Shown here in pieces: positions 1-64,000 of a stretch of 64,000 bases of DNA (the stretch's first letter is position 1; every line of letters starts with the position of its first letter). The DNA comes from Lepidodermella squamata. Its lineage: Eukaryota > Animalia > Gastrotricha. Location of the stretch: contig JBLDXI010000003.1 of assembly GCA_047495785.1 (NCBI GenBank), positions 3,782,001 through 3,846,000 of the forward strand. Reading direction: 5' to 3'. The translations under genes were made by a program, and so were the position numbers. The notes under the pieces are model-generated. The model was not told where the DNA came from. It made no database searches and saw only the letters and a list, made by a program, of their open reading frames with translations.

Positions 1-3000
1 TGAACCAGTTAGCGCAGTTGAGGCCACCCCTGAACCTATCATCGAATCTGCCCCGGCTGCGGAGCCTGAGGTAGTCGCTGCCGTACCTGTTGAAACCGCC
101 ATCGAAGTCGAAGTCCCGGCGGTGGAGGAAGAAAGCCCAGCTCCGATTAGCGTGAAAATTGAAGAAAAGGAAGAATTTTTCGAAGCTTCCGCCTTATCGC
201 CAGCTCCCGTTGAAGTGGTCGAAGAGGTAAAGCCTGAACCTGCTCCAGTTGTTGAAGAGACTAAGGTCGAAGCCGCCCCGGTTAAAGAACCCTCTCCGCT
301 CAAGGAACCGTCTCCCGTGAAGGAAGTCGTTGCCGAACCAGTTGCTGAAATAAAACATGAGGAACCTGTGCAAGAACCTGTAGTTGAGGCCAAGCCCGAG
401 GAGAAGCCAGCGCCTGTTGAGGCAAAGGTCGAAGAAGTATCAGCGCCAGTCGAAGAGCCGAAAAAGGAAGAGAAACCTTCGGAGCCTGTTGATGTCGCTC
501 CTCCAATTTCGAAGGCCAAAGAGGCCGTTTCGCCAAAGACATCGTCGCCAGCCCCGGCTCCGGAGAAAATATCTTCGCCCAGAAACTCGTTAAGTTCGAT
601 TGGCAAGAAAGCTTCCCTCGAAAAGAAGCCATCGATTGAGGAGAAGAAGAAAGAGCCACTATTTGGTGCTAAAGCTCTGCTGGAGAAGAGGTCCTCTGTT
701 GACGAGAAAGAAAAGGCTAAAGCTGAAGCTTCGAAACCAGCCAAAGCTCCAGAGCCGGTAAAGGAACCCGAGCCTGTCAAAGAACCCGAACCGGTCAAAG
801 AGCCCGAGCCAGTTAAGCCGGTAAGTACCATAAAATCTTACTAACCTTCACAAATACTTTTTCCTAATAAAATCGCTAGTTTCCCCCCTTGTTGTCACCT
901 ACCAATCCGAAGGTTTCTTAAGTCCAGAATTACGGCATGTCCCAGAAATTACGCAATTATTTTTTAATTTGGCAACTTTTTGTATGAAATTCACTAAATT
1001 TGTCTAAATTTTACCTACCGAGGGAAAATTTCATCTTTTAAACGCGATTTAACCGAAGAAAACCCAGAAAACCCCGATTGTAACTGGTTCGGTAATTTTC
1101 GGTTTTTTCCCGGTTAGGCCAAATTTCTCCGGACTTTTCTAATCCAATTATCAAATGACATAGTTGATAAATATTCCCGTGATTTTTTGAAATTTCTAAA
1201 TTTTTTCTGGCCATGAAATGTGACTTCGTCTCTCATTTCAGGGTTTCTGAACCCTTTTCCGTGTATTTTCTTTGTTACCTATGGGACAGGCTGTAGTGGT
1301 ACGGTATCTTATGCTAGAAATTAATGTTTATTAAGGAAATATAAAAAGGGCAAACGCAGTAAAAACAAATACGGATTAAGCTGTACGCTGTTTCGTTTTA
1401 TTCTAAACACCCGGAGAAAAGGCGGATTACCTGTAGCCACTCGTGTTTTCTGAGGATTCGCCACCAGCTGCCGCTGCTGCTTTTTTGCGGTTCCTAATTT
1501 TTTCTCGATTTTTTGCGTAGTTTACTTGTTGAACACAGCGCACTAGTTTTTCAAGCTGCACAAAACTGTTATTTGCGGTAACATCTTTCATCTGTCATCG
1601 AACCATTTGCCCGTTATATATGCTTTACTCATCAATCATCGATAAAATTAAGTAAGAGCCACTTATGCGTGGGAACATCTAGCCGATTTCTATCACTAAT
1701 CGACCGTTATTTGCGTACTTGCTCCAGATTTTCTGTTGTATTATATTTACGCACTCAATCATGTAGCCGAAAATCGACACCGCTATTATTACTATTATTT
1801 GGTGTGGGACCCATTATTATTATTACTATTTCGGCTAATATCGAACGGGCAGATGTGCGTTATATTCCGTGAAGCTAATAAACTCAACGTGGGTTTGAAG
1901 CAACATTATTTCTCCCCTCAAAGCCGGCCATTTTTTCATCTCATGTCCGATCAGTTGTTTTTATGTGAATTTTTTTTTGTATGTAATAATTTCATCGCAT
2001 TTTTTGCGCGGCAACGGCCAGCAGCCGGCATATATGCTGGTGAACCGTGTATTATCATTACAAGCGTTATGATTAGAGGTATACAGATATATATGTATAT
2101 TTATAGCACCATCAGCGGCCAGTCCGCAGAATTTTATGCGCACCCTGATCCGTTAATGCCCGCTGCTGCTTGTTCTCTCTTGTTATCACGATGGCAACTT
2201 GCTGCTCGTGCGGTTTTAGATGATGCCAGCAGCAGAACTTACAGCTGGATATCATACGTTTTCTCGGCCGTGTAATAGTGAATGTAATAATAATTCGCCG
2301 GGCCGCGACTCTCTTCATTGTACAAACAATCGCATCATCAGAAGCGTGCAATAGCAGCCGCGTAGCAAAAAGGGACGAAATAAGCATGGGCTAGATTTTG
2401 CAAGATCTTTTCCCCGCGCCCAGCTCCTTAATATTATTTTTCAGCATGTGCTCATCGCACATGGCGGCTATAATAATGGTCGGGTAAAAAAAATCGCGTC
2501 CTTGAGCGACGCTTTTTCGCACTGCCATCTCGACTTACCTTAATAAAAAATGCCGCCTTAATATGAAAAAAAATCACATTTTTTCTCAACGTCGTACAAA
2601 CACGCTTTTATTGACTGCCAATCGAGCGCGTTATTTAATTACGCATTTTTTCCGCTGATATTTTTTTCGCCATAATCATCGCCTTATACCATCACGCGCA
2701 TTATAGATTACAGGCCCTTGTTGCCGATTTTAGCTGTCAACCTGATGAGTAGAGATGGCCATCTCTTATCTCTCGAGTTGTTATTATTTATTTTCGCCAG
2801 TGATGCGCGATATATGTTCTTCACAAGTTGTACCACGCCTTTTGATATTGTACAATAAACGGCGGGCCGTTTTCGTCGTCGCATGCGTTATCTTGTTGAG
2901 GCAGGAGCGTAGGTAGGTAGGGCAGGGCCGAGAGCGCGCAGCTGGGCCGGCTCTTCTCGCTACGCCGCGATGCAATTTCGGCCGTTGTGTTGTTGGCGAG

Positions 3001-5990
3001 GCATTGCGAGCGCGCGGAAATGAACAGTGGAGAAATTATTTGGGCTGCGCATATCTGCGATAGACATATGTACATCTGTGCAGCTTTACATCTTACCGTA
3101 CTACAAGCCTCCAGGTAATATACGGGATGATACAACACGCCAAGCGAAAAACAACAACAACAACAGCATCAACAACAACATTCGTTTTATGTCTCGCCGA
3201 GCCGATGAGCTCGATCCAACTATCGATATATATGTTACTACGAACGATATATAGATATAGAGGTAGCACGTGGGTGCGATAATTTTTATACGTGCTGCCA
3301 AAAATTGCTGCCCGAGACAGTGATGCATCGGCGGCGGCGTGGCTGGTATTCGACTCATTAGTTTTTTCCGCGATCTCTTTGCTTAGATGTTATCGCATGC
3401 TACTTGCTGCTGTTACAACTTGAAACTGTTCATTATTCATCTAAGCTCTTTCTCTCCGATATATATACCGGCTCATTTCGCCGCGCTCATACCTAATTGC
3501 GTGGGCGAATTTCTACCTCCTACGTCGATATGTCCCGAGGATCACAAATATTTTAGTGCGCTACAATTTGCCAAACAATTCCTTCAGTTTCCTGTGCTTC
3601 TTCACTCGATATACCTTGGAAATATTTTATTAGCAAAATCTTCGAGATTATACCTCTAAATCCCCCTTTGAAAATGAACCCCTGAGAATGTAGCTGTATG
3701 TTTCAAAATTGTTCGGAAAAAATTGGAAAAATAGGAAAGAAAATAGCCTTTCGCCTGGCAACTTCCAATTAAATTACCTTAATTTTATGTTAAGGAGGAT
3801 TTTTTGATAATTATTCGGACGACCAATAGCTACTCTAATCGCGAATTAATTAGGGCCTTAATTATTAAGGGCAAGTCGCCGCACCAAATTTTATGACCCT
3901 CATTATATAGGATGACCTATTTACTTGCCATTTTATTACCTCCCTCATTCAGTTCGCACTGACTCACCGAAGAAGCCTTTAACTGTTGCATTGATTTAAA
4001 CAGATATTTATTATTGATGAATTTTTAAGGCGGATCCGCCGGCGATATCCGAACAATCAAAAAGTGACGCCATTCCAGCAGGTAAGAAAAAATCAGGCAA
4101 AATGGCTACCATCGCAGTTGACCTCGGCGACATCGAAGACGACGACGCGCCTATTGAAGTCGTCGTGCCCAGTTTCGAAGCGGCTCCAGCGCCTGTCGTA
4201 GTCGCCGCGCCCGTTGTCGAGCCGGCTAAAATCGCCCCGTTATCTGTTACCATCGGCGATTCAGCTTCGGAGGACTTCCGCACGCCGACTCATACCGCGA
4301 GCCCCAAGTCGAAGGCGATTAGCTTCGCGTCTTCGGTCACGCCCTCGGCCAGCGAGAGGCACATCGACGACGGCTATACAGCCCCTCAGTTCACGAACTC
4401 AGTCAGCGCCGCGTCGCCGAAATCGCCCGCGCCTGTCGCCTTCGTGCCGCCAAACCTCGACGACAATCTCAAGGAAACGTACATGGAGCACGTTACTTAC
4501 TACACAAACAGAATTCTGCCGTTCACTCAATCTGCAAAGTCGTTAGTTACCCGCCAGTCGACCCTTCTGGATCGCTTGCGCAGCATGCGCGGTGAGATGG
4601 AACGCGCCGAACGCGAGCTGGACCTGGCCGTTGACGAATTTGACGTTCTGAAGAAGTCGACCCGTAACAGCTCTCGTCGTCTGATGATGTCCGAGGATTT
4701 GGGCACCATGGAGGGCGGCGACATTTTCGGCGACTCTGGCGCCGATGGCGGCGATACTGATGGGTTGTACGATTCTAGTCCTTACCGGTCGTACCGCCGC
4801 AGTACTCGCCCTGTTGAGCGATCCTCGTGGCTGACGACCCGCTCGCCCAGTGCCCGGCGCTACCTCGACGAAGCCGATGAAGACTCAAGCAGGTAAAATT
4901 CCGTTATCCTTTTTCCCTTTTCATTACTTAGGTTAGGTTTTCGGTGATTATTCAAAACTGGAAATAATGTCCAAAACTGGGCCAAGTTGCCCACTTGAAA
5001 ATTAAGGTGGAATATTGGTGACAAAATTTTATTTAGTCGCTTTTAGCCTTGAATCGAACATTTCAGGAATTATTTTCTGATCATTTTTTTTACTTGAATT
5101 TTATCGATTTTTTGCATCCGTAATCGATAAATCCAGAAGCTTGAAATGTCAATTTGCTGTCAGAAAACCTTGATTTTGACTATACTCATCAATTATAAAA
5201 ATAGAAGCAGCATCGATATTCCCAGGTACTGTTAGCCAACAAAAAGTCCTAGACAAACGCTTCTAGCTTACGGTAGTTGATATGATGGTAGGCAATCAAA
5301 TTATTGTCCGACCTTTTTATAGGTCACACAAACGAAATAGATTTAAATTGCTCCTCATTGCCCTAGACAATGAGGTCAATTAGAGCGGCGAAGCTAAAAA
5401 TGGCGTGGGCTTTATAGCTTTTGCAAAGCTGGTACTCATGAAGAAAGATTTTGCAGTATGTTGGCTGTGGACCCTAATCTTTGGTTGAATTGTACCCGGC
5501 TGGCCGCAAATTTGAGATCATTTGACGTAACGCCCTCTTGGTTGCAGAGAAATAATGAAAACAATAGGTCCATTTCACTGAAATAATTGCAATATTTTTC
5601 TTCAATTTTTCGCTAATTAGGTACAAGTTCCGATCGGCAGCCAGTCGTTACAACACGTCATCCAGTGGCTACAATACGTCGTCGAGCGGCTACAACAGCT
5701 ACCTGCGCACCCGTTACGCCACTGGCGAGGATGACCAGTTGTGTGAGCATGACGTAGGTGGCATTGGCAGTTCCGATGATGTGCCCTCCTACTCGTATTC
5801 GTCATCACTCGGCCGCTATTCGTCGCAGTACGGCGGTCGCATCAGCTCGGCTGCTGACAGCGATGCCGATTTGCTGAAACAGACGCGTCGCTTCGAAGAA
5901 ACGCTGCGGTCCCTCCGCAGCACCTATACATCGCTATCATCGGCTCCTGAACCGGAACTGTCGACTTCGAAATTCTCCCTCGCCATCTGA
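1..5990 (+). CDS. 3' part of a Pro/Glu/Val/Lys-rich (PEVK-like) low-complexity protein; exons <1-820, 4030-4892, 5621-5990
   Basis: GTAAGT donor at 821 (phase 0) joins the TTTTTAAG acceptor at 4029/4030, in frame with ORF 4102. A phase-2 donor at 4893 joins the TAATTAG acceptor at 5620/5621, in frame with ORF 5739-5990. Contains (EPVKEP)n repeats and a short coiled-coil (LLDRLRSMRGEMERAERELDLAVDEFDVLKK). AATAAA lies near 6130. Confidence 0.7.
933..1293. mobile_element. Tc1/mariner-type MITE (copy 1), intronic
   Basis: TA-CGGCATGTCCCA ... TGGGACAGGCTG-TA imperfect TIRs with flanking TA. About 1050-1295 aligns by eye with 22455-22686. Confidence 0.6.
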
Positions 5991-8900
5991 ACAACACCAA
6001 AAGCAGCCAACGCGATACATAAAAAAAACATGACCTCAATCGTAAAAAAAATTCAATCAACTTTTTTATATAAGATTCCCTTCGCATTTTCATGATTGAA
6101 TGTTTTTTTTTCGATTTTATTGCTGCGGTAATAAATCTGGTGCGTGACCTCTTAATTGTGTAAGATGGGCGATTTCTTGTCTTCTTGTCTGTATGTTATT
6201 ATACTCATCATCATCTAAGTATATAATAATAATATGTAATTTTTTAACGTTGTGAGCACCCACCTGTTAATATGATATGACTCATCCTTGTTCGGATATT
6301 GGTGAATACCGTGTGTAGCCATTTTTTACTATAGGCTAAGAACTTTCGATGTTGAGAAGAAACCTTTCGCCTGATGCGTGTAGCTAGATGCATGTTGAAA
6401 GGTGGTCTTTTTGTCGTATATTTATGACTGTTGCGCTCCTTTCACTTCGCGCACATTTCGAATCAAAAGAACGTGTAAAGATCGCCTCCTTTTTACGACG
6501 AATACTGTTTGTTGTTCCTGCCTTTTCCTGCTCCTCTGTAAATTTAATTTTTCTAAAAGATTATTGTTTTCTCCCCGAGCTGTCGAAATGTGGGACTTTG
6601 ATGACGTCAAGACTTGCGGTGCTTCTAAGAAATTACTAAATTTTTCTACAATTTTTTCCTTCGATTCATAAAATTTCCCCCGATGTGAATATTATACATT
6701 AAACAAATTTGATCTGATGAATGAGGACAAAACATCGGCACCCGTGTATTTAATTAATTAAAAAAATCATCCATGTCGTGTTGCTGGCTAATTCCATAGA
6801 CACCTTGTTGCATGTGGCCGCAATTCTCTGTGGTGTGATTTTTTATATGAATTCTTCTTGGCAAACAAACTAATTGCTATTTATCACGTGGCGTTTAAAT
6901 CCCTTATCTATCGATAAAAAAAACATCGCCTGATATTATCTCGGCTTGAATCATTGTCGAATTGAAAAAAAAACAGAATATACCGAAAGGCGTTTAATGA
7001 ACGATTGTAATCATCTTGGCTGCGGAGCAAAACATCGGATGTAAAAAAAAACGACATGAAAAATTGAGGCCTGCAATAAAGCGTGCTCAAACATTTGACC
7101 TGGTTTTTTATTATACAATAATTTTAAAGATGGAACCCAGAAAAAATTAATTATACAGAAATTAACTTTTCTATCATCCAGGATTATGGCTGACAGTACT
7201 CTTTCTTACGATTATTAATCGGCGACCGCTCATCCTCGGCTAAGATGAACTTGAATATTGTCTGAGGTTTAAGAGAGACTAAAATCGATAGGCAAAAAGC
7301 GACTTTTTCTTGCGCATTCTGAATTTCCTGAAGGGACAAGAAATCGAACGAAGCGTTAACCTAATTAAGCCTTGTTTTTTTATTACAATTGCACTGATCA
7401 TTCTTTATTTGCATCGAATAATTTATTATTTTTTTCGAATCCAGCTCAAATTCTTGGAAATTGTAAACATGTTTGTACTGAGAAATCATCACATGGTGGT
7501 TTGCATATATGTATCAAAAAATAGCTTGCTATCGGAGATTATTATTTATCATACTATCACTTAGCTGGTTTTTTAAGGCTTCTCAGACTATTCAGCGTTG
7601 ATAATTTATTCATTGGCCTCTCTTCGCAACCAAGCCACATGACGGGGACAGGCAGCTACTTATGAGAGTATTATCTGTTTTTTTACCCACGCCCACTTTT
7701 CCAGCTCTGTATTTTTTCCCGCATTATTCGCAAAAATCATCGACGACGATATAGTAATATGAGAACGCGATGATCGATTCAAGTTTTGATGTTGGCTTGC
7801 AAATGGTAAATAAATATTTTCATCGCCGTTGAGCGCAGAATTTGGCATCGATCATCATCGGCTAATTGGCCAAAAAATTTAGGTCACTTTATAAATTTTT
7901 CATGCGAGATGTGTAGTATAGGAACAAAGATTCTAAGGTAAGTTTGCTGTGGCTATTTGCGACGAGGCACTTTCCATCCACGAAATTATACAGATTTTGT
8001 AGCCCCTAGACTGATGCGGCGGAAATCAGCTAATATATGAGCAGGGATTGATTTTATTTAATATTTCTATAAAGCGGTGTGGCTAAGCTGCGGCTTCGAA
8101 TTTAGCAAATGAGTTGCTATCTTTATCACCAATGGCCGCGAGCCAAATCGTGTAGTGCGACACTAAATTATTAACTATATGATAGCTAGAGGCTGCTTAT
8201 GAGTGGCGATTTCTTTATATTGAACAACGCCGCGATGAATCGTCGAAATCGGCTAGGGAATATATTTCAATTTTTCCAGCAGCTATAGCAATCGATTTGA
8301 AACTTGCGTGACGTGTGGCGGCGTGATTTCTCCTTTCCCAGCATAATACAGAGCGATGCTTATCACGGCGGCGGCCGCTTGGCGCGTTTATTATTTTGTG
8401 TCACCGAGATCCACACTGTCCGTCCTTCTCTCCGCAGCGTGCTATTTTTCATCGTATTCCCTGCGATCAATTAGACACAATTGAAAGCTATGAGACGTTT
8501 CTTCTACTGCTGCGATTCCGGCCTAATATTCGTCAGCCCTCGCTTATTCACACCAGACGCAATTATTTCAAAATATATAACACAGAATTTCGGGACGCGG
8601 ATACTTTGCTATACTCGATCGCCCTCAATATAGTTCAACTAAAAATTCGGATACAAGCCAGTTTTAAGGTTCCAATTAATAGGAGGACTTTGCGCGATTA
8701 GACAGCGCCAATTATAATATATCCTTAATATCCTCAAGATGTCCTTGGAACTTTGCCAAGGGTCATGTAATAATTAATTTACCCGAATTAATCCTATTTC
8801 AAAATTTTGAAAATTTCATGAAAATAAAATAAAATAAATAAAAATAAAATTCATTCCTATCAATCCTTACTTTGAGAACAGTCCGATCCTTACCTAGTTA

Positions 8901-9799
8901 TCAGAATTTTGTGATAAGAAAGACTTCAATAGTTCGCTATTATTACAGTTTCAAGTTTATTGGAGGATTTTTTTGCTTTTAAGACTGCTTTATCTAGCGA
9001 TTTCCATGAAATTTTACAAATTAGGATAGGTAAGTACTCAATCTTCTAATGGCGAGACCTTATATTGAAGGAATGTAGATCAGGCACGGAATTCCACGCG
9101 TTGAAGGTATAGAATCTAATCACTCAATGTACTAGACTTCGAAACTTGAAACGCCGCTTTCGAACACAGACAAAATAGGACATGTTTTCTCAATTTCAAA
9201 ACTTTTCATGCCCATCATCAGGCTTTGAAGTTTCCTCATTCTTGCCGTGTAATATGTGCTCTTATAATGCCAAGACGGAAGATGAGTTTTTCTCACGGTT
9301 TTTAATGCCTTCCGAAACGCTTCTTCCGTAAATACCACGAACCACGTGCCGCGCCATAGACGTCATCTCATCAAAAGTTTTATATCATGAATAATAGGTA
9401 TGTTTTGTCGTGTTTTCTAGTCTATTCACAGCGTTTTTTATTGCTCTTGCATCGAACTTTTCAATCACGCTAGCATACTTCGTTATATACTTTAATCGCC
9501 CGACGCAAGGATTTATCGCGAAGTGACCGATTTTCGAACTTCGTCGGCCTGAAATTGGAAATTTTCACCCGCCGCACAATTAAATTGATTTTTTTTTCGT
9601 TGCTAATAATAGGTATTTATATTATATTATACTTGAGGAAATTTGAGGTCGGGACTAATACAATCATCGTGCTATGTTTCCGCATCCTGCAGCCTTGTAG
9701 CCGATAATAATTAATTAATAAATTTCTATCCGGCGCGATATGGCTCGTTGCCTAACGCAATTGCTGACCAATAGATAAAAAAAGCACGCTTATTTTTGA

Positions 9800-12700
9800 A
9801 TGGATAAGCAGGTAACTCTCGACGAAATCGGCCAATTAGTACAGCCGCTGTCGATTTTGATCGGCGTAGTCGGCGGCGGCCTCTTGCTGCTCGTTCTACT
9901 TCTGTTGCTATGCCGATATTTGGCAAATAGCATGAAGAACGGCCAGGTTAGTAGCGAGGAAAGCCGACCGCTGCTCAGTAAAGTTCAGCGAAGATGCGCA
10001 AAAGTTGCGGCTTATTTCTGGCCAACCGACGAAGACCTCGCGCGAACTCGAGGCCCGATAAACCAGCGCAAAACCCTAGTCGTCGCCCTGGCGAATAACG
10101 GCTCAAAAACAGCGGCTATCGCTGGCATGGATCTCGATTTTATGAATGGGCGTAAATTCGCGCGGCCTAATGTGCTGAAATTGGCGATGGCGAAAAGCGG
10201 CGCCGATATCATCCCAATCGATGGCGATAATCGCAAATGGCTGACGGCCGAGTCGGCGGATATCGAAACGGACAATTACTTTCGGCGATCGATGACATCG
10301 CTGAATGCTGAAACGCCTTTACCCGGCGAAGTTAACGCCGTTATCAACACGTCCGTAAGCAATTACGGCGTCGATGCGGGTGAAAATCAAACCAGCACCT
10401 TGCTCGAACCGGCTTCAATCAGCGGCGATCATGTTTCATCGACGTCAATCAACATACCTACAGGTGAGCGAGTATTTTTTCATCAATTATAACCTAGTGC
10501 GCGTTTTGTTTAATGAATGATGACAACTGCACGTGTGGCACACGCTCGCTAGAAAAATCGATAGATTCGTTTTCTTTTTTTACTTGTGAATTATATTTTT
10601 GCTGCTCATTAATTTTTCTTTTATCCAGCTCAGTTTTGCCCTCCCTTCATTGTTGATTTTCATCTATCCGTTGTGTCTTAACGCGGCTAATGAGCATGAT
10701 TAATTTTTCTTGAATGGTCCTTGTAGTCGTGGGTCGCTGATTGATTTTTTGCCAATTTTTGTTCCCTTTGAACAAAAAAAAACGGCCCTTTTCTGTCTCT
10801 TAATTGACTTATAAAGTCTGGCGCGTTGAGCAAACACGGCGACGTGAAGCCGGAAAATACGGCGGGGGGAGGCGAGCGGCGATATAACTCGCGCAGTTTT
10901 TTTTTCTATTGAGCACACACATACGTACACACTGGTGAGGAAATAGAGGGTGCTTCATCCATCATCATGACACACGCAATAATAATAATAATAATGATAG
11001 ATTGCATGTGACGTGATTTGACTTTTCTGTTGCAATTTTCTCGCGGGAATATCCCCCACGCGATGGCGGCCTCCGAAAAAAAGTGCGAATTTTTTTCGCC
11101 TTTCGCCTGGCTATCGTTGACTTTTTATTGCTTAGCCCCTAGAGACACTAAACCTGGGCACGCGCGCTGCTGTCAGTGAATGAGGAAAAACGATTTTTTT
11201 TTCTCTGAATCGCAGCGATTTATTATTATTAACGTGCTGCGCGCTTTGTAAGCGTCACTATATCCCAGCGGATGGCTCTTGCGTCCGAAGCTGTGTGATA
11301 CTGTCATTACCGTCGAGCGATTTCTTCACCCGCCTTTTAACGCCTTTGTCGCACTCACATTATTATTTTTTTTGTTTTGTTTTTTTCCTCAACAAGAAAT
11401 GGCCGGTTATTCTACAAAAAATATCACTCATTTACCCGTCAATAATAACACGAGCACCGCCTCACCTGCGTTAGCTTTCTCTTCGATTTCGCTCGAGCGA
11501 AGTAACAGCCAGGCCACGTCGAATAACGGCGGAGAAAATTCGCCGAAAATTTTATCGACGCTGAGCCGCTTCGGCAGCTGGTGTAAACGCGTGGCGAATG
11601 ACGCGAATTCTGAATTGTCTGATTTCGTTCAAACAAGTGCTTCTCATTTATTAGCCGCTGTCGACGATGCCGACCAGTTGCTGGCGAACGCCGCGGCGCC
11701 GCAAACCAGACAACGCGCCTGGTCTAATATCAGCGGCTACTACAACAACCCGGCGGCGGCTCAGCAAAAAACTACATCAAGGTAAAAATATCTCGTGTCT
11801 ATACTCGTTAGATAGCCTAGGAAATCAGCTACATTTTGATATAAATTTCATAATTTTATTAAATTTTAGTGAAATTATAAATTAAAAAATAAATTTGTTT
11901 ATTTTCGTGACCTTGATGAACGTGATAATTTTGTTGATGTTATTGTAAGAGCGCGTTCTAATTTGACGCCGCTGTTTGATTAATGTTCGTTTTAATAGCT
12001 TTGCTGTTATTCTATTTTTCGATTTGATGAACGCAGAACAATAGACGGCGGCTCGGCGATGGGCAGCCATCATTATCAGCCAGGCGATCTGTTGGGCGCC
12101 GCTTCATCGGCTCAAGCGTTAATAAGCACCAGCACCGGTTGCCTCATAGGTAATAATGCGAACGTGACTACGGCTCAACCACAACAACAACAACAACAGC
12201 AGCAGCATCAGCAGCCTAACGATAATAATCAGCAATCATCTATGCTGGGCGCTTCATCTTCCGCCTCGTGTTATTTGCCTGTTGCCTCCACTGCTTCGAC
12301 ACCATCTACTACTACAACTGCTGTTCCCCCAGCGTCTTCGGTTTCCATTCCAAGAAATATTCCTTATAGCAATACCAGCCAATCTCCCATCGCTAAAAGG
12401 TTAACACTAGAAATTTTCTGTCTCTTAGATTTTAACCCAGAATAATTATGCGCTAGAAAATCGAAGATTTTTTGCTGATTCATGATACTTGAATTAAGTG
12501 CCCTTCACGAGCATTATGTCGTGTTGTTATTTAATATGTTTTTTCCGGACCCTAATCCGACAAAAACCGATATACTTCAAACTAATATTTCGCCTATTTT
12601 AGACTATCATCAAGTAGCGGAGGAAGCCGGCAAGGTTTCTCAAACTCTTGCGATTATTACGCAGCCAACGCGAACTGGGACGACCCAGCAACGTGGGCAT

Positions 12701-15449
12701 CACCCGCCGTCTGCACGCCGCCTCGACGGATACCATCACACCTGCACCCGAATTTCGCCTCATTCGCGTACAGTGGCAGTCAACAAGCCATCCCCGGTGA
12801 TTACTATCAAAACCATCCCGCGTACAGTTTCGACCACTACGCCGCTCAGTACCAGCGCGATTCGTTCAGCCACGCCTCGACCCCGGTTCAACCTCGACCC
12901 CCAGCTCAGCAAATCATGTCGGCCGCTCAAAGGTTCCGCCAACAGCATCACTATCTTCACAACTCACTGAACCCGCAAATGCTGCGCCACTCGTCGCTGC
13001 TAGCAGCTCCGGATGGCCAGTCACCTGTAGGACACAACTCACTACCTGTCAGCCCTCAGGCCTCGCCTACAGTTTCGAGACGAGGTGTCTTCTCAAACGG
13101 AGCCTACGCGTCCTATGATGCGTGGAATTCGTGCGATGCGAATAACAACTCGTACGATTGGGCTGATGTTCAAAGATCGTCCTGGCACGCCCAGCCAACG
13201 TACCTCAGCCCGCCCCCAGGGGCGTTCGGCTCGCCTGACTTCGCCTCAGTCGCCTCGTCATCTTTCGACGCCGGTGAACACGCTTATAACTTAACCACCC
13301 CGGCAAACACCCGTCGCCTCATGGAACTCCGCGGCCATCGAAGTGATGACTTCGACAACGGCACAGCTGTCGAACCGCCCCAGGGTGCCTACTGGTACCG
13401 GCAGGCTCGAAGTTGGGAAGAACAGGACGCTATTATCGATTTATCGACCAAGTGCCGTAAAGTCAGCATTCAGCCGGAAGAACAGCCTGAAAATAAGGAA
13501 CAAGGCGAGGCGGTTGTCGATCAATCGATAGTCGAAGGCGGCTCGCGATGCGCCGTTTCTGTCGATATCTGCCGCGAGTTGTGGAAGATCCGATCGACAT
13601 TGGCTGAGAAATCGGAGGACCTCGACGAGCCGATGGAGGTAGATAGTGATTTAACGACTTCTCAACCAGCTGAGGAGAAGCCGCAACAACTCTTACAGCT
13701 GCCTGCAGCGTCGGAGGAGGGGACTAAACGGCAGCAAGCGTTTCGCCGGCTCTATTCAGCTGCTAAATCGACAAATATCACGCCTGAAGCGGCGAGTCTT
13801 GATTCGATCGACAGCAATTCGTTGAGCGAACGCGGTTACGAATGCACGGCTACGTCGTTCGATTCAAACACTGATGTGAAGATGAATAAGGATAATGCTG
13901 AGACAGGTGATGCGGGGAAAGATCAGGCTGAACAGGCGAAGCGTGGCCAGTCACCTCGGTTTTGCCAGATGAAGAAAGCGACTGATAGTGGTTACAAATC
14001 AATGTCGGTCGAAAATGCTGCTGCTAGTCAACAGGTTGTCAAGGTAACGCCGGTTCTCGACGACATCATGTCAAACAGCGAGGCGAGTGAAAGCCAGGGC
14101 AATGGCGGCAAGTCGAGTAGCTGCGAGCGTCAGGAATCTCTTAATAATAAGGATTCATCGGCTGGTACAAATCGCCCGCAGACGTTGACTCTGCCGAATG
14201 GTGAGGGCTGTTTCGACCCTCTGCAACCGCCTGGCAGTCCGAAGAAATTGCTCAAGCGCCAGGAGTCTGTTGTAGCCGCGTCGCCTGAATTCACGTTCCC
14301 GTCTAATAATAAAACCAATAATAATAATACCGGTGATCAGGCGACGACGCCGGTGCCGAAAGCTCAAAATAGTAACCTGGCAAAACTTGGCGCGACGCAG
14401 AAGCAGGATTCTTTTGATGACCCTAACATGCCGTACTACATCACAAAGCCGGCGGTGTTTGTTAGATTGCTGCGGATGAAAACTGACAAGAGCCATACTC
14501 AATCGTCCTATCTTCAATCTCTGCTTAGCCGCGACTACAGCATCGACGAAAAAACCAACAAAATTTTCAACGATTTTGTAAAGTGAGTTTTTAAGGCGGA
14601 GTTTTACGACAAAAGAGCAAAAAGCGACAAAACAGAAAATTATAATTATTTTCTAATATCAACAAGAAAACTATTTTGGCGATGTTCTGAAGTTAAATGA
14701 ATAATTTGCTCTAATGTCGTTGCTCAATTGTCGCGTTTTAATAAATTCTGCTGTTTTGTCGTTTTTCTTCAAATTCTTCTCTCATTTTTCGTGACAGCGT
14801 GGGACCGCCAATTAATATATTTTTTCTGTTTAGATTTGACCCTAATTTGGAGCGCCGATTATCGCTGTCGCCGACTACGTCTCATCGACCTTACCGTCCT
14901 CATACGTTGCGCTTCCACCACTCGCAAGCCTCGCGTCACAACTGCGCGCCGTCAACGTGTCAAACAGCGTATTCTCATCACTTCTCAGCTGAAGACATGT
15001 CAAGCCTTGGCGTAACGAACAACGCGAATAACAAGCCAACGAAAGCTATCGACCCGGGTTTCACCGCCTCAAGTCTCCCGGCCGCCGAGCCGATGATGAC
15101 CATGTCCTGGGCGACCCAGGGCGCCATCGAGGAGGAGCCGTCTTCCGCTGCCTCGTCATGGTTCGCCGCGAACAGGCCGCATTCTTCTCAGCCAATTAAT
15201 CGGCGAAGGTCGAATGACGTCGCTGATTCTTCTGCCGCTTCAGGCCGACCCCCGCGGCCGTACATCCAGAGCCGATGCATCTCCCAGCCGATGCAGATGC
15301 CATCCCCTACGGCGATGAACGGAATAACGCCCCGCCAGCCGCCTACTCTGCACCACCAGCAATCGCAGCAATCGCCGCGATCTTCGGCGGCTTCGTCGAC
15401 CCGCAGCATACCTGTCATTTGTCTTCCGGACGGCGCCAAATACACGTGA
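9800..15449 (+). CDS. CBARP: BARP/CBARP-like (CaV-beta anchoring and regulatory protein) single-pass membrane protein, about 1335 aa; exons 9800-10463, 11397-11781, 12037-12399, 12603-14582, 14834-15449
   Basis: All junctions are GT-AG and phase-consistent (total 4008 nt). N-terminal TM ILIGVVGGGLLLLVLLLLLCR. Motifs CRELWKIRSTL, DSGYKSM and RDYSIDEKTNKIFNDFVKFDP match, in order, human CBARP segments as I recall them (YRDLWSLRASL, DSGYASI, RDYSIDEKTDALFHEFLRHDP). Confidence 0.75.
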
Positions 15450-15755
15450 CACAATGAGATATAATAATAACATGAAACACCCCTCCTTCGACACAATAAA
15501 ATATATAAGCAATGCCTTTTGAAGATGACAACTTTGTCTTTGAACTATTTATACAACTGATCTGTTTTTTTTCCTGATTTGTTTTGATTTTCTATTTCGA
15601 AATAAATCATGTTCTGCAAAAGTAAATTTCATCTTTTCGAAAAGTTTACTTCAAATGTATCGTCGTGTTTATCAAAAAAGAGAAATAGCGATTAGAGATA
15701 GAGCAAAAAACGGAGATCTAGATAAATATCTTCCTATATACATTATTCCCATCGA

Positions 15756-18700
15756 CTAGTAAGCGTACATGGAAGCCTCGGCTGGGGTGTAGCCAGACGC
15801 GGTTCGACCGCCCTTGTAGGCCGAGATAGGTTGCATGTCCATCATGCGTTTCCGCTGATAGAGCCTCCGCATCTGGATCAAAAGACCGACTAGAATTATA
15901 ACAATTATCGACAGAATAATTAGCCAGATTATGAGGCCCATAATTAGCGAGTTCGATAAAAGGCCGCCGCTTGTTGAGTCTGAAGCCGTCGGGGATGATG
16001 ATTGAGCAGCCGCGGATCCACCTGCGTTTTGTCGGGGCTGTTCGCCAGCTGCTCTGGGTTTCATTGAAGAGTCTGGAAAAATGATGCACAAATTCAGTAA
16101 TTTTCGCGAAAAATTCACGCGCAGGTTATAAGCAGAAACCTGTTAGGTCTTCGTCTTCGAAAGCTTCTAGCTCGTAAATATTCTCGTGAAGAGAATACGA
16201 CCCGCCAGAATAAGCGCGAGGCACGACTGTCCGCAAAACAAAATAAACAAATCAAACTGAAAATGCCGGTGAAATTCTAAAAAATTATCGAAATTTAAAA
16301 ATCGAATTTTGAAACAGCTCGGCATTTCCAGCTTGATTTTAAGCATGAAGCGTTTGAAGCATATCGCGCTGGCAGACAGTCATAACAGCAAATACCCGAA
16401 ACAGCAAACGCGACAAAACAGCATGTTTTTCAACTTGCGACATAACAGCAAAAACATCTTTTGCATCTATTACATCGTAAGTTGTTGCTGTTTTGTCGCA
16501 GTACCTATCGGGCAAGGTTTGAGGGCTAAAGCGCTTATTACCTTTGCCTCTTGCGTAAATTACAGACCCGGCACCAACTATGGTGCCGTAACTGTAACTT
16601 GATTGGGCAAAACCAAAAGAGCCAGTAGAAAGGGGATTTTGCGGCTGGGTCAAAGGCCCATTGAATGTAGTGTAACCACAGGGATCAATGCCGTAAATGC
16701 CGACTGTTACATCAAGAATAAATGTTGCCCAATAATAAAACAATTTTAACTTGAATTCCTTGGAAAAAAACTTACTCATCGGGAATCCAGTGAGAGGGTC
16801 AGATTGTTGCCCTTGTTGTCCTAAGCAGAGGTAGCTTCCGTAAGTATTGACACAGTAAGAAGTGCTGCCGCATGGGGTCACCTTGCACTCATCGACATCT
16901 GAAAAAATCAGGATTGTTATTGACCAAATCAAGAAAAAATCCCTCATATACCCATGCAGCTTTGAGCATCTGGTCCTAACTGGAAGCCGAGGCCGCACGA
17001 GCACCTGTAACTGCCGAACGTATTCGAGCAAGTTCCCTGGCAGCCGCCGTTGTTCGAAAGGCACTCGTTAGCGTCCTGGCAGGCCGTTCCATCGGTCGTC
17101 ACTTGAAAACCCGGCAGGCATTGGCATCGGTAACCAGTTAGCGTGTTCATGCAAGTCCCGTAGCGGCACAAATTTGGATTCAGCGAGCATTGATTGTAAA
17201 CTGTAAATCAACCAAATTTATCGGGAATATAATTGAAAAAATCTCAATTCTTACCATCGTTCGGACCCCCAGTGCCGGGGTCTCCTTTATCACCCTTGTC
17301 GCCAGGGCACTGACTAGGCATGCCAGGAGGTCCCGGCGGACCCGAGTTACCCTTATCACCTTTGTCACCCTTCATACCAGCCGAGCTAGTGTCACCCGGA
17401 TCGCCTTTTTGACCTTTCGTACCTGGAAACCCAGGTGGCCCGGGTGGCCCGGGAGGTCCGAAAGGACCCGGAGGACCCATGTCACCCTTTTGACCAGGCA
17501 GGTATGTTGGTTGACCAGAGCAAGGCGAAGGAGGAACGTAGGGTGGTGGAGTATAAGGTGGCGGAGTAGCCGGAGGCGGGGGAATATAAGGAGGCGGTGT
17601 TACTGGTTGCCCATATCTGTTCGGTCGCGGAGCAGCGCAATCAGGGTTCGAGTCTAGAATGAGAAAAATACGTTAATTAGTCGATAATTCCTCCGAAATA
17701 AACAAACTAGGTGGGCCGGAGGTGCAATCATCTTCGTCGATATTTCCGTCGCAGTCGTTGTCGATTCCATCGCCTGGTACCATAGGACAGGGTTGGCAGG
17801 GTCCGTTGATGGGCGCCAACCTCATTCGGACAGGGCACGCGTAACTTTCTCGGTCTGCATAGGCATAGATTACTGCTCCGATCGGCACATTAGGAGCCGA
17901 GTGTCTAACACTGTGGTAACCATCCTACACGAAAGTTCAAAATAATTTTGAAAATTTTATTTGAAAAAGATTCGAATTTTCGATTTTGAAATTTTTGAAA
18001 ATTCACATTTTTGAAAAAATATTTAATTTGAAATTTTTGAAATTTTTTGAAATTTTTAAAATAAATGTTTGAACTTCAATTAAGAGCAAACCAATTAAAT
18101 CTTGCTTAATTTTCAGTAAAAAATGTAGCAATCCAATCAATCTTAATCAAATTAAAGTTCATTTGAATTTAAAAAAAAATTAATCCAACTCACCGATAGG
18201 GAAATTTGAGCACCAACGTACTCCGAGTTGGAAATAGGTTGCCAGTAGACGTTGCCAACTGATCTTTCATCAATCATCAAACCAGCCGTATCGCGATTCC
18301 GCATAACCACTTGTAGCGAGTGTTTATAAGTCTCTCCCGGCGTCAACCCGGCATAGTCCCAACTCGAAAATGAGAACCCATTCGAGTACTGGTTAACAGG
18401 CATGACGTAGATCATCGATGGATCAGTCGGCTCGCTTGGACTCATTTGCGATTTGACGATTTGAACGACCATAATCGGCTGAGTCGCGACTATCCAGATG
18501 TAAGCGGTTGAGGGTACTGATCTCAGCATGAAATCACCCTGTCTAGCCAGGGTGAACGAGTCCGAAAAGCCACCACTTATCGTGACTTGGGTGTTATCAG
18601 CACTAGCCACGAATTTGTAGTAATCACCCACAGTTCGCTGCGTGGTCGGGACACTGGCGAAACGAGTACCCCACCTGGTAACATCCGGTAACTGTTCAAC

Positions 18701-21547
18701 TAAATGATCTCGATTTTCACCCTCCGTTGAAGTTCGAACATTACCGCTGAAGAACGAAACAGGGCGGTTGGACACAACAAATGTCCCTGTCATATCCCCC
18801 TTACTTTGAGCCAGAAAGGTTTCAAAGGCTTGAAGGTTGATTGTCGCGGTATCACCAGGTCCGAACGATCTCCCTAATTCAGGGATCGTTACAGTGTTAG
18901 ACCCCATAGCCCGGGAAAAGGTGATGGTAACTTGGGTAGCATCATAAGCCGCGGCGATACCGAATTGACAGAAAATTGTGGGTGGTGACCAACAAACGGC
19001 GTAATGTCTCATTCCAAGGGCTTGGACCGGGAGGGCGAGGAAGGCGTCATTCGAGTAGGTTTCTTGATTCTCGCCGTAGACAGCTATGTCAGCCGATGCT
19101 CGAATAAGTAGTCCTTTCTGCGAAATTCCAGTGGCGGTCATTTTCAAATTTCGAGAGATGTTCAGCTTTTGAACACCCCATGCTGGAATTGTCAGCGTCG
19201 CGGCGATTGAAGGGTTTGTCCATTTTGGGGACAAAATATCGACCCGAACAGGCGATGGCCCGATTGCTACAACCATCACCTCTAAATCCATGTATTTCGG
19301 TTGGTCGACGAAATTTTCCTGATTTTTCGGTAAAATTATGAAATATTCGTTAAATTTAATTGGGACATACCATGAACATAATAACGAATTCCGAGCCTTC
19401 TGAATCAGGTCGTCCTATAACGGCTCGGTAGTCTTCATCGATCCTTCCATCTCCGTCATCATCAATTCCGTTTTTGATCTCTTCGTCAATCCTGCCGTCG
19501 CAATCGTCATCTCGATTATTCCCACCGAGAAAGAATTGATTTGGGACACACCCGCCTTGCCGCACATGAGCAGCAGATCTCGGGACAATTTCCCCAACAA
19601 CTGATTTGGTTTCTTCCTCAAGAAAGGCTGGCAATTGCTCGTCATCACCATTGCCCCATTTCGCTAGGTAAGCAGCTCCTCGAGTTAGGCCCTGCTCGTA
19701 AATAATCGCAGTGAATTTCTTGTCCGAAACTAGGTCATAAGTATCTGGTTTCGTCAGCTTGAGTACAGAAACTTCCCGGCCTTCTTGCCGCGACAAAACA
19801 TGGAAAGAATTGCGCTGTTCCAACGCTCGAGTTTTGTTGATGTAAATCTCTGATGATCCAACAATAAAGATGCTCACGTCGGTTAGATCGACGAAACGGC
19901 GCCGCGACGGGTTGACGACCAGTGTTTGATACGTGCTGTTTTCAAGTGGTGGTAGAATAACCATTGAAGCGTCGCCGAATAGATTGACGTGAGACGCTGC
20001 GGCGTTCATGCCTCGAGGCCCGGTAGCGGAGGATGCTGATACGGCGCTGTGGAATCGCTTTTCCGGGTCTTCGAGGTCGCTTTCTTTCAATTCAATCGCG
20101 TCGTAGGAGCTCGGGAAAAATTGGGTGACTAGAACGCCGTTTGGCTTTGACGGCCGTAAAATTCCACTTATTTGGTTACTGCCGCTCAAAGGTAATTGCA
20201 TCATCTAATTTGGCAATTTCTCAAATGAATTAATCGAAAAAAACAGAATAACTTACCATTGATTCTCCGCGTTTGCGAAGTTCAGCAATCGTTTCGCCAT
20301 CAAGGGTGACCTAAAAAATATGAAAAATTTCAACTTAGATTTGAAATGGGTCCATGAACTTTGGATTCCAGCGCTATATTTAAAGATGAATTTTCTGGCT
20401 CTTTTTATGCTTCGGTCTGCAGGGCCATTATCGATTTCAAGTATCGATTTTAAAAATCAGTGATTTTTCCGATATCAGCAGTTTTCAAAGCCCGATTTGG
20501 AAATTATTCTACACATTTGATGGTAGCTAAAATGAAAAATCTCAGCCTTATAGGGTGCATCATTATCGATCAATAAGGGCAAAATCAAAATGGCGAAAAA
20601 TCAGCTATAACCTCAATTTTAGACCCATATGAAATTTTAAATTAAAAAAATTAATAATTTAAATTGTTTCAAAATTTGTAATATAAATTTACCTCAACAT
20701 CAGACTTTGCGGCTACTAATTTAAAATAGGTCGTCGATGTGACACCAGATGCCGCCATAAGTGCCGCAATTAGGTATGATTCACCCAGGTACGATACACC
20801 CGGTAATTGCTCGAAGGTGTGATCCGCACTATGCGTCCCGCCTATGGTCACCCTACCATTTCCGACAAAAACCGCGATTTTTTGGGTCGCTGTTATCCGA
20901 ACACCACTCAAATCGAACCCGGCTTGGTATAGGAATGTCTCGAAGTGGGTCAATAATAGCGAGATACTCTCGCCTCGTTTGACAAGTTTCCCGTCGAAAG
21001 GTATAACCAAAGGCAGACCGGCAGCGCTGTCCGGGAAGTGGATGGTCACCCGAGTTTCGCCGTTATCAGCCGCAACAATCGCGAATTGGGCGAATGATTC
21101 TGGGTTGGGTTTCAGGGTGACTACAACATAGTCGCGGTCGAGCTGGTCGACAGGCCATACCAGCGCGGTGCCAGCTGAATTCTGCGCCCGAGTCGCCGCG
21201 TAAACAGCCACGTTACTCGGCTCGCTGTAGACTACGGTCGAGACTAATAACGCATAATTCGACCGGCCGACTTGCTTCAATTCAAAGGCGTGAGGTACAT
21301 TCAAGGCGCCGTAGGTCGATACATTGCCAACAAAGCCGGTGAAATCGCGTAATGGAACGCGTGGGGCTGAAATCATGACTCGAATCGGCAATTTCGAAGT
21401 TGTAGTTACAACAATTTGCGGCTCATCTGCCGTGTCGATGTAAACGTGGTTGTCCAGAAATACGACGACGTAATTTCGGGTGATCATAGTAGCCCCTAGG
21501 GTGCGTAGTAAAATTACGAATATTGACAGCCAAAGTAGGTCAGCCAT
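15756..21547 (-). CDS. Type I membrane mosaic protein, about 1470 aa: signal peptide, 2x IgGFc-binding N-terminal domain, DxDCDG Asp/Cys motifs, Pro-rich linker, collagen, 3 EGF, TM; exons 21547-20693, 20310-20257, 20204-19371, 19318-18194, 17924-17708, 17653-17255, 17200-16952, 16898-16776, 16703-16542, 16226-16140, 16072-15756
   Basis: [29 protein letters not shown] and [13 protein letters not shown] are IgGFc-binding motifs. Also [11 protein letters not shown] and [11 protein letters not shown], Gly-X-Y repeats, DANEC/DVDEC calcium-binding EGF starts, and a hydrophobic TM. Splice phases are consistent (4422 nt). Confidence 0.8.
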
Positions 21548-22444
21548 GATTCGTGTAGATGAATAAAAATTCAACGACAAGAAGACCATGTTTCACTTTC
21601 ATCTGCACCGCGTGTTTATTTTTCGCATTTTTAGGGAAATAAATAAATAAATAAGTTAAAATACCTAAAAACAACAGACCAGGTTCAACTATTTTGAACG
21701 CTTTTATTTTTAAAATTTCGCGAGGGTTTATGAACTCGCCGTATGAATTATACCGCGTTATTATTGTTTGTCATAAGTAGGTGAACTCTGAAATGTCTCG
21801 AGTTATAAATATCGCGAGGGCCGGTGACGACGAGCCCTAATCGGCACCTGTGCGCGCGCGCTCATCTTCAACTTTTATTCGAATAACAGCGCGAACACTT
21901 GCTCAAGTCATAAAAGGACCCAGTTTGGCGCCATCTGCGCGCAAATCGACGCGCACGCACCTTTCGAACGCGCGCGCGGCAAAACAAAAGAACAAACGTA
22001 CCTACTGCTCATGAGGACGATAAATAAAATTATGAGTTGCGCAATATAAATCGTTAGAGCTCCCGCAGTATCAATAAGTCATACTAAAATTGTTGATTTT
22101 TATATCATACGTAAAAATACTGACAGGTAGGTGTCAACAAAAATGGAGGCGAATATCAGTCAGAAAGCGTGAACAATTTTATTTCGAAAAAATTTGAAAA
22201 TCGCCCGGGAAATCAGTGACTCCTGTGGTATTAATTCCTATTTCTGCAGCACTAATTTTTGTTATTAAATTATGCTGCAACTCTATCACTTTACTAATTT
22301 TCGCGACCTTGCTTATAAGCGTCATAAGTTGCACAACCATTTTCTATTTTGGCAAGTATTTTTTAGGAAGTATATCTAATCCTTTGAAATTGAATCTTCC
22401 GGGATAATATTCCATCGTTTATCCGCCATTTTACAGAAGATATT

Positions 22445-22686
22445 AAAAATTTACCGGATCGAGAAAACCCGGAAAACCCCGATGGTAACTGGTACGGTAA
22501 TTTTCGGTAATTTTCCGGTTTGACCACATTTATCCTGATTTTTTATCCTATTAACGAATGACATGCTTGATTACTATCCTTGCTTTTTGAATTTTTTCCA
22601 AACATTTTTCTTGCCATGACTTCACCACTCATTTAGAGTTCCTGATCCCTTTTCCCTGTATTTTCTTACTTATGGGACACGCTGTA
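22445..22686. mobile_element. Second, partial copy of the Tc1/mariner-type MITE at 933-1293
   Basis: GAAAACCC-GAAAACCCCGAT-GTAACTGGT-CGGTAATTTTCGG ... TATGGGACA-GCTG-TA is shared with 1058-1295. Confidence 0.6.
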
Positions 22687-23270
22687 ATCTTGCGAGTAAC
22701 TTGCTCGCCAATTCAAGGCAGATACGGCGATAATGTTAACGCTGTAGAAAATTGAACAAAATTCAATTTCAGTTACTTCGTACATTGAAATCTGTGAGTA
22801 ATTTACCGAATTTTACCGAATCAGCGAATTTTTTGCTTGCTACAAGATGCAGTTCGATCACTGGAAATATTTTTTTTTGTAGCACTGAGAGCATGTTTTC
22901 CAAATCATCCGAGATCTTTTGCTCATTCCTGTGAATTGTTGGTTTTTATTTATTTTTTAATCTAATTTTGTTACTGACCATATTAACATTAGGCTCAACG
23001 CCTTTTTTGGCCTATACGTGCGAATTGTTCGTGTGCCTATCTAGGAATGAACCCTAACACAAACGTTTGGCAGCTATTTCCTTGCCAACGATCGATCCTT
23101 CACTAAAAAACAGCTTCAAAAGCAAATTTCACGTTGAAAAAAACAAACCACGCATCATCACAGCTTTTCAATAATTTATGAATCGCTGGCTCTCCAGACT
23201 CTCGCTCAGCCTGTTTAGTTTATTTTTTTGTAGGAATTCAGTGGAGACAGGCTTTTTTTGAATAAAACTC

Positions 23271-23751
23271 ATGGGCGGCAGTGATTCAAGCTCTTCAAAT
23301 CCTGTAGTTCTGGGCGTTGTTTGCCCTGTTATAGCCGCTATCCTCCTTATTGTTGTCGCAGTAATGGTCAAAGTCATTCTGTACACGTTCAGGTACTAAC
23401 ATGATCCCGTTCGAATTTCGGCAAATTTTCAATTTTAATTTCCTTTATAGGCGATCTAAACAGCCATCGTCTGCGAGCCAGAAAATTTTCCCGTCCAGCA
23501 ACGATGACGACATGTCCAGCACATCCGAGTCGAATCTGAGGCGTGAACAGGCGGCTGTCGGTGATTACAGCCGTCGGTCGTCCGTAATCGACATGAAAAT
23601 GATCAACGGCCATGGGTATCGGCCGTCGCTCACCCCTGATATGCCAGCTATGCCTCTTCAGGCGAAACCGAATCCGCCTATGATGATGAACCCTAGCTAC
23701 AATAACCGACAGACCCCGGCGCCTAAAAATTATTTCGGCAATTTTTACTAA
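23271..23751 (+). CDS. Small single-pass membrane protein (about 140 aa); exons 23271-23392, 23451-23751
   Basis: MGGSDSSSSNPVVLGVVCPVIAAILLIVVAVMVKVILYTFR, then a 58-nt phase-2 GT-AG intron joining ORF 23401-23751. Confidence 0.6.
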
Positions 23752-23867
23752 AAAAAAAAGGCTACCGTCCTCAAAAACAAACCTTATTCTACTCACGAAT
23801 CCTAGTGATTAATGGCGTCGAAATAAAATTATACAAAAAATCAACAATTCTTTTTATTTCGAAAAAA

Positions 23868-24380
23868 TCACGGTTTTTCATAAGCCGAAGGTTTGAGCTT
23901 TGAATAGGAAGAATGGCTGTGCATACAAAAAGCGCATAATGAGACGATAGCAACAAAGCTGATGCCGATAATAAAGAAAAAAGCCATGTAAAACATATCG
24001 ACAAAGGTGAACTGAGAATTTGCGGTTGTAGCAACAGCATCCGTTGACGACCGATTGAAAATTCCGACGTCTGGGAACACGAAAGGGTTTGAAATGTTCG
24101 AACTGGTCGTATGCTCTTCTTCTGAATCATAGTCTAAAGAAATATTTATTAAAAAATGTTGAATAAATGTTAAATTCTTACATTGAGCGGACATGATGGA
24201 TTGAGTTGACGAAGGTGTTGTAGTAATCGAACTTTTCGAGATGATTTCAACACGGCGAGCATCGTACTTGAAATTGCGGCTCTCCATAACGCGATGCCGA
24301 TTTCGAACAAAACCAGTGGTAGAACCAGTTAGGATCATCACCGCTCCTAAAATGCTTATAGCGAGTAATTTAACATGCAT
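23868..24380 (-). CDS. Small type I membrane protein (signal peptide, Ser/Thr-rich ectodomain, TM); probable 48-nt intron 24181-24134
   Basis: N-terminal signal MHVKLLAISILGAVMILTGS and C-terminal TM FYMAFFFIIGISFVAIVSLCAFCM. Internal GTAAGA...TTTAG is in frame and lacks a stop codon. Confidence 0.6.
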   Translation of the reverse strand: MHVKLLAISILGAVMILTGSTTGFVRNRHRVMESRNFKYDARRVEIISKSSITTTPSSTQSIMSAQCKNLTFIQHFLINISLDYDSEEEHTTSSNISNPFVFPDVGIFNRSSTDAVATTANSQFTFVDMFYMAFFFIIGISFVAIVSLCAFCMHSHSSYSKLKPSAYEKP

Positions 24381-25127
24381 TGTTGATAACAGGTAAATAT
24401 CGATTGATGATGAATTTTTGAGAAATTTTCAGCATCGTTTGCTTATAGTACTATAAAACTTTTGATTAAGGCTGTGTTTTATATTGTTTTATTCCGGGTT
24501 GCGCGATACAGTGCCGAGGTGTGAGCTGGGCTGGCGTCGTGTGACGAACGCGATAGTGATCTCGGCTTATTGTTTACACTCGATAAGGAACAATAGTGAG
24601 AGTGGGAGCGTCTCGCATATGCGCAATCTTAACGACGCAATACCTGGCGCTGAAATAACACACAGAAATAAGTAGGTTTTCTTGAGAGCAAAATTCAGCA
24701 CTTGAAACTGTTTACACAGGAACCCTCATCCTATGAAGAGGTGATAAATAATTAAGCTGGGCGACTTTTGAACATTGTCCTCTTTTTTGTAGGTCAGACG
24801 GACGAGAGAGCAAAAATTATTGACTGCCGCGAAGCTATTATCATCATAAATTTGAACACGACACTTGCCTAGAATTGAAAATTCAGCTCCAAATCAGACA
24901 AACCTCCGGAGTCAATGCGGAAGCTTTCAGCGTCGATGTATATTTCCTGAAAAAATGACCTATTTAGAGGTTTATTACACTTTGATCTATCACTGATGAT
25001 GGAAATGCGAGATTTTCAAACAAATCTAGTTCATGCATGATCGACGCCTCTTGATTCGCATTATGCTTAGGAATAAACAACGTGTAAGCGTTTCAATCAG
25101 CTCAAAATCCCACTTGAAAAATTATCC

Positions 25128-27505
25128 ATGAAGAAACCATCAGCTTTTTTTATTTTAATTCTCGCATTAAGTCCGGTAGCGAGTCGGAAGAAGTTTACAA
25201 TGCCAATGGTGACCTTCCTACCAATAACAGGCGACTTCCCTAGAACAGGCGAGGGATGCAGAGCTGCTATGGATGTCGTAGTAAATGAAGTCAACTCACG
25301 ATCTGACATCCTACCCGACTACAACATCGAACCTGTTTACGAAGATGAAGGCCCTGGCGCTAATTTTTGCTCGCGAACCGCTTTAAAATTTCAAAGAAGC
25401 ATCGAAGCCGCCGAGAACCCGCTAATCGTTCAATCCCCCTTGATGCTTGGCCCATTTTTCTCCGGAGGGTGTCTAGCCGTTGCTAGGCACATTCATTTCA
25501 ACGATATGGTCCAACTGGCGATCGGTTGTAGCACACCGCAAGGAACGGCTAATCGGCCGATTTTCCCGAATTTATACAAAACTCGAATCACAGGTGAGCT
25601 GGTTGCTTATCCGCAGCTTCATTTCATCCGAAAAGTCGGTAAATGGAATCGTTTTGGCATCCTAGCTAATGCGGCTAACGTTTTCGACTACACCCTTGCT
25701 GAGATTTTGATGAAAGTCGCCGTTCAAGAGGGGTTTGAAATCTCACATTTCGACGCGGTGCCTGATTTCGATGACAACGCCATGGCAGCGCTGAAGGAAT
25801 CTGAAACTAAGGTCGTTGTTGTTGACATTGGAGGGGGGCCTTTGACCCTGAAATTTCTATGCCAAAGCTTCAAATTCGGCCTAATTGGTTCGAGGTATGT
25901 TTTCATTCTCCACGCTGCTAATTACTTCGAACCATCCGCCCTACCTTACGACGTTGGCCATCCGAATTGTACTAGAGATATCGTATTCGAACAACTGAAA
26001 ATCTCATATTGGATTGGCTGGGCATTGAGTCCTGCTGCTGAAGTCACGAAAACACTGAATTCAAGTATAGTATAGGAATGACATTTCAGGAGTTTGAAAG
26101 GCGATTTGATAGCGTGACTGGCATTTCGAAGCCATCGGACTATGAAAAGCGATTTCTATGCCACGATTCAATGCTTCAGGGAATCCTATCCCTTCACAAT
26201 GCCGATGAGATCCTGAAAAGGAGGAACCTATCTTTGAATGACTACAAAACCAGCTCTGGAGAAGTTATGAAAGTTGTTAATTATTCTTTGGCAAAAACAG
26301 ATTTCATCGGATTTCGAATAGGGAGATTCAAGTATTCCCAAAGAGTTGAGTTAGATGCGGATGTTCAAACAACAACAATTTGGACCAGAAACCGGGGTTT
26401 GACGCTTCATTTTCAGGTTTCGATTCAGGAAAATCAGTCGCTATACAATTATTCCAGCTACAATGCCGAGGTGATTGAAAATGTAACTTGGACAACATTG
26501 GATGGGAAACCAACCAGAGATCGATCGCCCGTTGTAATATCCTTAGTCTCAACTCCGTACGCGTTTGCTGTCTCGATTTACTCGATATCAGGAATATTAG
26601 GAATGGGAAGTCTCGCTCTCCTGATTCGTGACGGACCAGCAGTAAATTGCCGTAGTTTTCCATTATTTGGAGCTATCTTTTTGAATATTGCGGCATCGCT
26701 TTTCGCCAAACCCTTGGATTATTCTACATCTAGCAGTTATTGCTTCGGGCAACGGATTTTCTGTGTATTAGGCCTGACCTTTATCAATGGCCACGTCAGC
26801 CTGACTTTGATAACCTTTCAAAGACTAAAGGCTAAATACGTGTCATTTGGTGTATATCAGGACAATCGGGCGAGTGATAATCGGGGTACTTCGAAACAAA
26901 GTTCTTCAAGTCGGATGTCTGGACACCAACTAATCCGTCGCTTATCAAACGCTATTTTTCCACCACCAAGAAACAGCAATTTTCCAAATCAAACCAAAAC
27001 CGAGAAGAAAATCAAAATGACATTGATCGGAACTGCTTCGATAACAATTTTCTACTTGATAGCATGGCTAGTTACAGAATCACCTAGGCTTGAATTGGTA
27101 AGCCTAACTCCGGAACCTTTTTACCAGCTTGAAAGCGATTCTTATTTGTTGAGTTCAACTTTCGTTTGCAAATCGCAGTTCGATTTAGTTTGGATTGCGC
27201 CTGTTATAGCTTCACATGTTTTGCTACTCGCTATAGCTGCAAAAATTGCTTTCCAACTACGGCGTCTACGCGGGAACATTGTCAAAATGTTTCCTGACTA
27301 TCAACTGGTTCGTTTACTGTTAGCTGGTGTCACAACTCTTTTCTGCGGGGGCATTTTAGTCGTTGTCGTATTGCCGTCTCCTGTTGATCAATCGATGTCT
27401 CTTGCTATTTTTAGCAGCCTCGTCTCGATTTTGACCGTCGGCTTGAGTTTGAAATATCAAGTTGAACGCACTCAAGCGGCGCCGGAAGTTACTGTTCAGA
27501 CCTGA
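25128..27505 (+). pseudogene. GABA-B-like class C GPCR (Venus-flytrap domain plus 7TM), frameshifted by a 5-bp duplication at 26066-26075
   Basis: Signal peptide; GEGCRAAMDVVVNEVNSRSDILPDY, LMLGPFFSGGC and FPNLYKT (ANF-receptor domain); 7 hydrophobic segments in ORF 26078-27505. Removing one TATAG gives a single 790-aa ORF reading SSIGMTFQEF. Confidence 0.75.
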
Positions 27506-28797
27506 TTTGTTTCCGATTACGAAAAATGTCGAAAAATGTCCCAAGACAGATGCATTTACAGTGACCTTATTAGGTTTCCATACTTTTATCTGCGAATTAT
27601 TGAAGAAACGACTCTGCTTACTAAAGCAGGGTTTGTATCTGTCTCAATTCAAGACCTGAAATCCATGTATGACTGATTACATAAAAACTTCAAGAGAGAA
27701 ACAACAATAACAATAATAAAATGTAATTATTTGAATAATTTAACTATCTCATAATATTGCTTCACACTCCGCTCAATGATTACGTTCATACGCGTTCTAC
27801 GTTCAAAGTCTCGCTTTAAACTGATAAAAACGAATTCTAAATTGAGATTACTTTGTTGGAAAAAAAATTGCGGCGTGTTTACCTATTCGCGCGAAATCTA
27901 TTCGAATATCTGCTTGACAAGCTGACATAATAAAGGAATTTTTCCGTCCGACTGCAGTGAACAATACCGCCAAATTCCTAATAGGAAAAGTTTGCCTTGC
28001 TAATTTCAGTATTTTCGCATCAAATTTTTCGTGCCAATTACGCACCAACTTTAGACCCAGAATTTAACAGCCTTATTTCTCTACTATCGATATTAGCTGA
28101 TTTTAGACATTTTAGACAACCGGTATACTCTATTTGTTCGTATGGCAGCCCGGGCTACTCAAATTTCAACCTCGAAATTTTGAAAAATTCGGAATAAAAT
28201 TTTTGGTGAATCGTTCCTTTCTAATATTTTCGAACCGACTTGACCCCTCAACCCTGGGCTCCTGTTGGTGATGGGCGATTATTAGCGGCTGGCCTACAAT
28301 TGGAACAAATACAGTAATTGCGTTTTTGAAAAATTAGGAAAAAAATTGCTCAACCTAATTCAACTAGTTAAAGCTGATAGAGAGTTAAAAATGAGTGGGA
28401 AGCTGCTATGAAATGTTGACAGAATAAGGAATCACTTATCGATCGAGTCTAGCCGGGGTCTATGTCTTATTTAACTTCCCAACAGTAAACGCACGGATCA
28501 GACAATGCCATTTTCCATTCATTATCATTTTTGTCACCAGTTCAGGTCAAGATAACTAGCTATTTTCTAAAACAAGGCGTCAATACTTGCAGATATCGGA
28601 CTTTGGTACTATCACGTGTATTTGTTTTTATAATGCCATTACCTACACACTGGTATCATAGATAACGAGGCCGTTTTTTGCGCTAATTACGCACTTGGCC
28701 GTATTTTATTTAAATAGGTTATTTTTCGATCTTATTTAAGGCAAATTTTCGTTGGGCTTTTACCATTCTCCAAATAGCTCATAAGTACAAAAAATAA

Positions 28798-30054
28798 ATG
28801 CTGTCAACTCTGAACGTCAGCCGTTTTATTCCTTCTGGACTTCGGTCCCGCGGCATTGGCTACCTGTCATCGGAAACGAAGCAGTTCCTGCGCCGAGAAA
28901 TCGCCAAATTCGACGCGAAATCTTCGGTAGAAAAAGCTCACACCCCACCCGGCACCTGGTACACAACACCCGAATTCTACTACCTCGACAAAGCCGCATT
29001 ACTGCGACCCAACTACTGCGCTGTTGAATCTTTGCACCAACTCAACGAAAAGAACAACTTCCAGACCGCCTCGATCGGCGACGAGTTGTACCTGCTGACT
29101 AAGCCCGACGATAAGGTGAAAGGATTCTACAACATCTGCCGGCATCATGGCGTCACCCTTGAGTGGAAACCCTGCGGCAATAAGTCGACCTTCGAATGCC
29201 CGTACCATGCCTGGACCTATACAAACGACGGCAGTCTAGTCAAACCGACAAAAATGCGCGGCGTTGAGTGCTTCCAGTCGAAAAACTTCGGCTTGAACCC
29301 GATTGAAGTCTACGAGCAGTGGCCGGTTGCTTTCGCGAAACCAGCTGGTTTCACGCATTCCGGATCTTCCGAGGCTGCGATGAAGAGTCTGTCAACCCAT
29401 CTTCAAAACATTCAACAACACGTTTTCCAGCAAAACACTGCCCATTTTATCAACGCGGGCAACTACGCCCATGTCAAGCGGGAAACTTTCGAGGCTAACT
29501 GCAACTGGAAATGCTATATCGATAACGCTCTAGACGATGTCTACCACTTCTCTTTTGTCCATAAAGCTACTCATGATCAAAACATCGACGTCCCGAAATA
29601 CAAAACCGAAGTCTTGCGAAGCGGCGATGGCGAGTTTCAAATCGATTGTATGACGGCTCGTTACAAGGGCAATGAAACTGCGATGGCGAAATTTTTGTTC
29701 GTCTACCCTAATGTTATGATTCAGATGTACAGCGAAAAGCCGTGGTTTGACATTTACTACGTCATCCCAACCGGGGTTGGAACAATGCGCCTTATTGTTG
29801 ACTGGTTCGCGAAGAAGGACTATGTTAACGCTACGCCGAAAGATCGGCTGTCTGTTGAAGTTGAGGATATGGCCAAGTTTGAAATTCAGGCGCAAATGGA
29901 GGACTTGGAGGTTTGTGAACGCCAGCACAAGGGGCTGAGCACGAAGGGTTTCACATTCGGGCGTTATTCGCCGTCGATGGAGGTTGCGATGTACGCTTGC
30001 CATCAGCGATGGGCGAACGAGTACCTGAAATATTTGGACGCTAATGTTGAATGA
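28798..30054 (+). CDS. Rieske non-heme iron oxygenase, choline monooxygenase-like; intronless
   Basis: Rieske motif NICRHHG...FECPYHAWTY; mononuclear Fe motif NWKCYIDNALDDVYHFSFVH; C-terminal EDLEVCERQHKGL...GRYSP; Arg/Ser-rich N-terminus resembling a transit peptide. Confidence 0.85.
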   Translation: MLSTLNVSRFIPSGLRSRGIGYLSSETKQFLRREIAKFDAKSSVEKAHTPPGTWYTTPEFYYLDKAALLRPNYCAVESLHQLNEKNNFQTASIGDELYLLTKPDDKVKGFYNICRHHGVTLEWKPCGNKSTFECPYHAWTYTNDGSLVKPTKMRGVECFQSKNFGLNPIEVYEQWPVAFAKPAGFTHSGSSEAAMKSLSTHLQNIQQHVFQQNTAHFINAGNYAHVKRETFEANCNWKCYIDNALDDVYHFSFVHKATHDQNIDVPKYKTEVLRSGDGEFQIDCMTARYKGNETAMAKFLFVYPNVMIQMYSEKPWFDIYYVIPTGVGTMRLIVDWFAKKDYVNATPKDRLSVEVEDMAKFEIQAQMEDLEVCERQHKGLSTKGFTFGRYSPSMEVAMYACHQRWANEYLKYLDANVE

Positions 30055-32329
30055 AAAAATTCCGCCTTAATTTAAATTTTCCGGTATTGATATTTTTCTT
30101 CAATAAATTCGGTGTTTATTATTGTTGTTTCTTATATATCTAGTGCCCTGAAAAATATTTTTCCAGGCAAAATCTCGTCCTTTTCACGAACAAAGCAAAC
30201 AACAATATCCTAAACAAAGATTTATGCCATTGAAAAATGTAACCAGCGCATGAAAAGTTGCTGGGCTGAGCATATACTCGAGGCGTTTCTATTGTTTACG
30301 CTTGTCGCATAGCCGCGCGTTATTATTAAGAAATTACGGTACCCGCGAGCATTGTTTCAAATAGGCGAGGCGTTATTTTCGAAAACAAAACAATAAAACG
30401 CAAAATTTTTACTGACTCTCATTGTTTGCCCGCCGCTATTTTAAGTTTTAATCGCGCGCGCAGGAAAAATAAAACAGTGGATAATATTACTGCGCAAAAC
30501 CGCATTTGTTTTTGCGTTAATTACCTATGTGCTGCGGGTTATATTTTTCACGCGTTTTTAATTATTTTTCGCGTCTATCAATGAATAATAATCGCGCATC
30601 CTTTCGACATGAGTCACGAGTCGCACCTGTTGCACATGCTCGATTATCTTCTTATTCACAAAAATATTATTTTTTTCTTCGTAGTAATAATAATAATAAC
30701 AATAAAACCTGAGCGTGTTGCTCACTTTTTATTAGTACGGCAAATAAAGGTGAGTAATGCACACGTATTTTCAGCCGTGTCTGCCTACAACTTTTTATTA
30801 TTATTATTATTTTGTCAAGAGACTATATAGGCATGTCGCATCAAGAGCTGCTAGAAAGAACACGATAAATAAAAATGTTTTGTAGTATTATTGTTTGCCC
30901 GTTTCACTACTTGCCGATGATGAGTAGTAGTTGTAGAAGAAGGTTGGTATAGGGCAAGCCTACGCTCGTCATTCCCCTTCATCATCATCATCATCATCGC
31001 AGGACAACGTCACAAGGCCGTTTTCTTCTTACTGTCTTATAACATCTATATATCGTCTAGCCCACGAATGAATGTTTGCCATTATTACAGCACAAAAGCA
31101 GCGACTTTTCAGGTAGATGTGTAGCTCAGTGCATGTAATATTACTCGTCAATTAATCGACGCGGGTAAACACGCGGATATCGGCGACCTAAATATATTAT
31201 ATTGTCTTTTTGCGATAAACACAACAACCACAACAAGCCGTTGAGGAGCCGCAGTGGGCTGGTTTCTGGCTGCTGAATGATGAAAGCTGACCCGGCTCGC
31301 CTCGATACTGCTCACATTGCTAGCGGTATATAAGCTGATTATTGTCGTGCTGGAAACGCCGTGCAAACATCCGTGAGCGCCAGCGAAGCGCGCGAGATGC
31401 GGAGGGCAGGTATCACTTCCGCAACAACAACCGCGCGCGCTCTTTCGCGCAAGTGTTTGCGCGCTGTATATGCCTTACAACAACAGGTAGGTATCGCATA
31501 TCTCACAGCCGCCGCCAGAAACCGCGTGTTTGACTGCGCGGCGATGAGCGACAGCAGCAGCAGCGACAACGGCACCAGCGCCAACTGGCAGCCGGCGTAT
31601 CCGGGCCGGCGTTTATTATACTGTCGTTATTAACAATAATAATAACATCATTTACAGCCGCAAATTTTCTCAGCCTTTGGCGGCGCCGTTTTGTAGGTAA
31701 TAATAACCCATGCATAATGGCGCGAATACGATTTGCATAAATGAGGCATTTATTACACGCATAGCAGCTGCTTATTACATTACATTTCCTCGACACCTCA
31801 TATAGCTGTAACGTCGGCAGTAATTAGAAGCGCCGTTTAGCTATTCAACTCAGGTGGCGCGTTCATCGCCTCTCCGCCCTCGGTGGCGCGAATTGACGCC
31901 GGTGCGACACTTGTCAAACGCAGCGCGCTCCGATGAACAGCCGCCGACCCAAAATTAGCATGCGCTAATCAAATTACTAAAAAAATAGACACCACCGCTT
32001 TCGCCCACATACTATAAAAACTACCTAATTACTTATTTCGATGTCTCATAATGCTATGAATCACGAGGAAACCTAAAACTCAGAGGCCATTTTTTGCGCT
32101 GCATTTTTTGAATAATTATCGATGTAATTCCTCGTTGCAACTCGAGCGTCATAATTTCTCACAATTTTTGTTTATAAAAATATGAGTAATTGAATTAATT
32201 TTATTCTCCAAAACCAGCGGAAGACGAATGCGATTGGATTTTTGAATTTTTTATATAATCTCCAATTTTCAGATTCTCGTTTTTACGCTATCACGCATAA
32301 AAACTTTTAAATGGTTTTTTTTGATGTAG

Positions 32330-34202
32330 ATGGAATGCTTATGCAATAATTTTACAAAGCGGAAAAGACGTGGTTACTTCTACTTGCCGCTAGTTGCAAG
32401 TTTTTATGCGTTATTCCTGTTAACAAGCAGTTTACCGCACCTAGCAAATGCCGCCTTAGCAGTGTCCCACGCCGGGGTGCCTGGAGTACCGGGGCCTCAA
32501 GGTCCACCAGGTCCGCCGGGTCCGCCTGGTCCGGCTGGTTTGAAGGGCCCTAGGGGCGATCTTGGACGTAAAGGCCCGATGGGTGATATTGGAGATCCAG
32601 GCCCTGCTGGTCCGCCGAACAATGGACCAGGCGAGAAGGGTGAGAGGGGCGACAAGGGCGAGCCGGGTATTCCAGGTCTACCTGGTCCGAAGGGCGAGAA
32701 AGGCCTCCAGGGTCCGCCTGGCAAACCTGGCCCGATCGGCGATTTAGGAGATCGTGGACCAGGCGGCGAATCTGGCGATGTCGGTGACCCAGGCCCAGCA
32801 GGGTTACCAGGTATCCCAGGTCAAGCTGGCAGCGCGGGTGCTCGTGGTCCGAAGGGACTCCCAGGGCTACGAGGAGCCCCTGGCTATAAATTAATGCCAT
32901 CTCCGACCGGTGGTGGTCATCTTTACTGCGCCAGTGGTTACAAGCTCAACAGCGATGGATCTGCTGGCTGTGAAGGTAAGGAAATTATTTAATTGAAAAT
33001 TCCGGTGGATTACACTTGGGTTTCAATTTATAGATGTTAACGAATGCCTTGAGAACAATGGTTTCTGTCAGTTCTCTTGTACCAACGTGCCAGGCAGCTT
33101 TTTCTGCTCATGCCCATCGGGCTTCGAGGTTCAGTCTGACGGAGCTTGTTTCGGTAAGCATTATTTAAAAAATAAGTAATTTTCGAAAATTATATAAATT
33201 TATTTTCTTAAGTTTACCTATCTCGATCTCTTCTATCAATATTCAACTTTTATTAAATTGAAAAAATCTGCTAATTTGAGCCTAAAAATTAAACATAAAA
33301 ATAAACATAAAGTAATTTTATTTGATATTTTAGTAATTTTCCATTGCCAATTAATTTTAAAGATCAATGAAAAGTTCGTAATTAATTTTTTTTATACCAT
33401 GGTAGAAAATCTCAGGAATTAATCAATTGCGTAAACTCAGCTAAACATTAAAAAAACTTCCTTTGCAAAAATAGTGAGTGCTCGCTTACCTAGGATCAAA
33501 AAATTTGGACCTGCGGCAGTTATTCTATCTAATTTAGTTCAGTGGTTCCAGTTGAAACGAATTTTATAGAAAAATGAGAAAATATTATGATTCCTTTTCA
33601 GTCACAATTTTGAATTTCTCTCAAACAATTTTTCAAAAAATTCTAATAATTTGAAAAATTAATTCTCTAATTTTTGGGACCACTCGCACGAATAAAATCA
33701 GAATTTGGAATTTTAACCATTTAACTATTGCTAAACTATTATTCTTGGCGTCTATTAATGAATTTTCCGAAATATTAATATAATTTTTTCCATCTTTCTA
33801 GATATCGACGAGTGCGAATTAAACTTGACGATATGCTCAAACTCGGCGTCTGGCAGTCGGTGCTTCAACACAATCGGCAGTTACATCTGCTACGACGAGG
33901 CGTCTACCATTTTCTACACCGCCGTCGCGCCATCGAGCGGCGCCGCCGCCGATTCGCAACAGCAAAAGTCATCGTCGTCGCAGCCGGGCGCGTTGCAGGG
34001 CAGCGACTCGACGGCGGCAGCCATGCGCGTCGACGGCCTGCTCTCCGATGAAGTCTTCGTCTTTCTGTTCATCTGGGCCGCCGTGCTTTCGCTCATCCTC
34101 ATCATCGTCGCCGTTGTGTTCACCGTGCGGTTGTGCCTCGGCTCGCGGCAATCGCGCATCTCCGACGCCTCGAACGCCTCGACCTACTCTGCGACTCGGT
34201 AG
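32330..34202 (+). CDS. Collagen, EGF and TM membrane protein (388 aa); exons 32330-32975, 33034-33153, 33802-34202
   Basis: About 46 Gly-X-Y triplets; [27 protein letters not shown] and DIDEC EGF exons joined by phase-1 introns; [27 protein letters not shown]. Confidence 0.8.
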
Positions 34203-35573
34203 AACCATCATCATCGCCCGCAAATTTATTAGCGCCAAAAAATACGCCGCTATGCCGTTGTGTTTTTTCTATTCTTAAACAAAAGCTACTGCGTTCTTTC
34301 AAACTGAAAAAAATTAAATTAATTACCTAAAAAATAATTAATTGAAAACACCCGTATATGTTAGAAAAATTCAATGCCCCTTTTTTTACCTGAATATTAA
34401 AATTACGCCATCAGTTTCAAAAATTTATTTTGCGCTCGCTCACATTTATTTATTGTCATTTTGCTGAAAACACAATATCGAAGTGTGCCTTAATAGAGAA
34501 TAATAACGTGTTTTGTAAATATTATTGACATCGGCGATCTGCATCTACGCATCATCTGCATCAATATTCATGCGCTGTGTTATACTTCTATAAAATGACA
34601 TGCAATTTATTGAGATACCTGTATTCTATAACCAAATGATGACGACGAAGAGATAGATGATTTTTAATTGCTTGAGAAGATGAAATTTGAAGAAAAAGAT
34701 TGCACTGAATAAAAGTCACTTGAATGTTCCAAGTTCTGTTTCTGAAAAGGGTTCTGGATTTAGGGTTCCAGCAGAAAATCTCCCTAAAATTGGGGTTTTC
34801 TGGTTTCTAGTTCTTACAAATCAATTATTTATTTCGATATCAGCGCAATCTAAGAAAGACTAATATTAAACTATTTCTACAGACTTACAATTAGGAAAAA
34901 ATTTACAATTACTGTTACAAGGTGCACAAGTAAGGAAACTTTCGAAATCGCAAAAATTCGGAAACATTTAACCTCAATTTTAGTATTGCGCATCTTTGGA
35001 CCCTACCGATTCGAACTTGAAGCCCGACCGAAATCGCTCACCGTGCCGATGATTTCATTTTAGCTTAATTTTGAGTTGGAGGAGAGGCTATGGCCCTATT
35101 TTTCCAGATTATTGATGGACAACTTTCGTTAATAGAAACTTTGTTTCGAGCCTATAAAATTTGAAATTTGAAGGTGTCTCAGGCCAAGTCATGAGAATTT
35201 TTGTTCAATTATAAAAAATGGCAGCTGACTCATGACCCGCGCATCACCTTTTTTACTGTTGAATAAAAAACTCACTTGGGGTTGCTCTTACGCACACAGC
35301 CCGTGCTAGGTGCTAGGCTGTTCTGCACTTGCGTCATGCCTAACCAGAAAACATATTTACGAAACATTGTTGGCAACGTTTCCACCGTTTCAATAGTTTG
35401 AAAATTGGCAACAACAAGGCGATATCGATGCCAACAGCCACAAAAACTGGCCTTGCCAATGGTATTTAAACACTGCAGGAATGGGTTTCAGGCATCAAGC
35501 AACAGTTTGTTCAACTCAAAGCAATTTAAAGCTAATTTTCTCAACTTCAACGTGAATTTCAGCAAGCTCCATC

Positions 35574-36645
35574 ATGCAATATAATATCGCCAATTCGATA
35601 ATGTTGATTCTGGTCGGGTCTGCCTTAGTTGGTGAGTTCTCAGATCGATAGGGTGATCATAATATATGCTATTTTCTCATTTTTAACAGGCGCAGCTCCG
35701 GTCCAAGATGATAAAGACTGGGACGACTTCAAGAGCGAAGCCAAGTACAACAACGTCGCCGAGGAGAGCCTCCGACGTGAAATTTTCCGCAAAAACAAGG
35801 CCGAAATCGAAAGGCACAACGCCAGGAAAGACGTCTCGTTCCAAATGGGCATAAATTCGATGGCTGACAAAACCCAAGCCGAAATCGCTAGCCAACGTCT
35901 TGGTCTTCAGGTTCCTCTAGGCGAACAGCAGCTTCTGGTCGGAGCCAGCAGTCCAATTGTCGAACAGGCCTTGGTTGCTGCCCTTCCGGCTTCATTGGAC
36001 TTGAGAACCAAAGGCGCTGTGACCCCCGTTAAGAACCAGGGTTCGTGCGGGTCCTGCTGGGCCTTCTCCGCTACCGGAGCCCTCGAAGGCCGTTTCAAGT
36101 TGAAGTCCGGCAGCTTGGTGTCACTTTCCGAGCAGAACCTCATGGACTGCTCTTACTCTTACGGCAACAATGCATGCAACGGCGGTTGGATGAATTCAGC
36201 CTTCAACTACGTCAAGAACGCAACTGGCCTTAATACAGGCGCTGCCTACCCCTACAAAGCCGTCAGCAGTACCAGCTGCAAGCTGAACAGTAGTGCAGGT
36301 GCTCTATTCGCTAAGATCACTGGGTTCACCAAGGTGCAGGCCAACAACGAGACAGCTCTGATGGTCGCCCTGCAAAGTGGCCCAGTTTCGGTTGCGATCG
36401 ATGCTGGTAAAAGCTCGTTCAGTTACTACAAATCCGGCGTCTACTCGGAACCTCTCTGCTCGACCAGTGTCAACCACGGCGTTTTGGTCGTTGGTTACGG
36501 CACGGACTCTGTTTCAGGAAAGCCCTATTGGCTGGTCAAGAACAGCTGGGGCACAGGCTGGGGAGAGTCGGGCTACATTCGTATGGCTCGAGGCTCAAAC
36601 AACTGTCAGATTCTTTCGTACGCCAGCTATCCTAACATGGCCTGA
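35574..36645 (+). CDS. CTSL: Cathepsin L-like cysteine protease (papain family C1A); exons 35574-35631, 35690-36645
   Basis: Signal-peptide exon; I29 prodomain (ERFNIN/GNFD-like); QGSCGSCWAF, NHGVLVVGYG and WLVKNSWG catalytic motifs. TATTTAAA lies near 35463. Confidence 0.92.
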
Positions 36646-37049
36646 ATCCAGCATAAGGGGATATCAATAGCTTTACACAATTTGACTTTAATGTGATAAT
36701 TTACTGGAAAGTTTGGCTATTGGGAATGCTACGTTTTATCAATAAACTAATGTATAATTGATATTATCTGTGTGATTCCCCACGTCTGATAGCCAGCCAT
36801 GGGCGGTTGATTTTTATTCAGCATATTGCTGCAATGGGGCGACTGCCGACTTGCAGAACAGTGATTTCAAAATCACCTTCAGCCTAAATCTGAAAGTGGA
36901 ACGTGGCAAGCATAGACAACAATTTTACATCATGTCATTGCACCTTACAGTTAATAATTCATACATCAACATGACACTAATGACTTTTTGAGCTATGGCT
37001 AACGAACAACGTATATGTTGGTGTCACTTGGTTACCATCATCACCATCT

Positions 37050-37216
37050 AGCCGCAATAAGCTGATATACAGCGCAACAACTAGCCAACCCGAACATTGA
37101 ATAGACGTAATCGACTAGGAGAATTCGCTGGGAGGTTTTCGCGACGTTGCTAGAGACTGTCGATTGCGCGACGCCCATCGCAAGCAGAACCGCCATTGAA
37201 AACACGGGGCGGTCAG
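37050..37216 (-). pseudogene. Isolated M2-M3 fragment of the lectin-channel gene
   Basis: DRPVFSMAVLLAMGVAQSTVSSNVAKTSQRILLVDYVYSMFGLASCC is nearly identical to the segments at 37580-37740 and 44995-45153. Confidence 0.8.
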
Positions 37217-37391
37217 AAAAGAGAACAAAGCACAATATAGAGCTAATGCTCGAGACAAAACACAAAAATGCCGTCCAGACATTTATTCTACGTCACATGA
37301 TTTAAGGGGGTGTTGAATTGTTGCGAAACCATGTGACTTCGCTTGCGAAACCGACTTCACGCAATAGAATCACAGCTGTGCCTCGCATCTG

Positions 37392-40300
37392 CTAGGCAGA
37401 ATCAAGGTAAACCTTGATGATGAAAGAGTGAACTATAAGGCCAGCGAGAAGACACAAGCTCAAAATGATGAGATCGAAAATTCTGATGAGACCGCCGTTT
37501 CTGACAACAACAGCAGGCAAGCCGGGATTACCTAGCCGATCATCTATCTCACGCCATAATCTTTCGTAACAGCAAGACACAAGCTGATAAACAGTGCAGC
37601 AACTAGCCAACCAGAACATCGAAAATACGTAGTCGACCAGGAGAATTCGCTGGGAGGTTTTAGCGACGTTGCTAGAGACTGTCGATTGCGCGACGCCCAT
37701 CGCCAGCAGAACAGCCATTGAAAATGCGGGGCGGTCAGGGTCAGTTGTCGGGATGGCGAATGAGGCAATTTCGACGATATACAACACAGCGCTTGGAACT
37801 ATTAGGTTGTAAACGAAATACGACGGGTTGCGAACCATTGAGACTACGTAAAATACAGCGCTAGATGTCGTCCCTTTGTAGCTGATAGTCGATATGTTGT
37901 AACCATGCCCGACGAAACTCCATCTGTCCTGATCGTCGTTGTCCTGCAGAGCGAAAATTGGATCGCTAAACGTCATGAATTTCACCCCGTAATTGAGAGA
38001 AAAGACTAATGCACATGTTTGCTTGTCAAACGGGTAGTTATGCAGTTCCATGCTGCAGGAAGCTGTGAACTTTCCCTCTTTCAGCCAAAAAAATTCGACC
38101 GTTCGATTTGGTGATTGATCCGACTTTGAAGTGACAGCGATTAGGTCTTCGCCGAACTCGTCAGAGTATTGCATGTAGACACTGCCATCGCCACCATTTA
38201 CAAATCGGAACGAAGGCGTCCATATTTCCGAAGATTTAGCTACGTACAACTGCTCGTGGGGTCGTTCTGTAAAAATGTCCTCGCTATCGACCGAACAGGT
38301 ATCGACTGTCCACTTAAGTAGGACATTACCAGACACAGAAAACGTTTCCTGGACCACATCAACGTCGAGTAGTTTTTGCAAGCCAAACGCCGGTCGAATG
38401 ACGAGAGGAGACGAGTCTGAAGTCGGGGGAACAGCTCGTACTGGGAGGAAGTCTTTGCACTGATCAGCCAATTCCTTAGCTGTTATGTTGGCGAACGGCA
38501 GCCCTGTTTCGAAGAGCACAGTCAATAGTTGGTCGAAAATTCGTTTCGCTGAACCGCCATAGTTATCAACAGTCTTGGCGAAAGCTGGCACATCTTGAAA
38601 CAATCATTCAATTAACATAAATAATAAATAATGACGAGACGATGAACTCTCACCAAGTTTATCAGTGCTGAAAAGCATGACATCTTTCTGTACAACCGTT
38701 GCAGGTTCGACGGTCGAAGTAGAGGCAGTGGAGGCAGTTGAATACTGCAAATGATAATAATCAGGATTAATGAAATATGGCTGACAAATATGATTTATTG
38801 TAGAATTGGTGATTTACTTCCTCTAGTGCAAGAGTTGAGCTTGTATGAGCAAGTTGAGTTAATGTCAGTGTGGAGGTGATTGTCTTTGGCGATGGCGTTA
38901 TGCTTGCTGACGATGATGGACTGGAAGTCGAGCCTCGGGTTGATGTTATTGCAGTAGAAGTAGTGCCTGCTGAAACCGTAGAAGTTGGAAGCGAAGTAGA
39001 GGCCGTAGTTGTTGTTGTGGCGTTTGATGGCATGGCGCAGTCATAGAAACTCACTGAGCGTACTTCGGTGGTTAGTGGGTTTGATGTATTTTCAGTTTTT
39101 CGGTTGGTTGCAGTAATTCCGAGGGAGTAATTGCCGGCTCCAATGAGGCTCTTCAGTGAAGCGCTCATATTTATATTTCTCATAAAGTTTACACAATATG
39201 TGTTGTCGAAATTGCAAGCGTTTATCGACAGCGATTGGTTCGTAATTCGCACTTGCCAAGTCGATCTGCCCATAATAAATGAACTGATAACAAGCTGAGT
39301 CATGTAACGCGGCGAACACCAATCTAGCGGGTTGGCACCGGTGCATCCTTCGTACCAGTATTTGCCCGCACCTGGAGAAGTGTAGATAGCCCCCATTATA
39401 CCATGGTGTAGGTAAGGTTGGAAAAATAGGATTAGACCTGAAAGATGCCAGAGTAATTTTTGAAAAAGAATGAGTGTAGATCTGGCTATACCTGTGCGCT
39501 TATCCATGGCGGTGCCGAAGTCGTATTTTATGACAGAGTTATTATAGATGGGATGAGTTCCGTTGGGCGGCCGTACTATTCCATCCTGATTAGATACGGC
39601 GAGCTGGAAGCCATATGGCCAAATAGATGATGCATTTCCAACGTAATTTGTACAATTTCCTTGCAGTTCCATGCTGAATTCGACGTAAATGTCTGTACCT
39701 GCCGTCAGTGGCTATAACTAGAATGATTTAACGCAGGTGCAATACTTGAATACTTACCGTTTGCGCCCACATCGCACTATTTTGACCTTGTACAGAAGAA
39801 AGAAGCCGAACGTTGCCCGGAGTCACTCCAGTGCTGTTCAAATTGGACGGAGGATAGTAGTCCCATCGCGACAGATCTGCTGGCGAGGTGTATGACCACT
39901 CTTGGCGAAATGTTCCAGTCGGACAAGACAGCTCCGTGGGACTGACAGGCGAAGGCACTGGCACTGTTCCACAATCCCATGTATCCACCTTAAATATGTC
40001 CAAGTTGACGTAGCTCCCTATAGGATGTGCGGCGATCACCCCGAGCGACATTTGCGCCGATGCAAACGAGGTCTGAAGCGACTCACCCAAGTCAATGTTC
40101 GACAAGGTTGTCATACAGTTTGTCGAGTTAAATATACAGAAGTCAACCGTGAAATAGCGCTGTTGAACGCGCAGTTTCAAGGTCGCTTTTGTTTTCAGGT
40201 ACGTATCAATAAACGATTGAGACGTGCTGGAGCAAAAACTGGCTTGTGTGCTTGTGGGCTTGCAGTTATCAATCCACTTTGTGGCGTTTGGCTCCTGTGT

Positions 40301-40893
40301 AATAATATTGGCCCTGATATATTTGGCGCTGCTCACAGTGTCCACGGCCGCCGTGAAACCTAATTCGGAAATGCTAGTAAAATATTCATATCAAAACATT
40401 GTCTGCACAAACCGATATGATCATCCCTCGAGACGCCGTATTCCTTTCTGACGTCAGAGTTACTCAATTCGCCGCTAGGAGTTCGAACAATACCATTCTG
40501 ATTTGACAAAATTATCGCGAAGCCAGAAGGACTGTTTGAGCCTTGAGTCAAATTTGTCATCGAAAAGGTCAACTCGATGTAGAAGTCGTCCAGCTTGAAA
40601 GGCTTTGGAAAGGGTATGAAAAAATCATTTGATAAGTACCTAAAATCTGAATTTCATACCGCTCTTGCCCACATGGCGCCGTTTTGATTTTCTACCTCAG
40701 ACACGAGCCTTACGGCATCAGCTGGTTTAGATGTAGTCACCAAACCAATGGGCGGATAATACTCCCAAGCAGTTGGTAAGTCTGAAGGCCCTTGGAATGA
40801 TAACTCTGGTTGGTATTGGCCGGTATTCGAGCATGCCAAAACCACGTTTTGGTCGATCATGACCAGTGCAAAGAGGAAAATTATTGTCTGCAT
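37392..40893 (-). CDS. Tandem L-type-lectin / mucin stalk / Cys-loop ligand-gated ion channel fusion, copy A (1052 aa); exons 40893-40660, 40602-40413, 40359-39758, 39711-39492, 39437-38818, 38744-38654, 38593-37392
   Basis: Signal peptide; two domains with VRLxS..xQNxAxW..P, F.(I/V)E..F, GF...(L/V)SN and AVDT-type motifs; Ser/Thr stalk; IWTPSFRFVN, Cys loop CSMELHNYPFDKQTC, and four TMs. All six junctions are GT-AG and phase-consistent (3159 nt). Confidence 0.8.
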
Positions 40894-41387
40894 TTTTTTA
40901 GAGGTTCAGATTCCGCAAAAAGTCATTTGCGAATATTTTTTTCAAATAGGTAGCGGAGCCTGCACGTCAATCCGATGTTATCAATAATTCATGGTCAGCC
41001 TGAAACCTGAAACTTAAGGGATGTAAACTCTGCAGTTTTGCAAAATAGAAGATGCAACGAATAGCTTTTTACAAGTGAGAAGTTCATTTAATGGTCTAAT
41101 GGCGGAAACCTTTATCCATGAATAATTCATGAATATAAAACGAGATGCGCAGTTCGAAGGCAAGAACATGCGGATCAACAGGCTTAAATAGGCTTATTAG
41201 CTAGGGTCGAATCTGGTGCAAATCCAGGGAATGAATCTTTTAGGCCGAAATTATAGGCCATAATATCATCAGAATTGAGGCAGTGGCTAAGCCAGTGATG
41301 TTCAGCATGTTTTTATTGCATTAAGAAAACTTCAGGCTTGAATAAAAGTATGTGAATACATCGTTTTTCCCGCAATCTCGCATCTCC

Positions 41388-42380
41388 TTAAACACGGGAA
41401 CAAACTTCGTTAACGTAGTCAGTGCTTCGGCTGTTCAAGTTTTGAATAAGCCATTTGCCGTTGCTCCACGTTATGTAATTGCAGATGCCTCCTGACGGGC
41501 AGCTCGCTCCGTTGTAACGTTTCATCGTTATCGCGTCCAAAATCGTCCGACTCGTACCCTCGGCAAACACACATTTGCCATTCGGAGTTGTATACTTGGG
41601 AATTGGAGTGCTGCCTGCCTTGGCCTTTTCACCAGCCAAATATGTAGCCGCTGCAGTGCGAATTTCCCGCAGACGGCGAACGCCCTCGGCTAGTCCATCT
41701 TTCCAGTTCCACATCTGGTTACAAGTCGGCCGCGGATTTGTCAGCTGCAGCATACCGTAGCCATTGTCGCAAGTGACGAAAGGACAGCCGGTGGAAGGGC
41801 TGATGTGGCGGATGGATGGACTCTCTTGTCTGAGGACGTATTCCGCATACCACATATCCCCAGCAATTCGATTTACCTCGGCAAAAACTGCTGACTGAGT
41901 CGGGTTGGTTGCGCGAATGCTGATTGTTGCAACCAGTGCGTTCTTCACAGAGCCGGCGGAATAGCTAAGCGTTGCCTGGCCTCCTCTGAAAATACTTTGA
42001 CCCCGCAGTGCTTGCGTGATGTCCCACAATGAGCCAGTCCCAGTTAGGATCACATCCGGGCAACCTTCAATCTCATTCGTTGCCGTGCAAGAATTCCCAG
42101 ACCAGGCGCCGCATGGAGATTGAGAGCAAACGCGGGTTTTGCAGGATCCAGTACCACTGCCGGCCGTTATTTTGAATTGCCATGAAACGGCGAGATTCAA
42201 AGTGCTGCAATTGGCGAGAAGATCTGGCAACTGAGGATCCGCGGTGATGTAAACTGTGGCGCCATTGGCTATAACTGCTCCGCCTCTACCTGCTTGTAGT
42301 CGACATTCATTAGCTGCTAATGCCAAGTTTTGGCTGTAAAGCATCACCAGCACCAGAGAATACAACATGGTTGAGCCCAT
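41388..42380 (-). CDS. Secreted, intronless lysozyme-like (lytic transglycosylase/SLT-fold) protein of bacterial type
   Basis: Signal peptide; VLRQES (putative catalytic Glu-Ser), GYGMLQLT (GLMQ-like motif), QMWNWKDGLAEG, KRYNG and YVNEV in the order typical of SLT/GH23-like domains. Confidence 0.65.
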   Translation of the reverse strand: MGSTMLYSLVLVMLYSQNLALAANECRLQAGRGGAVIANGATVYITADPQLPDLLANCSTLNLAVSWQFKITAGSGTGSCKTRVCSQSPCGAWSGNSCTATNEIEGCPDVILTGTGSLWDITQALRGQSIFRGGQATLSYSAGSVKNALVATISIRATNPTQSAVFAEVNRIAGDMWYAEYVLRQESPSIRHISPSTGCPFVTCDNGYGMLQLTNPRPTCNQMWNWKDGLAEGVRRLREIRTAAATYLAGEKAKAGSTPIPKYTTPNGKCVFAEGTSRTILDAITMKRYNGASCPSGGICNYITWSNGKWLIQNLNSRSTDYVNEVCSRV

Positions 42381-42619
42381 TAGTCGAAGTTTGAAAAGTT
42401 TGACGTGTGTGCAATTGAAGCGAGAGAAAACGGAGTATTTATTCTGCGTGCGATCAGATAAAACGCTGGCTTCCTATCCACACAAACTTCTAGATTAGTT
42501 CAACTTGTCTGACAATGCATTTAACGTTTCACTGACACGTTTGTGTCATAGGATCGGCAAGGTGGTTAGAAAAACGAGCACATCAGCGATTAATTTTCGA
42601 GCGGCTGCTTTTCTAGTTT

Positions 42620-42678
42620 GAGTAATATAAGTAATAATAAGTAATAAGTAATAAGTAATAATAAGTTTGAGTAATAAG
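42620..42678. repeat. (GTAATAA)n-type microsatellite
   Basis: Directly visible tandem AGTAATA/GTAATAA units. Confidence 0.7.
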
Positions 42679-43627
42679 ATAACTCGAGCGCAATTCCTTC
42701 TACCAGCAGCCCTCAGCCACCATTTTTGTGAAAAGTTATAATTGTTTTCTTTTATTCGTCATCGGGCAGAATTACGATTATTTTCCAGCAAAAATTGTTT
42801 TTTTTTGTTCTATATAACATTTTTAGAAGTTCTGAAGAGTAATCGCAGGCTCACTAATTTTTCAAAATGTGGTTCCGCTGCATCAAATTAGGTTCCGCTC
42901 ACCGTAAATTTGGTTCAGGCAAAAGGAGGATCCTTTGTATTCTTATCCTAATGTCATTTTTTTCTCTATGCCTAATGTATCTCTCATATAGGTAGATAAA
43001 GAAATTAAAATAAACTGGCACTTTGATCATACTTTATAATCTTCTTTTTCAATTGAATAGAAAATGTCTGAGACAAGATTCACAAATTCACACATCAAGT
43101 CGCAAATTCACCGAGAAAAAGAAGCTTTATGCCTTCCACCTTTCACGGCACGAAAAAATTCAGCGTATAACTGATGCTGCGACTGACTGACTGAAGACTG
43201 AGGCAACAAGGCTTTCCTCAAGTAAAGGGCCTGTATATTTTTCTAGCACTCGTGAAACACCAAACGGATTCCGAAAACACCAACAGATTAGTGTCCGAAA
43301 CTAGGCCAAGGATGAGTCGGATCAGAAATTTGATGTCAAAACTAGATTCTGCTGGGTCGAAAACTCTTCATCGGAGCGGTCTTCGGTTGCGCTGAATTCA
43401 TCGGGCAGAAGGCTGAATTTTCTGACTGGAGATCGAACTTCTTGGCGATAATGTTGATGTAGCGAATGATTGCCGCCGGATCGTCATCAGAAGGCATTGG
43501 CTCGTTGGCTAACCTGGCTATCGCAGCGATGTCCTAGCCCCGTTGCGCCTTGGTCCAAGGAGGACGATTTTCGCCCTGGTCGGCTCTGCAGGCTCGTTCG
43601 GTCACGTCGCGCGATTTTCGAAGGTGC

Positions 43628-43933
43628 CATTGTGTTTGAGGTTGTAAGTTGAAAAAAATCTGCACGCTGATTGGTCAGTTGGCTCGTATCCATGACTCCG
43701 CCTTGCTACTTGATCGTGCGATCCATAAAATGTTTGCAAAAAAATATCTTTTTATGAATGGTTTTACGCATTTGTTGGAAACGCGTGCTACGATACGGCC
43801 TTCATAAAAATAATAAAAGCCACAAATTATATATGTAGATCGCACGATCAAGTAGCAAGGCGGAGTCATGGATACGAGCCAACTGACCAATCAGCGTGCA
43901 GATTTTTTTCAACTTACAACCTCAAACACAATG
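43628..43933. mobile_element. 306-bp MITE with about 95-bp TIRs and 3-bp TSD (TGC), CMC/CACTA-like
   Basis: CATTGTGTTTGAGG...GATC (43628-43723) is the reverse complement of 43838-43933. TGC flanks both ends (43625-27, 43934-36). Confidence 0.85.
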
Positions 43934-43974
43934 TGCAGAATAAGCGGGTACACGGAAGGCTGGTTTATGGTTTA

Positions 43975-44330
43975 TGCCCAAGGCAATTTTTTCAACGACA
44001 TACAGAACATCGTTCGGTAATATCAGGTTGTAAACGAAATGCGACGGGTTGCGAACAATTGAGACTCCGTAAAATACAGTGCTTGACTTGGTTCCTCTGG
44101 AAATCAGTGTTGAGACGTTAACACCATGCCCATCGAAACCCCATCTATCCTGATCTTCAGTTTCCTGCAGAGCGAAAATTGGATCACTGAACGCTATCAT
44201 CCCTTTTCCAAGGTTGAACGAAAGGGCTAACGTAGACGTTTGCATGTCAAATGGGTAATTATGCAGTTCCATGCTGCATAGGCAACTGTGAACTTAAAGT
44301 AGAAAAATTGCACTGTTCGATTGGGTGACT
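43975..44330 (-). pseudogene. Third, fragmentary Cys-loop channel copy (Cys-loop to M1)
   Basis: MELHNYPFDMQTSTL...RNPSHFVYNLILP; the second Cys-loop Cys is lost and both ends are truncated. Confidence 0.8.
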
Positions 44331-44339
44331 CTTCTGATC

Positions 44340-44532
44340 TGGGCCTTCTACGCCACTGGAGTCCTCGAAGGCCGTCTCCAGCTGAAGTAAGGTAACTTGG
44401 TGTCGCTTTCCTAGCAGAACCTAATGGACTGCTCTTTCTCGTAAGGCAACAATGCCTGCAGATTCAAGCTTGATCAATGTGATAATTTACAAGAAATTGT
44501 TGGCTATTTTGGGGACGCGTTCATTCAATAAA
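44340..44532 (+). pseudogene. Cathepsin L pseudogene remnant
   Basis: Aligns to 36059-36178 (WAF.ATG.LEGR...SLS.QNLMDCS) with in-frame TAA/TAG stops, then jumps to sequence like the 3' UTR at about 36690 (AATGTGATAATTTAC...GGCTAT...AATAAA). Confidence 0.8.
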
Positions 44533-44804
44533 ATAATATCGCCTCTAAATTCTAAATATCCGAGTACTTCCCTCATTTTCTAGGTTCAATTAGGATATAC
44601 AGGTATAATAAGGGCGAAAGAAGCACAATTTAGAGCCACATATCCATTATCATTATTCTACGGAGCTAGAGATACAACTCGAAACTGACATCTACACGTT
44701 TAAGGCTACTTCTCACGGTTTAAGGGGGTGAAATTGCAAAGCTGAGAGTTCACTTAGACTGCGAATACGGCTTCCTCGTATTCGAATTGCAGTTTTGCCT
44801 TCAT

Positions 44805-47800
44805 CTACCACTCTGATTCATGATAAACGTCAATGATGATTGCGTGAACTGCAATGCCAGCGAGAAGACACAAGCCCAAAATGATGAGATCGAAAATTCT
44901 GACGAGACCACCGTTTCTGACGAAAAAATTGGGCATGCCCGGATAACCTAAATTGTCATCCATCTGACGCCAGAGTCTTTCGTAACAGCAAGCCACAAGC
45001 TGGTAAACAGTGCAGCAACTAGCCAACCCGAACATCGAAAATACGTAGTCGACTAGGAGAATTCGCTGGGAGGTTTTGGCGACGTTGCTAGAGACTGTCG
45101 ATTGCGCGACGCCCATCGCCAGCAGAACAGCCATTGAAAACGCGGGGCGGTCAGGGTCAGTTGCCGGGATAGCAAATGAGGCCATTTCAACGATAAATAG
45201 TACAGCGTTAGGTACTATCAGGTTGTAAACGAAATACGACGGGTTACGAACCATTGAGACTACGTAAAATACAGCGCTAGATTTCGTTCCTTTGTAGCTG
45301 ATTGTCGATATGTTGTAGCCATCCCCCACGAAATTCCACCTGTCCTGGTCTTCGTTGCCCTGCAGAGCGAATATAGGATCAATAAACGCCATGAATTCCT
45401 TCCCGTAATTGAGAGAAAAAGCTAATGAACATGTTTGCTTGTCAAATGGGTAGTTGTGAAGTTCCATTCTACAGGCTGCAGTAAACCTCCCCTCCTTCAG
45501 CCAGAAAAATTGCAGCGTACGATTTGGTGATTGAACAAACTTTGAAGTGACAGCGATCAGGTCTTCGCCGAACTCATCAGAGTATTGCATGTAGACACTG
45601 CCCTCGGCGCTATTAACAAATCGGAACGGAGGCGTCCATATTTCGGATGATTTAGCAACGTACAACTGCTCGTACGGCCGTTCCGTGAAAATATCCACAC
45701 TGTCAGCAGGGCAGGTATCGACTGTCCACGTAAGTAGGACAGTCCCAGACACAGAAAACGTTTCTTGAACAACATCAACATCGAGTAGTTTTTGCAAGCC
45801 AAAAGCTGGTCGAATTGCGAGAGGTGATGCGTCTGAAGTCGGCGGAACAGCTCGTACTGGGAGGAAGTCTTTGCATTCATCAGCCAACTGTTTTGCTGTC
45901 ATGTTTGCGAACGGCAGCCCTTTCTCGACGAGCATAGTCATTAGCTGGTCGAAAATTTGTCTCGCTGAACCGCCAATGTCATCAACCGACTTGGCGAAAG
46001 CTGTCACATCTTTTAACAATAACTCAGTGAACATAAATGACAAAGAGACGCTGAATAAATTCACCAAGTTTTTTCGAGCTGGACAGCATGGCATTGTTTT
46101 TTTGAACTGTTGCAGGTTCTTCGACGGTTAAAGTAGAGACAATAGAGGTAGTTGATACCTGCAAAATGGTAAAATAATCAGGATCCAGGATAAATAAGAT
46201 ATATGGGGAATGAGGGATTTATAAGTATACTTCTTGTGCAAGGGTTGAGCGCCTAATGCCTGGCCTAGTCGTAGATGTTAATAGCGAAGTTGAACCATCA
46301 GCAGTTGTTGTTGTGGCGTTTGATGGCATGGCGCAATCGTAAAAACGTACAGAGCGTACTTCCGTGCTAATTGGGTTTTCAATATCAGTGGGACGGTTGC
46401 TGGCGGTAATTCCGAGGTAGTAATTCCCAGCTCCAGTGAAGGTCTTGAGCGAAGCGCTCATGCTCACGTTTCGAAGAAAGTCGACACAGTAGGTCATATC
46501 AAAATTGCAAGCATTGATCGACAGAGATTGATTCGTAATACGCACTTGCCAAGTCGACCTACCCATGATGTATGAGCTGAGAACAAGTTGGCTCATAGCA
46601 CGCGGCGAGCACCAGTCTTGCGAAGGGGTACCTGTGCAACCGCTTTTCGACCATTTGCTAGCATCTGGCGAAGTGTAGATTGCTCCCATTATACCATTGT
46701 GTTGGTAAGGTTTGAAATACTGGGTTAGACCTGAAATGTAGGAGAATAAATTTAAAAAAAAGAATGATCCGGCTATACCAGTATGCTGACTCCTTGCAAC
46801 GCCGAAGTCGTAATTTAATGAAGAATTATAATAGCTAGGATGAGTTCCTCCGGATGGCCGTACGATTCCGTTCTCATTAGATACGACAAACTGGAAACCA
46901 AGTGGCCAATAGGATAGGACCGTTCCAACGTAATTAGTACAATTTCCTTGCAGATCCATGCTGAATTCGACGAAAATATCTGTACCTGCCGTCAATGCCT
47001 ATCAGAAGTCCGTCAATGCTTTATCAGAGGTGCAAAACTTGAAAATTTACGGTTTTTGCCCACATAGCACCATTTTGACCAGTCGCGGACGAAAGTAGCC
47101 GAACATTGCCCGGAGTCACTCCAGTGCTGTTCAAATTGGACGGAGGATAGTAGTCCCATCGCGACAGATCTGCTGGCGAGGTGTATGACCACTCTTGGCG
47201 AAATGTTCCAGTCGGACAAGACAGCTCCGTAGGACTGACAGGCGAAGGCACTGGCACTGTTCCACAATCCCATGTATCCACCTTAAATATGTCCAAGTTG
47301 ACGTAGCTCCCTATAGGATGTGCGGCGATCACCCCGAGCGACATTTGCGCCGATGCAAACGAGGTCTGAAGCGACTCACCCAAGTCAATGTTCGACAAGG
47401 TTGTCATACAGTTTGTCGAGTTAAATATACAGAAGTCAACCGTGAAATAGCGCTGTTGAACGCGCAGTTTCAAGGTCGCTTTTGTTTTCAGGTACGTGTC
47501 AATAAACAATTGCGACGTGTTGGAGCAAAAACTGGCTTGTGTCGGGGGCTTGCACTAGAAAAAATAACCGTGTAATTAACGCGCGCTTCTTGTGGTATTT
47601 AACTGTTTCAGCGTTATTTAACGTTATTTAGTTGGCGTGTTGCGTATGAGCACTTGAGGTAGTTATATAAATGGGTGGCGGTAGTTCAACTTTTCGTTAG
47701 CTAACGCACGGAGCCCGGTTAACTAACGCGCGGCAAAAGAGCGTTATATACACGCACCCGCACATCCAGGTGTGTCGCAGTAATGTTGTTAGTTAACGTG

Positions 47801-49142
47801 GTATTTAACGCGCGCGGCCGAGCGGGCGTGAAAATTTCTAACCAGAGCTTACAGCCCAACATTTTTATTTTGTTTCTTTATCATTAGCGGGTTTCAACAA
47901 AGAAACCGCCATTCAGGAGTTACTTGGAACATCGAGTCAAAATTTAACAAAAACTTAAGGAAAGACTATGGGAAGAGGAAGACAGTGTTATAGAGTTAAA
48001 AAAGGATAGAGGGAGAGGTTTGCGCGCGAGTTAGAGGTGAGGACTAAACTTAGATTGCCAATGATATTGTTATTCATAATATTATTTCAGCGTTAAGCGC
48101 CTCAAAAATACACGCTACATTCGATCTGCAATATGATTTGCATATGCACAAATGCAAGCGCGTGCTGTAATGAGACAAGCGCGTTAGCTAACACACAAGC
48201 AGCGCTAAATAACGCCCACCGCTCGATTTCGGGTGACAGTGCGTTATTTAACGAGTGTCGCGACTCCCGGAATCAAGTTTTTCCAATCCGACGTTAGCTA
48301 ACGCACTGCGCGCCCCTGTAACTAACACGATTTCTTTGTGTTACAAGTGATGAGCGTTAATAACACGCAAATCAACGCGGTAGTAACTGGAGGCGTGCAT
48401 AAATAACGCATCGCTCTTGATGCGTATTTACCGGGTTCGTTACTTAACGCAAAATCCGTTATTCAGCGCGAGTGTTAAATACCACCGTTATTTACACGGT
48501 TAATTTTTCTAGTGTGCAGTTATCAGCCCACTTTGTGCCGTTCGGCTCCCGTATAATATTTGCCCTGACGGATTTGGCGATGCTGGGAGTGTCAACGGCC
48601 GCCGTAAAACCTAATTCACGAATGAACGTAAGGAACTCAACTCAAAACATAGTCTACGCAAACCGATATGATCATCCCTCGAGACGCCATATTGCTTCCT
48701 GACGTCAGAGTTACTCAATTCACCGCTAGGAGTTCGAACAATACCATTCTGATTGGACACAATTATCGCAAAGCCAGAAGGACTGTTTGAACTTTGAGAT
48801 AAATTTGCCATCGAAAAGGTCAATTCAATGTAGAAGTCGTCCAGCTTGAAAGGCTTCAGAAATGTTAATAGACTACTTTAGAAATTATGTGATAACATCT
48901 GAATTTCATACCGCTCTTGCCCATATGGCGCCGTTTTGGTTTTCCACCTGAGACACAAGCCTTACGGCATCAGCTGGTTTAGATGTAGTCACCAAACCAA
49001 TGGGCGGATAATACTCCCAAAGCGTTGATAAGTCGGAAGGCTCTTGGAATGATAATGTTGGTTGGTATTGGCCGGTATTCGAGCATGTCAAAACCATATG
49101 TTGGCCGATTATGAACAAAAAGAGCAAAATTATTGCCTGCAT
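44805..49142 (-). pseudogene. Lectin-lectin-mucin-Cys-loop channel fusion, copy B; exons 49142-48912, 48853-48664, 48610-47051 (interrupted at 47553-48514), 46998-46779, 46730-46231, 46158-46065, 46009-44805
   Basis: Same seven-exon structure and phases as copy A. Removing the CACTA element plus one TG restores a 3036-nt frame-consistent CDS. Confidence 0.75.
47553..48514. mobile_element. Non-autonomous CACTA (CMC/EnSpm) DNA transposon, 962 bp
   Basis: TIRs CACTAGAAAAAATAACCGTGTAA / TTACACGGTTAATTTTTCTAGTG; TG duplicated at 47551-52 and 48515-16; empty site seen in copy A (GGGCT-TG-CAGTT at about 40256-40267); many palindromic subterminal repeats (GCGTTATTTAACG, CGTTAGCTAACG). Confidence 0.9.
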
Positions 49143-49390
49143 CTTGTGTACGATTGCCCCGTTAGGAATTCAGATTCTGCAAAATGTTATTAACGAAAAA
49201 TTCTCGCGAATAGCCAGCGGAGCCTGCATGTTAATCCGATGCCATCAAAAATTCATATTTACCCTGAAACCTGAAATGTCAAGGTGCATCTTTGCAATAT
49301 AGATGACGCAACAGACAGCTGTTTACAAATTAAAAGTTGAGTTCATGGTCTAATGACAGTAACCTTTATTCATGAATTACTCATGAATAA

Positions 49391-50423
49391 ATTAAGTATA
49401 ACGCCTTAGATCTGGTTTTAGACAGCAGGCGGATTTTAGGGCGCTAGGCCGAAGGCCGTTGCGCTCTAAAATCCGCCAGCTGGATGAAACTGGATCTCAG
49501 GCGTTGTACTTTTTAATACGTGTCTGAAATAAAATCCGCTGAGCAGGACAGATCAATTTCCGAGATTGTATTTTTGGACGTGTCCAAGAAATGGCTCTCA
49601 CAAAATGACACCGGCTTATTTAATGATTAGTCACCGTCGATTGTTTCCATGTTTTAAATCACATGTCCGAGTGGTCCGATTAAGACAAGGTTAAGCAGGC
49701 GGCATGTTGGTCTAGTGATAATGAAAAGCCCGCGCTTGGCTTAACTAGTCATCTCATTTGGCGTTTATTAATTTTGAATGCTACCAGCTATTTTTCTCAC
49801 ATTTTGGCATTCAAATTTCGTTAATAATCGAGCGTCGTCACGTCATTCAAAGTGACCAAGATGTGCTACTAAAGTAAGTTTGACTCTTTTTCAAGCGTTC
49901 CCAGAAGAATCGATAGGCCTTATTTTGCTAAAATCAATCATTTCTTACTTAGGCAATAAGATTGGCCTGATTTCAACAATTTTGAGAAATTTATCAGCGT
50001 TATTTTGCGCCGGTAAATTTCGATTTATTGATTACTATCGATTTGTTTAAATTCTGCGGTACTCACAGTATAGCTGTATCGAGGGCTATGGGCTGATTTT
50101 CTTATACCCTATTGATTTGATTCTTAGTTTGCCCAAATTCCTTTTCGCGCGAAAATACTTGTCCAAACCCCACTTTTCATTTGTCACTAATCGAACCAGC
50201 TGCTTCTTGTCATAACATCTGGTAAAAAAGGTTTTTCTCGAGATGTTTTGGGCTCTAAGACAGCGTGTCCGACACAATGATGGATTAATTTCAGGCAGGC
50301 CGATTTTTGAAGTCAGGAAGGCAGGACATCAAAAAATCGGCCTGCCTGAAATTAATCCATCATTGAGCAGGACGCACTGTCTGAAATTGGAGCGAAGGCG
50401 GATTTTATTTCAGACATGTATTA
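49391..50423. mobile_element. About 1-kb non-autonomous insertion with nested inverted repeats (Crypton- or Helentron-like)
   Basis: Absent from the homologous upstream region of copy A (about 41130). 5' hairpin 49394-49511 around GGCCGAAGGCC; 49514-49539 is inverted at 50398-50423; internal hairpin 50275-50365. Confidence 0.65.
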
Positions 50424-50498
50424 AAAAACGAGATGCGCGCAGTTCAAACTAAGTTCATTCGGAATCAATTAGGCATACTTAGTGACGCCAAGATTGAA

Positions 50499-51263
50499 AT
50501 ATACTTTAATTGGCATCTAAATCATTTTTTTCTGCATCTAATATCTTTTTTCCACATCTAAATCTTTTTTTCGCATCTAGGCCTTTTTTCTACAGCTAAT
50601 TCTACTTTTTCTCACATCTAATTTAAAAATAGCTGGAATGACTTCAAAAAAATTGAAAAATGATTCAGCGCGTTTTTCTCGATAGGAAAACATATGTTTC
50701 GTTGCCAGATCAGGCGCGCGGAAAAATGCACGTGGGAAAATGTTAATAGAAGAATGCACGTGCGAAAGGCGTAGTAAATAAATTGTGCAATAGTCATGTT
50801 TAGCGCATGAAGAAACATGTCAAGGAATGGTGGGCCGGAAAACAGCACCCCAAACTTTATCGCCGGATAAAGAAGGACATCGATGATCTACAACTGTCGC
50901 GCTGTAGAAAAGAGTTCATCATCGCGTCGAAGCTCCTCTACACTGGGAATCATTATATGGCTTTGGAAAAGCCTTAAATTGATGTTTTTCTTTCATTTTT
51001 CCGTTTTTCTTTTCTTTTCTTTTCGCTAAATAAAGCGATTTACCTATGTTCTGGCAACAAAACATATGTTTTCTTACCGAGAAAAACGCGCTGAATCATT
51101 TTTCAATTTTTTTGAAGTCATTCCAGCTATTTTTAAATTAGATGTGAGAAAAAGTAGAATTAGCTGTAGAAAAAAGGCCTAGATGCGAAAAAAAGATTTA
51201 GATGTGGAAAAAAGATATTAGATGCAGAAAAAAATGAATTAGATGAATATTAAAGTATGGTCC
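50499..51263. mobile_element. Foldback/Mutator-like MITE with about 210-bp TIRs
   Basis: 50501-50709 is the reverse complement of 51050-51258, and the TIRs contain repeated CATCTA units. CCAAGATTGAA occurs on both sides (50488-98, 51264-74) as a probable TSD. Confidence 0.8.
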
Positions 51264-51445
51264 CCAAGATTGAACCTTGGTGCACAAATCACATAAAAAA
51301 TAAACCAAATTAAGGAATGAATCTTTTAGGCTGAATTTGAGCTCATGCTATCACCACAATTGAGGTGGCACTAAGCCAGTGATTTCAGCTTGTTTTTATT
51401 ACGTCATTGAGAAAACTTCAAGCTTGAATAAATGAATATGTAGTG

Positions 51446-51877
51446 CCATTTGCCGTTGCTACACGTAATTTAATTGCAGAAACCCCTGACGGGCAGCTCG
51501 CTCTGTTGTAACGTTTCATCGTTATGGTGTCCAAAATCGACCGACCCTCGAAGTCGAAGTGCTGATGTGGCGGATAAGCGACTGCCGACCGAGACAGGTT
51601 GGTTGAGCGATTGCTGATTGTCGCAACCAGCGCGTTCTTGACAGAGCCTGTGGAATGTTGAATAGCTTACCGTTGCTTTGCCTCTTCTGAAAATACTTTG
51701 ACGCGGCATTGCGTGCGTGATGTCCCACAATGAGCCAGTTGCGGTTAGGATCACATCCGGGCAACCTTCAATCTCATTGGTTGCCGTGCAAGTATTTGCA
51801 GACCAGGCGCCGCAAACGCAAACGCAAACGCAATGAGAACAAACGCGGGTTTTACATGCTCCTGTACCACTGCCGGC
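51446..51877 (-). pseudogene. Degraded paralog of the lysozyme-like gene at 41388-42380
   Basis: ILTATGSLWDIT...QSIFRRGKATVSYS and other blocks are collinear with 41451-42165, with deletions and frameshifts; the 3' flank is also homologous. Confidence 0.8.
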
Positions 51878-53213
51878 TGCCGGCTGTTTATGAATAAAAA
51901 GCGAAACGACCGCATTTTAGTGGTAAATGGTGCTTTAATCACTAAATGCTGTCATTTTGAACCTGGCGAACCTGGCGAAGAGTTCAATAATAAACTTAGT
52001 CACAAAAAGCTCGCATCCGTGCCAGAAGCTCGAAGTAGCATCCTATGAGCCAAGGAATCCTAAGCGCAAAAAGTTCTGTCCACCGCCCGAGGTTCGCAAG
52101 GGTGGTAATACGTCATATGACATCGAACGATGCAAAAGAGAGAAATCTGCGCCAAAATTTAATCATACGAAGTAGATTTATAATGAGACCAGAACATTGT
52201 TGGCTAATGCGTTTCTGGATTAACCCGTATTCAGGTAAGATGTTAGAGACTTAGATAGTCTTGGACGGCTTTCGATCAGTTTTCTGGGATCTCAACCAAA
52301 TCGGCAACCCTCGGCCCCAAGGGCGGAAAAACCTCGTCGGATAATAATTATCTGAAATTAATTGTTTATAGCATTTTTAGTACAAAGTTTTATTTTTAAA
52401 TAATTTGACAGGATTTTAAAAATATTCAATTACTGCATTTCGCTAGCGTTTCGCATACATCGCAGTAGTGCAAAGAGTAAAAAATATTCAAAAATCGTTA
52501 TTAAGACTCGGCCGTAGAGAGCTAGACGTATTAAACAGTTGTAAATATGCTTATTAACCTTTAGTTTGTCGATCGCGAAAAACTTGATGTTATTTGGCGC
52601 ATATTATGCCTGGTAAACCCTATTACGACTCAATTGCTATTGTACTTCTGGGGTGGTGCCGGGCAAGGCCGGGTAGGTGTGCGTGGAGCGCAGTGCGATC
52701 ATGCACGCACGCGATTTTTCACCACCACCCTTCTTTTGTTAGATATCTGTGGAATTATCGAAAAGTTGACATTTTTTAACACATTTCCTCAATTATCTTC
52801 ATGAATGGGAATGATGTGAACTAGAATTTGAGAATTTGAGACCATTGAGAAAGTTTGAGCAGTTAACAGACGATAAAAAAGAATCAATGTGGTTAGAGGC
52901 GTCAAGTGTGGTCAGGGTTAGCGGTTTCCATTTAATTATCTGTGCCAATGTTCAACCTAATGAGTTCATTCGGGATTCCCACCAACTCCTTTCCGATGCA
53001 GGTGTTAAAGTCACTCATAACTAGATTTTTAGAGTGTGTTAGAGTCAATATAAGCTTATCAAATAAATCTTGGTCCGGAGGAACATCAGCGAAAAATCCC
53101 TAAGATAGGTACTAGTTACTTGTAGCTACAAAACATACTAAACATACGAAACATTTTGGGCGGCTGAGCCGTTTCGATGAAGCACCAGTAGGCACTAGCC
53201 AGTAAGCGGAAGT

Positions 53214-53760
53214 TGTTATATAGTGGAATGATTTATTGATCGAAAAGCAAAAATACACAGCGCCGCAACCCGTAGGTTAAACCGGCGGGACATTACAGTG
53301 AGTTATCCAGTGAAACATTTAACTGCACACACGTACAATTTTATCTATAGTATGGTATAGTATGGTAAGAGAAAAACTAAGGAAAAAGACAGCCAGATGA
53401 TAGTCATAGTAGAACACAGCGACACGCAGTGACACACAGACAAAAGTTACAGTCTAGCGGCGACGGCGGGCTGATCAGCTGGGCGGCGCAGGATACTGGA
53501 GACTGGAAAGACGGGAACTGCTGCACACGGGCCGCCGTTTACACGCGCCGCCACCCGTGGCCCAACAGGAACTCAGAACGGCAGAACGGCAGGGCATCAG
53601 GGGCCAGGAACAAGCAAGAGCAGGTGGGGAGAGCAGGGTACAGTTACCTGGAAAGGCCGAGACGTCGGGTCGTGGTGAGGACGCCGGACCGGGCGCTACT
53701 AGGCGCCCCCAGAGCTAGGCAGCTGCGACGGGGGGGGGGGGGGGGGGGGGGGAAGAACTG
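53214..53760 (-). mobile_element. Possible LTR-retrotransposon 3' remnant (PPT-like tract plus LTR)
   Basis: On the minus strand CTGGGGGCGCC is followed by TAGTAGCG and, about 490 bp later, AATAAA and a ...TATAACA end. A G24 tract is adjacent. No intact pol. Confidence 0.35.
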
Positions 53761-55544
53761 GTTCATGGCAGACATGGTGGCCTCCATTCGCTCGAGCGGA
53801 GCAGTTCAGGCGGCCTGCAGGCGCTCGATCGTAGCAGCCAGCTCGGCCAGCTCTATAGTTGTAAATTGAGATCCCCAGATAGTCCGGTGGTTGATTCGGA
53901 AAGTTGAATAGCGAGTACCTATAAAATTATTGGCTGTGTAGTTAGGGAGTGTGTAGTTTTGTCTTTTAGCATAGGTCACATTTTAGCGAGTTTTTCTTCA
54001 AGCTTCTTTTCAATTTCGTCTATCGCAGCCATTTTGTTAACCATTATGCAATAATTCAAAGCTTAATCCTTGGCTAGTCAACAAAGAATTTATTGATTTC
54101 ATCTAGACTGGGAATTTCTCATCGTTGTCGGCCAGCTTGCTGATGAGCTGTCCTTCTCGGTCACTTCACAATATGCTGCAGCTGGACAAAGATTGTGACG
54201 GGGGGAACCCCCGTTGTAGACGCGGTTTTCGTGTGTCGGTCTGAAGCTTTATTAATGTGAAAAATGGCCAGCGTTGTAAAGGTCAATATTTAAAGACAAA
54301 AAATATTTTGCTATAATTTTATTTTTGTAATTCAGGCGGTCGAACGAATTTTTTCGAGCGCGCGATTTAAAATCTGGAGCTAATCTTAGTGATTTCTGCT
54401 CCCTGGCAACAGGCCAAATCATCAACAGGTGTCGCTTTTAGTCTCGCTTTTAGTTGCCGCTCTCCACCTCTGAAGATGAATTGCAAAATAAGATTATCCT
54501 GAAGTTTCTTGATCTCCCAATCCTTTGAAATTTAGTATCGCAGGCCTCTTTTGTATGCAACACTGATCTGATTGTGCCTTCAGACCTCCATATGTACTGC
54601 GCTTTACATTACGTGTTCAGACGCGGCTGAGGATAATCAACTCATCATGGAGTAAATCTGCTACTGTTATCTGCTATAGTGGTTCGCCTTCAAGGCTTGG
54701 CGCGTGTGTAACTAAGCAGAGCACTTAACCCCTACTGCTCCGGCTGGGTGACAGCAATACACTCGGTCGTCGATCCTTGTCAAGATCACCCAATCATCTC
54801 GGTCAGCAGTAACCAAGCGAAACCGCACGACACTCGTCAAAGTCGGTTTGCTGGCAATGGAGCTTGCGGTGTCGCACGGTGCAAAAGCTCTATGGTGCAA
54901 AAGATTGACGCCAACACGGACAGCAATACCCGTAGATCTACGACATCCTCTGGTTAACACCCTATATACGGCTCTGTGATCCGACATTCTCTGCCTTTCG
55001 CCAGCAATAGCCACTAGATAAACACTTGAGTGCTTGTGATAAATATGCCTTACCATGTGCTATATTCTTGTCCCAGGGTTACAATCATGTAGATGATGCT
55101 TGCACGCCAATAAAGTTTAGTTTAGTTTTTGTTGAGTTTTTCAGCTGTGGTCTCAGACATAATTCCCTTGCGGCTTCTCTCTCTGTGAGATGAGCGATGA
55201 GCAGGTCAGGGGCTAAACCACGCAGATCTACCAGGCCAGTTTAATAGCGTGAACGTTTCGTCTACCAGCTAGCGAAATCCAACGCTGGTCTTGAATTGTA
55301 GGCTCAAAGGGAAAAGGGTCCGGCATCATGGGTGCCCAAATGCCGGCACACTGTGATATCAATTATAAATTGTTGCAACGCAAATTGAAAGAATAAAAGA
55401 TTCTTAAATCAATGACGTTATGCATGTTATAAGTCGAAAATGACTTTCTCAAAGTTTCTCATTCTCCATTTCCCACGGTATCTGCACTGCACGGTCCACG
55501 GTATCGCCAGTCGCCAATACTCAAGCCTACAAATAAAAATGTTT

Positions 55545-55625
55545 TAGTCACTCTGGGCTTAACGATTGACAACAAGCTTTCATTTAAGAAACAAATCGCT
55601 GAGGCCAAAAGGCTTGTTAGCTGTA
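55545..55625 (+). mobile_element. Non-LTR (LINE) reverse-transcriptase C-terminal remnant
   Basis: Translates to LVTLGLTIDNKLSFKKQIAEAKRLV, the LG(V/I)xxDxxLxFxxHI motif that follows the RT domain in CR1/Jockey-type LINEs. Confidence 0.55.
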
Positions 55626-57663
55626 AAGTTGGCTGTAAAACTCCTTGATTGGAGCGTTAGTGATGGCGAACGGTTTGGTGTTCACTAAAACTACGGTTAT
55701 ATTACCTTAGGCCAGGCTGTGCCATTCTTGGCTGACTTTAGTCGACGCAAGATGAAGCGGCATCTGCAGTGCCATCCAACTCGCGGATCATCCGCTCCCG
55801 CATCGCCCGGTTGTGTCAGCGTGCATCAGTATCATGCAATTCATTTGGCAATTTATGTATGGAAATTAATTTCAAGTGGTATTAACTTTTCAAACCCAGC
55901 ACATTTGAGCTTCTAATGCCGCTTCGTTCCCTTCATTTCATGTAAAATCAAGTTATTACAAGCTTCAAGATTGCATTTGGCGGTTTACACTAATGCTAAA
56001 TTTAAATCAGACGATAAGTACCGCATGAAAAATTACACAGCTATTCCTAACCAAGCTATTCCAGCTATTCCAATCTTTATTCTTAATCCGTATTCGCGAG
56101 AGAATCGCTTCGTCTCTTTATAAGAGAGGAAAGCAGCGCGCCTTTACATTGACAAACAAGTACCAAATGATGATTGAGGTAATGTCACAACAACAGCACC
56201 TCGGTTAGTGAGCCAAGAAGTTCTGCTATCCTTTGGAGAATCTGTCATCCTTGATGGACTGTCGCAGAGGAATACCGCGGAGTCGCTTCGTAAGCCACTC
56301 TGAGATTTGAGATTGAAGCTTGATCAGAACATGGAGAGTTTCGAGGTCTCATGCCCTTGTTTGACGTTTAACGAGGCAATAAGAGTAGTGCAATCATCTC
56401 AGCTGTTGATTTAAAATGGCTTGATCGGAAAGAATATTTATTGCTATGTATCTCCTGTTTCTAACAGGGGAGGCGATGGAGGGTTGTTGCTCGTTGTGCT
56501 CGCATGTGCATAGTTAAAACAACTAAAATGGGCATCGATGGCGCTCTGTTTCGACCAATTATATTATGATTCAATGCAACTGCGCTCTTATTCTGGCATA
56601 TTTGCAGATCGCTGTTTTGACGGCCTATTGCCCTTGCGATTCACGACTCATACTGCCGCTACTTGCATGCACTAACCTTCCAATTGAGTCTTCCAATTGG
56701 ATTCAAGTTAATTTGGGTAGAGACCAGACAAGTTTGCAGTCAGGTTCAAGTGAGGAGCTCAACTCGACTCGACTAACAGTGTACTCAACAGTGTTCACCG
56801 AGCACTGGACGAACCACAAATGACCCCAACTTCTCTTGTTTTCTTTGCCCTTATTATCTATACGCTACTCTCTCAACTCTTGTAACTTGTAACCCAGAAT
56901 TGCTCGCAGACCCTGGATCCTGGATGCATAGATCGAATTGATCGATTCCATAGATAGTCGCCCTCCCGATAACATCAACCCACACAACCACTGACCGCGT
57001 TAGGTTCCCCCCGTCACGAACTCCGCCAACCGCAGGGTGGAGGTCGTCGAAATAATCAGTGTGGCTTTGTCAAGTTTTGCGACCAGGTCCTCAGGCAGCA
57101 GGAAATTGTAGCCTTGTTAAACTGTTCAGCCCAGCGTAGTCGGGTTCGAATTTATAGGAATAGTTCTTCTCTCTTAAAATTCGAAAATCCATACGCAAAT
57201 ATTTAAAGCATTGTAGCTATAGACTTGAGAACAGCGCGCGGAAGAACGGGACATTTTTTGCAGACCGGTTTTTTTTAAAGCATGCGACAAATGCAGTAAT
57301 TGAATATTTTTAAAATCCTGTCAAATTATTTAAAAATAAAACTTTGTACTAAAAATGCTATAAACAATTAATTTCAGATAATTATTATCCGACGAGGTTT
57401 TTTCGCCCTTGGGGCCGAGGGTTGCCGATTTGGTTGAGATCCCAGAAAACTGATCGAAAGCCGTCCAAGACTATCTAAGTCTCTAACATCTTACCTGAAT
57501 ACGGGTTAATCCAGAAACGCATTAGCCAACAATGTTCTGGTCTCATTATAAATCTACTTCGTATGATTAAATTTTGGCGCAGATTTCTCTCTTTTGCGTC
57601 GTTCGATGTCACATGACGTGTTTGTGCTCCCTTGTTGAGAGAAAATGCTTTATGAACCAACTA

Positions 57664-58151
57664 CAGTAGTTTTGCGTTAAGCCGGACTTGCGCTTAGCCG
57701 GACCATTTTGCTCGGCTCGTGCCGCGGACTAGCGTTTTACATGCAAATGGTTGCAATAAGCCGGACTATCATAAGCCGGACATGCGTTATAACGGACTGA
57801 TTTTTAGTGAATTTAACTTAAAAAAGTCCGGCTTACAGGATAATTTTCATCTAGAGCGCATAAACACCCTCTCCACGCTGTTTTTGGGTGGCTTTCACAG
57901 CAAAATGATCGCAATCTTGAAAAATAACTATTCGCTCTTGTGGCAAAACCTTAATTCCAGCTAGATAATTGAACTTTTCACACATCTAAGTAGCTTATTA
58001 CTTCATAGCGTTTATATTCTTGAATAATTTGTGAATAAATGCACTGTTTTTTTTTAAACCGGACCAGTCCGGCTTACAATAAAGCGGACTTTCATTAAGC
58101 CGGACTAAATCTTCTGGCGCGGATCGAGTCCGGCTTAACGCAAAACTACTG
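57664..58151. mobile_element. Tc1/mariner (pogo/Tigger-like) MITE, 488 bp
   Basis: TA-CAGTAGTTTTGCGTTAAGCCGGACT ... AGTCCGGCTTAACGCAAAACTACTG-TA; internal AAGCCGGAC repeats. Confidence 0.9.
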
Positions 58152-58210
58152 TATATCGTTCGCTGAGTCATCTTTGTTTAATTCTACGGATGCCTCAGTC
58201 GGTATTATAG

Positions 58211-58573
58211 CAGTGGCGGAGATATGGGGTCTCTAGGGGTAGCACTGATACCCCAAGTCTTCACCCCCCAAAATGGACTGTGGCGCCCCATCAGAATTAA
58301 CATAAGGGTGCCCCCTTACGTTTTTGCCTAGTGGCGCCCCTAAATTCGAAGTAAGCAGGTCGATGCAGCCAATTTGAATAGGTTGAGTGGTCGATTTTGG
58401 GGCTCTAAAACTCGCCAAAACAGTTTTCACCATATGCTTTTCTATAATAGCAAATTAAGGGGTATTTTCGATTGATCATCGTACCTGTCACTACCTAAGT
58501 CAGGTAGTGGCGCCACAGTGTCAGGTAGTAGCCTAGGTGCTACCCTAGGAAAAATTTCATATCTCCGCTACTG
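58211..58573. mobile_element. hAT-family MITE, 363 bp
   Basis: TIRs CAGTGGCGGAGATATG / CATATCTCCGCTACTG; exact 8-bp TSD TATTATAG (58203-10, 58574-81). Confidence 0.9.
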
Positions 58574-60382
58574 TATTATAGTGAGTAATTGAGGTGATCA
58601 TGAATGATTACTGGAGTTGAAAGGTTGAAGTTATATCATTTACACTTCATGCTCTATGCTCTCATTACCTAAGCCGAACTAGAAGTTAGATGTCTAACCC
58701 TTACTGTAACTACAAAATTACTTTGCCGGTCTCTATTCTCTAATAGCACGCCACATCCAAGTTACAAGGCACGCCCTCGGATTTCGATGCCTCTATTTTT
58801 TGCAATCAAGCGATGACAAATCTGATTGCTATTCTCCCTTAGTTTAGCAACATCCATTTTATTTGACTCCAAACCCATGAAGTCGATTATCCTGTGTAAA
58901 GGTCCTTTTACCTGGAGGCTATCGATTATCGATTATCCATAACTTTGCTGCAAATATGTTGCGTGAAACGTGATTATATATTACCCGAACCGCAGGCGTG
59001 ACTTTCGGTTACTTTCCTCTCCCCGTCAAGAAATAAGAGTCTTTTGGGTGAACACTAACAACCATCTGGCGCTTTCACAGTTTTCTTCATTATATACAAC
59101 ACATAATACCTTCTCGAAAGACGGAATATTGTAGTTCTTGAGGAAAACGAAATGACCTCGATTTGATGTTTCTATGCTTTATGCGGTTTCAGTTAGTCTA
59201 TAGAAATAATGTTTGTAGCTGTCGATTTAATCGTCACGTATTGTTGCCGAAAGCTTTTAAAGCCGAATGCGAAACGTGTGTACTTGTTTTTCATGTTACG
59301 CTTGGAAGTCACTACCTGGTTTCCTCGTTAGTCCTCAGATTTCATTAAGAGAACCCGAGTTGCCATTCGATGGCAGAGATAACTGAAAGCTGGGGTAGCA
59401 CATGCCGTCGTAATAGTCCGAGTTTGGGGTCAAAATTTTATTTTCGACAGCCCTATTCTAAAGACTAGCTATATTGTTGTGTAAGCCAATCAAACTGCAA
59501 AATTAGAGTGCTTAGGCTATATTATTGATATAGTAGACAATTTGTCTATCCTGCTAAATACATAAGGGCGGCTTTTTGGACTGAACCTGCTCACTAGTGC
59601 ATTGCTAGTTTTTCTAACTTGCGATTCAATGAGCGATTTCAGAGCTAGTCTTTCCTGATAGTCAGTTTAAAGGAAAAAAGTGAGCGCATCTGGTTTGATT
59701 GACGGCTATGGTCACTGTTGAGTGATTCGTGCTTATACAAGACATATGGCTATCAGCCAATACGCATTTGCGCTCAAGCTCACTTGGTGACCTGCAAATT
59801 ATTTGAAATCGCTGGATGGATGCGCGCCCAAGGACATAGTGTTCAGGAGCCGGGTAGGTCCCTCAAAATATGGCTCGCAGCGCCTCTTGCTTTCATGAAT
59901 TACATTTTTTGTCAAATCCTAGGTTCATTACTAATGAAAATGAGCAATGGAGTTATTTGCTCGACATTATCTTCATTGTTCGTGAATTAGGAGCACATTT
60001 ATTGAGAAATTAAATTTCCTAGCTCCTTCGATGGTAGTATACTCACATATATGTGCTGTTTCTAACACGCTCGATTGCATTATTCAGCTGCTCGCACATT
60101 TCATGACTGTAAAACTACCTGTTGGTAATTTTTTAAAGTGGTGTAGTAAATGCGCATTGAAAAGACTTTAAAGCACCGAAAAACGGTCTGTCTCGCCCGG
60201 CTTGCATGCAGAGCAGCCCTTTGGAAAAACACAGTACCTATCTATGTATCCGTAGCTGTTCATTTAGTACAATTGTGAGTAGTTTTATGTGTATACTGTG
60301 AAATACGTGCGCAGCTTTTTATTCTACTTGAATTTGTATCATGTAGTTTCACGTTTGGTGTTACAATATTATTGCATGCAGT

Positions 60383-61157
60383 ATGTCACGTTCCATCAAA
60401 TTCGTTGCGCATGTGACGCGAAGAAGTCTTTCGGCCGCGGAGAAAGCGCCGACCTCTAACGTAGCGACTACAGTCGTTGAATCTGCAGCAGCTGTAGCTG
60501 AAAGTGAAGCGCCGAAGATACCGTTCGCTACTCGGGTTCGCACTGCTCCTCGCCGCGCTGTCACTGCTATCAGTAATTTATATCTGAAACTCGCAATGTC
60601 TCCATTGTAATGTCATTATTATCGCAACAGAAAACTATTTTGTTCAACTCGGCGGTGATTATAAGCGGTCGTTTATCGACTTGGGTAAGGACATGAAAGC
60701 TCGTCCTTTCAAAACCGGTGCGTATATGAGCTTATGCTTGGTGCTTTACGAGTTGTACAAGAGTGCCCCGACAGAAGATGATTATTATGAAAATGTGGTG
60801 AGGTGTTCAAATGATTTGGCTCTGCTCGCACCCGGTAGCCGAAATACTGAAGCAAACGCTCATATTCGCCGGTTAGTCGATGCATTTAACACCGGTGAGG
60901 TGAAACATTGGGGTTTTGGAATTTTCTCCTTAATTTGGATCGATAAATTTGGCAAAGACGACGATACTTACCCGGCTCATTGCTCATATACAAAGTCTAA
61001 GCGGCGAGAAGCGTTTTCTCGCGTAGTCGATTTCGGTTTTGTCAATCGGTGGTTCATGCTCAAGCATAAAATGGCGTATTTTGACGTCGCTGATGATGAG
61101 TTGGAAGATTACATGCAAACTCAGTCATTCACCGATCGACTCATGGTTTATCGCTGA
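60383..61157 (+). CDS. TIMM29: Mitochondrial import inner membrane translocase subunit Tim29; exons 60383-60572, 60631-61157
   Basis: Presequence-like N-terminus; DY...ARP, LALLAPGSRN, GIFSLIW, CSY and RVVDFGFVNRWFML...FDVADDE match the Tim29 family; phase-1 58-nt intron. Confidence 0.85.
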
Positions 61158-61233
61158 TCATCAAACATATTTTGTTTTACAATTAAATTCAATATGTGCC
61201 AATTTATTTGATTTAGGTAATTTTAACCTAGAA

Positions 61234-62100
61234 ATGACGGACAATTCTGCGAAACCGGACGATGATTGCGTGCCGGTTGACGTAACCTTTGCTAAATTAG
61301 GGCTGAATGACTGGTTAGTCAAGCAGTGCCGAGTTTTCGGCCTGAGTCTTCCTACCCCGGTTCAAGCCGCTGTTATCCCGCCTATTCTTGAAGGCCGCGA
61401 TATTATGGCTTGCGCGAAGACTGGGAGTGGAAAAACTGCGGCTTTTGCCCTGCCGATACTTCAAAAACTATGCGAAGAACCGTACGGAATTTTTGCCATT
61501 GTGATCACTCCAACTCGAGAATTGGCCTTTCAAATCTCGGAACAGTTCAAGGTTCTCGGAAAACCTATTAATTTGAAAGCCGTTGTTATTACGGGTGGGC
61601 GAGACATGGTACAACAAGGCTTGGAGCTGTCAGCTAAGCCGCATGTGCTCATAGCTACGCCGGGTCGCTTAGCCGATCATTTAAGCAGCTGTAATACGTT
61701 TTCTCTCGCTCGCGTGAAATTCGTTGTTCTCGATGAGTGCGATAGGCTGCTAGAAGACGCTTTTGGCGAGCAGCTAGCTACGATTTTCGCAGCGCTACCG
61801 GCAAAACGACAAACCCTCTTATTCTCAGCCACCTTAACCGACACGCTGAAAAATTTACCGTCTTTATCCGCGAGTAAACCATTTACTTGGATTTCGAAAA
61901 GCTTGTTAGTTTGTGAAACTGAGTTTTTATTTGTTATATTAATGATATAATAAATTTAGGGTGGCTACTGTTTCTACGCTCGATCAACGATTCGTCCTTA
62001 CGCCAGCCCATGTCAAAGACGCGTATCTCGTGCATATTTTGAAACAGTATCTTGAAGAAAACAAAACGAGTTCGATCATGATCTTCACTAATGTTTGCAA
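61234..62100 (+). CDS. DDX49: DEAD-box RNA helicase DDX49/Dbp8, 5' part; exons 61234-61904, 61960-62100; remainder outside the window
   Basis: Q motif (FAKLGL...PTPVQ), AKTGSGKTAAF, EEPYGIFA, PTRELAFQI, TPGRLADH, DECD, SAT; exon 2 LDQRFVLTPAHVKDAYLV...IFTNVC ends at a GTAAGT donor. Confidence 0.88.
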
Positions 62101-62117
62101 GTAAGTCAAGCTTGATA

Positions 62118-64000
62118 CTAGGTGACATATCTCACAAAGCATGTTGGAATCAAATTGTTTTTGTGGCTAGCGATATTTAGCCCGACTAGAGCGCGGTGGG
62201 CTTTCATAGTCAAAACAACCGCCTGTGTGTCGGGTAGATAGTCTTTGATTTTACTGGCGACTGAAATTATCGAAGAAGTCGTGCTTGATTGGCTAGTTGT
62301 CGATTGCCGCGAATAGGCCGACATCTGTCTGTTGGGCGTTTGAATTGAATCGCGACTCGGCGGTGTCGTTTGGCCTCTTTGTTTCCGTTCTTCCGCTAAC
62401 AATTTTACCTGATTAGCGCGAACAACACATCGAAAATCGACTCGAATCAGAATAGCCAATCGCCAGCGGAGGAAGTGATTGATGTTAGTTGAAAACTCTT
62501 CACGGGTGTGCATAATGTCCAACAGGTTGTTCAGCGTCCGTGGCTGATAGAACGTGACACATTTTGTCTCGGTGTGATCGAAAACCATGGTTCTAAACAT
62601 CATCAGAATCACATGACTGTTAATTATCTCAAGTATTGATTACCTGCTTATGCTCTCAGGAATATCGGCGAGGGATATAATTAACTCGCCTAAAAAGCTG
62701 TCACATGCCAGGCGTTTTCGCCACACTTCGATTACAAGTACGTTCGATGGCTGCACTAACTGCTCGCTGGTTAATCCAGAGCTGATCAAAAACACGGCAA
62801 AAAATGAGTGGAAAACTAATTTTGTCATTAACTTACAATTCATAAGTCTCGAATTCTCGCGATTCATGCCGGTTTTGCGTGCCTTTGGTCATCTCCACAT
62901 TTTCGAATTCAAAGTCCGGTTTCAGAGAAACGCGGAAATAGTAGTTCGTATCGTTTATACAAACCATTGTCAATCCATGGACTGAAAAGAAAAATCATAT
63001 TAAAATCAATCTCCCTTGAAATTTCTCGACTTACTAGCTAGAACAACCATTCCGTCTGATGAAATCTTGCCAACTTGCAAATAGATCTCGCCCTCGGGTA
63101 GTGGCTCGTTTTCTACATCGTTCTGAAAGTGTTTAACCGACTGTCGACGGCCTTTTTTCTGCGTCAATTGGCTCTCGTCACAATTGGTTACGTTCGTCAA
63201 ATAGGTTCTAATCAGATCCTTACAATTCTGGGCCCGGGTGTTTAGTTCAATTATCAACTGCTTGTACGTCTCGTTTTCTTGTAGACGGCGCGGGAAAATG
63301 ACGATTTGCGACGTTTGAATTTCAGAGAAAATTTGCTCCAAATCGTAGATTGTCCGCAAAACTCGGCTGTAATAATCGGGTCGACGGCCTTTCAACGCCA
63401 GATTACTCTTTATCAAAACGCACAAGTACGACCAGGTCGTGAAAACGCATCGAACCGCCAACTCGCCCTCCAAATTTGACAAAATCTGCTGTAGGAATTC
63501 ATTGATAGCCGCGATCAAAGCATCGCCACTTGCTGCACTTGCTTGATCCAGGAAATCTGCTACGTAATGTTCATGCTTATCCGCCGTGATCTTCGCATGA
63601 GCTTCGATGCTTCTTGAAATTATTGATGTCAGATTAAGGCGGCAGTTTTCAATCAACTCGCGGGTTAGTTGCTCCTCTTTCCGCGGAATTCTGATATCGT
63701 CGTCTTGTTCCGAGAAAATACCTGTGTCTCGGGAAGCATACGTACTACGGCCCATGGATCGATCGTCGAGTTCGATTGCTTGGTCGACAACAGTGTTTGT
63801 CTCCAATTTCCGCCAGATTTCCTCGCTTACGTACTGAATATTGCTGAGGGCTCGCATTAGCCGTTCGCTCAGTTCTTTCGCTTCTTTCAGCTCCAACTCG
63901 CTTGTCGACGACTTGCGCCTTGTTTTCGGCATTTCGTCTTGGTAGTAGCTGTCGATGCGCGTTTTATCGACGACGATGACGTGGGCTTGTTTAATAATCG
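62118..64000 (-). CDS. Munc13-4/BAIAP3-like MHD2 plus C2 domain protein, 3' part; exons >63932-63035, 62981-62837, 62781-62644, 62592-62118
   Basis: Helical MHD2-like segment (WSYLC...GRRPDYYSRV...LEQIF...YKQL..EL...DLIRTY) followed by a divergent C2 domain (VLVIEVW...DSFLGELIISLADIP); phase-consistent introns of about 51-55 nt. Confidence 0.6.

What the first reader, a model, noticed from the sequence alone, without database searches (positions are those of the whole stretch)
41388..42380. Intronless secreted lysozyme/transglycosylase-fold gene: candidate horizontal transfer from bacteria
Seen: a 330-aa single-exon ORF with a signal peptide, many Cys, and motifs QES, GYGMLQLT, WNW, RYNG and YV, among intron-containing animal genes; a decayed paralog lies 10 kb away, which argues against contamination. 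Established: the ES / G(L)MQ / YNxG / YV series characterises SLT-type peptidoglycan-cleaving enzymes. The protein does not resemble c- or i-type lysozymes, and its roughly 150-aa N-terminal domain is unlike animal g-type. Inference: a domesticated bacterial muramidase used in antibacterial defence or bacterivory.
Basis: partly seen in the sequence, partly recalled or inferred. Interest (0 to 1): 0.78.

Follow-up and report, generated by a model that had tools for sequence, protein, structure and literature searches.

The report
Secreted lysozyme-like enzyme of bacterial ancestry
A small invertebrate carries an intact, intronless and strongly transcribed gene for a secreted two-part protein whose second half has the goose-lysozyme / bacterial cell-wall-cutter fold; the gene family came from bacteria, but it is shared with tardigrades and a nematode, so the transfer is probably old, not private to this genome.

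Summary
A 330-aa single-exon ORF (41388-42380, minus strand) encodes a signal peptide, an Ig-like beta-sandwich and a helical domain. Contigs of a SMART-type cDNA run cover exactly this gene, from a start about 30 nt below a TATA-like box to an AATAAA signal. A tandem segmental duplication carries the gene together with an animal Cys-loop channel gene, and the second copy (51314-51877) has decayed. This is therefore not contamination.

The family is broadly bacterial: Verrucomicrobiota, Lentisphaerota, Bacteroidota, Zixibacteria and Acidobacteriota. The window protein sits in a clade (UFBoot 99 / SH-aLRT 96) with two tardigrades, a nematode and eukaryote-like metagenomic contigs. An AU test does not formally exclude an independent transfer (p 0.11).

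So the bacterial origin is supported, while a transfer private to this genome is not. Enzyme activity is inferred. The protein deviates at three near-invariant family positions. This scan noted a similar gene on another piece of this genome (s1-411523).

The parts
41388..42380 (-). Single-exon coding sequence, 330 codons plus the TAA stop
   Evidence: ORF list. cDNA contigs cover it without any joint.
42315..42380 (-). Signal peptide, residues 1-22, with predicted cleavage after A-L-A
   Evidence: Read directly from the translation. No predictor was run.
41907..42311 (-). N-terminal Ig-like beta-sandwich domain (residues ~24-158), with a low-confidence Cys-rich loop at residues ~80-98
41391..41906 (-). 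C-terminal GH23-like (goose lysozyme / lytic transglycosylase fold) domain, residues ~159-330
41823..41825 (-). Codon of Glu186, the putative catalytic acid in the 'QES' motif
   Evidence: Invariant in 76 of 76 family members. It aligns with Glu478 of Slt70 and with the 'RES' of cod g-type lysozyme.
42381..42412 (-). 5' UTR; the transcript start is at about 42412
   Evidence: A contig of run X1 ends at 42412 and continues into the reverse complement of a SMART template-switch oligo (table 7). That this is the oligo rests on my own knowledge of its sequence.
42436..42443 (-). TATA-like box AATAAATA, 24-31 nt upstream of the mapped start
   Evidence: Sequence combined with the start position. 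Its function is inferred.
41312..41317 (-). AATAAA polyadenylation signal, about 70 nt after the stop codon
   Evidence: Sequence. Contigs of X1 and X3 end at 41359 and 41308.
51314..51877 (-). Decayed paralog: frameshifted, with stops, and lacking the region for residues ~166-277, which includes the catalytic Glu
   Evidence: tblastn and blastn.
37248..42164 (.). Unit A of a tandem segmental duplication (Cys-loop channel gene plus the intact gene)
   Evidence: Collinear blastn blocks at 81-92% identity to 44665-51877.
44665..51877 (.). Unit B of the duplication (second channel gene plus the decayed copy)
   Evidence: The channel ligand-binding domains appear in both units.

Best explanation
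The gene is a genuine, compact animal transcription unit: a TATA-like box, a start at about 42412, a 32-nt leader, an intronless 330-codon ORF and an AATAAA signal. It encodes a secreted, disulfide-rich two-domain protein. An N-terminal Ig-like beta-sandwich is packed against a divergent GH23-type (goose lysozyme / soluble lytic transglycosylase) catalytic domain. It belongs to an unnamed family with no Pfam model, whose ~300-aa two-domain module is widespread in bacteria. There it stands alone or ends long surface-repeat proteins, and it is always followed by a conserved partner gene. One branch of the family entered eukaryotes without the partner gene. The window's protein belongs to that branch, together with proteins of two tardigrades and a nematode. 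The most likely function is inferred, not shown. After secretion, Glu186 acts as the general acid that cleaves the MurNAc-GlcNAc bond of bacterial peptidoglycan. Asp205 is a candidate second carboxylate, and the beta-sandwich may extend or anchor the glycan-binding groove. The enzyme would serve digestion of eaten bacteria or antibacterial defence. Whether it hydrolyses like a lysozyme or forms 1,6-anhydro-MurNAc like a lytic transglycosylase cannot be told from sequence.
For: The ORF is intact. In run X1, contigs cover only 41359-42412 at depth 300-550 while the flanks are near 0, and their loose ends read as a SMART cDNA oligo. DNA-type contigs of run X2 bridge the gene to both flanks. A collinear duplication with the neighbouring channel gene, at 81-92% identity, shows long residence in this genome. 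The exhaustive search gave 400 relatives, the best at E 1.7e-37. The model has pLDDT 91.4 and pTM 0.89. Every VIA-align match listed for the C-terminal domain is a GH23 enzyme, apart from one GH124 cellulase. The PDB profile search puts three g-type lysozymes on top. hhalign pairs RQES with Slt70's ARQES and GMLQ with GLMQ. E186, G207, G209, W226, W310 and Y322 are invariant. Sixty-six of 76 members have a carboxylate at one of two alternative positions, one of which equals Asp97 of goose lysozyme. Named bacterial members lie on dense bacterial contigs. The careful tree puts the query in a 22-row clade (UFBoot 99 / SH-aLRT 96) with every eukaryote-labelled row and no named bacterium. The query shares clade-specific Cys220 and Cys270 and a ~15-residue shorter loop with that clade. 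The partner gene is absent from the eukaryotic loci. The variants listed inside the CDS are two synonymous changes and one Ser-to-Thr, against about 37 listed in the flanks.
Confidence: 0.66

Rival explanations
1. The window's lineage acquired the gene privately and recently from bacteria. Its grouping with tardigrade and nematode proteins would then be an artefact of its long branch, or the result of parallel transfers from similar donors.
For: The AU test does not reject the query grouping with the Verrucomicrobiota clade (p 0.113). The terminal branch is long (0.9). The query keeps the ancestral Arg156, found in 81% of non-clade rows and none of the clade rows. The gene is intronless.
Against: UFBoot 99 / SH-aLRT 96 for the clade under the mixture model. 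The constrained tree is 22.7 lnL units worse. Cys220 and Cys270 and the short E186-P200 loop are shared with the clade and rare or absent outside it. The best hits by identity and E-value are the eukaryotic rows. About 18% divergence between the duplicated units shows the gene has been resident for a long time.
Confidence: 0.12
2. The protein is a catalytically altered or inactive derivative. It would be a secreted peptidoglycan- or glycan-binding recognition protein or lectin that keeps the fold but no longer cuts, or it cuts another GlcNAc polymer such as chitin.
For: There are three substitutions at near-invariant family positions, making it the second most deviant of 76 rows. The branch is long. 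The sister copy has decayed, which shows the locus tolerates loss. GH23 and g-type lysozymes are known to include enzymes acting on chitin oligomers (my knowledge). MltE was matched in a complex with chitopentaose.
Against: The invariant Glu186-Ser187, the GxG-x-x-Q block, YNG, Tyr322 and Asp205 are all retained. The ORF is intact, shows few and mostly silent variants, and is abundantly represented in cDNA.
Confidence: 0.17
3. The stretch is bacterial contamination or an assembly chimera and not an animal gene.
For: Only the bacterial-type family membership and the lack of introns.
Against: It is flanked on both sides by animal genes on one contig. It was duplicated together with the neighbouring Cys-loop channel gene. 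Independent DNA contigs bridge the gene to its flanks. It has a TATA-like box, an AATAAA signal and a template-switch-marked 5' end. Its GC3 of 0.53 lies within the 0.40-0.62 range of the neighbouring ORFs. ORF coverage of the window is 0.50, against 0.93-0.99 in bacterial loci.
Confidence: 0.01
4. The family is ancestrally eukaryotic and bacteria acquired it from eukaryotes.
For: A eukaryote-to-myxobacteria direction has been argued for some canonical g-type lysozymes (PMC12855814).
Against: Bacterial members span at least five phyla on deep branches. They keep a conserved two-gene cassette that eukaryotes lack. The eukaryotic rows form one nested clade.
Confidence: 0.04

Closest known systems
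Bacterial family-1 lytic transglycosylases (GH23: E. coli Slt70, MltC, MltE; P. aeruginosa MltF, MltD)
   Different: The query does not reach the Pfam SLT model. Identity is about 12-13%. Its own conserved motifs (QF, LWNWKxN, NYV, an invariant Trp310) and a fixed Ig-like beta-sandwich partner domain set it apart. It is secreted by an animal and is not a periplasmic housekeeping enzyme.
Animal goose-type (g-type, GH23) lysozymes
   Different: The match is only marginal. The architecture is two-domain and ~300 aa, against a single ~185-aa domain. The Asp97 equivalent is Thr214. The query falls in a separate family whose relatives are bacterial hypothetical proteins, not the canonical metazoan g-type clade.
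Horizontally acquired peptidoglycan hydrolases of eukaryotes (tick and mite Dae amidases, GH25 muramidases, bivalve phage-type lysozymes, aphid LdcA/AmiD)
   Same: The concept is the same: a bacterial or phage cell-wall-degrading enzyme gene is fixed, expressed and secreted by an animal (PMC5303276 and PMC8689515; Dae and GH25 from my own knowledge).
   Different: The fold or family and the host lineages differ. I found no toxin-delivery domains in the five longer relatives scanned; four have surface repeats and one a C-type lectin domain.
Uncharacterised proteins of Paramacrobiotus metropolitanus (XP_055349665.1), Hypsibius exemplaris (OWA50811.1) and Panagrolaimus sp. PS1159 (UniRef A0AC35FTB4)
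   Same: The same two-domain module at 33-39% identity, the same clade, and the shared Cys220/Cys270 pair.
   Different: Those proteins are 469-650 aa. The two whose N-termini I read (P0005, P0024) begin with a membrane-anchor-like segment followed by an extra ~300-aa region. The window protein is only a signal peptide plus the module.

Membership tests
GH23 / lysozyme-like superfamily (SLT and g-type lysozyme fold) | Helical lysozyme-like fold of the catalytic domain | tested here: met
GH23 / lysozyme-like superfamily (SLT and g-type lysozyme fold) | Catalytic glutamate in an E-S motif (motif I) | tested here: met
   Glu186-Ser187. The Glu is invariant in 76 of 76 rows. It aligns with Slt70 Glu478 and with cod g-type lysozyme 'RES'.
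GH23 / lysozyme-like superfamily (SLT and g-type lysozyme fold) | G-L-M-Q-type motif II and A-Y-N-x-G-type motif III | tested here: met
   GYGMLQ at 207-212 (G207 and G209 invariant, Q212 in 69 of 76) and RYNGA at 288-292 (N290 in 75 of 76). Motif II aligns to GLMQ of Slt70 and of g-type lysozymes. Motif III was not covered by those alignments.
GH23 / lysozyme-like superfamily (SLT and g-type lysozyme fold) | Score above the curated cut-off of Pfam PF01464 (SLT) | tested here: not met
   The query gives no hit even at E 10. Only 2 of 76 relatives reach it, at E 0.024.
GH23 / lysozyme-like superfamily (SLT and g-type lysozyme fold) | Cleavage of the MurNAc-GlcNAc bond of peptidoglycan | not testable with these tools
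   Needs a zymogram or turbidity assay and product analysis.
Canonical animal g-type lysozyme | Significant sequence similarity to known g-type lysozymes, with membership of the metazoan clade | tested here: inconclusive
   The family profile gives E 0.004-0.02 to 1gbs, 153l and 3gxk. The single-sequence search gives nothing. The 400 relatives are a separate family.
Canonical animal g-type lysozyme | Asp97-equivalent carboxylate after the GLMQ block, and a single-domain ~185-aa architecture | tested here: not met
   The position is Thr214, while Asp205 lies at the alternative site. An N-terminal beta-sandwich domain is present.
Bacteria-to-animal horizontal gene transfer | The animal sequences nest within bacterial diversity | tested here: met
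   A 22-row eukaryotic clade (99/96) sits inside a tree of members from Verrucomicrobiota, Lentisphaerota, Bacteroidota, Zixibacteria and Acidobacteriota. The root is not inferred.
Bacteria-to-animal horizontal gene transfer | Physical integration in the host genome, and expression | tested here: met
   Animal genes flank it and it was co-duplicated with one of them. cDNA contigs with a template-switch oligo cover it.
Bacteria-to-animal horizontal gene transfer | Transfer specific to this genome's lineage (nearest relatives bacterial) | tested here: not met
   The nearest relatives are tardigrade, nematode and eukaryote-like rows. However, AU p is 0.113 for the alternative.
Domesticated interbacterial toxin (Dae-like origin) | Bacterial homologs carry toxin-delivery domains (Rhs, PAAR, LXG and similar) and a small adjacent immunity gene | tested here: not met
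   Four of the five longer relatives scanned carry Flg_new_2, TSP3_bac or LTD surface repeats and the fifth a Lectin_C domain. The conserved downstream gene encodes a 315-424-aa protein of unknown fold. An immunity role is not excluded.

The most novel reading that the evidence does not exclude
This is a member of an undescribed class of animal lysozyme. The family is GH23-like and two-domain (beta-sandwich plus catalytic domain), lacks a Pfam model, and has a second catalytic carboxylate that sits at either of two alternative positions. It would have passed once from bacteria (nearest sampled group: Verrucomicrobiota) into microscopic bacterivorous animals, and it now persists patchily in tardigrades, nematodes and this genome as a digestive or immune muramidase.
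Probability: 0.4. Interest if true: 0.65.

Novelty: new variant of a known kind. Interest (0 to 1): 0.52.

Why it matters
Animal lysozymes are usually counted as c-, i- and g-type, plus a few phage- or GH25-type acquisitions. This gene points to a further, uncharacterised GH23-like family that animals took from bacteria and kept in use. The window copy has direct transcript evidence and a clear record of residence in the genome. The family is large (400 representatives at 50% clustering), has no Pfam model, and I found no paper that mentions the three named animal proteins by accession. It offers a compact, easily expressed protein for testing how a bacterial wall-remodelling enzyme becomes an animal antibacterial or digestive enzyme. 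It also adds a data point to the debate on the bacterial origin of metazoan GH23 lysozymes. In bacteria, the conserved enzyme-partner cassette is itself an unexplained system.

Tried and rejected
Pfam, NCBIfam and PHROGs scans and a PDB phmmer search with the single sequence or its halves found nothing meaningful.

The word-indexed homolog search was blank. This only reflects its sensitivity, because the exhaustive search found 400 relatives.

Single-sequence AlphaFold was useless, with pLDDT 36.

Foldseek against the PDB gave only weak beta-sandwich hits such as the FimH lectin domain, all above E 0.001. I do not read these as evidence for lectin function.

A 16-row sub-alignment worked.

RSCU correlation with the neighbours (0.2) is uninformative, because the neighbours were part of the pooled reference and the genes are short.

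The first AU constraint (the 21 other clade rows without the query) was badly chosen and was abandoned. The AU test on 94 rows with the mixture model did not finish. The reported AU result comes from 46 rows under LG+G4.

The fold evidence therefore comes from the whole-protein model.

I did not identify the host species. Notes by other agents guess a gastrotrich or a rotifer, and I leave that as an untested lead.

Full report
OBSERVATION

The ORF exists exactly at 41388-42380, on the minus strand, with 330 codons and an ATG start. The translation carries the reported motifs: QES at 185-187, GYGMLQLT at 207-214, WNW at 224-226, RYNG at 288-291 and DYV at 321-323. It has 14 cysteines, all beyond the hydrophobic N-terminus. 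The N-terminus MGSTMLYSLVLVMLYSQNLALA reads as a signal peptide ending in A-L-A. This is my reading of the sequence, as no predictor was available.

A decayed paralog lies at 51314-51877 on the same strand. It is 75-90% identical in pieces, frameshifted and interrupted by stops. It lacks the segment for residues ~166-277, which includes the catalytic region.

THE GENE IS AN ANIMAL GENE AND IS TRANSCRIBED

The large ORFs around it carry Cys-loop channel ligand-binding domains (37392-38603 and 44805-46094), an ANF-receptor domain and IgGFc-binding domains.

A collinear tandem duplication links 37248-42164 to 44665-51877 at 81-92% identity. Each unit holds a channel gene followed by the lysozyme-like gene, and the 3' UTR is part of the duplicated stretch. 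The gene therefore sat beside the channel gene before a duplication that is now about 18% diverged.

Contigs of three public runs were laid on 40600-43400. Run X2 behaves like genomic DNA and bridges the gene to both flanks. Run X1 covers only 41359-42412, at depth 300-550 against about 0-5 in the flanks, with no joint inside the gene. One X1 contig ends at 42412 and runs on into CCCCATGTACTCTGCGTTGATACCA. This is the reverse complement of the 3' part of the SMART/Smart-seq template-switch oligo; that identification rests on my knowledge of the oligo. It marks X1 as cDNA and 42412 as the 5' end of a capped mRNA.

An AATAAATA box lies 24-31 nt upstream (42436-42443), and an AATAAA lies about 70 nt after the stop (41312-41317). 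The three variants listed inside the CDS are two synonymous changes and one Ser-to-Thr, against about 37 listed in the 1.8 kb of flanks. This is only suggestive, because 27 rows were not shown. Contamination is excluded.

WHAT THE PROTEIN IS

No Pfam, NCBIfam, PHROGs or PDB sequence hit was found with the single sequence, and the word-indexed search was blank. The exhaustive HMMER search then found 400 representatives at E <= 0.001 and 85 at E <= 1e-10, with the best at 1.7e-37 and 38% identity. In many of them the match spans residues ~22-330 of the query. The N-terminal and C-terminal domains therefore form one conserved ~300-aa module, either standing alone or at the C-terminus of proteins of up to 1,974 aa.

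A 76-row alignment (A1) shows invariant G134, E186, P200, G207, G209, W226, W310 and Y322 in full-length numbering. The consensus reads IAxHES ... YxQFN ... DxGxGIxQLT ... LWNWKxNV ... AIKxYNGA ... NYV.

With this alignment AlphaFold2 gives pLDDT 91.4 and pTM 0.89. The model has a beta-sandwich (model residues 1-135) and a helical domain (135-307).

Independent sequence evidence agrees with the fold match:
- The A1 profile's three best PDB hits are g-type lysozymes (E 0.004-0.02), aligned through the GxGxxQ...W block and, for cod, through the ES motif.
- hhalign of A1 against the catalytic domain of E. coli Slt70 (from NC_000913.3) pairs RQES with ARQES (Glu478) and GMLQ with GLMQ, at P 3.8e-4.
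- The ESM Atlas shape search matches the whole two-domain model to three bacterial hypothetical-protein clusters (TM 0.66-0.71). The next match is an annotated SLT lytic transglycosylase cluster, in line with the feature-based search.

I conclude that the C-terminal domain is a divergent GH23-type domain. The family nevertheless lies outside Pfam SLT: the query has no hit, and only 2 of 76 relatives reach E 0.02.

ACTIVE-SITE DETAILS

Glu186-Ser187, the GxG-x-x-Q block, YNG and Tyr322 are retained.

Across the family a carboxylate occupies exactly one of two alternative columns. Forty-four rows have 'D..T' (Asp at 205) and 19 rows have 'P..D' (Asp at 214). In total 66 of 76 rows have one of the two and only 1 has both. 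Column 214 corresponds to Asp97 of goose lysozyme (MQVD). The query is of the Asp205 type. I read this as a relocatable second carboxylate, which is an inference.

Against full conservation of function, the query departs from 3 of 21 near-invariant columns (Q192H, F193I, N229G). That makes it the second most deviant row, against a median of 0. Its terminal branch is long, at 0.9.

WHERE IT CAME FROM

The named members among the best hits are animal proteins: Paramacrobiotus metropolitanus XP_055349665.1, Hypsibius exemplaris OWA50811.1, and Panagrolaimus sp. PS1159 A0AC35FTB4, which is labelled 'Transglycosylase SLT domain-containing protein'.

The contigs of P0001, P0152 (from P0002's cluster), P0007, P0008 and P0013 are eukaryote-like. 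They have sparse gene calls, intron-split GST or aldehyde-dehydrogenase fragments, a DDE_1 transposase fragment, and 17-58% ORF coverage. Bacterial loci have 93-99% and the window has 50%.

Genuine bacterial members lie on dense contigs. A scan of GTDB representative genomes placed them in Victivallaceae and Lentisphaerales, Zixibacteria, Verrucomicrobiota (including the isolate Haloferula chungangensis), Bacteroidota (including Marinoscillum furvescens DSM 4134) and Bryobacterales.

A careful IQ-TREE analysis (94 rows, LG+C20+F+G4 PMSF) recovers a 22-row clade at UFBoot 99 / SH-aLRT 96. The clade holds the query and every eukaryote-labelled row, and no named bacterium. Next outward are two unassigned rows and then a largely Verrucomicrobiota clade.

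The query shares derived characters with the clade. Cys220 occurs in 14 of 21 clade rows against 0 of 54 outside it. Cys270 occurs in 21 of 21 against 7 of 54. The E186-P200 segment is 14 residues long, against a median of 29 outside.

There are four caveats:
- On a reduced 46-row set under LG+G4, forcing the query into the Verrucomicrobiota clade costs 22.7 lnL, but the AU test does not reject it (p 0.113).
- Most clade rows are unnamed metagenomic proteins.
- One sub-branch (the P0014 cluster, L032) sits on a dense contig with PP2C and protein-kinase genes and could be bacterial or from a compact protist.
- The tree is unrooted.

Overall, a bacterial origin is well supported, and a transfer private to this genome is not the best reading.

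THE BACTERIAL SETTING

In all eleven bacterial loci first examined, the family gene is followed at once, often with overlap, by a same-strand ORF of 315-424 aa, and the four whose N-termini were inspected have a signal-peptide-like start. These partners are homologous across phyla (for example L004 against L024 and L026 at 26-27% identity over ~390 aa). They recur in six further loci, have no Pfam match, and are absent from the window and from all eukaryote-like loci.

Long bacterial members carry InlB-type B-repeats, bacterial TSP3 repeats or a lamin-tail domain, and not toxin-delivery domains. The partner could be an immunity protein or an inhibitor, but that is open.

COMPARISON WITH THE LITERATURE AND WITH THIS SCAN

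Two recent papers treat canonical metazoan GH23 g-type lysozymes and argue for exchange with bacteria (PMC12855814, PMC11576321). PMC11576321 does not mention tardigrades or rotifers, and the window protein does not belong to that canonical clade. No paper in the library mentions the three named animal proteins by accession.

This scan already reported a 'secreted two-domain enzyme with a goose-lysozyme / lytic-transglycosylase fold ... also found in a tardigrade and a nematode' on another piece of this genome (s1-411523), and a membrane-anchored relative (s1-374110). My results, obtained independently on this locus, agree on fold, family and the old shared transfer. I did not compare the sequences directly, and the sequence look-up was blank.

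VERDICT

This is an expressed, domesticated, secreted GH23-like protein of an unnamed bacterial-origin family, most likely a peptidoglycan-cleaving enzyme used in digestion or defence. It is a further member of a eukaryotic branch shared with tardigrades and a nematode. Activity is untested, and some active-site-proximal divergence leaves room for altered function.

Noticed in passing
L004:8447-9673, L005:8245-9288, L006:5918-7192, L007:1136-2083, and the ORFs just after the family gene in L011-L027: In bacteria the lysozyme-like gene is always followed, often with overlap, by a same-strand gene for a 315-424-aa protein (signal-peptide-like start in the four inspected). The partners are homologous across phyla and have no Pfam match, so this is a conserved two-gene cassette of unknown function. 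Eukaryotic loci lack the partner.
   Followed up: partly
Alignment A1, columns of query residues 205 and 214: The carboxylate is mutually exclusive between two positions: 44 rows have D205/T214 and 19 rows have P205/D214, and only 1 of 76 rows has an acid at both. Column 214 equals Asp97 of goose lysozyme. This suggests a second catalytic acid that has moved within the family.
   Followed up: partly
window 28798-30054 (+): A single uninterrupted 418-aa ORF with Rieske [2Fe-2S] and ring-hydroxylating oxygenase alpha-subunit domains and the highest GC3 (0.62) among the ORFs checked. It may be another bacterial-type gene in this animal genome.
   Followed up: no
window 42856-42949: A short stretch about 480 nt upstream of the gene is extremely high-copy in run X2 (summed depth ~8,000 against ~60 around it), with many divergent loose ends. 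It is probably a dispersed repeat.
   Followed up: no
window 42627-42700: A TTATTAC-type microsatellite lies upstream of the promoter, with a 24-nt length difference in run X2.
   Followed up: no
L004:4739-6286 and L006:203-1639: A TPR-repeat protein gene lies upstream of the family gene in two unrelated bacterial contigs. The two proteins were not detectably similar by BLASTP.
   Followed up: partly
P0084 (L008:280-1815): One relative in the clade nearest the eukaryotic clade, on a dense contig, fuses a C-type lectin domain to the module.
   Followed up: no
P0015 cluster (member P0172): A 31-aa fragment in the cluster of a Victivallaceae-like family member is labelled as coming from a Caudoviricetes metagenome-assembled genome. 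This hints that some bacterial copies may be phage- or prophage-borne.
   Followed up: no
window 18152-21589 (-): Two adjacent large ORFs carry IgGFc-binding (FCGBP/mucin-like) domains. With the lectin-bearing Cys-loop channels, this makes the neighbourhood rich in secreted or surface proteins.
   Followed up: no
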